Sequence record: SRR31156797_8623
DNA: 44,986 nucleotides
Strand: one strand, 5' to 3'
Shown: one piece after another, positions 1-44,986 of the stretch
Numbering within the stretch: position 1 is the stretch's first letter
How the letters are laid out: each line of letters begins with the position of its first letter
Position numbers and translations under genes: made by a program
The notes under the pieces: generated by a model
What the model saw: the letters and a program-made list of their open reading frames with translations, nothing else
Told to the model about the DNA's origin: nothing
Database searches by the model: none

Positions 1-861
1 CATACCAGATTTTAATGATACTGCATCATAACCTAGAGCACGCAGTACTGCAACAGTTTGTCCTGCTGTCTGCCCTGAATAGCATGTTACAACTAACTTG
101 CCTTCTGGCAGGTTAGCAAAATTTTCCTGCATGTTTTCACCAAATGGTACATTTACAGCACCATCAATGTGACCAGCTTCATAGTCTTCTGCTTTTCTAA
201 TATCTACAACTGTTACATCACCAGATTCAACAAGTGAAGCAACTTTGTCAGATGTCATAATATTACTTCCGCTGTCTGGAATTGCACTAAAATAATCCTG
301 AACAAAAGCTAATACTTCTTTATCAAAGCTTGCACCTGCATCTGGTAATTCAGCAGCTTCTGTTGACAGATATTCTTCATATCCTTCAACCTTTGTCAGT
401 CCATTATTAAAACCTGATTTAATTGATACTGCATCAATGCCTAGAAGGTTAAGCAGAGCAACAGTTTGTCCTGCAGTCTGACCTGAATAGCAGTATACAT
501 ACACTTTTTCATCAGTTGGAAGCATTGATACTTTTTCTGCTAGGTCTGCACCCCATGTTGCTAAATATGCACCTTCAACATGTCCTTCATCATATACATC
601 TTGTTTACGTATAGATAGGATAAATGGTTCTTCACCAGCTTCAATCAAAGGCAACACTTCATCCCAGCCAACTATTCTAGAACCAGGGTAATCAGCAAAA
701 TAGCTCATTGCAGCAGCTTCTAAACCTGCTTCTTCTGCTGTTTCAGTTTCTTGTGATTCTGCGTTAGCTTCTGTTGGTTCAATTGCTGCTTCTTCATTTG
801 CACAAGCCGCTAAAGAAAATAGCAAAGCAAGTGCTAGAACAAAAATTAATACTTTTTTCAT
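1..861 (-). CDS. Tandem rhodanese-domain lipoprotein (3' end runs off the window)
   Basis: Not in the ORF track; translated by hand. ATG at 861 with SD GAAAGGA. MKKVLIFVLALALLFSLAAC lipobox and an acidic linker, then two rhodanese domains (IRKQDVYDEGHVEGA...VYCYSGQTAGQ; DIRKAEDYEAGHIDGA...VTCYSGQTAGQ). Frame is open to position 1. Confidence 0.9.
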   Translation of the reverse strand, partial: MKKVLIFVLALALLFSLAACANEEAAIEPTEANAESQETETAEEAGLEAAAMSYFADYPGSRIVGWDEVLPLIEAGEEPFILSIRKQDVYDEGHVEGAYLATWGADLAEKVSMLPTDEKVYVYCYSGQTAGQTVALLNLLGIDAVSIKSGFNNGLTKVEGYEEYLSTEAAELPDAGASFDKEVLAFVQDYFSAIPDSGSNIMTSDKVASLVESGDVTVVDIRKAEDYEAGHIDGAVNVPFGENMQENFANLPEGKLVVTCYSGQTAGQTVAVLRALGYDAVSLKSGM

Positions 862-880
862 GTGTCCCATTCCTTTCATA

Positions 881-1774
881 TTAAGATGCATCCTGTGCTA
901 TCGGAACTTCGTTTACAGGAGCCTGAGGATTTTCCTCAGCTTCATATTCCAGCCAAGCCGCATCATATACTCGCACATCCTCATAACCAGCATTTTTTAG
1001 TGCTGTATAGGCTTGTGCTGCACGTACCGAAGTCTTACAGAAGAGAATAATCTTGTAATCAGATGTAATGCCTTTATCCAGATAAGTTAATTGTAAATCT
1101 CTGATTGACTTATATTCTCCGTTTGCGTAATTATTCCATAGATATTCGATGTTTACTGCTCCAGGAATTGTGCCTTCTGCATATTCTTCTGCACTTCTTG
1201 TATCCACAATGATTGTCTTTTCCTCTGGATCATCAAGAAGTAATTTGATATAGCTTAGGCTTACTACCAATTTCTTTTGCTTATCACCTGTATTATATTG
1301 GACAGCTTCCAGCGCAGATGCTTCGCTTGTTACTTCCAAGCCAGCCTTTTTCAAGGATTCAAAGCCACCGCTTACAACTTTTACGTTCAAATTATCATAT
1401 AGATTTAATGTCCATTGTACTCTTGCCGCAGACATATTGTTATTATTGTCATATACTAGGATAGTATCGCTCTCGCTTATACCTGCTGCGCCCATTACTT
1501 CGGCTATCTGCTCCTCTTCCGGTGCCATATTCTTGTATGGCTCATCAACAGTTAAGGCAGACATGGGAATATTAATCGCACCCTCTATGTGTTGAGTGTT
1601 GTACTCATCCTCTTCACATACTGCTACTAATACCGCCCCGCCATCTATAAGCTCAGCACAATCCTTTGCATCTACAATGAAATTACCTGTCTCTGCAAAT
1701 TCAAAATCTGCACAGCCAGCTAAACTTGCTGCCAACAATAGTATACAAACAAATATTATTGTGTTTTTTTTCAC
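881..1774 (-). CDS. Two-domain sulfurtransferase (TST/MST-like rhodanese) lipoprotein
   Basis: LAGC lipobox; HIEGA and TIPGA motifs. N-domain has Asp (YDNNNNMSAAR) at the catalytic position; C-domain has the active loop CKTSVRA and the VYDAAWLEY signature. Confidence 0.9.
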   Translation of the reverse strand: MKKNTIIFVCILLLAASLAGCADFEFAETGNFIVDAKDCAELIDGGAVLVAVCEEDEYNTQHIEGAINIPMSALTVDEPYKNMAPEEEQIAEVMGAAGISESDTILVYDNNNNMSAARVQWTLNLYDNLNVKVVSGGFESLKKAGLEVTSEASALEAVQYNTGDKQKKLVVSLSYIKLLLDDPEEKTIIVDTRSAEEYAEGTIPGAVNIEYLWNNYANGEYKSIRDLQLTYLDKGITSDYKIILFCKTSVRAAQAYTALKNAGYEDVRVYDAAWLEYEAEENPQAPVNEVPIAQDAS

Positions 1775-1797
1775 TATTATTCACCTTCTAATTGTTC

Positions 1798-3015
1798 TTA
1801 TAGGCATGCTTCAATCGCTTCACGTGTAATATATTCATTGACACTGTCAGTAATCTTGCCATCTTTAATGATAACAACTGAAGGACATCCCTTAACGCAA
1901 AGTCTCTTGGCAATACCTTCTGATTTGTAGGTATCTACCTTATGGCACTGATATTCAGGGTGTTTCAGACAGATGTCTTCAACAATTGGCAGGAATTCTC
2001 TGTGCTTTGCATCTACAGCATTGTAGATATATGCAATTCCGTTGCCAACCATAATCTGTTCATCAAATATTTCGCTGTCTGCGATATACTTTTCAGCCAT
2101 AACGCCTGCTGTAGCAGCGTCACCTACGCATGTAGCAACCTGACGCAGGAATCTGTCACGTACATCACCTGCGGCAAATACACCAAAGTTATTTGTCTCC
2201 ATGTTTTCATTGGTTTTGATGTATCCTCTCTCAGTCATATCCACAATACCCTTGTAAATATCTGTATTAGGAATAAATCCAATGAATAAGAAGCATGTGT
2301 GACAATCAACAGGAATAATTTCATTTGTCTTTAAATTCTTCAGGTTAACTGTTTTCAGCTCTTCATCACCTTCGTATGAATCAACTACTGTGTTCCATAT
2401 GAATTCCATCTTTGGATTTGCAAGTGCTGCCTGCTTTGCGATTTCATTACAGTCCATGATACCTTCATCATGGAGAATAGATACTTTAACCTTTGAAGCA
2501 AACTTTGTCAAGAACATACCTTCTTCGATTGCAGCATCGCCAGAACCTACAACCAGTACTTCCTTGTCCTGGTTTGCAGCTGCGTCACATGTTGCGCAGA
2601 ATGCAATGCCCTTGCCAAGATATTGTTCTTCGTTAGTTGCTCCTGTTACACGAGGTTTGCTTCCGTTACATATGATTACAGCTTTTGCTTCAAACCTGTT
2701 ACGGAATGTTTCAACCACTTTTACGTCGCCTGAAAAGTCAACTGTCTTTACATTTGTTAATTTAAACTTACAGCCGAATTTCTTTGCCTGCTTGTGGAAT
2801 AGCTCCATCAAGCCCAAACCTGATATTCCTTCTGGGAATCCAGGATAGTTTTCTATATCATTAGTATTTGTAGCAATGCCGCCTACTAATGCCTGTTCTA
2901 TTATTAATGTTTTTAGGCGTGCTCTACCGCAATAGATACCTGCTGTCAAACCAGAAGCACCTCCGCCGATAATAACAACGTCGTATTTTTCTACCTTTTT
3001 TTCTCTAGCCATCAT
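1798..3015 (-). CDS. trxB: Thioredoxin-disulfide reductase with C-terminal thioredoxin-like extension
   Basis: GGGASG FAD motif, IENYPGF, CATCD redox centre, GSGDAA, GVFAAGD; extra ~90 aa ending in GCPSVVIIKDGK. Confidence 0.88.
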   Translation of the reverse strand: MMAREKKVEKYDVVIIGGGASGLTAGIYCGRARLKTLIIEQALVGGIATNTNDIENYPGFPEGISGLGLMELFHKQAKKFGCKFKLTNVKTVDFSGDVKVVETFRNRFEAKAVIICNGSKPRVTGATNEEQYLGKGIAFCATCDAAANQDKEVLVVGSGDAAIEEGMFLTKFASKVKVSILHDEGIMDCNEIAKQAALANPKMEFIWNTVVDSYEGDEELKTVNLKNLKTNEIIPVDCHTCFLFIGFIPNTDIYKGIVDMTERGYIKTNENMETNNFGVFAAGDVRDRFLRQVATCVGDAATAGVMAEKYIADSEIFDEQIMVGNGIAYIYNAVDAKHREFLPIVEDICLKHPEYQCHKVDTYKSEGIAKRLCVKGCPSVVIIKDGKITDSVNEYITREAIEACL

Positions 3016-3032
3016 ATCTCCTATTTTATAAG

Positions 3033-3590
3033 TTACATAAAGAACTTAACTAACAATTTACTTCCAACAACAGCACCTAGGAACATAAATGCTGCAAATA
3101 CCCATCCAGACAGAGATAATGAAGCTATTCCGCTGTACAATGCACCGATATTACATCCGAATGCTATTCTTGCACCGTAGCCCATTAATAATCCGCCAAG
3201 ACATGCTGCAATGACCTGCTTAATGGATTTAATCTTTTTGAACTTAAATCCTGAAGCCATAAGTGTTGCAAACAATGCACCTGCGATAATACCTAAGTTA
3301 CGCCATGTTCCTGCATGATTTAATACACCAGCTTCCAGTGTAGCCTGTGCACCTGGTGAGCTGAAATAATACCATGTATCTACTGAGCCGCCTACAGCTT
3401 CAAAGAGCCATGCGCCCCAGTTAGCCAATACACCGGATACACCCCAAGGGCTGCCTGTTACAGCAAAAGTAACAATCTGAAAGACTGATAATAGTACTGC
3501 ACCAGTAATATATGGCAGGGCATTTTTAAACCACATCTTGTAGAAATCGTTAGTTTTTACTTTTTCAAAAAACTTTTTCAACCAATTCAC
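3033..3590 (-). CDS. YeeE/YedE (TsuA-type) sulfur transporter, C-terminal half
   Basis: Hydrophobic protein with PWGVSG and GGLLMGYGARIAFGCNIG motifs. The start may be the TTG at 3581, which has better SD spacing from GGAGG. Confidence 0.88.
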   Translation of the reverse strand: MNWLKKFFEKVKTNDFYKMWFKNALPYITGAVLLSVFQIVTFAVTGSPWGVSGVLANWGAWLFEAVGGSVDTWYYFSSPGAQATLEAGVLNHAGTWRNLGIIAGALFATLMASGFKFKKIKSIKQVIAACLGGLLMGYGARIAFGCNIGALYSGIASLSLSGWVFAAFMFLGAVVGSKLLVKFFM

Positions 3591-3617
3591 CTCCAGATAT
3601 ATGATTGATATTACACC

Positions 3618-3845
3618 TTATACCTTTTCGATGATGCATTCCCACTCGCCGTCATCTACTTCTTCTATTTCTACATTATGACCAGCTTTACGTGCCCATT
3701 CAGGAACATTCTTCATAGCACAGCTATGGTCTATTTGTACGATTAATACGTCACCTGCGTCTAACTTTTCCAAAGCCTTTTCTGCCTTAATTAATGGCAC
3801 TGGACATGCTTCGCCTAAACAATCAATTACTACTTCTTTACTCAT
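3618..3845 (-). CDS. TusA/YeeD-family sulfur carrier
   Basis: IDCLGEACPVP motif, DHSC; SD GGAGG before the ATG at 3845. Confidence 0.9.
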   Translation of the reverse strand: MSKEVVIDCLGEACPVPLIKAEKALEKLDAGDVLIVQIDHSCAMKNVPEWARKAGHNVEIEEVDDGEWECIIEKV

Positions 3846-3865
3846 TATAATTTCCTCCAATTTTT

Positions 3866-4558
3866 TTAATGTTCTTGTTCTCCAGCTTTTCTATTGCCCC
3901 ATTTATGTGCTATTACATATAATATGGCAATGATAGCTAAATTAGCGGATATACCGCCTAACCATCCTAGGTAGTCAGGTAAGAAAATTGCCTTTCCTGA
4001 CAGCATAAAATTCATCTTCCACCATCCAAAGTCATGTGCTCCCCACAGTGAACCAATGATGAAGAAGAATAGGGATAATACCTGCATCCAAAATCCTTCA
4101 CCGATTCTCATCAGAGTACCTGATGCACATCCGCCTGCAATTACCATACCGATACCAAACATAAATGCGCCAATGCCTGTAGCTATACTAATAGGTGCAA
4201 TATAGCTCTGCCCCGGAATAGTGTAACCATTCATATAGTAGCCATACTTAATAGCAGTGAAGCCAATGCTTGTGATTGCCAGTGCAATAAGTACTGCTCT
4301 GGTAACTGTGGTACTTCCAGTCAAATACGGATCTCTCATAGATGCAGTGAAACAAAATCTAGCTCTTTGAAGTATAAATCCAAAGATTGATCCTGTTATC
4401 CAGTAAAACACCAATTTTGAACTTCTAGTTCCAAGCCAGATAGCAATCGCTACAATTACGAAAAATGCAATGATGCCGATTGGTATCTGATTCTTCTTCT
4501 TTTTGCGCTTTCGGCTAGAAGATCTCGCTGATGCTCTGACAGTTGTCTCTGTCATCAT
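3866..4558 (-). CDS. YeeE/YedE (TsuA-type) sulfur transporter, N-terminal half
   Basis: GFILQRARFCF and FGIGMVIAGGCASGTL motifs; SD AAAGGA before the ATG at 4558. Confidence 0.88.
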   Translation of the reverse strand: MMTETTVRASARSSSRKRKKKKNQIPIGIIAFFVIVAIAIWLGTRSSKLVFYWITGSIFGFILQRARFCFTASMRDPYLTGSTTVTRAVLIALAITSIGFTAIKYGYYMNGYTIPGQSYIAPISIATGIGAFMFGIGMVIAGGCASGTLMRIGEGFWMQVLSLFFFIIGSLWGAHDFGWWKMNFMLSGKAIFLPDYLGWLGGISANLAIIAILYVIAHKWGNRKAGEQEH

Positions 4559-4728
4559 ATCACGTCCTTTCTTATACTTTGTGAATTTCTTCACATTCTT
4601 TGTTACTATTTTAACATACCTTTACGCTTATACAACATATTTAATACTTATACAATATAAGTTTTATTTATGGTATAATATTATGTGCTTATGGCAAATG
4701 TTAATCAAGATAGATAAAGGCGACAAAA

Positions 4729-5631
4729 ATGAACATTGAATCACTAAAATATTTCTATTTAATAGCAAGAACAGGCAATATTTCCTCTGTTGCCAGAGAT
4801 ATGCACATATCTCAATCTGCGCTTAGTCAGCAGATAAATAAACTGGAATGTGATATATCCAAATCACTTATGGAGCGAAGCAATAAGGGAGTCAGATTAA
4901 CTCCTGCAGGAGAGATAGTATTCAAATTTGCAGAAAATGTCTTAAAGACATATGACAATATGTTGGACGAAATCGCTACCTACGAAAAGCATAACATGAT
5001 AATCAGAATCAAAGCATGTCATTCCATTGCTGACTATGGCATCCCATGTACGGTAATGCTTTCAAACAAAAAATACCCGTTGCACAAATACGAATTATTT
5101 TCTGGAAGCAGTGAAGATATCATTGAGGATGTAGCTAACAATTTGTTTGATGTAGGCTTTTCCTACTGCAATAATAAGTCCAGAAGAAAACATAAGGATT
5201 TAGTTTATATAAAATGCGGAACAAATAAAATAGTATTAGTGGCAAAAAACAGCAAAAATATGCCTAATGAAATTGATACTTCTCAATTGATGGATTCCTG
5301 TATGATTACTTTTACCGGAGAAAACGATATAAATAATATTCTTATGACAAATCTGAAGAATCATGGTATATCAATGCCATCAATCCAATGTAACCTGGAA
5401 GTTGCAACCATAGAAAGCGCAAAAACTCTTGTATCCAAAGGATATGGACTAGCATTCTTACCCTATATCGCTGTTAAAGAAGAATTGTATAAAGGGGAAT
5501 TCAAGCTGATAGAAGTACCTGATTTCGAGATGGATTTGGATATCGTACTGCTTTTTAAAAAGGATCATGCAAAATATACAGAGGAATTTATTTCTTGGTT
5601 TATTAACGAGGGAAAGAATAGCTTCTGCTAA
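4729..5631 (+). CDS. LysR-family transcriptional regulator
   Basis: N-terminal HTH (GNISSVARDMHISQSALSQQINKLE...LTPAG) and GYGLAFLP; 300 aa; divergent from the yeeE operon. Confidence 0.93.
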   Translation: MNIESLKYFYLIARTGNISSVARDMHISQSALSQQINKLECDISKSLMERSNKGVRLTPAGEIVFKFAENVLKTYDNMLDEIATYEKHNMIIRIKACHSIADYGIPCTVMLSNKKYPLHKYELFSGSSEDIIEDVANNLFDVGFSYCNNKSRRKHKDLVYIKCGTNKIVLVAKNSKNMPNEIDTSQLMDSCMITFTGENDINNILMTNLKNHGISMPSIQCNLEVATIESAKTLVSKGYGLAFLPYIAVKEELYKGEFKLIEVPDFEMDLDIVLLFKKDHAKYTEEFISWFINEGKNSFC

Positions 5632-5697
5632 ACAATATATAAGCTGCCATTTTCAAATCTTATACAAAATAATTAAATTATAACTGAAGGAGAATTT

Positions 5698-7116
5698 ATG
5701 GATAGAAAAAGAATTATAAATATATTTGTTGGGATATCTGTTTTTGTTCTTATTGCAGTATTTGCAGAAGGTAAATTATTAAGTCAACCTGCTTCAATTG
5801 CCCTTGCTACTATGGCAATTATGATATATTGGTGGATAACCAAGCCTGTTCACCTATCCGTTACTGCACTTCTGCCGATTGTTGTTACATCTCTATTTAA
5901 TATAGTGTCAATCAACACAGTATTAGATGATTATTTCAGTCAGATTATTGTTCTGCTTATTGGTGCCAATATATTAACATTGACATGGGGCATCTGTGGA
6001 TTAGACAAGCGTATTGCTCTTAGAATGCTTATACTTATAGGAACATCATTTCGTCAGCAACTAATCGTTTGGTTTCTTATTGCAACAGTTTTAAGTGCAT
6101 TTTTACCAAATGCAGTAGTAGCAGCTGCCTTGTGTCCAATAGCTATTTCTATGATTAATCATTGTATAAAGATTGACAGCGGACTAGAAAAGAGCAATGT
6201 AAAGGCATGGATACTCCTTGCCATAGTCTGGGGTGCAGGTCTGGGCGGATTTGGTACACCTCTAGGCGGTGCTATGAACTTAGTTGCTATACAGCATATT
6301 GAAACTGCTCTGAATATTGAATACTCATATGTCACATGGATAGTAAAAATGCTGCCATATTTAATCGGGTTAACAGTCGCTATGGTGCTCTATTTCATGT
6401 TTATAAAACTAGATACAAAGAAAATTGCAGGAAGCAGAGAGTATTTCAAAAAAAGCTACAAAGAATTAGGGGAAATGAGCAAAGGCGAAAAGGTCTCCAT
6501 TACTCTTTTTACTATAGCAATTCTACTAGCATTTACCAGACCACTATATGCCAAGATTCTTCCAGCGTTTAAGCCGCCATATGCATTCCTTATTGTAGGT
6601 TTAATTGCCTTCTTCCTCAACGGTGATAATAAATCACCTATTATCAAATGGAATTATGCAGTAAAGAATATCAACTGGTCTTTGATGCTACTATTTTCTG
6701 GCGGTATGGCAGCAGGAAATCTATTAATTGGTACAGGTGCATCTGAGGGAATAGCTCAGTTTGTCACCAGCTTTGGTATTACAGGAATGCTTAGCCTAAT
6801 CATTGTGTTTATTGCTCTTGGAATGTTTTTATCAAACACTTCCAGCAATACTGCGGCAACTTCTGTACTTATACCGATGGTGCTCAGTGTGGCATTCGCT
6901 TTACCAAGTATATTGACAAAAGCAGATACACTTCCCTTCGTCTACGCTAGTGCAGCAGCATGTAACGCCGCATTTATACTGCCAACATCCATCAGAGCAA
7001 TCCCTGTAGGTTATAGTCTGGATACAAAATTCATGATGAAAAAGGGTTCTTTTGCACTGCTTGTTACATTCATTGCACTTATCATAATCGGCTATAGTGC
7101 TGTGCTTTTGGCTTAG
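5698..7116 (+). CDS. SLC13/DASS family Na+:anion (sulfate/dicarboxylate) permease
   Basis: Multi-TM protein with GLDKRIAL, GGFGTPLG, INWSL, SNTAA and AFILP motifs. Confidence 0.85.
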   Translation: MDRKRIINIFVGISVFVLIAVFAEGKLLSQPASIALATMAIMIYWWITKPVHLSVTALLPIVVTSLFNIVSINTVLDDYFSQIIVLLIGANILTLTWGICGLDKRIALRMLILIGTSFRQQLIVWFLIATVLSAFLPNAVVAAALCPIAISMINHCIKIDSGLEKSNVKAWILLAIVWGAGLGGFGTPLGGAMNLVAIQHIETALNIEYSYVTWIVKMLPYLIGLTVAMVLYFMFIKLDTKKIAGSREYFKKSYKELGEMSKGEKVSITLFTIAILLAFTRPLYAKILPAFKPPYAFLIVGLIAFFLNGDNKSPIIKWNYAVKNINWSLMLLFSGGMAAGNLLIGTGASEGIAQFVTSFGITGMLSLIIVFIALGMFLSNTSSNTAATSVLIPMVLSVAFALPSILTKADTLPFVYASAAACNAAFILPTSIRAIPVGYSLDTKFMMKKGSFALLVTFIALIIIGYSAVLLA

Positions 7117-7124
7117 GTGATAAA

Positions 7125-7346
7125 ATGAATATCAAGGATATCAAAGTACTCGACTGCTTTGGGGATATATGTCCCCTCCCTGTAATCAAAGTACAAAAAC
7201 AATTAGATGAAATGAAAGTGGGTGACAGCTTTATGCTGATAACAGATCATAGCTGTGTTAAGGAATCCATTTTGGATAAATATCCTGATGTTATAATTGA
7301 TGAGCCTATGAACGGCGTATGGGAAATTACATTTACAAAAAAATAA
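7125..7346 (+). CDS. TusA/YeeD-family sulfur carrier (second copy)
   Basis: LDCFGDICPLP, DHSC, GVWEI; 73 aa. Confidence 0.88.
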   Translation: MNIKDIKVLDCFGDICPLPVIKVQKQLDEMKVGDSFMLITDHSCVKESILDKYPDVIIDEPMNGVWEITFTKK

Positions 7347-7513
7347 CTCATACAAAACCATGATTAAGTAAGTAATATAACAATATACTTTGTAATAAAT
7401 ACTGATACAATTTTGCCACAATTTGTTATTCCTTTTATAACATCATCGACATAATTAGTACACACTATAAATATAGTATGTATACGTACTATATTCGTTA
7501 GGAGGAAATAATT

Positions 7514-8140
7514 ATGAGAAAAATAATCACATTACTATTTATAACATTGGTTTTGTCAGTATTTACACTTGGATGTACAGATAAATCCATTGCTAAACCT
7601 AGTAAAGCATCAGCGAGCACAGAAACCAGTAATTTTGGCTCAGCTGCTGCCAGTGTATCTGATAATGTTAATTTAGAAGATATGATGAAATATGCTATAG
7701 AAGATGAGTATTTAGCACGACAGGAATATGAATCTATCATAGAAGAATTCGGAGAACAAAAGCCATTTAGCAATATTATTCAGTCTGAAGAAACCCATAT
7801 TCAAGAACTACTAACATTGTATGAAACGTATGGATTTGAAGTTCCTGAAGATAAATCAAATGATTATGTTGTTATTCCTGAAAGCATCCAAGAAGCAATG
7901 GAAATTGGTATAGAAGCAGAAATCAACAATATTGCTATGTATGAAAGCTTCTTAGAGCAGGATTTGCCAGATGATGTAAGAGAAGTATTTACTGAGCTGA
8001 AAAATGGATCGGAAAATCATCTAGAGGCATTCAAAAGAGGTGCCTCACGTGGTGATAGCAGTGAACATGGAAATGGTACTGGTTCAGGCGACAAAGATGA
8101 AAATCAGAACCATGAACATGATAGAGACAGTGATAGCTAA
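7514..8140 (+). CDS. Ferritin-like (DUF2202-type) lipoprotein
   Basis: TLGC lipobox; AIEDEYLA, FSNIIQSEETH, EINNIAMY and GSENHLEAF diiron-type motifs; SD AGGAGG. Confidence 0.8.
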   Translation: MRKIITLLFITLVLSVFTLGCTDKSIAKPSKASASTETSNFGSAAASVSDNVNLEDMMKYAIEDEYLARQEYESIIEEFGEQKPFSNIIQSEETHIQELLTLYETYGFEVPEDKSNDYVVIPESIQEAMEIGIEAEINNIAMYESFLEQDLPDDVREVFTELKNGSENHLEAFKRGASRGDSSEHGNGTGSGDKDENQNHEHDRDSDS

Positions 8141-8207
8141 AAATAAGTGATTTTAATTACGAATATGATATACTCTATTAATAAGAGTATTATGCAAAAG
8201 GAAAATT

Positions 8208-8765
8208 ATGACCAAAGAAAAAATTAAAAGATTAGATAGCAAAAAAAGACTTGAGCAATTTAAACTAGATAAAATATTAGAAATAATGGATATTAAAGGT
8301 AATGAAATAATTTACGATATTGGTGCAGGAACCGGCGCATTCTCAGTACCTATTGCACAGAAGCTTACAAGCGGACATCTCTATGCATATGATATTAATG
8401 CTGATGCATTGGATATTCTAAGAGATAAAATCAGCAATAATAACATTAACAACATCACACCTGTCCATATTGGAAAAAATACGCCAAATCATTCTAACAA
8501 AGCAGACAAAATTTATATTTGCACAGTACTTCATGAAATTGAAAATAAAGATAAGTTTATAGCAAATTACAAATCACTATTGATGAAAAATGGTAAAATG
8601 TATATTGTGGAATTTGCTGATAACAGAAGGCATTTAGGAGAGGTAAATCCACCAAAGCGGCATTTCATCTCAAAGGAAAGTTCAAAGGATTTACTTGAAA
8701 AGCATTTTGAAGAAGTAGGAATAAAGCAAATAAACGACTTAATATATATCTGTATCTGCAGTTAA
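8208..8765 (+). CDS. Class I SAM-dependent methyltransferase
   Basis: DIGAGTG motif I, YAYDI, VLHE. Confidence 0.88.
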   Translation: MTKEKIKRLDSKKRLEQFKLDKILEIMDIKGNEIIYDIGAGTGAFSVPIAQKLTSGHLYAYDINADALDILRDKISNNNINNITPVHIGKNTPNHSNKADKIYICTVLHEIENKDKFIANYKSLLMKNGKMYIVEFADNRRHLGEVNPPKRHFISKESSKDLLEKHFEEVGIKQINDLIYICICS

Positions 8766-8776
8766 AGGAGATTACT

Positions 8777-9664
8777 ATTAAAACAAATCATTATATTATT
8801 CTTAAAAAAACAATAGATGATAAAACATTTGAAGACATTTTATTACTTAAAGATATTTGCTATCAACATGATAAAACCAATCTCAAACTTGAGCTGGATT
8901 TCAAAAGAAGTATCAGCAAAGATAAAATACAGGATATAGATGAAGTTAGTGAATTTCTATATTACATTGATGACATGCTGATTGCATACCTTGGTATATG
9001 CAGTTTTGGAGATTACACCACTGCAGAAATCAACGGAATGACTCATCCGAATTTCAGAAGAAAAGGCTTTTTTACACATCTTTTAAAATTAGCTGTTAAT
9101 GAATGCAAAAATAGAGATTTTAGCAAAATACTGTTGCTTACCGATAATAAATCCAAAAGCGGTAAAAACCTGATTAAATCAGTAAATGGAAAATACAAGT
9201 TTTCTGAATATCATATGAAACTTAATGAGAACTATATTCCTGAGACGAATAATATCATCACGCTCAGAGCAGCAACAGATAATAACAGTGAAGAAATTTG
9301 GAGACAAGATGCAATTTATGGCAATTACTCTGAAGAAGCTCCTATTGATTTTAAAATAGAAACTGACCCGAATATATCAAATTATTTAGCATTATTGGAT
9401 AATCGTATAGTCGGTAAAATAAATGTTGACTATAATAATAACGAAGCATTTATCTTTGGTTTCGGCATTCTACCGGATTTCAGAGGAAAAGGCTACGGCA
9501 AAGAAACATTAAAGGGAACATTAAATATAATTATTAAACGCAATATAAATATAATTGAGCTGGACGTGGAGTGCAATAATGACCGTGCACTAAACCTCTA
9601 TAAATCTTGCGGTTTCGTGGAGGTATCTTCAATGAATTACTATGAATGTAATGTGAATGAGTGA
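8777..9664 (+). CDS. Tandem GNAT acetyltransferase (probable ATT start)
   Basis: Two acetyl-CoA motifs (HPNFRRKG, LPDFRGKGYG) and NDRALNLYKSCGF. The frame is open 66 codons upstream of the track ATG (8975) to an ATT 6 nt after AAGGAG. Confidence 0.82.
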   Translation: MKTNHYIILKKTIDDKTFEDILLLKDICYQHDKTNLKLELDFKRSISKDKIQDIDEVSEFLYYIDDMLIAYLGICSFGDYTTAEINGMTHPNFRRKGFFTHLLKLAVNECKNRDFSKILLLTDNKSKSGKNLIKSVNGKYKFSEYHMKLNENYIPETNNIITLRAATDNNSEEIWRQDAIYGNYSEEAPIDFKIETDPNISNYLALLDNRIVGKINVDYNNNEAFIFGFGILPDFRGKGYGKETLKGTLNIIIKRNINIIELDVECNNDRALNLYKSCGFVEVSSMNYYECNVNE

Positions 9665-9770
9665 TAAATTAGTAAACATATTATAAACAATCTAGTTTTT
9701 GGCATATGTCCACTTGAAATTTTCTTTTCTTCTCTTATAATTGTATATAGCAAAATAAGGAGTTAGGAAA

Positions 9771-10151
9771 ATGAAAAAACTACCACAAATTATACTAGAT
9801 GAATTTAAATTAAGAACCAATGCACCTGTAGTTACTACAATAGATGAAAACGGCAATACTAATTCAATATATGCCTCATGTGTAGCTATCTATAACGACG
9901 AATATATTTTGATTGCTAATAATAAGTTCTCAAAAACACTAAATAACATAAAGCATGGATGCAAAGGTAACTTTCTTTTTATTACTGAAAACAGAAAAGC
10001 ATATCAGCTAAAAGGGACATATTCATATTTTACTAAAGGTGAATACTATGATGATATGAAAAAATGGAATCGTCCTGATTTAGCAGGTGATGGTGTCGCT
10101 GTACTGAATGTAGATGAGATTTATCATGGTGCTGAGAAAATAGACTGTTAA
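9771..10151 (+). CDS. Pyridoxamine 5'-phosphate oxidase-like FMN-binding protein
   Basis: TTIDENG, NNKFSKTLNNI, AYQLKG, VDEIY; SD AAGGAG. Confidence 0.8.
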   Translation: MKKLPQIILDEFKLRTNAPVVTTIDENGNTNSIYASCVAIYNDEYILIANNKFSKTLNNIKHGCKGNFLFITENRKAYQLKGTYSYFTKGEYYDDMKKWNRPDLAGDGVAVLNVDEIYHGAEKIDC

Positions 10152-10155
10152 TTAC

Positions 10156-11310
10156 CTATTTTACTCTGATTGTAGTAAAATCTGTATCGCTGTACTCACG
10201 CATTGAATAATTCTTCGCATTTATATGATTAAAATGCCACCACTCATATTGGTAGGTTGTAAATCCGTAATCCATCATTATACTGGTCATATATTCCAGG
10301 TTTTCGGCAGCTTGTTCGCTCATGTTTGGATTATCCCTAGTTGCCAAGGGACCAAAATCGTGAACTTCGCTGGGCATTTCAAGCTCTTTGCCATTTGCAT
10401 CTACCAAAGTAATATCAACTGCAGCTCCCCTATTATGATTCGAGCCTGAGTCAGTATTATTAAACATTTTTTCATCACCAGACAAATTATACAAAACCGT
10501 CTGATATTTAAATGGTCTGTAGGCATCATATATTTTTATACTTAGCCCATCCTCCAGAAATCTGGTTTGGGCTTGAAGCAAAGATTTATATACTTCTCTT
10601 TGTAAAAGCACATAATAATCAGAGTAAATTTTTTGCTTAAACTGATTATCCTCAGTTGCCAAATCAATATCATGCTGCATACTTGGGCAATAGTATGTAA
10701 CATCTATCAGCTCATCCTTTGCCTCAATCTCAACTGCATCGGCACTTTTATCCTTATCTGTATCTACAGCTATTCCATCTATTACACCATCACCTGTAAT
10801 ATCTACTCTGTCACCGACAGAATATGTACCGGATTCTGGCAACTCCCTGAATTCTGTTGAAGTTTTATTGGCAACAACTACACAATACTGCGGACGAAGG
10901 GGTTCCGCCAAATCATTGTCGATAATGATATAGTCTCCAGAGCAATAACCTAGTTTACCATCAAACTCAACCTCATACCAATCATCTACCTCTGTAAAAA
11001 TACGTACTGTCAATCCGTGCTTAATAGCACCAATGATTTCATAAGTTGTATCAGCACCAGTTCTGACGCATAAATTGGAATCGTGATTCTGTAGACTTAC
11101 AAAACCTAATTGATGAGAAGGCATAGGAGTGGAAGTAGGTGCAGGAGTAAAAGTCTCCTCAACAACTATACTGATAGTCGGTGTTGGCTCTGGCATAAGC
11201 GTAGGAGTAGGTGACAACGTAGCCGCTGAAAACACCTGACTCAGCTTACCGCATCCGCTATATACAACAGCACTCAATATTAATATTATTATGTATACCG
11301 TTTTCTTCAT
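10156..11310 (-). CDS. Lipoprotein with SH3b domain and VanX-like (M15D) D-Ala-D-Ala dipeptidase domain
   Basis: YSGC lipobox, PT-rich linker, SH3b (NLCVRTGA...DDWYEVEFDGKLGY), then IYDAYRP, SNHNRGAAVD and EWWHF. Confidence 0.87.
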   Translation of the reverse strand: MKKTVYIIILILSAVVYSGCGKLSQVFSAATLSPTPTLMPEPTPTISIVVEETFTPAPTSTPMPSHQLGFVSLQNHDSNLCVRTGADTTYEIIGAIKHGLTVRIFTEVDDWYEVEFDGKLGYCSGDYIIIDNDLAEPLRPQYCVVVANKTSTEFRELPESGTYSVGDRVDITGDGVIDGIAVDTDKDKSADAVEIEAKDELIDVTYYCPSMQHDIDLATEDNQFKQKIYSDYYVLLQREVYKSLLQAQTRFLEDGLSIKIYDAYRPFKYQTVLYNLSGDEKMFNNTDSGSNHNRGAAVDITLVDANGKELEMPSEVHDFGPLATRDNPNMSEQAAENLEYMTSIMMDYGFTTYQYEWWHFNHINAKNYSMREYSDTDFTTIRVK

Positions 11311-11480
11311 ATATTATATGTTATGAGAGAAAGTTGGTATTTTCAATAAGAACAAATGTCGAATAAAAACTAGATTTAAACTATATCAAAGTTAAATGCC
11401 TTTATAGTATATTTATACCTTAGCAAAGCATAAATAGACAAGCTAAGGCATATGAGTAATTGAACTAAACTGATATTTGG

Positions 11481-12140
11481 CTATGCATCTTTTTTACTTT
11501 TTAAGCCTTTTACGAAATATATAACTAGATAAATAATTGTATAGATTCCCATCGCAAACAATATACTATCCTCATAGACGTGGTATTTAGGTATCTGTAT
11601 GAATGGTGGAAAAGGAATCGCCCAAAACAAAAGTGGTATGAAAATCCATTTGTTAACCTCTGGCATAGAAGCACACAATAATACCAGTGCTAATGCTGTA
11701 GTAGGACATGGTAATAATCCTATAAATAACATAGAGTATATATCTTTACCTTGAATTAACCCTACTGTAGGATAAATCATCACAATTATCAGCAATATTA
11801 TTGTCAAAGTTCTCATCGTTCCACTCTTTGGTATTGCTATTGTTGATTTCATTGTAAAGATGTCCACAACAAACATTAATCCTATCAGGATAAATAATGT
11901 TCCTTGTGAGATTCTCATCGGCGCAGGCAATTCAGTTCCTAGCAGGATAAAGAATCCAATACCAATCCACAAATTACTCAGAGCCAAATATACCTTTGCA
12001 AATATACTTCCTTTTTCCTTGTCGCCAAACAGTAAATATACACACAATACAATACCTATTGCCATTAAGATTAATTGCATTGGGAAAACTGTCTTATGAT
12101 AATCTCTTATCATTCCCCACCAGTCATTTGAATTTAACAT
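11481..12140 (-). CDS. Membrane protein (DUF6064-like)
   Basis: About 7 TM segments with YHKTVFPMQ, PCPTT and VYED motifs. Confidence 0.7.
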   Translation of the reverse strand: MLNSNDWWGMIRDYHKTVFPMQLILMAIGIVLCVYLLFGDKEKGSIFAKVYLALSNLWIGIGFFILLGTELPAPMRISQGTLFILIGLMFVVDIFTMKSTIAIPKSGTMRTLTIILLIIVMIYPTVGLIQGKDIYSMLFIGLLPCPTTALALVLLCASMPEVNKWIFIPLLFWAIPFPPFIQIPKYHVYEDSILFAMGIYTIIYLVIYFVKGLKSKKDA

Positions 12141-12158
12141 ATTTATTCTCCAATCTTT

Positions 12159-12177
12159 TTATTAACCAGGTTAACAA
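12159..12177. promoter_or_regulatory. Second copy of the putative MarR operator, upstream of the DUF6064-like gene
   Basis: TTATTAACCAGGTTAACAA matches the palindrome at 12665-12683. Confidence 0.7.
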
Positions 12178-12190
12178 TTGTGTAAAATTT

Positions 12191-12646
12191 TTAACCTTTT
12201 GTATTAACATTATTTATTGTAACTATTAAATTATTTAAGAACGAGATAAGAAATTCTTTTTCTTTTGTTTCTATTCTATCAACTAACTTTATTAATTCTC
12301 CAAAAGTTTCAGCTCCAAACTCATCATGAGCTTTTGCAACCATCTTCCCCTTCTCTGTTAAGGAGAAAACCACTTCCTTTTTGTTGTTGCTTGCTCTGTC
12401 CTTTAGAATGAGTTTCTTTCTTAATAATTTAGCTACGAATTTTGAGGCACCGCTTTTTGATATGCCCAGATTATTTGCTAACTCCGTCAAATTGATATCA
12501 GTATGTCTGCCAATCTCAACCAAAGTATGGGTTTCTGAAGCATAAAGCATCTCTCCAATGCCATAGTCTCTAGGAGTACTCTCCAACTGATTAAACAGTT
12601 CTTTTGACTTCATATACAATTTTATTATTTTCTCACTAGCAGTCAT
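12191..12646 (-). CDS. MarR-family regulator
   Basis: NLTELANNLGISKSGASK...NKKEVVFSLTEKG; 151 aa. Confidence 0.9.
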   Translation of the reverse strand: MTASEKIIKLYMKSKELFNQLESTPRDYGIGEMLYASETHTLVEIGRHTDINLTELANNLGISKSGASKFVAKLLRKKLILKDRASNNKKEVVFSLTEKGKMVAKAHDEFGAETFGELIKLVDRIETKEKEFLISFLNNLIVTINNVNTKG

Positions 12647-12663
12647 TATTAACTCCTTGCATT

Positions 12664-12692
12664 ATTGTACACCTGGTTAACAATAATGTCAA
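12664..12692 (-). promoter_or_regulatory. Sigma-A promoter of marR with a palindromic operator in the spacer
   Basis: Minus strand TTGACA-17 nt-TACAAT; the spacer is overlapped by TTGTTAACCAGGTGTACAA. Confidence 0.8.
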
Positions 12693-12733
12693 TACGTTAA
12701 TTATAAAGTGTTTTACATGATACATTACTATAC

Positions 12734-13627
12734 TTATATGTTGAGATAATACTTACCCTCAATTTTATTTGTAGCACAACCGCCAAATAGCATACGTACG
12801 CCTTTGACACTATCATGCTTTTTTAATTTAATATAGTTCGGATTTTTCAGGTTATCACTCTGTTCAACTAATATATTACTCTGCCACAAACCATTCTTTA
12901 CTAAATAATAGCCAAACGCTGCATTGCCAGAGCCTGTTGCTGGATCCTCCAGGTATCCAAATGTAGGTGCAAATACTCGTGTTCTGTAATCTGCCTTATT
13001 ATTATAAGTTTCGCATGTTGATACATGAATTATATCAATGCCATTATCTACACAAAAAGTATTTAAGATATCTAAATCAGGTGAAATCTCAATACACTCC
13101 TTAAGAGAATTGATAGGAACAATAAGTGTACGCAGTCCACCGTCAATTATCTCAACAGACAATTTATCATTTATTATATTTTCATCCGTACCAAAAGCAA
13201 CTGCAACCATCTTTTTATTAATATTTCTATCTATATATTTAGCTTTAGGTGCCATAATATATACTGAGTTTTCATCATTTATATAGTTGAACACAGATAG
13301 TCTGCCTGCATTAACATTAATAAATATCTCTTTTTCTTCTATCAATTCTATATTATTTTTTATTAAATCATACATTATGGCAATAGTGACATGACCGCAG
13401 AATTCCACTTCTCTTTCTGATGAATAATATTTCAAGTTAAATTCTTTATTTCTAGACCTTACGAAGCCAACCTCGCTGACAAACCCCTTCAATTCCTTTG
13501 CAATTTGTAACATTTCATCATGGCTTAATTCCTCATCTTTTCCAAGTTCAATACATCCTGCAGGATTACCAATAGATGTGCCGTCGGTAAATGCATCTAT
13601 CTTCTTAAAGTCTAATTCCTTAATCAC
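12734..13627 (-). CDS. PhzF-family isomerase/epimerase
   Basis: DAFT..GNPAG, SEVGF, EVEFCGH, RVFAP, EDPATGSG. Confidence 0.92.
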   Translation of the reverse strand: MIKELDFKKIDAFTDGTSIGNPAGCIELGKDEELSHDEMLQIAKELKGFVSEVGFVRSRNKEFNLKYYSSEREVEFCGHVTIAIMYDLIKNNIELIEEKEIFINVNAGRLSVFNYINDENSVYIMAPKAKYIDRNINKKMVAVAFGTDENIINDKLSVEIIDGGLRTLIVPINSLKECIEISPDLDILNTFCVDNGIDIIHVSTCETYNNKADYRTRVFAPTFGYLEDPATGSGNAAFGYYLVKNGLWQSNILVEQSDNLKNPNYIKLKKHDSVKGVRMLFGGCATNKIEGKYYLNI

Positions 13628-13785
13628 AATTATTCCCCCGTATAAAATATTTCAAACATTCTATCATATATTGATTGGCTAAGCACTAATAAATATAATA
13701 AAACCCAGTGAATAAATAATAGAAATATATTTTATGAAAATCCTAACTGTTGAACATGACCATTCAAATATTATCTGTACAAATG

Positions 13786-13816
13786 CAAAAAGACGGCTCA
13801 CAAAAGCCGCCCTTTC
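13786..13816 (-). terminator. Rho-independent terminator of trpB
   Basis: Minus strand AGGGCGGCT-TTTGTG-AGCCGTCT followed by a T-run. Confidence 0.75.
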
Positions 13817-13834
13817 ATCAATGAATATCTGTAA

Positions 13835-15064
13835 CTATTTTATACCTAATCTGTCACCATAATTTTCAATTACATAATCTAAGTCTTTGTCACCACGACC
13901 AGAGCAGTTAACTAGGATTGAGCCTAAACCCATTTCCTTTGCCAGTTTCATTGCATATGCAACAGCGTGAGCACTCTCTAATGCTGGAATAATACCTTCC
14001 AGTTTTGAGAGAGTTGAGAAAGCATCAATAGTCTCGTCATCTGTAGCTGTCATATATTTTACACGTCCTAAATCCTTAAGGTATGCATGTTCAGGACCAA
14101 CTGATGGATAGTCTAGACCTGAGGCTATTGAATATACCGGATCTGGTTGGCCTTTTTCATTTTGAAGCATTATTGAATTGAAGCCGTGCATAACACCCTC
14201 TTTACCATATGTCAGACTAGCTGCATGCTCACCAACTTTTGTACCAACACCAAGTGGTTCTACACCATATAATTCAACAGGATCATTAAGGAATGCACTC
14301 ATAATACCTGCCGCATTTGAACCACCGCCTACGCATGCAACAACAGCATCAGGTAATTCACCAGTCATATCTATAAACTGCTCTCTTGCCTCTATGCCTA
14401 CTACTGATTGGAAATCACGAACCATCATTGGGAATGGATGAGGTCCTACTACAGAACCGATGCAGTATATTGTGTCATCAAATTCATTCATATATGCTTC
14501 AAACGCTGCATCTACTGCTTCTTTTAATGTCTTTAGTCCGTGAGATACTGGAATTACACGTGTGCCCAATAATTTCATACGAGCTACATTTGGAGCTTGC
14601 TTTGCTATATCCACTTCACCCATATAGATATCACATTCTAGTCCAAAGTATGCCGCTGCTGTTGCCAATGCAACGCCATGCTGACCTGCTCCTGTTTCAG
14701 CAATGATTTTCTTTTTACCTAAATATTTTGCCAATAATCCTTCACCCATACAGTGGTTTAGTTTATGTGCACCTGTGTGGTTTAGATCTTCACGCTTTAG
14801 GTATATCTGGCAGTTTCCAATTGAATTAGATAATCTCTCACAGTGGCATACTGGTGTTGGACGACCTTGATATTCTTTTCTGATTCTTCTTAGTTCGTTG
14901 ATAAATTTTGAGCTTTTACAAATTGCCTGATAAGCAGTTGAAATTCTCCCAAACTCCTCTACAAGTTGTGGCGGAATATAAGCACCACCATAAGTTCCGA
15001 AATAACCTTCTTTGTTTGGGGTCGTCTTTTGGTAAACAGCAAAATCTACACCTTTTAGTAACAT
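13835..15064 (-). CDS. trpB: Tryptophan synthase beta subunit (stand-alone)
   Basis: [12 protein letters not shown] (PLP lysine), [42 protein letters not shown]. Confidence 0.97.
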
Positions 15065-15140
15065 AATCTTTCTCCTTTATTTTGTATTGTTTTATATTTT
15101 TATCTCTTTGTCTGATACTTAGAGATTAAATTTTCGTATT

Positions 15141-15410
15141 AAAAAAACCCTCATCCTACAATAGGACAAGAGTTACTCCTGCGGTGCCACCTAAATTGAT
15201 TCAATTGGTATAATCCAATCGCAATCCACTTCGTTCCATACTAACATATGGTCTCATATTAACGGTTGATGCCGTCAGAAACTACTTGCATACTGCTTTC
15301 TCTTCTGCCCTCATAAGCCCATTCAACAAAGTCCTACATATCGCAATCCCACCATCTGCGACTCTCTTCTAAGCGGTATCTTCACTTACTTCTCTTACTC
15401 AACGGTTTGT
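15141..15410 (-). ncRNA. T-box riboswitch, Trp-specific
   Basis: Minus strand: Stem I AGTA, AGAGAG and GGTGGGA motifs; specifier loop GAA-TGG-GCT (UGG at 15319-15321); AGTAG and CCGTTA motifs; T-box AATTTAGGTGGCACCGC; terminator CTCTTGTCCTA...TAGGATGAGGG plus T-run. Upstream promoter TTGACA-17-TAATCT at 15432-15460. Confidence 0.93.
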
Positions 15411-15625
15411 ATTAATTAAATTATTACCAATAGATTACTATGTATTTATTTGTCTGTCAAGAGTATTTTTTAATTTTTTTACTCACATTTACTATCTATA
15501 ACAATTATTTGAATGTACTTAAATCATAATATCATATCTTTATTAATTATATTTGTTGAAAAAATTATACTTCAATTGCACTTGTAAATATTTGGGGTTT
15601 AGTTATAATAAGCTTGGAGGTAGTT

Positions 15626-16666
15626 ATGAAAAAATATATAAAAATTTGGGATTTCGTTATCCTGGTTCTCTCGCTTATTGGTTTTACCATGACCTTTTAT
15701 TCTTTTGGAGTTTTTGTATATAAATACAGATTAACTCACATCTTTATAAAAAGCATAGTAATGCATATTATTATTCTTGGAGTATTGTTTGCTGTTATTA
15801 ACATTGCACTAAAGAAAAAGGCTGTAAGAATAATCCTAAAATTGATATTGTCAATTATTGTCACCTTTGCACTGTCAACATATTTTGTACAGGATCCCAT
15901 GGTATTTATAGGATATTACAATCAGGATATGGCATACACTGAAGATGAAATGATTAAAATGACCGAGACGGTATATGATAATGAAAATATCGAGGCCTTT
16001 TCTATACAAAATAAAGGCGCAGAGCTAAAGGGGTGGTTCAAAGTTGCAGATACAGAAAATGCACCAACTATAGTCGTGTTCAACGGAAACGGAGGTCTGG
16101 CAGACCCTACATTTGATTTATATTATGGTATCAGCGACAAATGCAATATCTTAGTAGTAGACTATCGTGGTTACGGAAATAGCAGCGGAATACCAAACCA
16201 AAGAAATACAAAGTCTGATGCTCTGGCGATTATTGACTACCTTCAAATGTATAATGAGTACAGTGACAATGGTATCTATCTGCTGGGATACAGTATTGGT
16301 ACAGAAATAGCATCATATGCAGCAACAGTTAGGGATGTTGATGGTTTAATCTTAGTTACACCATTTAACGACTTAGTCAATTTATATAATGAGATGACAG
16401 GAAATTTATTTACTGGTCCGATAAAACTATTAGTAAAATATAATTTCAGTCCAGCCAGAAATATTCAAGAAGTTGAGGAGGATACCCTCATTATCTGCTC
16501 CAATAATGATGGTATGTTCACCGTAGATATGGCAAAGGAAGTGGAAAGTAATGCACTGGGTAATACTGAATTAGTAATCTTTGAAGATGTCGAACATAAT
16601 GATTACTTCATTGAACCTTATAACACTGAAACCTATAAAATTATTAATGAGTTTATTTTTAAATAA
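15626..16666 (+). CDS. Membrane-anchored alpha/beta hydrolase
   Basis: Three N-terminal TM segments; FNGNG, VDYRGYGNSSG, GYSIG nucleophile elbow, HND. Confidence 0.87.
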   Translation: MKKYIKIWDFVILVLSLIGFTMTFYSFGVFVYKYRLTHIFIKSIVMHIIILGVLFAVINIALKKKAVRIILKLILSIIVTFALSTYFVQDPMVFIGYYNQDMAYTEDEMIKMTETVYDNENIEAFSIQNKGAELKGWFKVADTENAPTIVVFNGNGGLADPTFDLYYGISDKCNILVVDYRGYGNSSGIPNQRNTKSDALAIIDYLQMYNEYSDNGIYLLGYSIGTEIASYAATVRDVDGLILVTPFNDLVNLYNEMTGNLFTGPIKLLVKYNFSPARNIQEVEEDTLIICSNNDGMFTVDMAKEVESNALGNTELVIFEDVEHNDYFIEPYNTETYKIINEFIFK

Positions 16667-16683
16667 ATCTTACGATTAAGTAT

Positions 16684-16717
16684 ATGCCATCATGTGAAAA
16701 ATCGTGATGGCATTTTT
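16684..16717 (+). terminator. Rho-independent terminator
   Basis: ATGCCATCATG...CGTGATGGCAT followed by TTTT. Confidence 0.75.
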
Positions 16718-16875
16718 ATTATAAAAAGTACTGAATACATTTCTTAAAAGTCTTTTTGTCTGTAAATCATATATTGTAGTAACAAATAATTCTTTATTAG
16801 CAGATATAAATCACATAATACTCATAATTTATCACATAATATTTTACTAATTGATTAATATTTCCAAAATAACTC

Positions 16876-16932
16876 TTGACAGAATCGGGCAAAGGGTTTA
16901 CCCTGTATACGGACGGGGAAAGAAATTGCCCG
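16876..16932 (+). promoter_or_regulatory. Promoter of the blaI-like gene with two palindromic operators
   Basis: TTGACA-17-TACCCT; operators CGGGCAAA-GGG-TTTACCCT (16886-16904) and CGGGGAAA-GAA-ATTGCCCG (16914-16932). Confidence 0.7.
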
Positions 16933-16961
16933 ATAATGATATCATTTTTTAGAGGTGACCC

Positions 16962-17351
16962 ATGGAAAACAATAACAATTTATCAAAGAATGACTTAACA
17001 GTAATGGAAATCATCTGGCAGCAGGGTGAAGCAACAAACGCTTCTATCCTAAAAAGCTTGAATGATGAGCCAAACTGGAGTCGATATACTGTGAAAACCT
17101 ATATAACCAGACTGCGTGAAAAAGGGTTAGTAGATGTGAAAGACACAAATACCAAAACATATATCTATTATCCATTAATCAGTAAGGAAAACTATCTCGC
17201 TGATGATGCCAGTCAATATCTTAACGACCATTTTAAGAACCTTACCCATATGGTGGCTGGATTGGTCGAGAATGAAAAAATAAGTGAAGATGCAATTGAT
17301 GACCTTGAAAAGTATATTCAGGAAATCAAAGCAAAAAGGCACAAGTCTTAG
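16962..17351 (+). CDS. BlaI/MecI/CopY-family repressor
   Basis: LTVMEIIW, WSRYTVKTYITRLREKG, YYPLIS. Confidence 0.93.
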   Translation: MENNNNLSKNDLTVMEIIWQQGEATNASILKSLNDEPNWSRYTVKTYITRLREKGLVDVKDTNTKTYIYYPLISKENYLADDASQYLNDHFKNLTHMVAGLVENEKISEDAIDDLEKYIQEIKAKRHKS

Positions 17352-17434
17352 ACTTGACAACGTTATAAATACAGAGCTAATAAGAATGCGTTTCACCAAG
17401 CTTTGTATATGTAAATGAAAGGTATATTCAAACT

Positions 17435-20053
17435 ATGAATATTATAAAAAATATATTGGAGATATCACTTTTATCATCAGTACTTATTGTGGTAGTTCTC
17501 GTATTAAGAACCATTTGGAAAAGTAAAATTAATTACAAAATACTATCCCTATTATGGATTCTGGTACTTGTTCGATTAATTACACCTTATACTTTTGATT
17601 CACCAATCCACTTTGACAGCTTATTTCCACAAGAAAAAGCTGAAGCACCAATTACTGTAGAATCAATAGCAGCTGAACCTATGGATACAAATGATGATAT
17701 TAGTCCTACGTACAATATAACGAATATTGATACTGATAATGAAGAAGTAACTGCACCAATAAATAATTCTCCAACCAGTGAAACTGTGCAGATAACGCTA
17801 CGGGACAAGCTTATATCATATACAAAAGCTATAGATTTATGGATAATAGCCTTAATTATCTGGCTATGCGGTGCAGTATTCGTATTTATACTGAATATCT
17901 CTGAATACTTACAGTTTAGCTTAATGATTAAAAAAGATATTCATTTGCTTAATCCAAGGCTGTCAGCAATATTAAATAAATACAAAGCTGTTCTTGACAT
18001 TAAAACTGATATAATAATCTTTGAATGCAAATATGTAAGCACACCTGTTACATTTAGGTGCTTTAAGCCAGTTATTCTCATGCCAAGGAAAATGACAAGG
18101 CTAATTGATGAGAAAAAGCTAAATATGATAGTGCTTCATGAATTGTGTCATATAAAAAGGCGGGATATACTAAAGAATTTCATTTGGTTGTTTTCAAAAG
18201 CAATTCATTGGTTTAATCCTTTAGTGTGGATTGCCTATAAAAGATATATTAGTGATATTGAGCTGTTTTGTGATGATATGGTTCTTAAATACATCAGTGA
18301 AGATGAGAGTTTTGAGTATTCGCAGAGTTTGATAGATGTTATAAAGCTATCCAGTACCAATAATAAAGTACCCGTTGCTCTGTCCTTTTGTGAGGACAAA
18401 ACCAAAATTAAGGAGCGTGTACAGAATATGATAGAACCAAAGAAAAAATTGAAGTCTGCTAGTATTATTAGTTTAATAATTGCAGTAATAATGATAGTTG
18501 CATGTTTTACAACAGCATGTATGAAAGAAGAAACAGCAGAAATTACACAAGTACAAACAGATTTGGCAGATGAAAACAATGTCACTAATACTGTGGAAGC
18601 AGAGCCAGTAAGTACAGAGACTGCAGTAATTCAACAAGAAAAAACTACTCCTTTTAATAACTCATGGGTTGAGGTAGGAACTGAGCAGAAAGCTATTGAG
18701 ATTGCACAAGGATTAAATATATCAAATGCAGACAGCTTTACCTATGAAGAATTATATTCTGGGGTTTTGCCTACTCATAGAGTAGATGCAAATGACAGCA
18801 CAGACACAATGTATTTTATATATGATTTCAATGGTGAATTCCTAAACGTCGACATAGATACAAATTATAATGAAAATAAAGCAACTATTACCGAGCAGGA
18901 AGCACAAAACAAGGCTATAGAATATATAAAGAATATTTATGGCGATGTAGAGGTAACTATAGATGAATGTAATTTAAGTCGTGATACTTTCTTTGAAATA
19001 AACGGCAGCATCTATAAAGAGAGCGAAAACAGCACAAGAACATTAGATATGTGTGTAAATGGTCAAGGTGAATTCTGCAGCATACGTGCTAAATATGATG
19101 CTATGTATGTATACGGTCTTGGAGAAGAAGTGAAAAATGAAGTACTGAAATACTCACAAGATGAAAATGTCGATGTTGTTTTTGAATCAATGGATTATTT
19201 AGATTCACAGTTAATATATACTTTCTTCTTGAGCAGCACAGACCAGCCAACCGTTAACGAACAGTCAGTGAAACTGCTGGCATCTGACTATTCATTAATT
19301 GAGTATTCATCTGGCCTTGGAGCTACTAAGGAAAAAATTCAACTAGATGATGATGAGTTTGCTAGCCTTATAAAGAAGTATTTGGATAAGTATTATCCAG
19401 CGTATTCTGGACTATCTATAGAGAGTATACAAAGTACGTATAGCGAGGCATATGTATTGATGCCCATACCATCTACTGATAATTATGTTTCTATGTCAAT
19501 TTATGCGGATGGCTCTCTGAAGTCTATAAAGATTGTAGCAGCTGATACGCTCAATCAAGGCGACAGCAGTACAACCGATACGGAGATCGAGGCAGTATTA
19601 GCCGCAATTCCAAATGTGGGATATCCGGTTTTGATTGATAAGGAGTATGAATTTGTACGAAAATATGCTGATATGGATCAAGAAAATGTAAATATATACG
19701 AATTTACGTATTATGTCGATGAGCCTAGCGTTTGGGACTATCCATTTGTACTGCAGCTATATCACTATGTTGACGATAATAGGTATCGTGCGAAAATAAA
19801 TCCTATTGTAGAAGAGCTAAATATACTTAGTGAAGATGAAGCAATAGAAATCGCAAAAAAAATAGTAGCAGATGAGGAAAACATCCCCGAATCCAAGCTG
19901 GAATGCGTATACAAAAGACTTGAGGTTAACCAAATACTTACCTATGCATTTGACTTTGAATACGATAACACCCAATACGGTGTAATGCTTTATCCCGATA
20001 CAGGCTTAGAGCTATATGGAGAGGACGAGGCTATTGTCAGACAATGGAATTAA
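17435..20053 (+). CDS. BlaR1/M56-family metallopeptidase sensor with a non-PBP (PepSY-like repeat) extracellular domain
   Basis: LWILVLVRLITP, HELCHIKRRD, IHWFNPLVW, ELFCDD, KIKERV; long acidic C-terminus with ITEQEAQNKA and LSEDEAIEIA repeats. Confidence 0.88.
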   Translation: MNIIKNILEISLLSSVLIVVVLVLRTIWKSKINYKILSLLWILVLVRLITPYTFDSPIHFDSLFPQEKAEAPITVESIAAEPMDTNDDISPTYNITNIDTDNEEVTAPINNSPTSETVQITLRDKLISYTKAIDLWIIALIIWLCGAVFVFILNISEYLQFSLMIKKDIHLLNPRLSAILNKYKAVLDIKTDIIIFECKYVSTPVTFRCFKPVILMPRKMTRLIDEKKLNMIVLHELCHIKRRDILKNFIWLFSKAIHWFNPLVWIAYKRYISDIELFCDDMVLKYISEDESFEYSQSLIDVIKLSSTNNKVPVALSFCEDKTKIKERVQNMIEPKKKLKSASIISLIIAVIMIVACFTTACMKEETAEITQVQTDLADENNVTNTVEAEPVSTETAVIQQEKTTPFNNSWVEVGTEQKAIEIAQGLNISNADSFTYEELYSGVLPTHRVDANDSTDTMYFIYDFNGEFLNVDIDTNYNENKATITEQEAQNKAIEYIKNIYGDVEVTIDECNLSRDTFFEINGSIYKESENSTRTLDMCVNGQGEFCSIRAKYDAMYVYGLGEEVKNEVLKYSQDENVDVVFESMDYLDSQLIYTFFLSSTDQPTVNEQSVKLLASDYSLIEYSSGLGATKEKIQLDDDEFASLIKKYLDKYYPAYSGLSIESIQSTYSEAYVLMPIPSTDNYVSMSIYADGSLKSIKIVAADTLNQGDSSTTDTEIEAVLAAIPNVGYPVLIDKEYEFVRKYADMDQENVNIYEFTYYVDEPSVWDYPFVLQLYHYVDDNRYRAKINPIVEELNILSEDEAIEIAKKIVADEENIPESKLECVYKRLEVNQILTYAFDFEYDNTQYGVMLYPDTGLELYGEDEAIVRQWN

Positions 20054-20125
20054 TATGAAGACTTACACAAAATAATTATAAAGATAGAAGTATTATAGGT
20101 ACATATAATATGTGAAATAATTTAT

Positions 20126-20158
20126 AAGGAACTGTTGCAATTTGACAGTTCCTTTTTT
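20126..20158 (+). terminator. Rho-independent terminator
   Basis: AAGGAACTGT...ACAGTTCCTT followed by TTTT. Confidence 0.75.
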
Positions 20159-20315
20159 ATAAGAAAAGAATCAATCTGGCAAGGTTTGTAGATCTATAAT
20201 AACGATAAAGTTAAGAAAGAAGAAATATTAAAACCATGAAACTAAATGTCATTCCTCTTTCTAAATAGAGTGAAAAATCTTTAAAGTAGTTATAATTTAT
20301 CATCTGCATCTAATA

Positions 20316-20783
20316 TTACGAAATAAACTTCTCCATTTTGTATACCTTTAGTCCCATAAAATCAGTAATATCCGATGTCTTTTTATATCCTGCTTTTTCG
20401 TAGAATTCTACAGCATAAAGCGAAGCATTTATTCTGATAATATTTGTACCTTGATGAATAGCTTCTTCTTCAAAGGCTTTTACAAGAGCAATGCCTATCC
20501 CCTGCCCTTGGTGATTTTCTAAAACATATAACGAGCTAATTTTGTCCTTCTTTCCTCTTATAATACCAGCGATTTCACCGCTAATTTCATACACGAAAAA
20601 TATCTCTGATAAACCAAAAGTATTATATAGTTCATCTTCGCTATGTTTATCAGCATCAAAATAATCCAGAGTATCTGATGCCCCTCTTATATCGAAATAG
20701 TCATCTGCATTATACTTTAAGAAAGTATCTTTTATCAGATTAGCAACAGAGATAGTATCTGCTTTGGTAAATACTCTAATCAT
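20316..20783 (-). CDS. GNAT acetyltransferase
   Basis: LYVLENHQGQGIG, NASLYAVEFYEKAGY. Confidence 0.88.
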   Translation of the reverse strand: MIRVFTKADTISVANLIKDTFLKYNADDYFDIRGASDTLDYFDADKHSEDELYNTFGLSEIFFVYEISGEIAGIIRGKKDKISSLYVLENHQGQGIGIALVKAFEEEAIHQGTNIIRINASLYAVEFYEKAGYKKTSDITDFMGLKVYKMEKFIS

Positions 20784-20892
20784 AATAATACCTTTAGTAA
20801 ATTTTTATCATTATATCATAGTACAAGCATTAATCAATTGAAAGTTGAAGTAAAATTGAAAAAGCATCAGTTATAAACCAATGCCTTTTTTG

Positions 20893-21657
20893 TTATTCTA
20901 TAACGCCACAAATACTTATCCCAAGTTTGCCCCTGTCCATTATGTATTCTTCTATGAACTCCTCTGTCGGTAAATTGTTGCTTTTCATATGTGTAATCAG
21001 CTTTTCATATGCAACGCTCCTTTTATTAATATCTGGACAAAATATTTCTATAGTTTTCTTACAATCAAATTGCATAAGTGTATTATCATTATCCCTTTTA
21101 TCGACATATGCAAATATTTGGATTTTTTCTTTTTCCTCGTTTGTATTGATTAATTTCCTGAAGTAGTGATTACTGCTTACTTGGTATTGGTTAAGTGCGG
21201 CAAAATCGTAAAATTCACTAATTAAATCGTGCTGAGAGATATCCTCTGTATATCTTTCAAAAACTAAAGCATAGCCACTATCAAACATTCTCTCGCTAAT
21301 TCTAAAATCAACATAATCCTGTTCAATATCAGCTTTTTTATTCCGATATTTGGTGATGCTTTTTTGCTGATTATGTAAAGTATTTATCTCGTCTTTTATT
21401 TCCTCAATCCTTACATCCAATATACTATTTAATTTCAGTTCATCCATTTCACTCAAAATATTCCAAATATCAGTTAATCCTATTCCGAATCCACGTAATT
21501 TAAGGATAAAATCAGCGGTTTCTATCTGATCTTTGTTATATTGTCTGTACCCATTTTCTTTGATGCTGTCAGGTTTTAGAACTCCTATTTCATCATAATA
21601 TCTTAGTGTCTTTTTGCTGATACCTGTAATTGCAGAAAATTCACCTATTGTATACAT
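20893..21657 (-). CDS. MerR-family regulator
   Basis: MYTIGEFS...KTLRYYDEIG...NGYRQY; C-terminal effector domain. Confidence 0.92.
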   Translation of the reverse strand: MYTIGEFSAITGISKKTLRYYDEIGVLKPDSIKENGYRQYNKDQIETADFILKLRGFGIGLTDIWNILSEMDELKLNSILDVRIEEIKDEINTLHNQQKSITKYRNKKADIEQDYVDFRISERMFDSGYALVFERYTEDISQHDLISEFYDFAALNQYQVSSNHYFRKLINTNEEKEKIQIFAYVDKRDNDNTLMQFDCKKTIEIFCPDINKRSVAYEKLITHMKSNNLPTEEFIEEYIMDRGKLGISICGVIE

Positions 21658-21659
21658 AG

Positions 21660-22487
21660 CTACCTCCTGAATGGTTTTGGTCTCAAGAATGGAATTTTGT
21701 AGAGAAAATGGTGCTGATATTTCTCATAATCTTTTCTTTGGATGAATTTCATACATAAATCAAATAATAAATCTACAGCACAATTGTGAATATTTTCTCC
21801 AAGAGCTTTATCAGCGAAACGTGGATAACCAATATGTCCAACACCAGCGATTTTTCTGCTAACTTTCTGCGGAAAAATCATATCCTTATCCTGTAATATA
21901 ATATCTTCTGCCTTTTTATAATCATCCTTTACCATATTACTATAATATAACATTAGTGATGTTTCAATCCATCCAGCATGAAAATCATTTGGATACTCAC
22001 AAAGCATTTGCTTTACCTCATCATTAAAATCCTGCTCTATTCCCAATTCATTACCGCTAAAAAATGCACCCATCGGAGAAAATGCTATAACTCCATATTT
22101 TTTATTCACATGCTTACATGCCTGCTCAATCGCTATCAGATGCTTTGGATCAGCATGTGCAGAAATAACAACAATATTTTTTATTCCCCATTTACTAATT
22201 GATATAAGCAAATCCTTCACAAGACAATAGATGCTTTTCTGACTGACATATGTACATCCAGGTAACCCGCCAATATCACTGCATCCAATAGGAATAACAG
22301 GTAAAGTATATAATTTTTTGTCCTCATTATTCAACCTGTCGCTGACACCCTCAATCCATCTCTGTGTCAGATAATAGTCAACTCCCAGCGGCATATGTCT
22401 ACCATGCTGTTCAATAAGTGCTATTCCAACAATTACAGTGGAATCTTCTGTCTCTAATTCATTCCAATATTGCTCAATAATCTTCAT
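21660..22487 (-). CDS. Creatininase/MftE-family amidohydrolase
   Basis: EQHGRHMPLGVD, ISAHAD, DFHAGWIETS. ATG at 22487 after SD AAAGGA; TTG at 22493 is an alternative start. Confidence 0.88.
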   Translation of the reverse strand: MKIIEQYWNELETEDSTVIVGIALIEQHGRHMPLGVDYYLTQRWIEGVSDRLNNEDKKLYTLPVIPIGCSDIGGLPGCTYVSQKSIYCLVKDLLISISKWGIKNIVVISAHADPKHLIAIEQACKHVNKKYGVIAFSPMGAFFSGNELGIEQDFNDEVKQMLCEYPNDFHAGWIETSLMLYYSNMVKDDYKKAEDIILQDKDMIFPQKVSRKIAGVGHIGYPRFADKALGENIHNCAVDLLFDLCMKFIQRKDYEKYQHHFLYKIPFLRPKPFRR

Positions 22488-22518
22488 AAACAATTCCTTT
22501 CGTCTTATTACTCTTTGC

Positions 22519-22549
22519 AGTTTAAATGTTCCATTAGCTGGAATGTCAA
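22519..22549 (-). promoter_or_regulatory. MerR-type promoter (19-bp spacer) with dyad
   Basis: Minus strand TTGACA-19 nt-TAAACT with TTCCA-GCTAA-TGGAA in the spacer. Confidence 0.82.
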
Positions 22550-22587
22550 GTATTTTTTAAGCTTTATTTTAAAATATTAACTTGCTA

Positions 22588-22616
22588 TTGACTGTCGATA
22601 TATGTTGTGTTACAAT
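22588..22616 (+). promoter_or_regulatory. Sigma-A promoter for the yitT-like gene
   Basis: TTGACT-17-TACAAT. Confidence 0.6.
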
Positions 22617-22677
22617 TCAGCCGACTTTGCCTAATACGGCATAATGCTGTATTGACTATATAGGATGGTATTAACTT

Positions 22678-23583
22678 ATGAAAAATAAAGTATATTCTAG
22701 TTTTTCAATTAAAAACATATTAATGATTCTGGTAGGTGCATTCCTAACATCTGTAGCGATAAACGGAATATATCTGCCTTCAAATGTAATTAGCGGCGGC
22801 GTAACAGGTATCGCTTTAATTCTCCATATTGTATTCTCTGTAGATACTTCACTAATAGTTATTCTGCTAAATATCCCAATAATGATTTTCGGATTAATAT
22901 TTATTAATAAGCGATTTATAGTTTCAAGCTTAATAGGTATGCTGGCGTTATCATTATTTCTTAACTTAACAAAGGGTATAACATTCGATTTCGAAGAACC
23001 GTTAACAACTATGCTATTAGGCGGTGTCATTAATGGAACTGGTATAGGATTGGTTTATAGGGCACAAAGCTCCTTTGGCGGTAATGATATCATTTCAAAA
23101 GTTATAAATAAATACTTCTCATACTCCATACCAACTGTAAATCTTGTGTTTAATATAATTGTTATCGGACTGGCAGTTTTCTTATTTACAATCGACTTGG
23201 CAGTAATGACTCTGGCTGCAATGTATGTATCAGCAAATGTCAGTAAATTAATTATTGAAGGTGCAGCTCACAAGAGAACTATCCTGATAGTTTCTGATAA
23301 TAAGTCTGACATAGTAAGAGAAATAAATACCAATCTCAAAAGGGGTTGTACAATTATACACGGTACAGGAGCTTATACAGGACAGGAGCACAATCTGCTA
23401 TACTGCGTAATCGGCTTCAGTCAGATTGCTAGACTAAAAGCAATCGTTCATCATTGCGACCCAAACGCTTTCCTTAATATTATAGAGTCAAAAGGTGTCT
23501 ATGGAAATGGAAAAGGGTTCAATCAAATTGATTTGGAGAGCTGCCCAAAAGTTGAAGTAAATACACAGAATAATCATAACTAG
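22678..23583 (+). CDS. YitT family membrane protein (DUF161/DUF2179)
   Basis: SGGVTGIA, LNIP, SSFGGNDII, RGCTIIHGTGAYTG, DPNAF, VYGNGKGF. Confidence 0.9.
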   Translation: MKNKVYSSFSIKNILMILVGAFLTSVAINGIYLPSNVISGGVTGIALILHIVFSVDTSLIVILLNIPIMIFGLIFINKRFIVSSLIGMLALSLFLNLTKGITFDFEEPLTTMLLGGVINGTGIGLVYRAQSSFGGNDIISKVINKYFSYSIPTVNLVFNIIVIGLAVFLFTIDLAVMTLAAMYVSANVSKLIIEGAAHKRTILIVSDNKSDIVREINTNLKRGCTIIHGTGAYTGQEHNLLYCVIGFSQIARLKAIVHHCDPNAFLNIIESKGVYGNGKGFNQIDLESCPKVEVNTQNNHN

Positions 23584-23605
23584 AGAGCCACAGGAGTGTA
23601 TAACA

Positions 23606-23989
23606 ATGAAAATTGAGCATATTGCAGTATGGAGCAACGACATTGACAGGTTAAGGGATTTCTATATCAAATACTTTGACGGTAAATCAAATGATAAATA
23701 TATTAATAAACAAAAACAATTCCAGTCTTACTTTATTTCATTTGATGATGGTGTAAGGCTGGAAATCATGAATAAAGCTAATTTAGCTAATAGCCCAATT
23801 CCTCAAAATACTATAGGATTAAGTCATTTGGCATTCTCTGTTGGTTCTATTAAACATGTCAACGAACTAACTAAAAGACTAGAGAGTGATGGTTATCAGA
23901 TTGTAAGCTCTCCCAGAACAACTGGAGACGGCTATTATGAATCTATAATAAATGACCCAGACGGAAATATTATAGAAATCACTATCTGA
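23606..23989 (+). CDS. VOC/glyoxalase family protein
   Basis: MKIEHIAVW, HLAFSVGS, PRTTGDGYYES, DPDGNIIEIT. Confidence 0.92.
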   Translation: MKIEHIAVWSNDIDRLRDFYIKYFDGKSNDKYINKQKQFQSYFISFDDGVRLEIMNKANLANSPIPQNTIGLSHLAFSVGSIKHVNELTKRLESDGYQIVSSPRTTGDGYYESIINDPDGNIIEITI

Positions 23990-25303
23990 CTATTCAGCAA
24001 TCTCAATAGCAGCATCAATATGCGAATCAACGCCCTCTTTTGCCTTTTCTGCGTCCATTGGTATTATTATATCAGGTATTATGCCTTTACCTTCCACCAT
24101 ATCACCGCTTAATGAATAATACAATTCATTTGATAAACCATACCAAATATCTCCGTCAGGTGTAGCTATCTTTTCTATGCAATCAGAATAATTACCACAA
24201 GTCTCTTCACCGATAATTGTTAAATCAATGTCTGGATTAGCAATAAGGGACAGGATGAATATCTCTCCAGCACTTACAGTAAGCTGACTTGTCAGAACAA
24301 TCACCTTCCCTTTATAAGGGTTATCTTTTGGTTCAACGTATATATTCTGTTTATCTGATAAATTCTCGTTGTAATATACCTGCTTACTATATGCTAGGTA
24401 GGGTTTATCAGTAAAATAACCGGCAGTCATTAACGATGCTGAATCAAAACCACCTGTATTAAACCTCATATCAATTATAATTGCTTCCATATCAATAAAA
24501 TTATCAATTATTTCACTGAAATATTCCTCTGTAGTACTTACCTGATCCATTTCATCTGTTCCCATTGCTCTAAGCATTATGTAGCCGGTATTATTATTAA
24601 TAGTTCCATATCTGACTGGACAATCCTGCAGCAGAGTATAATCCTTTATATATTCATTACGGATTAAATCAGTTATTGCCTTTAGTTGTTCTTTATTACT
24701 CCACCACTCGGGCTCACTATAGAATGAATAACTTTCATCATCAAAATCAATGAACACATGTGCATCATCTAGTCCTTCAATCATCTCGCACATATATTTA
24801 TAAAGTTCATCTTTAGTTGTATTCTCATCAATATTTTTTACTATTTCCCTGCCTTGCTTATCAATATCCACATCATACAGACCAAAAAATGCATAGTTTT
24901 CACTAAATGTTTCTTGGAATGCCTGAAACATATATACTGGATTATCAGAAATTAAATGTCTCCAGTTAAATTCATATTTATAAATTTTGTCAGCATAGTA
25001 TCTAGTCTGAGCAGGTGAATTATTCAAAACAAGTAAATTATCTTCTCTTTCAAGATTAAACTTACCAAGTCCACAGTATAAATGATTGAAAAAAATAAAC
25101 CCATTGTAGTAACGATTTTTCATCATCACGTTTTCCGACACCTGAAAAGTACGAACTATACCCAGGTTACTCCTCATGCATATACCGTAACCTCTGAATT
25201 CCCATATTCCATCATATTTTGTAGCATATAATATAGTAATCAAAGCAAATAATAACACGATTACAATTGTAATTTGTAATACGCTTTTTAATATTTTTGG
25301 CAT
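23990..25303 (-). CDS. S41-family peptidase (exported/membrane-anchored)
   Basis: N-terminal TM, LDDAHV, IIDMRFNTGG, TVSAGE, IIGEET, EGKGIIPD; ATG at 25303 after AGAGG. Confidence 0.87.
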   Translation of the reverse strand: MPKILKSVLQITIVIVLLFALITILYATKYDGIWEFRGYGICMRSNLGIVRTFQVSENVMMKNRYYNGFIFFNHLYCGLGKFNLEREDNLLVLNNSPAQTRYYADKIYKYEFNWRHLISDNPVYMFQAFQETFSENYAFFGLYDVDIDKQGREIVKNIDENTTKDELYKYMCEMIEGLDDAHVFIDFDDESYSFYSEPEWWSNKEQLKAITDLIRNEYIKDYTLLQDCPVRYGTINNNTGYIMLRAMGTDEMDQVSTTEEYFSEIIDNFIDMEAIIIDMRFNTGGFDSASLMTAGYFTDKPYLAYSKQVYYNENLSDKQNIYVEPKDNPYKGKVIVLTSQLTVSAGEIFILSLIANPDIDLTIIGEETCGNYSDCIEKIATPDGDIWYGLSNELYYSLSGDMVEGKGIIPDIIIPMDAEKAKEGVDSHIDAAIEIAE

Positions 25304-25422
25304 ATTAATACCTCTATTATCTTGCTTGTACAAGCAAATTATTACCATTGGTATTATATCACAAATGGTAATATTTTGATATCGAACAATGTCAATTAAC
25401 TAAAATATAACATTAATGTATA

Positions 25423-26589
25423 TTATCGCTTTAGTTTGCTATACAATTTTAAATATACAGGTATTAACATTAGTAGAACAGCACCTAAATATCCAAATCC
25501 GATTTTTGTACTTGTGTTTGTTACAATCAATCCAAAACCAATACCAACAGGTACTATTACCATTCGCATAGATAGTGATAAAAACGAATCCATAGTTACC
25601 CGTACATCTGATGGTATCCTGTGGTGTAAATACCCTGTTATAATCGGTTCAACAAGTCCATCTATCATAAATACAATTATTAATAAAGTCATTCCAAGAT
25701 AAATGTTTACGGCAAGTATACAAATTAGTAAAGCAGACATAAACAGTATCATCCATAATGCTATTTTCAAATGGCTGATATACTTTATCAATTTGTCTGC
25801 CAGCAGACTGCCTATAATTCTGGATATAGAAATTGCTACTGAAAATAATCCAAAATACAAAACAGAAATAGAGAAATCATTCAAGTACAATTCCCAGAAT
25901 TCATCAGCATATACTACTGCTGCTCCTATGAAACAATATAAAAGAACCATCAGTATTAATACTGGCTTTTGCTTAAATGCTTCGATTGACTTACCTAAGA
26001 TTGTACTTTTTCGATTTTTACTACTTATATTCACATCACTACTAATATCAGTTAAAGTTATGGTAATAATCAGAGCAATAACTGCACTAACTATTGATAG
26101 ATAATAATTTAGTTCAAAACCGTGACTATTAGCCATAAAGCCGCCAAATAGAGCTGCAATACTTCCAGCTGAAAAATCATATGCATTCAGTATACCGACT
26201 TGCTTTTCAAACAATGCTTGATCGTCTTGTGACTTAAGCGACTCATACAAAAGTGCTCTTTCTGTTCCGCTGCGCATTGCAGTACTAATACCAGCTATAG
26301 CCACAGCTATCGCAAAGGCAATAAAACTATGAGCAAATACGATGATAATTAATTCTGCAATAGTCAAAGTATCAGCTATTATCAGTATTCTCTTTTTGCT
26401 GAATCTATCAGCCATTATGCCTGTTGGTATTTCAAACACTGTAATAACAACTGAATACACAAATTCAGTATATACCACCATCAACGGGGTAATGCCTCTT
26501 GTCTGCCAGAAAAGTCTTTCTATGACATATGCAAATATCAGATTGTGAAAAAATCTGGATAAATTAATCTTTCTTATATTTTGATGCAT
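25423..26589 (-). CDS. MFS transporter
   Basis: About 12 TM segments; FEIPTGIMADRFSKK, SGTERALLYESL, RVTMDS; SD AGGAGGTG. Confidence 0.9.
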   Translation of the reverse strand: MHQNIRKINLSRFFHNLIFAYVIERLFWQTRGITPLMVVYTEFVYSVVITVFEIPTGIMADRFSKKRILIIADTLTIAELIIIVFAHSFIAFAIAVAIAGISTAMRSGTERALLYESLKSQDDQALFEKQVGILNAYDFSAGSIAALFGGFMANSHGFELNYYLSIVSAVIALIITITLTDISSDVNISSKNRKSTILGKSIEAFKQKPVLILMVLLYCFIGAAVVYADEFWELYLNDFSISVLYFGLFSVAISISRIIGSLLADKLIKYISHLKIALWMILFMSALLICILAVNIYLGMTLLIIVFMIDGLVEPIITGYLHHRIPSDVRVTMDSFLSLSMRMVIVPVGIGFGLIVTNTSTKIGFGYLGAVLLMLIPVYLKLYSKLKR

Positions 26590-26662
26590 CAAACATCACC
26601 TCCTAATATTTTATAATAAAAATACTAAAAGGCGGCGGTCGAATTAGCCATAATGATGTGTA

Positions 26663-26692
26663 TTAACAAAGGGGGCGAGTAAACTTCATCAT
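26663..26692 (-). other. Putative leader peptide MMKFTRPLC upstream of the MFS gene
   Basis: SD AAGGAG overlapping the tauE stop, then ATG ATG AAG TTT ACT CGC CCC CTT TGT TAA. Confidence 0.45.
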
Positions 26693-26700
26693 ACACTCCT

Positions 26701-27462
26701 TTATACTAAATTAATAATATTGTAGCTGCATATAATAATAACTAAAATAACAGCCCCATTAAATATACGCCTGATATTTTTCTCTGAAAGTTTTATATTT
26801 AAATATGAACCTATGAGCCCTCCGATAATTGCAGCAGGTATCATATACAAAAGAACTTTGAAATCTTCCACCATTGATACCATACCGTATAATATCTTTG
26901 TGATTATTCCAGCAAATTGAGAAAATAATATTATAAATACTGATATTTTAGCAGATGTGCGTAGCTCCGTTCCGATTAGAACACATAGAATAGCTACATT
27001 TATCGGTCCACCTCCTATTCCTAGAAAGGAACTCAGCATACCTAGAAACAAACCAACCAACGCTTGTGCCCAAAGTGCCTGAATCTCCATCTTCTTAAAC
27101 TTATGATAAAATAAACAGAAAATTAATAATGCAATAATAATTGCAGACTGGATAATTGTAACTGTACTAGGATTGCACCCATCCTTTACCAAACTGAAAA
27201 TCTTTGAACCCAGAATTCCGCCGAATACAGCACCTACAGTAACGGCAATAATAACTCTGTTTATTTTAAAGCCGCTTCTTATCTGATTAATAGTTGATAC
27301 AATAGCCATGGAAAAAACCGTAATAGATGATAAAAATGATATTGTTACAACATTGTAATTGGATATCAAATCCAAAGTTGGTTTAATTATTACTCCGCCG
27401 CCTAAGCCAGCTGAAGCACCGACTATTGTAGCAAAAAGTATTATTGCAAAATATATTAGCAT
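26701..27462 (-). CDS. TauE/SafE (TSUP) family exporter
   Basis: AGLGGGVIIKP and LGIGGGPINV repeats; ATG at 27462 after GGAGG. Confidence 0.9.
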   Translation of the reverse strand: MLIYFAIILFATIVGASAGLGGGVIIKPTLDLISNYNVVTISFLSSITVFSMAIVSTINQIRSGFKINRVIIAVTVGAVFGGILGSKIFSLVKDGCNPSTVTIIQSAIIIALLIFCLFYHKFKKMEIQALWAQALVGLFLGMLSSFLGIGGGPINVAILCVLIGTELRTSAKISVFIILFSQFAGIITKILYGMVSMVEDFKVLLYMIPAAIIGGLIGSYLNIKLSEKNIRRIFNGAVILVIIICSYNIINLV

Positions 27463-27848
27463 AAATCCTCCATACCAAGATAATGTCAATATTAATGTAA
27501 AACTAATAAATATAAAGAAAATTATATCATAAAATGCTATCTATACGATAGTAATAATAATTGTTATATGATATCCACATATATCCCCGATTTTCATACA
27601 CAATTAGAAACTGACAATAATACAGAAAATATGTCATAATACGACTTAATTATGTAAATTATAAAACATTTCCCTATTAAATAATATATTAAGTTAACAT
27701 AGAAATAATTCTTGTTAACATTTCACATCCAATCTATACATACTGATAAAAACTATTTTACAAATCAAACACATTCTGCGAATAAAAATTATTTAAAATT
27801 TCTGTGTAATGCCATTTAGGCAAATATTTAGTTAAGTGGAGAATCGAA

Positions 27849-28874
27849 ATGAAAAAAAGAATTGTATTAGTTGTTTTAGTTCTTGCTGCAATAGTTTCAG
27901 CAGCTGGATGTGCTAGCGAAGAACCAATCGTAATGGCTTGGTATCCAAACGAATCAGGTGAAGAACTAGAAGCAGCTCGTGACGCTTTCGGTGCAATCAT
28001 CACAGAAGCAACAGGTCGTGAAGTTGAACACAAAACAACTACAGACTACGCTATCGCTATCGAAGCTCTTGTAAACGGAAATGCTGACATCGGATGGACA
28101 GGCGGCGAAGGCTATGTACAAGCTCATGACAAAAACGAAGCAGTCCTGCCTGCATTCACTTCTTCAGGCAAGTCTGGTACTTTGGATGACGCAGTATACT
28201 ACAGCTGGTTATGCGTTAAAAAAGGTAACGAAGACGCTTGGAAGGATGCTGACGGAAACTACACAATCGATAACCTGCCAGGTTCAGTTTTCTCATTCGT
28301 ATCTAACTCATCAACTTCAGGTTTCAAAGTTCCTTCAACAAGCATTGCTGGCTACTTCTCATCTAACTATGATGAGTGGGCAGACCTAACAAAAGACGAC
28401 CTTATCGAAGGCGGCGAAGACATGTTCTTCAGCAAGGTTCTATTCGGTGGTTCTCACCAATTGTCTTGTGTTAACCTGCTAACAGAGCAATCAGAAATAT
28501 CTGCTTTCTGCGACGTTTGCGTAGGCAACTATGTAGAATTAGTAGAAGGCGAACACAACCGTCCAGGTGCTGTTTATCAAGTAATCGAAGGTGCTGAAGA
28601 GCCATTCGATACATTGGTAGGCGAGCAGTTCGTAGCTATCAGTGTAACACCAGTTCTTAACGCTCCTTTTATCTACAACAGTGAAACTCTTTCAGAAGAA
28701 GAAATCACAAAAATTGTTGAATTATTCACATCTGATGAAGTAGCAGCTAACGAAGCTATCTTTGTTCCAAGTGATTCAGACGCTATCGGTCTATTCTCAA
28801 AGAAGAGCGATGAAATGTGTTTCGTAGCAGTTGATGATGCATGGTATCAACCAATCAGAGACTTAGGTAAGTAA
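27849..28874 (+). CDS. phnD: Phosphonate ABC transporter substrate-binding lipoprotein
   Basis: AAGC lipobox, DYAIAIEAL, YYSW, SSTSGF, GGSH; first gene of the phn operon. Confidence 0.9.
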   Translation: MKKRIVLVVLVLAAIVSAAGCASEEPIVMAWYPNESGEELEAARDAFGAIITEATGREVEHKTTTDYAIAIEALVNGNADIGWTGGEGYVQAHDKNEAVLPAFTSSGKSGTLDDAVYYSWLCVKKGNEDAWKDADGNYTIDNLPGSVFSFVSNSSTSGFKVPSTSIAGYFSSNYDEWADLTKDDLIEGGEDMFFSKVLFGGSHQLSCVNLLTEQSEISAFCDVCVGNYVELVEGEHNRPGAVYQVIEGAEEPFDTLVGEQFVAISVTPVLNAPFIYNSETLSEEEITKIVELFTSDEVAANEAIFVPSDSDAIGLFSKKSDEMCFVAVDDAWYQPIRDLGK

Positions 28875-28894
28875 TTAGAGCATACTTGACACTT

Positions 28895-28929
28895 AAGCAT
28901 TTAGCATATAATGTGCTAAATGCTTTTTT
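28895..28929 (+). terminator. Intra-operon stem-loop/attenuator after phnD
   Basis: AAGCATTTAGCA...TGCTAAATGCTT followed by TTTT. Confidence 0.7.
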
Positions 28930-28954
28930 CACATTATTCGAAGGGAAAAATATA

Positions 28955-29839
28955 ATGCAATTATTAAAAATCGAAAATCTAACAAAGGATTACTCCGCTG
29001 ACACAAGAGCGCTGGATAATGCCAGCTTTAAAATCCAATCAGGAGAATTTATCAGTATCATCGGACCTTCAGGAGCAGGTAAGTCAACCCTGCTAAGATG
29101 TCTAAACAGAATGATTGATTCTACAGAAGGCACAATTGACTTTGACGGAATTTCCGTAAATGATTTAAAAAAGAATGAATTAAGGTCACTAAGAACAAAA
29201 ATCGGAATGATATTCCAGCACTATAACTTAGTAGACAGATTAAGCGTTCTAGAGAATACACTGCACGGCAGATTGGGCTACAAATCATCTATAGCTGGTG
29301 TAATCGGCATCTACTCACACGAAGAGAAAGTAAATGCACTGAAAATACTTGATTTCCTTGGACTAAGCGAGCAGGTATATAAAAGATGCGACCAATTATC
29401 AGGCGGACAAAAACAGAGGGTTGGTATAGCAAGAGCATTGATACAAGAGCCAAAGATGATACTCTGCGATGAGCCAATTGCTTCTCTTGACCCATCTACA
29501 TCAAAGATAATAATGGATCATCTAAGAAGAATTTCAGATGAAATGGGCATCACATGCCTAGTTAACCTCCACCAAGTAAATGTTGCTATCAAGTATTCAG
29601 ATAGAATAATCGGTATCAGAGACGGAGTAATCGTCTATGACGGCTCACCAAACTTAAGCGTAGAGGACATTCAGAATATTTATGGCTCTGAAGCCGATGA
29701 ACTAATACTGGATTTAGAACATAAACAGGAAGTAGATGATAAGGTTACAGAAGTAATTCCTAAAACAAATATAATAGATATTGAAACTCTGGCTGAAGAG
29801 GAAGCTATAGCTGAGAAAGAAGTAACAGCTTATGAATAA
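28955..29839 (+). CDS. phnC: Phosphonate ABC transporter ATPase
   Basis: GPSGAGKS, IGMIFQHYNLV, LSGGQKQRV, DEPIASLDP, NLHQV; acidic C-terminal tail. Confidence 0.93.
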   Translation: MQLLKIENLTKDYSADTRALDNASFKIQSGEFISIIGPSGAGKSTLLRCLNRMIDSTEGTIDFDGISVNDLKKNELRSLRTKIGMIFQHYNLVDRLSVLENTLHGRLGYKSSIAGVIGIYSHEEKVNALKILDFLGLSEQVYKRCDQLSGGQKQRVGIARALIQEPKMILCDEPIASLDPSTSKIIMDHLRRISDEMGITCLVNLHQVNVAIKYSDRIIGIRDGVIVYDGSPNLSVEDIQNIYGSEADELILDLEHKQEVDDKVTEVIPKTNIIDIETLAEEEAIAEKEVTAYE

Positions 29840-30641
29840 GTATGAAAATCTAAACTCTATTCAAAAGCGTAAGCTGGGCACTTGGGGATTTGCTTTGGGT
29901 GTGCTTATAGTAACTCTTATTTCAATAATCATTACTGATTATGATGTTATAGACGGATTTACTTCTATTCCAAAAGCAATCGCATGGTCAAGTAAAAATT
30001 TCTACCCAAACAAACACGTTATGCACAGACTCCCAAAGATACTTAAGTATCTTACCAGAACAATATTTTTGGCAATTACATCAACTGTTGCAGCGAGTCT
30101 GTTCGCATGTGTATTTGCATTCCTAGGCTCTGAAACAACCAGAGTAAACAAAGCATTCAGCTCAATTACCAGAGGAATAGCATCTCTGTTTAGGAACATT
30201 CCAGTTGTTGCATGGGCTATGATACTATTGCTGTCATTTGGTCAATCTGATTTAACAGGCTTTTTGGCACTATTTTTTGTCACTTTCGGCTTTTTGACCA
30301 GAGCATTTATGGAGACAATTGACGAATCCGGAAAAGATGCAGTAGAGGGGCTTAAGGCCACTGGAGCTACTTGGTGGCAAATCGCTTTCTGTGCAGTTCT
30401 GCCAGCCAGTCTGCCTCAGATGGTATCGTGGATGCTATTCATGGTGGAAACTAATATCAGATCATCGACTTTAGTTGGTATGCTGACGGGTACTGGTGTT
30501 GGCTTTATTTTTCAGCTTTACTACAAGGCATTCCATATGGAATATAACTACAACGCAGCATCATTAGTTGTTGTATGCATAGTGCTGACAGTATTTATAA
30601 TAGAATTTGTTTCCAACTCAATAAGGAGGGTAATCCTATGA
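29832..30641 (+). CDS. phnE: Phosphonate ABC transporter permease
   Basis: FRNIP, EGLKATGA, ETNIRSSTLVG. Confidence 0.9.
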   Translation: MNKYENLNSIQKRKLGTWGFALGVLIVTLISIIITDYDVIDGFTSIPKAIAWSSKNFYPNKHVMHRLPKILKYLTRTIFLAITSTVAASLFACVFAFLGSETTRVNKAFSSITRGIASLFRNIPVVAWAMILLLSFGQSDLTGFLALFFVTFGFLTRAFMETIDESGKDAVEGLKATGATWWQIAFCAVLPASLPQMVSWMLFMVETNIRSSTLVGMLTGTGVGFIFQLYYKAFHMEYNYNAASLVVVCIVLTVFIIEFVSNSIRRVIL

Positions 30642-31465
30642 GAACCGCTAGTCCTGACGATAAACGCATCGTACTAAAGCCAATGACAAAGCAAAAGTTT
30701 ATACTTGGTCTTACTATCATTGTGTTACTTATATTAACTATATATGGCTTCTATTCATTCGATTATGGCGAAAAGTCAATATTACAAGCCATAAGCGATA
30801 CCTTCCGTGATCTAGGTAAGATGTTTACAGAGCCTGAACTAGAGCACTTTACATTTGGTAAAGCTCTGAGAGAAGTAAGCATAACCTTAGGTCTAGCAGT
30901 GCTTTCTACTCTAATAGGTGCAATCATAGCACTTATTCTGTCTCTATTTGCTGCAGAAAACCTGTCAACAAAATGGGCTTCAACTATAATTAAAGGATTT
31001 GTTGCATTTATTAGGGCTGTACCTACAGTACTATGGGTGTTGATTTTCGCAGTTGCAGCTGGGCTTGGTTCTGTAGCTGCTGTAATAGGTATGACTTTTC
31101 ACACAATTGGTTATCTGATAAAAGCATTTTCTGAAGCATTTGAGGAAGTTGCAGAGGGCACAATTGAAGCTCTAAAAGCATCTGGTGCTAATTGGTGGCA
31201 GATTATTTTCCAAGCTATACTTCCTTCAACATCTACTTATCTATTGTCATGGACATTCTTAAGATTTGAAATCAACTTTACTGTTGCAGTTGCAATGGGT
31301 GCAGCAGCAGGGGCAGGCGGTATAGGTTATCAGCTGTTCATGGCAAGTGCATACTACTTCAACATTCGTGAAGTCGGAACAATCACGTATCTAATATTAG
31401 CAATTGCTATTATTATCGAAATATTTGCAACAAGATTGAAAGTGAAAATTCACGTAGGAGATTAA
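30638..31465 (+). CDS. phnE: Phosphonate ABC transporter permease (second)
   Basis: IRAVP, EALKASGA, LRFEINF, GAGGIG; ATG at 30638 after AAGGAGG. Confidence 0.9.
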   Translation: MRTASPDDKRIVLKPMTKQKFILGLTIIVLLILTIYGFYSFDYGEKSILQAISDTFRDLGKMFTEPELEHFTFGKALREVSITLGLAVLSTLIGAIIALILSLFAAENLSTKWASTIIKGFVAFIRAVPTVLWVLIFAVAAGLGSVAAVIGMTFHTIGYLIKAFSEAFEEVAEGTIEALKASGANWWQIIFQAILPSTSTYLLSWTFLRFEINFTVAVAMGAAAGAGGIGYQLFMASAYYFNIREVGTITYLILAIAIIIEIFATRLKVKIHVGD

Positions 31466-31466
31466 A

Positions 31467-31913
31467 TTGAAAAGAAAACTTAGAACAAAAATTCTGGTCA
31501 AGGATTATAAGCTCTGTCAGGATTTATCTGAAGAGATTGAACAGAATTACACAATAAATGTAATAGAACCTGCCAATACCTGTTTGGTAATGGCTAAGGT
31601 TCTAGAATCTGTCGGTAAAACTGAATTCTATATGTGCGAGATTTTGACCACTGAGGCACGAGTTGAAATAGACGGAAATCTTGGTATAGGTATTATAATG
31701 GGCGACAGCAAAGACCAAGCCATACAGCTGGCAATAATTGATTCTGCTATAAAGGCAAAGCTCAAAGAAACTGCTGCATGGGAGAAAAGACTGCTATCTG
31801 CAAATGAAGAATTGTTACACACCGAACAGGCAGCATTCTCTATAGTAGAAAAGTCAAGGGTAAAATTCGATATAATGGAGGAATATTTTGATGGTATCGG
31901 TAAAAAAAGCTGA
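31467..31913 (+). CDS. phnG: C-P lyase subunit PhnG
   Basis: LVMAKV..S..FYMCEILTTEARV, A.ID, SRVKF; position in the operon; TTG start. Confidence 0.85.
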   Translation: MKRKLRTKILVKDYKLCQDLSEEIEQNYTINVIEPANTCLVMAKVLESVGKTEFYMCEILTTEARVEIDGNLGIGIIMGDSKDQAIQLAIIDSAIKAKLKETAAWEKRLLSANEELLHTEQAAFSIVEKSRVKFDIMEEYFDGIGKKS

Positions 31914-32502
31914 TTTTGATACAGTTCACGATTTGCAGCAGGCTTATAAGAAAATGCTCTATGCGCTTTCATATCCAGGCAAAATATACAATGTATCCGA
32001 ACTGTCAGAGAAAATAAGCCTTAACTTTGACTATAACAAATCATTGCTGCTTTTGGCTCTATGCATTGCAGATAGTGAAGTAACAATATCAATCACAGGT
32101 GATAACAGTAACAATGAATCAGCTGGGAATTACTTAAGAAACATAGCATATACAAATATTGATGAAAATAGAATACCTGACTATCTGATACTATCTGGCG
32201 ATTTTAATGTTGAAAATATTACAGATACGATTGCAATTGGTACATTGATTGATCCTCACAAAAGCACAACTGTATTTATCGAGGTTGAAAAAATTAGTGA
32301 TACAGCTCAATACGAATTATCAGGACCAGGGATTAAAGACAAAACTAACATTAGTATTGATGGCATCTTTGATGAATTTATAAGACTCAGAAATACAAAA
32401 TGCAGAAAATTCCCATTAGGATTTGATATATTTGTATGCGATAAGGTGGGGAATATTATTGGAATTCCAAGAACGACTAAGATTGATGAAGGGAGTATGT
32501 AA
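31891..32502 (+). CDS. phnH: C-P lyase subunit PhnH
   Basis: ALSYPG, GTLIDPHKSTT, LSGPGI, FPLGFD, GIPRTT. Confidence 0.92.
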   Translation: MVSVKKADFDTVHDLQQAYKKMLYALSYPGKIYNVSELSEKISLNFDYNKSLLLLALCIADSEVTISITGDNSNNESAGNYLRNIAYTNIDENRIPDYLILSGDFNVENITDTIAIGTLIDPHKSTTVFIEVEKISDTAQYELSGPGIKDKTNISIDGIFDEFIRLRNTKCRKFPLGFDIFVCDKVGNIIGIPRTTKIDEGSM

Positions 32503-33611
32503 TGGCATACGTTGCAGTTGTTGGCGGCAAAGAAGCCATAGAGCATGCCGAAAAGCTCATTAAATACTACAGATTAAAACACGGTGGAAACTTAAAAGTA
32601 GAACATATACAAAAAGGAATGCGCCAGGCTGTAGACAGGATAATGTCTGAGTCTGGATTCTATGCTCCCCTGTATGCGGCAATAGCATTAAAGCAGGCTG
32701 AGGGAAGCACAGAAGAAGCAACATTTCTTATGAGAGCATATCGTTCCACATTAACCAGAAAGCACTATAGTCAAACTATAATCCCAGAAGACATGAAATG
32801 TATCAGAAGAATATCTGCTGCATTTAAGGAAATACCCGGCGGACAGCTGCTGGGTCCTGCGTATGACTATACCCACAGGCTTCTGGATTTCTCTTTAGCT
32901 AAGGAGAAGAAAAAGGAAAATGAACAGTGGATTGCAGACTTTGAAGAGAGTGAAAAGCATTCCACTGATGAAATTGGAACTTTCCCTAAAGTTTCTGAAA
33001 TATTACGTAAAGAGGGTCTGATGCCCTATCCCCCAAAAAATGATGAAGATATATTCGACATAACTAGAGAAATGCTAACATTTCCTGCTCCACGCTCTGC
33101 AAAACTTCAGGTATTAACAAGGGGTGAAACAGGAGCAGTTACGGCCTTTGCCTATTCCTCATTGAGGGGATATGGCTCTGTACATCCAACAGTTGGTGAG
33201 CTGAGAGTAGGCAATCTGGAAGTATCTATTGATTATCCTTTATCTGATGCAGATGATGAAGATGACGGGTGCTATATCGGCGAAATTCAAGTTACAGAGA
33301 CAGAAAACGTCTGCCCTTATTATGAGTTTGACGGTAAGGATAAGAAAATGCGTCTAGCACTAGGTTATGGATTGGTTCTAGGGCAAAATGAAACAAAGTC
33401 TATTGCAATGTCTATTTTGGACAGAACATTAGATACTGACGGCAATGCTCCATGCAATAATCAGGAGTTCGTGTTAATGCATATTGATTGTCTTGAGGCT
33501 ACAGGATTTATATCACATCTGAAACTCCCTCACTATGTTACATTCCAATCTGAGCTAGACCGTATACGAAAAGGCAACATAGATAAAGCAAAGGAGGATA
33601 AAAATGCATGA
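32502..33611 (+). CDS. phnI: C-P lyase subunit PhnI
   Basis: YVAVVGG, RRISAAFKEIPGGQLLG, HPTVGELR, HLKLPHYVTFQ. Confidence 0.95.
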   Translation: MAYVAVVGGKEAIEHAEKLIKYYRLKHGGNLKVEHIQKGMRQAVDRIMSESGFYAPLYAAIALKQAEGSTEEATFLMRAYRSTLTRKHYSQTIIPEDMKCIRRISAAFKEIPGGQLLGPAYDYTHRLLDFSLAKEKKKENEQWIADFEESEKHSTDEIGTFPKVSEILRKEGLMPYPPKNDEDIFDITREMLTFPAPRSAKLQVLTRGETGAVTAFAYSSLRGYGSVHPTVGELRVGNLEVSIDYPLSDADDEDDGCYIGEIQVTETENVCPYYEFDGKDKKMRLALGYGLVLGQNETKSIAMSILDRTLDTDGNAPCNNQEFVLMHIDCLEATGFISHLKLPHYVTFQSELDRIRKGNIDKAKEDKNA

Positions 33612-34464
33612 TAAACATTACAATTTCGCCTTTTTGGATGAAGGTTCAAAGCGTGAAATACGACGCTCAACTCTAAAGGCTGTTGCAATTCCCGGTTATC
33701 AAGTGCCTTTTGCTTCCCGTGAACTGCCAATTGCCAGAGGCTGGGGTACTGGTGGATTACAGCTGACTTTTTCACTCATTGGCAAGGGCGATATGCTGAA
33801 AGTTATCGACCAAGGCAAGGATGAATCAGTAAACGCAGTCAGTATAAAGCGCTTGGTACAGGCGTCATCAGATATTGAAACTACAACTGATTCTACCAGA
33901 GCAAGTATAATACAGACTCGTCACAGAGTGCCTGAAGTACCTCTAGAAGAAGAACAGATATTAGTACTACAGGTTCCACTGCCAGAGATGCTTCGAATAA
34001 TTGAGCCAAGTGAATATGTTACCAAAAGGCTTCATGCAGATGAAGAATACAGCGGAATCTGGCTGCATCTGTTTGAGGATATTATAAAGTACGATGAAAT
34101 AACTATCGGTGCCAACTACCCTGTAACAGTTCATGACAGATACATAATGTCAACCAGTCCCATACCACGATATGACAATTCAAAGCTCAATGACAGCGAA
34201 GGACTGTATTTATTTGGTGCTGGCAGAGAAAAGAAAATATATGCAATACCCCCGTATACGAAAGTTATATCTCTGGACTTTGAAGACGTTCCATTTAGAA
34301 CTGAAGACTTTGACGGAATGGTATGCAGAATATGCGGTGCAACAAATGTGTACTTTGATGAAGCATTTGACAGTGCCACTGGAGAGAGATACCATCAATG
34401 CTCCGATGCCGGTTATTGCGAAATGAGAGCAAATAGAAATGAGGTTTCACAAAATGTTGAATAA
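33604..34464 (+). CDS. phnJ: Radical-SAM/glycyl-radical C-P lyase PhnJ
   Basis: AIPGYQVPFASRE, RGWGTGG, KVIDQG, CX2CX21CX5C cluster motif (CRIC...CSDAGYC). Confidence 0.96.
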   Translation: MHDKHYNFAFLDEGSKREIRRSTLKAVAIPGYQVPFASRELPIARGWGTGGLQLTFSLIGKGDMLKVIDQGKDESVNAVSIKRLVQASSDIETTTDSTRASIIQTRHRVPEVPLEEEQILVLQVPLPEMLRIIEPSEYVTKRLHADEEYSGIWLHLFEDIIKYDEITIGANYPVTVHDRYIMSTSPIPRYDNSKLNDSEGLYLFGAGREKKIYAIPPYTKVISLDFEDVPFRTEDFDGMVCRICGATNVYFDEAFDSATGERYHQCSDAGYCEMRANRNEVSQNVE

Positions 34465-35296
34465 CGAAAAACCAATACTAAAAGCTCTCCGCATGACAAA
34501 AAAATACGGAAATGGCTGTGACTACTGCAATGACGGCAGCAATCTATTGAATACAAATCGCTGTCCAAAATGCTACACCATCTGGGCTCTGAGAGATGTC
34601 AGCTTCGAAGTCCACGAAGGTGAAATCCTGGGCATTGTGGGTGAATCAGGAAGCGGTAAATCTACAATTATGAAATGCCTATACTTCGATCAAAGTATAG
34701 ATGAAGGTGAAGGGTATATTAAGGAATTCGAAGATGGCGAAACAAATATATTCTCATTGAATTCACAGCAAAAACGCTTCATCAGAAATCACAAGATGGG
34801 TATGGTTTATCAGAATCCTGTACTAGGGCTTAGAATGAGATACTCATCTGTTGGCAATATTGCAGAGAAGCTATTAGCTGCAGGATGCAGAAACGTTGGG
34901 CAAATGACAGGAAGAGCAAGTGAACTGCTAGAGCACGTAGAAATCAATGTTAAGAGAATGAAAGAACCGCCAAAGAACTTCTCCGGCGGTATGCAGCAAA
35001 GAGTACAGATATCGAAGGCACTGGCGAATAATCCCCCTATACTGCTGCTGGACGAGGTGACAACAGGACTTGATTTATCTGTTCAGGCGAGAGTGCTTGA
35101 CCTAATTAAGAAGATTCAAAGAGAGTTTAATATAGCTATGCTGGTTGTAAGTCATGATTTAGGTGTAATCAGAATGTTGTCCGACAGGACTGTGGTTATG
35201 TATCAGGGCAGAGCCGTTGAAAGCGGATTAACCGACCAAATCCTAGAGGATCCACAGGACAAATACACACAGCTGCTGGTTAGCTCAATGCTATAA
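34454..35296 (+). CDS. phnK: C-P lyase ATPase PhnK
   Basis: GESGSGKS, FSGGMQQRVQI, DEVTTGLDLSVQAR, ESGLTDQILEDP. Confidence 0.93.
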   Translation: MLNNEKPILKALRMTKKYGNGCDYCNDGSNLLNTNRCPKCYTIWALRDVSFEVHEGEILGIVGESGSGKSTIMKCLYFDQSIDEGEGYIKEFEDGETNIFSLNSQQKRFIRNHKMGMVYQNPVLGLRMRYSSVGNIAEKLLAAGCRNVGQMTGRASELLEHVEINVKRMKEPPKNFSGGMQQRVQISKALANNPPILLLDEVTTGLDLSVQARVLDLIKKIQREFNIAMLVVSHDLGVIRMLSDRTVVMYQGRAVESGLTDQILEDPQDKYTQLLVSSML

Positions 35297-35307
35297 GTGA
35301 GGTAAAT

Positions 35308-36498
35308 ATGAAAACATTGATAAAAAATGCAAAGATTATAACTCCAGAGGAAATCATTAATGGCGCAGTAGTTATTACTGACAGCATTATTACTGATATC
35401 ATCACATCACCTATTGATTTAAATGATGCTGACGAAATTATTGATGCTAATGGAAGCTACATAATGCCGGGTATTATTGATATTCATGCTGATGACATTG
35501 AGAAAGAACTACAGCCCAGACCAGCCAGCATTTTCCCAATTGAATATGCATTCCGTGAAAGCGAAAAAAAGCTGATTAACAAGGGTATAACAACAATGTT
35601 CCACTCAATGAGTATATACGATAGCAATTATTTCGGCGGTAAAGAAATCCGTACTAAAGATTTCGTTGAATCTATTGCAAAATGGATAAACAATAATAGA
35701 GATAATGGGCTTATTCGTCACAAATTCCACTTAAGATATGAAGTGGATAACTTATCTGGTGTAGACTATGTAATGGATTTACTGAGTACAGATCATGTTG
35801 ACCTTATTTCTTTTATGGATCATACCCCGGGGCAGGGTCAGTACAGAGATTTGAAGAAGTTCAAGGAAGCTATGATAGGCTATGATCATATAACGGAAGC
35901 AATGGCTGATGAAATATTAAAAAAGCGTATGGAAGCTCCCATAATATCAAAAGAGACATTAGAGAATATTGCAAAAATTGCAGCAAAGCACAATGTATCT
36001 ATTGCGTCTCACGATGATGATACTCGTGAAAAAATCGATTGCAATATTTCTTGGGGTGCCAGCATAAGCGAATTTCCCATCACGATTGATGTTGCAAAAT
36101 ATGCTACTAGTCATGGGCTGGATGTTATTGTGGGTGCTCCGAATATCATAATGGGCGGTTCACACAGCGGCAATCTCTCTGCAGCAGAAGCAATAATTGA
36201 CGGCTGTGCAAATATCCTTTGCTCAGATTATAAGCCTTCATCTATTTTGGGTGCAGTATTCTATATGCATGATAAACACGGCATTGACTTAGTACAAATG
36301 GTGAACATGGCTACAATCAATCCTGCAAAAGCAGTAAATATTGACCATAAATTAGGTTCAATTGAAAAGAGTAAGGTATTTGATGCACTGCAGGTCAGTA
36401 TCTGCGATGGATTACCTATTGTTGAAAAAGTATGGGTAGACGGTGAACTGACAGCATCACTGAATTACAGCAAAATAAAGAGGAAAAAACAAGCATGA
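35308..36498 (+). CDS. phnM: Alpha-D-ribose 1-methylphosphonate 5-triphosphate diphosphatase
   Basis: PGIIDIHAD, HLRYE, MDHTPGQGQ, ASHDD, SEFP, GAPN..GGSHSGN, LCSDY. Confidence 0.94.
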   Translation: MKTLIKNAKIITPEEIINGAVVITDSIITDIITSPIDLNDADEIIDANGSYIMPGIIDIHADDIEKELQPRPASIFPIEYAFRESEKKLINKGITTMFHSMSIYDSNYFGGKEIRTKDFVESIAKWINNNRDNGLIRHKFHLRYEVDNLSGVDYVMDLLSTDHVDLISFMDHTPGQGQYRDLKKFKEAMIGYDHITEAMADEILKKRMEAPIISKETLENIAKIAAKHNVSIASHDDDTREKIDCNISWGASISEFPITIDVAKYATSHGLDVIVGAPNIIMGGSHSGNLSAAEAIIDGCANILCSDYKPSSILGAVFYMHDKHGIDLVQMVNMATINPAKAVNIDHKLGSIEKSKVFDALQVSICDGLPIVEKVWVDGELTASLNYSKIKRKKQA

Positions 36499-37109
36499 AT
36501 AAACTGTTAAGTGAACAACCAACGATTCATAAAGATTGCATAATTACAAATACAGAGCTAGGTCAATGGACTGAAATCGGACCAATGTCCTATATTGACA
36601 GTTCAGAAGTAGGCAACTATACTTATCTTGCTGGATATAATCAGGTCAATTATTCTAAAATAGGCAAGTTCTGCTCTATTGCAAGCTTCGTACGTCTTAA
36701 TCCAGGCAATCATCCTGTAGAAAGAGTTACTCAGCACCATATGACATATAGAAGAAAAATGTTCGGTATGATGGATACAGATGACGAAGAATTCTTTGAA
36801 TGGCGTAAATCAAACAGTGTGAACATAGGTAACGATGTATGGCTTGGGCACAATGTATGCGTAATGGCTGGTGTTACTATTGGAAATGGTGCAGTGGTTG
36901 GTTCTGGAGCTATTGTCACTAAGGACTTACCCCCCTATTCCATTAATGTCGGTATACCGGCAAAAACAATCAAATATCGCTTTTCACAAGAAATAATTGA
37001 TGCATTGGAGGATATAAAGTATTGGGACTGGTCTTATGATATCATAAAGGAAAGACTGCTGGAGTTTAACGATGTCGAGCAGTTTGTCAAGAAGTATAGA
37101 GGTGAATAA
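36495..37109 (+). CDS. Phosphonate-operon hexapeptide-repeat acetyltransferase (DapH/CAT-like)
   Basis: IGKFCSIA, NPGNHP, HHMTYR, IGNDVWLG, W.W; embedded in the phn operon. Confidence 0.88.
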   Translation: MNKLLSEQPTIHKDCIITNTELGQWTEIGPMSYIDSSEVGNYTYLAGYNQVNYSKIGKFCSIASFVRLNPGNHPVERVTQHHMTYRRKMFGMMDTDDEEFFEWRKSNSVNIGNDVWLGHNVCVMAGVTIGNGAVVGSGAIVTKDLPPYSINVGIPAKTIKYRFSQEIIDALEDIKYWDWSYDIIKERLLEFNDVEQFVKKYRGE

Positions 37110-37110
37110 T

Positions 37111-37806
37111 ATGGAAAGAATTCTTGAAATAAAGGATTTATATAAGAATTTTGTACTAAAGAATCAAGATGACAAAGTAATACACGGTTGTCAAAATATT
37201 AGTTTTAGTATCAACAAAGGCGAATTTGTTGGCATAACCGGTAAGTCTGGTTCTGGTAAGTCGACTATACTCAAATCTATCTACAGAACTTACTATCCAC
37301 AGTCAGGCAGCATAATGTATACATCAAAGTTATTTGGCAGAATAGATATGTTAAAGGCTACAGAGAGGCAGGTAATAGCCATTAGAATAAATGAAATGGG
37401 TTATGTTACACAGTTTCTTAATGTTATGCCTCGTGTTACTGCAAGAAAAATCGTAGAAAATGCAGTAATGGAAACTCAAAATGATAAGGTTTATGCCGAA
37501 AGTGAAACCGAAAGGATTCTAGAGCATTTTGAACTGCCAAAAGATCTATGGGATACATATCCAAACACATTTTCTGGTGGTGAAAAGCTACGGCTGAATA
37601 TTGCTAGGGCAATGGTAAAGAAACCGGATTTTCTCCTGCTTGATGAACCTACAGCATCACTTGATGCTCACTCAAAGTCTTTGGTAAGAGAACTAATAGA
37701 ACAGCTTAAAGAACAAGGAACTACAATGCTTGGCATATTTCACGATATAGAATTTATGGAGCATCTAGTAGATAAAGAATATTCAATGCAAAAAGGAATT
37801 ATTTAA
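37111..37806 (+). CDS. phnL: C-P lyase ATPase PhnL
   Basis: GKSGSGKS, GYVTQFLNVMPR, TFSGGEKLRLN, LDEPTASLD, GIFHD. Confidence 0.93.
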   Translation: MERILEIKDLYKNFVLKNQDDKVIHGCQNISFSINKGEFVGITGKSGSGKSTILKSIYRTYYPQSGSIMYTSKLFGRIDMLKATERQVIAIRINEMGYVTQFLNVMPRVTARKIVENAVMETQNDKVYAESETERILEHFELPKDLWDTYPNTFSGGEKLRLNIARAMVKKPDFLLLDEPTASLDAHSKSLVRELIEQLKEQGTTMLGIFHDIEFMEHLVDKEYSMQKGII

Positions 37807-37811
37807 ATAGT

Positions 37812-38648
37812 ATGATTTATGATTTTCACGTTCATTCAAACATATCTGACAGCGATATGTCTATAGAGGATACTGTCAAACTGGCAGAGGAAAAAAATGT
37901 GGATTACTTAGCAATTATTGACCACGACACATTGATATCAATTAGTGAAGCGGCAAGAGTTAATTCAACAAATACAATAAATATAGTTGGCGGTGTTGAG
38001 GTATCAGCATTTGATTATAAAAATAATGCAAGAGTTCATATTCTGGGATTTAACTGCAATCCAGATAATAAACCTCTGCAAAAAATGCTTAAATCCACTA
38101 TTATTCAAAGAAACCGAGCATCATATAAGTCTATTGATATAATCAATGAAAAGGGCGAGATGCATATAGACATTGATGAAATCAAAAAATACGAATGCAG
38201 AGAGGGTCTATACAAACAGCATATACTTCACTACCTTATGGACAAAGGATATGATGATGTGATTTTCGGAAAGGTACGGGAAAAGATTTTCGGAAAGAAT
38301 GGCTATGCAAAGGTGGAAATGATTTACCCTGACTGTCTTGATGTTATTAAAGCAATAAATAATGCTGGTGGAATTGCTGTACTGGCACATCCTTTTATGT
38401 ACAATAATTTTGATTATATTGATGAAATGATAGAGGCTGGACTAGGGGGAATAGAGGCTGGACATCCAAGCAATGACGAAGAAAGACAAGAATACATTAT
38501 AAAATTTTGTAAGGAAAACAATTTATATATCACCTGCGGCAGTGACTGGCATGGCGGTTACGGAGACTCTCACCTAATGGATATTGGTAGTGTTTCTCTA
38601 GATGATGAATTAATTAAGCCTTTTTTAGATGTATTAAAAATCCTATAG
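37812..38648 (+). CDS. PHP-domain hydrolase (probable ribose cyclic-phosphate dihydrolase, PhnPP-like)
   Basis: DFHVHSNISD, DHD, GVEVS, HILG, LAHP, GSDWHG; last gene of the phn operon. Confidence 0.82.
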   Translation: MIYDFHVHSNISDSDMSIEDTVKLAEEKNVDYLAIIDHDTLISISEAARVNSTNTINIVGGVEVSAFDYKNNARVHILGFNCNPDNKPLQKMLKSTIIQRNRASYKSIDIINEKGEMHIDIDEIKKYECREGLYKQHILHYLMDKGYDDVIFGKVREKIFGKNGYAKVEMIYPDCLDVIKAINNAGGIAVLAHPFMYNNFDYIDEMIEAGLGGIEAGHPSNDEERQEYIIKFCKENNLYITCGSDWHGGYGDSHLMDIGSVSLDDELIKPFLDVLKIL

Positions 38649-40076
38649 GAATAGTATTGCCACAAACAGCATTATTACAAAAAATATCATGTTTGCAATC
38701 TTTATTGCAAACATTTTTTCTGCAAAAAAACTAGATAATTTAAACGAATTCATTCCTCTGTCAGCAGCGAATACTATAACTATTAACACTGAAACGAATC
38801 CAAGAGAATATAATGCTAGCTGAATATATGCCAGCAGTCCATTGTTGCTGTTGGCAAGTGTTACAATAGTAGCCAGATATAGCTGTCCAGTACATAGAAA
38901 TTCGCCAGCAGAAATCACAATTCCCAAAAGAAATCCTATTACTATTGACATTAGTGTGCTAGTATTTGCACCATATTTCTCTATCAGCCTGTGATTAAAT
39001 CGTCTTACTCCTTCTGGCAATTGCAGTCTGATTTTCCCTAGTTTATTTTTCCTAATATTTATCGCATCTATCAGATTCATAATAGCCAATACAACAGATA
39101 TTACAATTAAAAATATCTTAGAAATATTTGATAGCAAAGAATAATTAATAAGAGTAATCACATTAAAGAGTATTGTTCCAAGAAGTAAAAATCCTATAAA
39201 CTTACCTGATGCATAGGCTAGACCTGTTGCCTTTATACTCTTTCCTCTAGCAATTAATATGGATAAAAGCATTATTGTCATGCTGATTGAACACGGATTA
39301 AAACCATTTAAAAGTCCAACAATAAATGATACTGCTATATTACTTATTGATAATTCTTCCGTTGGCTCTTCATCAGCTTGCAGAATCGGTGTATTCTCAT
39401 CAAATGATAAAATTTCATTTATGTTATTCTTAATATCAGTATATGATGAATAGTATCTATCACCAACGTACAATATAGGTGTCAGTTGTTCCTCTTCGCT
39501 GACTTTGTATTCTCTAATATATGCCCTTGACAGCGTTATGCTCTCACTATCTGAAATAGAGTATTCAACTATGTTTAGATTGTCAAATAACCTCTCATCA
39601 ACAAATAGTTCCTTTACCTTAATACATTCCTTACAGCCAGGTGATGTAAAGAGGATTACACTTGGCTCGTTATTATTTATTACACTATCAATCAACTCAG
39701 TGCTGGTTAGCGCTTCCTTATCAGATTTTGCCTTAATTGCATTATCATCTACTATCACTATGGGGACGTCATCAATAGTATAGTCAAGATTAAGCTCAAG
39801 CATTCTCTCATTAAATGGCTCGACAGAAGAAGGGTAATAAACATTCTTCATAATAATTTCAAAATGAGACTCGTCAAGAGGAACTCCGACGATTTCTTCA
39901 AAATTCTTTATAAAATCTCCTTCTGGGTCACAGTCTCCGCATGTATTAAAATAATAATACTCTATAATGGGCAAATCGCTTTGAATGTCCTTTAGCTGAC
40001 TAGAACAAGATGACAAGCAAGTTATACTTACGACTAATAGTAAAACCAATAGATAAGATTTATTATATTTCAACAT
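38643..40076 (-). CDS. Lipoprotein with two thioredoxin/glutaredoxin-like CxxC domains fused to a CcdA/DsbD-like membrane domain
   Basis: LSSC lipobox; CGDC...VPIVIV and CKEC...TPILYVG domains; TM domain with GFNPCS and EFLCTGQLY. Confidence 0.8.
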   Translation of the reverse strand: MLKYNKSYLLVLLLVVSITCLSSCSSQLKDIQSDLPIIEYYYFNTCGDCDPEGDFIKNFEEIVGVPLDESHFEIIMKNVYYPSSVEPFNERMLELNLDYTIDDVPIVIVDDNAIKAKSDKEALTSTELIDSVINNNEPSVILFTSPGCKECIKVKELFVDERLFDNLNIVEYSISDSESITLSRAYIREYKVSEEEQLTPILYVGDRYYSSYTDIKNNINEILSFDENTPILQADEEPTEELSISNIAVSFIVGLLNGFNPCSISMTIMLLSILIARGKSIKATGLAYASGKFIGFLLLGTILFNVITLINYSLLSNISKIFLIVISVVLAIMNLIDAINIRKNKLGKIRLQLPEGVRRFNHRLIEKYGANTSTLMSIVIGFLLGIVISAGEFLCTGQLYLATIVTLANSNNGLLAYIQLALYSLGFVSVLIVIVFAADRGMNSFKLSSFFAEKMFAIKIANMIFFVIMLFVAILFL

Positions 40077-40350
40077 ATTCCCGTAATTCTTTTGGTAGGT
40101 CTAAAATGTAAACATCCTCACATCCTTGTGATTCTATGATGTTGAAAAACTGTAAATAAATATTGGAGAGTACCGCAGAGCGAATTAGCATGCATGGTTC
40201 ACGATTATCATAGTACTTAATACTTAGATCAACTATACACTTATCTTTGATAGGAATCCCCTCTACAATACCTGAATAAATTATTTCATTATCAGAATTA
40301 TAGATATTGATATTGTCTAATTTAGCTTTTTTTATTTTTCTTGCTCTCAC
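40063..40350 (-). CDS. Hypothetical protein
   Basis: 95-aa ORF with GTG start, overlapping the start of the CcdA-like gene; three Cys. Confidence 0.6.
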   Translation of the reverse strand: MRARKIKKAKLDNINIYNSDNEIIYSGIVEGIPIKDKCIVDLSIKYYDNREPCMLIRSAVLSNIYLQFFNIIESQGCEDVYILDLPKELREYVEI

Positions 40351-40432
40351 AATAAGTAGTCTACAAAAATTATGTGTGTAGAAAGTAAGATTTATAGAAA
40401 TTCTGTATTAATTCTTTTAGCTTTAATCACAC

Positions 40433-40458
40433 AAAAACAGACCTTACGAAAAGGTCTG
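40433..40458 (-). terminator. Rho-independent terminator
   Basis: Minus strand CAGACCTT-TTCGT-AAGGTCTG followed by TTTTT. Confidence 0.75.
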
Positions 40459-40523
40459 CTAGTATTATTCGAATTCGTCAGAAAGCTCTGTAAATGCCTG
40501 TTGTTATCTTGCGAAAAATCTAT

Positions 40524-41519
40524 TCAATCAGCAAAGCACAAACCATCAAATAAATCTCCGCCATAGAAATATTCTTCGCCTAAGTCATACCAGCCTTCGT
40601 TACCCTGAGCATCCTGTAGGCAAACCCATCTTACATCATCAGTATAAGTAATAGTAGCCATATCATCTGGCATAAGCACATAAGCTGTATTTGGGTCTGT
40701 AGGTGATACTTGCAGATATATCTCCTCTTTAACCACAACTGGTGTGTTCATAAGGATGTATCCATCATCATTATCATAGATTTCTACTAGCTTCCCGTCC
40801 TCATAATGCCAATTAGACTGATAGAACCAAGTGTGCAGTATACTTCCACGGCTTTGAGTAGTGATATAGCCATTACTAAGGATTTTTTGATCGTAAACTG
40901 GTAGACCACCTATTTCTCCTACTTCAATTATTTCGTTATTTTCATATGCTAAAATATATGTGTAAAAGTCAGATGATGGACCGTAGTCAGTCAATACAAT
41001 CTCATATCTATTATCATCTGGGTCAATATCAACTATAAGTATTGTACAGTCAAACTCATAGTCATATTCTGACATAGTTTTGGTATAAAAGTCTCCATTA
41101 ATACTCAAAAGGCAAATGTTGGAAGTAGGCCATTCACTGTCACCACCTGTGAAAATGTAGTAGTTATCATCATCGAAAGATATATCCACATCTTCCTGTC
41201 CATCAAACAAAAAATCAATATCCTCCATAGTACCGTCACAGTCCAAATCAAACAAGATTTCTCCGCTTCCAGCACCGTAAGCATAGACCTTTGTACCAGT
41301 TGGCAGAATTACAACTTCTTTTATTTCAGATTTTGGAATCTGCTCAGCTTCTACAGTTGTTTCTACTGTTTCTTGCGAGTTCTCAGTAACTTCTTCAACT
41401 ATCTCTGTCGTTGGTGTAACTTCAGCTTCATTATTCTCAATTTGATTGAGAATCTCATCACATGCTGTCATACTAAAACTTAATACAACTACAATAAGGA
41501 TAGCAAACAACTTATTCAT
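40524..41519 (-). CDS. Acidic lipoprotein of unknown function (C-terminal SH3-like element possible)
   Basis: MTAC lipobox, E/T-rich linker, DLDCDG and DIDPDD loops, WVCL...GNEGW; ATG at 41519 after GGAGG. Confidence 0.72.
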   Translation of the reverse strand: MNKLFAILIVVVLSFSMTACDEILNQIENNEAEVTPTTEIVEEVTENSQETVETTVEAEQIPKSEIKEVVILPTGTKVYAYGAGSGEILFDLDCDGTMEDIDFLFDGQEDVDISFDDDNYYIFTGGDSEWPTSNICLLSINGDFYTKTMSEYDYEFDCTILIVDIDPDDNRYEIVLTDYGPSSDFYTYILAYENNEIIEVGEIGGLPVYDQKILSNGYITTQSRGSILHTWFYQSNWHYEDGKLVEIYDNDDGYILMNTPVVVKEEIYLQVSPTDPNTAYVLMPDDMATITYTDDVRWVCLQDAQGNEGWYDLGEEYFYGGDLFDGLCFAD

Positions 41520-41588
41520 AGGAACCTCCAATTAATAGAATCATATCATACTTATATGCTCGTAGCTCCCAACTTTATATTCCAATAA

Positions 41589-42371
41589 TTAAACCCAAAT
41601 ATTCTCTTTTCTATTTACTACAAAGAATCCCTTTTCATTCAGATTATTTTTTCTGTTATATACCATCTCAGATTTGTCCATCTGCATGAATATTCCTCCA
41701 GCACACTCTACAATGCATTGCATTGCCGCTGTATCCCACTCGCTTGTATATCCAAATCTATAATACACATCTGCAGTACCCTCCGCTACCATTGTACCCT
41801 TTATTGCACTACCAGCAGATACAGTCTCCGCTATTAGATGCTTCTTCGCTTCTATCAATTCTGCCAGTTCGCCAGATGCATGGGATTTGCTCTTTGCAAG
41901 GATTAATTCATCCAGCTTGTCAGTAACATGAATTTCTTCCGTTTTACCATCTGCTTCTTTAAATGAACCAATACCCTTTGCTGCAAAAAAGAGTTCATCT
42001 CTTACAGGTATATAGATTACACCAACTACAGCTTTTTTCTTATATGCTAAAGCGATATTTACTGTAAACTCTCCGTTTTTCTTAATAAATTCCTTTGTGC
42101 CGTCCAATGGATCAATTACCCAGCATAAATCATTAGTAAATCTTGTTTCGTCCAGCTTGCTTTCCTCAGCAAGTATTGAAACCTCTGGAAAATTGGCTCT
42201 AAGCATATCTACAATAATAGTATTTGCCGTCTTGTCAGCGATTGTCAGAGGGCTATTATCAGCTTTCAATTCAATTGTATTCTCAAAATCAGTTGAATAT
42301 ATCTCCAGTATCTTTTCCCCTGCTTCAACAGCAGCTTTTTTCGCTATTTCTAAATGTCTTATATGTTCCAT
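41589..42371 (-). CDS. cysQ: 3'(2'),5'-bisphosphate nucleotidase
   Basis: KADNSPLTIAD, LAEES, WVIDPLDGTKEFI, EFTVNIA, SKSH, TSEWDTAA. Confidence 0.94.
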   Translation of the reverse strand: MEHIRHLEIAKKAAVEAGEKILEIYSTDFENTIELKADNSPLTIADKTANTIIVDMLRANFPEVSILAEESKLDETRFTNDLCWVIDPLDGTKEFIKKNGEFTVNIALAYKKKAVVGVIYIPVRDELFFAAKGIGSFKEADGKTEEIHVTDKLDELILAKSKSHASGELAELIEAKKHLIAETVSAGSAIKGTMVAEGTADVYYRFGYTSEWDTAAMQCIVECAGGIFMQMDKSEMVYNRKNNLNEKGFFVVNRKENIWV

Positions 42372-42401
42372 TATTATCCTTTCAAATGTTAGATATTATT
42401 T

Positions 42402-43334
42402 TTATATTTTGCATAGGTCTTCTATCATTTTGTCTGCATCATCCCAGCTTTTTAGAGTTGCACCGCACGCCAAATCGTGTCCGCCACCGCCATATTTTGA
42501 TGCTATATGATTTACAGTTTTTGAACTTGATCTTATTTCTGCCAGAATTCCATCAGGTGAGTAGGTAAAGTTTACCCAGATATCAATCCCCTTGATATCA
42601 GACATAGCATTTACCATACCTCTGGAAATATCGAAAAGTGAAAGAGGGCTCTCCTCCACCATCTCTTTAGTATTTCTCATAAAGGCAACATTGTTAATAG
42701 TCTTAAATTGGCTCATAACAACGCCCTTATATCTGACGTGATTTATATCAGCAGAATACATTTTTTTGAACATTGTATTTAAATCAATATCGTATTCCAT
42801 CAATTTACTGGCAACGTAGAATGTTTTATTGTTCACGTTATTATATCTGAATCTGCCGCTGTCAGCAACAAGACCTTTCATCAGGCATGCTGCAATTTCG
42901 TTGTCAAGTGATAGCTGCATTTCCTCTGCCAGAAGATAAACCATTTGACATGCAGAAATAGCAGTATCATCAATTATGCTGATATCACAAAAAGAAGTCC
43001 GCTTTGCATGGTGATCAATTTCAATCGTTTTTTTTGCAGTCCTGTACCTGTCATCGTTTATCATATACGGTGATGGTGTATCGGTTGCAATTACTAAAGC
43101 TTCAACAAATACTGCATCGTCTACACATGAATAATATTCTGCAAATTCTTCATCCGGTTCACTATCCATCAAGGCATAGATATTCTTTTGAGGGAAATTC
43201 TTTTTAAGTGTAAGCATCAATCCCAGCTGGGAGCCATATGCATCCATGTCTGGCTGCTTGTGTGTTAATACGATTATATCGTTATGTACATCTATCTCGC
43301 GTAGCAGCGTTTTTGCATTATCTAAGTACATCAT
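42402..43334 (-). CDS. nrnA: DHH/DHHA1 oligoribonuclease / pAp phosphatase
   Basis: HKQPDMDAYGS, TDTP, IDHH, GLVADSGRF, GGGGH; start overlaps the stop of the nuclease gene. Confidence 0.9.
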   Translation of the reverse strand: MMYLDNAKTLLREIDVHNDIIVLTHKQPDMDAYGSQLGLMLTLKKNFPQKNIYALMDSEPDEEFAEYYSCVDDAVFVEALVIATDTPSPYMINDDRYRTAKKTIEIDHHAKRTSFCDISIIDDTAISACQMVYLLAEEMQLSLDNEIAACLMKGLVADSGRFRYNNVNNKTFYVASKLMEYDIDLNTMFKKMYSADINHVRYKGVVMSQFKTINNVAFMRNTKEMVEESPLSLFDISRGMVNAMSDIKGIDIWVNFTYSPDGILAEIRSSSKTVNHIASKYGGGGHDLACGATLKSWDDADKMIEDLCKI

Positions 43335-44520
43335 CCATTGATCCAATCATAATCTGATAGTTCTCTAAGTATTGTCCTACATTACCTATTATATCAAAAG
43401 TATCTCCAACTTCAAATTCGCTTGGTTCAGGATACGGCTTTAAATACTTATCCACACGGATAATGCCTTGGTTGGTACCATCCGTGACAACAACATCGTA
43501 GCCTCGCGCCTCTTCAGAAGATTCAACTCTGGTAACAGTCAGACCATTAATGCGTACATACAATCCTTCAATATCCTCACTAATCATATCTATTGTAATC
43601 ATTTCAGGTTCTATAATGACTCCCTCTTCCAGCAAGGTAATCTTCTTATCAACAATGCTGGAAATCTCAAGTAATCCATTATACTCTACAACTTTGCCCT
43701 CTAGACGAATACGATTACCCCTCTCAAGTGCAGTATAATTATATTTATTTGCATATATATAGATTGCCCCTGATTCATCCTGAATAAATGCATTCTTATC
43801 TATAGTATTTGTGACTACTCCTTCAGCTAATACACTGCCACCTTTGGTCTGTTCTCTGATTGCTGCAATGTCTCCAGAAACAGTCTCGCCAAAATAATCA
43901 TAATCTGGGTCCTGTTCTCCCCATATTTTTATTTTAGTTTTCTGTGTTGCTGATTCCAGCCTGATAAATGTAGTAGTATACCTATAGTCACCATATAAGT
44001 ATTTAACTGATGCAAGTCCTTCCTCCACTAACAAGTAATTTAGCAGCTCACCGTCTACCCACACCCATGCCAAGACACGATCATAATCATCAAAGATATC
44101 ACTTTCTTCATCCATCTCCATGATTATTGTCTCTGCATTTTTCAGCTTATTCTGGGTAAATTCCTTTGCTGCCATAGCCCACGGCTCCATACCGTATGTT
44201 GAGGAATTCATCTCAGGTGTATCAATTGCAAGGAATCTGCACGACATCGGCATACCGCTAACTACAAATGTAGCTGTATCACCATCAGATATGCTTCTGT
44301 ATTCTACAATTTCATATCCATCTTCAAAGAATGTCATATCAGTGAAATCTATATCCGGTAATTGAGGCATTTGATATCTTGGAGTAGCTTCTGGTGTAGG
44401 AGTTGTTTCAACTTCTGATGCGCTTGGCAGAGGAATTTCCTCCTGCGGAATAACCTGATTTTTCTCACAACCTGATATAAATAGCAATACTGCTAAAATA
44501 ATTAATACAAATTTTTTCAT
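43318..44520 (-). CDS. Thermonuclease (SNase) lipoprotein with two C-terminal OB folds
   Basis: ISGC lipobox; DGDT, RFLAIDTPE, YDRVLAWVW, LVEEGLA; OB folds (FIQDESGAIYIY...GKVVEYNGLLEI; EGLYVRINGLTV...GNVGQY). Confidence 0.88.
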   Translation of the reverse strand: MKKFVLIILAVLLFISGCEKNQVIPQEEIPLPSASEVETTPTPEATPRYQMPQLPDIDFTDMTFFEDGYEIVEYRSISDGDTATFVVSGMPMSCRFLAIDTPEMNSSTYGMEPWAMAAKEFTQNKLKNAETIIMEMDEESDIFDDYDRVLAWVWVDGELLNYLLVEEGLASVKYLYGDYRYTTTFIRLESATQKTKIKIWGEQDPDYDYFGETVSGDIAAIREQTKGGSVLAEGVVTNTIDKNAFIQDESGAIYIYANKYNYTALERGNRIRLEGKVVEYNGLLEISSIVDKKITLLEEGVIIEPEMITIDMISEDIEGLYVRINGLTVTRVESSEEARGYDVVVTDGTNQGIIRVDKYLKPYPEPSEFEVGDTFDIIGNVGQYLENYQIMIGSMDDVLR

Positions 44521-44575
44521 AATACCCTCTTTTTAATATGGAACAATGTATACACTGTATCCACTCTTACATAAT

Positions 44576-44604
44576 AAAAAAGGCTGCCCAAAAAGGCAAC
44601 CTTT
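44576..44604 (-). terminator. Rho-independent terminator after the solute-binding protein gene
   Basis: Minus strand AGGTTGCC...GGCAGCCT followed by a T-run. Confidence 0.72.
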
Positions 44605-44615
44605 AATTTATTTAA

Positions 44616-44986
44616 TTAGCCAATTGCATTAGCAGCGTCTGTGATAGCTTGATCAACAGTCTTTGTACCAGCAATTGCTTCTTCTACTGCTACTCCTACA
44701 GCAACTCTGTAGTCATAGCTTGTTGGGAAGATTGGGTCGAAGATATACCAATCAGCTTCATATGATGTACCAGTAACTTTTGTTGGATTAACACCAGACT
44801 CAACGAATGCTTTGTATTCCTCAGACTCGCGAGCTGAAGCACGAACTGGCAGGTAACCTGTGTTCATTGCCCAGTATGCTGTGATTTCAGGGCTCATTAG
44901 GTACTTCATGAATTCAAATGTTGCTAGTTCTTCTTCTAGTGTAGACTTGAACATGCACATGTTTGAACCTTGTTGGATAACTTTCT
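44616..44986 (-). CDS. ABC transporter solute-binding protein, family 1 (UgpB/sugar-type); 5' end outside the window
   Basis: QGSNMCMFK...TFEFMKYL...WAMNTGYLPVR; frame is open to the window edge. Confidence 0.82.
   Translation of the reverse strand, partial: KVIQQGSNMCMFKSTLEEELATFEFMKYLMSPEITAYWAMNTGYLPVRASARESEEYKAFVESGVNPTKVTGTSYEADWYIFDPIFPTSYDYRVAVGVAVEEAIAGTKTVDQAITDAANAIG

Follow-up and report, generated by a model that had tools for sequence, protein, structure and literature searches.

The window analysed here, the whole 44,986-nucleotide stretch of record SRR31156797_8623, opens with nine genes that are all real and lie at the open reading frames where an initial annotation, made from the sequence alone, had placed them. 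The ORF list and profile searches confirmed every family, the minus-strand operon (yeeN, tusA1, yeeC, trxB, rhdB and rhdA, spaced 17–27 nt apart), its divergence from lysR, the DASS permease gene and tusA2, and also the splitting of YeeE into two PF04143 halves and the presence of two TusA proteins of family PF01206 (Table 1). The start of yeeN was set at the ATG of MMTE; the same ORF also opens at a GTG at position 4594.

Table 1. Genes and sequence features at the start of the window
Feature	Description	Coordinates	Strand	Details
rhdA	RdlA-type exported rhodanese lipoprotein	1..861	-	PF00581; two catalytic CYSGQTA domains visible; no stop, truncated by window start
rhdB	Two-domain TST-type rhodanese lipoprotein with C-terminal tether	881..1774	-	PF00581; active site CKTSVR
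RhdB tail	Pro-rich tether ending in Gln-Asp-Ala-Ser-COOH	881..940	-	Proposed glycosylated sulfur-carrying arm (putative function)
trxB	TrxB-like flavoprotein, proposed TusA-persulfide reductase	1798..3015	-	PF07992 and weak PF00085
yeeC	C-terminal half of split YeeE	3033..3590	-	PF04143 profile 164-310; third relay Cys, GCNIG = StYeeE C293
tusA1	YeeD/TusA carrier	3618..3845	-	PF01206; CPVP and second Cys (DHSC)
yeeN	N-terminal half of split YeeE	3866..4558	-	PF04143 profile 1-156; equivalents of StYeeE C22 and C91
Palindromes	Two palindromes 5' of yeeN	4580..4616	.	4580-4595 perfect, 4601-4616 one mismatch; Rex-operator-like
lysR	Divergent LysR regulator	4729..5631	+	Best model LysR_Sec_metab, 150 bits, below the cut-off of 250
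DASS permease	Clade-specific accessory permease	5698..7116	+	PF00939
tusA2	Second TusA	7125..7346	+	PF01206; CPLP, DHSC; accompanies lysR

The three relay cysteines of YeeE (C22, C91 and C293) are all kept in YeeN and YeeC, as judged from alignment to 6LEO, which agrees with the cysteine relay first supposed; the corresponding motifs recur among the ORFs of related loci (FC in 36 of 36, GGC in 36 of 36, GCN in 34 of 35). TusA1 carries the CPxP motif of YeeD/TsuB together with its optional second Cys. The same three cysteines and the same type of TusA partner characterize the YeeE(TsuA)-YeeD(TsuB) pair of E. coli and S. thermophila (6LEO, 8J4C; PMC11073785), whereas here the channel is encoded by two genes flanking tusA rather than as a single chain of 330–350 aa, comes with its own reductase and exported rhodaneses, and scores under the curated NCBIfam cut-offs (53–70 bits for the YeeE halves against 400 for TsuA; 49 bits for TusA1 against the exception cut-off of 147.5 for TsuB). 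The best NCBIfam matches of the channel are to YedE/FdhT (96 and 108 bits), also below cut-off. These residues suggest that YeeN and YeeC transport thiosulfate sulfur together with TusA1; direct transfer from Cys to Cys within YeeE has been doubted because of a spacing of 7 Å (PMC11582611).

Both rhodaneses match PF00581 and display lipoboxes (LAAC and LAGC, identified by eye), the lipobox Cys of RhdB being invariant in 30 of 30 aligned sequences. The description as two rhodanese lipoproteins thus holds, except that the visible RhdA, with 287 aa and 2 domains, is likely incomplete: since its nearest relatives measure 529–555 aa, it is probably half of a four-domain protein. Two sequencing runs gave only short contig pieces, with one joint inside the repeated domains of rhdA. 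The locus shows, from motifs read by eye, the arrangement of RdlA of Halanaerobium congolense, an enzyme reportedly described by Ravot in 2005, namely rhodanese domains in tandem, every one bearing a catalytic Cys, beside a TST-type gene. Indeed, RhdA and RhdB have their motifs in common with the reciprocal best hits of H. congolense Q6Q1E1 and Q6Q1E2 (labels from the supplement of PMC5497025; comparison by eye), and their identity to the Halanaerobiales copies is 39–46%. Both systems pair a CY[ST]GQTA rhodanese that has two active sites with an adjacent TST-type rhodanese, whose tail is the same; they differ in that RhdA is here a lipoprotein, probably of four domains, associated with a split YeeE, TusA and TrxB. 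By analogy with RdlA, RhdA and RhdB may be thiosulfate sulfurtransferases, and the match of both to this thiosulfate reducer's RdlA and the protein encoded beside it strengthens the capture of sulfane sulfur that the initial annotation had assigned to them. PMC5497025 pairs the rhodanese with the Asr sulfite reductase, and its main text mentions neither YeeE nor thioredoxin.

The flavoprotein TrxB retains the CATC redox pair and GSGD, both conserved without exception across 121 sequences (GSGDAA in the window), and reaches 306.6 bits against TIGR01292, below the cut-off of 343.45. Its NADPH arginines are gone, HRRxxxR being replaced by HDEGxMDC, in which H, G, D and C (Cys189) are invariant in 121 of 121; NADPH, the donor first envisaged, is therefore not supported. 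Likewise, the presumed fusion of TrxB with thioredoxin survives as a TrxB with CATC and GxGxxA followed by a Trx-fold domain, but not as an active thioredoxin, because this domain is devoid of CxxC in the window and no conserved CxxC column pair exists among the 121 sequences. CxxC, the FAD motifs and GxGxxA are shared with low-Mr thioredoxin reductases, including non-NADPH types (PMC5627308, PMC10880999), as described there; the loss of HRRxxxR, the gain of Cys189, the inert Trx domain and the lack of an adjoining thioredoxin gene set the enzyme apart. Ferredoxin-dependent reductases (FFTR), as characterized in PMC10880999, have lost both NAD(P)H motifs, whereas GxGxxA is kept here. A second redox pair formed by C238 and C241 was dismissed because C238 varies (present in 96 of 121) and both lie on a core strand. 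The nearest TrxB relatives from outside the cassette (about 40%, with HDEGxMDA) precede a separate thioredoxin in clusters that resemble, by eye, glycine/betaine reductase loci, and two Tissierellales loci have an ordinary HRRD TrxB.

A substitution between loci bears on the substrate of this enzyme. Across 72 rhodanese loci, TrxB occurs without a CDR-type reductase in 35, CDR without TrxB in 19, both in 0 and neither in 18; in Halanaerobiales, a fused YeeE and a CDR-rhodanese adjoin the rhodanese genes in 15 of the 20 loci read. The CDR copy of locus L038 matches 3ICR, 3NTA and the CoA-persulfide reductase 8A56 with E ≤ 5e-130. That a fused YeeE and an enzyme of the CoA-persulfide reductase/Npsr type occupy the same slot in Halanaerobium supports the proposal that TrxB, although of TrxB and not CDR fold, could act as a persulfide reductase on TusA-persulfide. 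A dedicated persulfide reductase is thus retained from the initial annotation without NADPH and without an active Trx domain.

In the 37 loci whose YeeN is at least 50% identical, many of which stop at contig edges, TusA1 is found in 34, YeeC in 35, TrxB in 31, RhdB in 23 and RhdA in 19, and these co-occurrence counts argue that the association is not due to chance. The core order yeeN-tusA-yeeC-trxB recurs in Bacillota, Spirochaetota, Mariniplasma, Latescibacterota and Dehalococcoidia, so that gene neighbourhoods bear out co-conservation across several phyla. The DASS permease was first suggested to move the co-product; a role as a core exporting part is not supported, as the gene is clade-specific, present in only 2 of the 37 loci and never beside the SBP-type ABC importer found in other lineages, and we propose that it is an accessory importer. 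Sulfonate-type ABC importers are present in many loci.

Expression data are available from the published WG8 proteome for the sister version of the operon, with fused YeeE and CDR rather than the genes of the window. Spectral counts, which are not normalised, were without and with thiosulfate 41, 47, 39 and 68, 74, 64 for RhdB, 87, 97, 80 and 126, 136, 118 for RdlA, 171, 171, 157 and 220, 234, 217 for CDR, and 18, 16, 11 and 21, 26, 22 for YeeE. The sister proteins are thus abundant and rise 1.3–1.6-fold with thiosulfate, a small increase from an already high level, while glycosylation-module proteins stay flat at counts of 0–5. Protein identifiers were re-mapped by reconstructing a shifted table column, a 328-row shift restoring gene order including a skipped permease; at face value, the Sequence column would put 61–70 peptides on a 375-aa membrane subunit, in conflict with Table S2 of that paper, and was rejected. 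As to regulation, the palindromes at 4580–4616 resemble a Rex operator, and such palindromes with at most 2 mismatches precede 25 of 46 yeeN genes against 5.2 in shuffles. A rex gene (PF06971) was not found in the draft genome of the nearest relative and is present in 4 of 5 genomes. LysR-TusA2, and possibly Rex, would tune expression.

Past the start of the window, where the initial annotation was blind, relatives carry a glycosylation module for an aminosugar (WecE, ATP-grasp, GT2 and GT-C); going by relatives at 83–91% identity, this genome presumably has these genes too, outside the window. Genomes with an RhdB orthologue numbered 34 of the 72 Halanaerobiales, 48 of the 221 Spirochaetia and 32 of the 211 Peptostreptococcales searched. 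Rhodanese and glycosylation genes are linked, both being present in 33 Halanaerobiales against 2 with a single one (72 genomes) and in 45 Spirochaetia against 5 (221 genomes); a close WecE was not found in the spirochaete G003 (best 34%). The tail of RhdB is a tether with D-x-Ser in 105 genomes, of which 101 have GT-C, and ends in GGCG or Gly-TGA in 6 genomes of four lineages, of which 0 have it. Not included in these counts are genomes whose matches belong to a tail-less outgroup (10 Peptostreptococcales genomes, G145 and G587), those with unread tails (G204 and 7 Halanaerobiales), metagenome loci that have no genome, and the proteins P0124, P0125 and P0306 (G-ending, stop codon unreadable) and P0378. 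The four D-x-Ser genomes without detected GT-C are fragmented, 2 of them also lacking the ligase; GT-C is found without RhdB in 5 genomes, one of them the single-contig genome G809. On a FastTree phylogeny, Cys tails occupy three positions and TGA tails a single one, and each of the four module-less lineages has Cys or TGA at the tail end or one to two residues away; barring the 4 fragmented genomes, mere loss of the tail or retention of a bare Ser is seen in none. Searching for RhdB in 181 genomes from the order of G080, 87 from the class of G077 and 201 from the class of G081 gave zero new orthologues beyond the seeds, so the class of non-Ser tails remains small.

The GGCG(G) tail of some RhdBs resembles the arm of SoxY: a C-terminal GGCG(G) with its carrier Cys is present in loci L018, L019, L023 and L030, whereas the tail in the window ends in QDAS. 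The TGA-tailed RhdBs of G081 and G772 both read TGA-TAG, selA is found in both genomes and a candidate downstream hairpin has z values of -3.3 and -1.3; these Gly-TGA tails probably encode selenocysteine. The glycosyltransferase of the relatives is modelled with a GT-C fold (pLDDT 93.9) matching ALG12, STT3, AglB, ArnT and PglB, and the acidic DE motif of its first outer loop (D40/E41) is invariant in 41 of 41; its acceptor is not deducible from the fold. Modelling GT-C together with the tail of RhdB, in which alignments were not used, was uninformative (score 0.01), as was the single-sequence model of RhdB (pLDDT 38), and a hydrophobicity screen of 11 loci found no GtrA-like flippase ORF.

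We regard it as probable that the operon lets fermenting anaerobes use sulfane sulfur as an electron sink, the sulfur being captured at the surface, imported and reduced to sulfide. RhdA, of the RdlA type, and RhdB would cleave thiosulfate, or take polysulfide or S0, into enzyme persulfides while sulfite stays outside. The flexible tail of RhdB, ended by Cys or Sec in some lineages and by Ser in most, including here, may then deliver sulfur to the channel by swinging as the SoxY arm does. The YeeN-YeeC heterodimer would relay it inward through its three cysteines to TusA1, and TrxB would release sulfide from the TusA-persulfide by reduction, the electrons coming not from NADPH but most likely from NADH. 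The surface-to-cytoplasm relay of the initial annotation is thus carried forward by co-conservation, the relay cysteines, the RdlA match, the reductase swap and the thiosulfate rise in the sister proteome, stripped of NADPH, the active Trx domain and the DASS exporter as a core part. The hand-over from SoxY to the YeeE family (PMC11582611) provides a model for the arm-to-channel step: in Hyphomicrobium denitrificans, as described there, SoxYZ passes sulfane sulfur to SoxT1A and then to Rhd442/TusA, likewise from an extracytoplasmic carrier through a YeeE-family channel to a cytoplasmic one, but that import is oxidative, whereas Sox enzymes are absent here and a rhodanese carries the arm, which in most cases ends in Ser. 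Halanaerobium and Sediminispirochaeta are fermenters whose sulfide, formed from thiosulfate or sulfur, sours oil and gas wells, and the current account (rhodanese and sulfite reductase), as far as the sources cited here set it out, leaves the fate of the sulfane atom open; the operon and its CDR sister offer a route that is complete and open to testing, and with it a possible reductant for carriers of the YeeD type.

The tail is where our reading is most tentative. From the correlation with the module, the WecE/ATP-grasp/GT2/GT-C proteins probably place a thiol-bearing aminosugar on the tail Ser, a sugar that may replace the cysteine of the SoxY-like arm. It is quite possible, with some doubt on our part, that a thiol-sugar bound to the protein forms a prosthetic arm here: an N-(thiol-acyl, probably cysteinyl) 4-amino-4,6-dideoxyhexose, exported on polyprenyl phosphate and put on the C-terminal Ser of the exported rhodanese, would do the job of Cys or Sec in relatives and ferry sulfane sulfur to the YeeE channel for a dedicated non-NADPH TrxB. 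If true, a glycan would act as a catalytic sulfur carrier, a prosthetic group on a protein for which we know of no precedent, and the arm would be the missing route of the sulfane atom in rhodanese-dependent thiosulfate and S0 reduction. A literature search, with most subscription journals and the bioRxiv supplements outside its coverage, returned neither this system nor the tail chemistry. ArnB/ArnC/ArnT and the C-terminal Ser O-glycosylation by TfpO/TfpM (PMC9829042) share the logic of aminosugar, polyprenyl-phosphate GT2 and GT-C and give a precedent for a terminal Ser acceptor; as far as described there, they differ from the present pathway, which has an L-amino-acid-ligase-like ATP-grasp, a sulfurtransferase arm as the proposed acceptor and no flippase gene found. 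The pilins of that study bear their glycan without any redox role, and the analysis singled out no acyl donor for the ATP-grasp; an ordinary acylated aminosugar could simply protect or position the protein, the Cys/Sec tails being a separate solution. We consider this rather unlikely in view of the Cys or TGA of all four module-less lineages.

The inward relay could also feed cysteine and cofactors without any electron sink, as E. coli TsuA/TsuB does. YeeE/YeeD is a known assimilatory thiosulfate route (PMC11073785), TusA1 has both YeeD-type cysteines and many loci have the sulfonate-type importers; the very high abundance of the sister proteins, their rise rather than fall with thiosulfate, the Rex-like operator and the absence of cysteine synthase from the annotated neighbour families recurring in at least 3 of 40 loci make assimilatory uptake improbable. 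In the opposite direction, TrxB, TusA and YeeE would supply the surface with sulfur or reducing power, for the rhodaneses to sulfurate or maintain a surface glycan that the module makes. Such a flow would account for the rhodanese-glycosylation linkage and for G809, which keeps GT-C without RhdB, and the GT-C fold is silent on the acceptor. Yet in the very genomes where RhdB has gained its Cys/TGA tail, the sulfur genes remain intact although every glycosylation gene is missing, and the glycosylation proteins are far scarcer than the sulfur proteins (counts of 11–234), which makes this direction distinctly improbable. Import or detoxification of selenite-derived selenium, an option of the initial annotation, finds some backing in the sub-threshold YedE/FdhT and LysR_Sec_metab matches, in a YedE-like protein that moves selenium in Methanococcus (PMC11582611) and in the probable Sec tails of two genomes. 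It is very unlikely, as no selA was found in the drafts G001, G003, G077 and G080, 4 of the 10 genomes tested that carry the operon, selD and selA are both missing from the annotated families that neighbour at least 3 of 40 loci, abundance far exceeds trace-element needs, and a Sec tail reveals the chemistry of the carrier, not its cargo.

All nine genes of the initial annotation are present as described: yeeN, tusA1, yeeC, trxB, rhdB and rhdA on the minus strand, with gaps of 17-27 nt, and, divergently, lysR, the DASS permease gene and tusA2. YeeN and YeeC, the halves of a split YeeE, cover complementary parts of PF04143 and between them contain all three relay cysteines of S. thermophila YeeE, while both TusA proteins have the CPxP motif and a second Cys. 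The window start truncates rhdA; the nearest relatives of this exported RdlA-type rhodanese have 529-555 aa and four CY[ST]GQTA domains. A scan with YeeN retrieved 80 loci from Bacillota, Spirochaetota, Mariniplasma, Latescibacterota, Dehalococcoidia and Thermotogae. In the 37 with at least 50% identity, many of them cut by contig ends, we found YeeC (35), TusA1 (34), TrxB (31), the TST-type rhodanese RhdB (23), RhdA (19), LysR (15), TusA2 (13) and DASS (2). The reverse scan with RhdA gave an identical arrangement in six long close loci, and co-conservation of the operon is thereby borne out. The system is real, widespread and uncharacterised. Its individual parts all have known kin, and our literature searches found no description of their combination or of the tail chemistry considered below. 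Inward reduction of sulfane sulfur is, in our judgment, its fairly probable function.

The reductase departs from what had been proposed. An alignment of 121 TrxB sequences shows no variation in the CATC pair or in GSGD and no conserved CxxC in the C-terminal Trx-fold domain, and HDEGxMDC, with an invariant Cys189, stands in place of HRRxxxR, given as the NADPH motif of thioredoxin reductases in excerpts of PMC5627308 and PMC10880999. Because this motif is replaced, NADPH, the donor initially assumed, is unlikely; the retained GxGxxA and acidic residues suggest NADH instead. Relatives at ~40% share the acidic pocket and the inert domain but have Ala at the Cys189 position, and among the loci listed they precede, by eye, a separate thioredoxin in apparent glycine/betaine reductase clusters. 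Such 400-aa proteins are seen in Halanaerobiales (L173-L200). The best indirect evidence that TusA and TrxB do the job of a persulfide reductase is the replacement of TrxB in sister loci by a CDR type of enzyme matching the CoA-disulfide/persulfide reductases 3ICR, 3NTA and 8A56: the 72 loci with a rhodanese carry TrxB (35), CDR (19) or neither (18), and never both. In the 72 Halanaerobiales genomes, the cassette TrxB occurs in only two and RhdB in 34, the rhodanese genes being accompanied by a fused YeeE, a CDR-rhodanese fusion and TauCAB-like genes. In two Clostridium loci (L038, L040), the split YeeE-TusA cassette adjoins a CDR-rhodanese and a fused YeeE, with no exported rhodanese within the stretch read.

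For the DASS protein, previously suggested as a possible permease for the co-product, a core role of this kind is not supported. It is confined to seven loci, all in the window's own clade. The 47 loci with ligase and GT-C (see below) have an SBP-type ABC importer (30), DASS (5) or neither (12), and none has both. Being clade-limited and never found alongside this importer, DASS would more plausibly act as an alternative importer than as a core exporter, although the exclusion counts as one event since the DASS loci form one clade. Selenium, offered earlier as an alternative cargo, is hinted at by the top profile matches of the operon proteins, which are selenium-linked, yet these fall below cut-off and selA was not found in four of the ten operon-carrying genomes tested; sulfur is the likelier cargo.

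Two palindromes upstream of yeeN resemble what we take to be the Rex operator consensus. The perfect form is kept in 7/7 loci of the window's clade, and with at most two mismatches the palindrome occurs in 25 of 46 yeeN upstream regions, versus 5.2 in base shuffles. Rex senses NADH/NAD+, so control by Rex would fit an electron sink. Against this, no rex gene was found in the draft genome of the nearest relative, and the regions upstream of RhdB/GT-C likewise exceed those of other genes in score.

Neighbour clustering revealed a second, glycosylation module in most long loci, comprising a GT-C membrane protein (20/37), an L-amino-acid-ligase-like ATP-grasp protein (19/37), an ArnC-like GT2 (alone or fused), WecE (above cut-off), RmlA/B and an ABC importer. 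As GT-C, GT2 and ligase directly follow rhdA in the closest relatives (L001, L081), those of the window's genome probably lie just past the window start. The GT-C model, predicted with confidence (pLDDT 93.9), matches ALG12, STT3, AglB, ArnT and PglB, which do not indicate its acceptor. RhdB and GT-C travel together genome-wide: they occur jointly in 33 of 72 Halanaerobiales genomes (one alone in 2), in 45 of 221 from Spirochaetia (one alone in 5) and in 31 of 211 from Peptostreptococcales (RhdB orthologue alone in 1, GT-C alone in 3).

The C-terminus of RhdB is a Pro-rich tether closed by D-x-Ser, whose Ser is invariant in 30/30 aligned sequences. Of the 111 genomes with true RhdB orthologues whose tails were read, 105 have the D-x-S tail and 101 of these have GT-C; the other four have fragmented assemblies, and in two of these the ligase is located elsewhere. 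None of the six genomes with other tails has GT-C (Fisher p 9e-8, a figure that overstates the independence of genomes). Four of them (G077-G080) end in GGCG or GGCGG; the other two (G081, G772), both with selA, have Gly-TGA-TAG with a similar hairpin downstream. Within its order, only G772 combined a strong RhdB orthologue with a lack of GT-C, and this was already known when its tail was examined. A FastTree phylogeny from which the tail was excluded places three origins of Cys tails and one of TGA tails, all of them inside the Ser-tailed group. A set of 120 homologues of a GGCG form has tails ending in DxS type (105), Cys (12) or Gly (3).

On the simplest reading, a thiol or selenol is needed at the end of the tail, and tails that end in Ser would receive it on a sugar provided by the module. 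A thiol-bearing aminosugar on the RhdB Ser, carrying sulfane sulfur, is a possibility that we put forward tentatively; if confirmed, it would make the system categorically new. Excerpts of PMC9829042 (TfpO/TfpM) and PMC11582611 (SoxY-SoxT1A model) offer precedents for terminal-Ser glycosylation and for a carrier arm that supplies a channel of the YeeE family, respectively. Against it, G809 retains the whole module without RhdB, all six genomes with non-Ser tails are drafts (1.4-2.8 Mb), WecE does not occur throughout (no close one was found in spirochaete G003, best 34%), and a hydrophobicity screen of 11 loci found no GtrA-like flippase. In G809 and G786 (L309, L310), the full module accompanies RhdA and RhdB was not found in the genome, which suggests recent loss or another acceptor.

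PMC5497025 provides a proteome of a sister system, and its supplement contains an adjacent rhodanese pair, labelled as reciprocal best hits to Q6Q1E1 and Q6Q1E2 of H. congolense, that agrees by eye with the RhdA and RhdB motifs. In this region of its Table S3, the Sequence column is 328 rows out of register with protein IDs and row labels, so that face-value use gives wrong assignments; ID 11116 is a 301-aa rhodanese in Table S2, and shifting by 328 rows brings eleven consecutive sequences into known gene order. After re-mapping, RhdB, RdlA, TauA, CDR and YeeE have 11-234 raw spectral counts, up 1.3-1.6-fold with thiosulfate, while those of the ligase, GT-C and ABC components stay at 0-5 and show no increase.

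Features in the window and in loci of relatives
Sequence	Position	Strand	Feature	Remark
Window	4580-4595		Perfect palindrome upstream of yeeN	Rex-operator-like
Window	4601-4616		Near-perfect palindrome upstream of yeeN	Rex-operator-like
Window	7514-8140	+	Ferritin-like DUF2202 lipoprotein	Adjoins cluster; the spirochaete loci L010 and L021 have weak homologues nearby
Window	16962-20053	+	BlaI-like repressor (by eye) and long BlaR1/M56 protein	
Window	26701-27489	-	TauE/SafE-family exporter	Candidate sulfite exporter; not linked to operon
Window	27849-38648	+	Phosphonate uptake and C-P lyase operon	Phosphonate-bd, PhnJ confirmed; two one-mismatch Rex-like palindromes in first gene, probably chance
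Window	38643-40076	-	Membrane protein with a CcdA/DsbD-like part and a pair of thioredoxin-like CxxC domains (by eye; PF13098 match weak)	Might provide surface proteins with reductant
Window	41589-44520	-	Inositol-monophosphatase/CysQ-like gene, DHH-like gene (by eye), nuclease lipoprotein	Consecutive
L031 (Dehalococcoidia)	3881-3925		Rhodanese C-terminal Gly-TGA-TAG, hairpin shared with L308	Probable C-terminal selenocysteine; possibly an unlisted selenoprotein form
L308 (Peptostreptococcales)	9560-9604		Rhodanese C-terminal Gly-TGA-TAG, hairpin shared with L031	As for L031
L098	9992-11161		Another exported rhodanese (387-389 aa)	Likewise ends in GGCG arm
L116	1062-2225		As for L098	As for L098
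L298 (example of L296-L302, Peptostreptococcales)	6948-14000		Second cassette type, split YeeE-TusA at ~40% identity	Tail-less TST paralogues and ABC transporter, without TrxB
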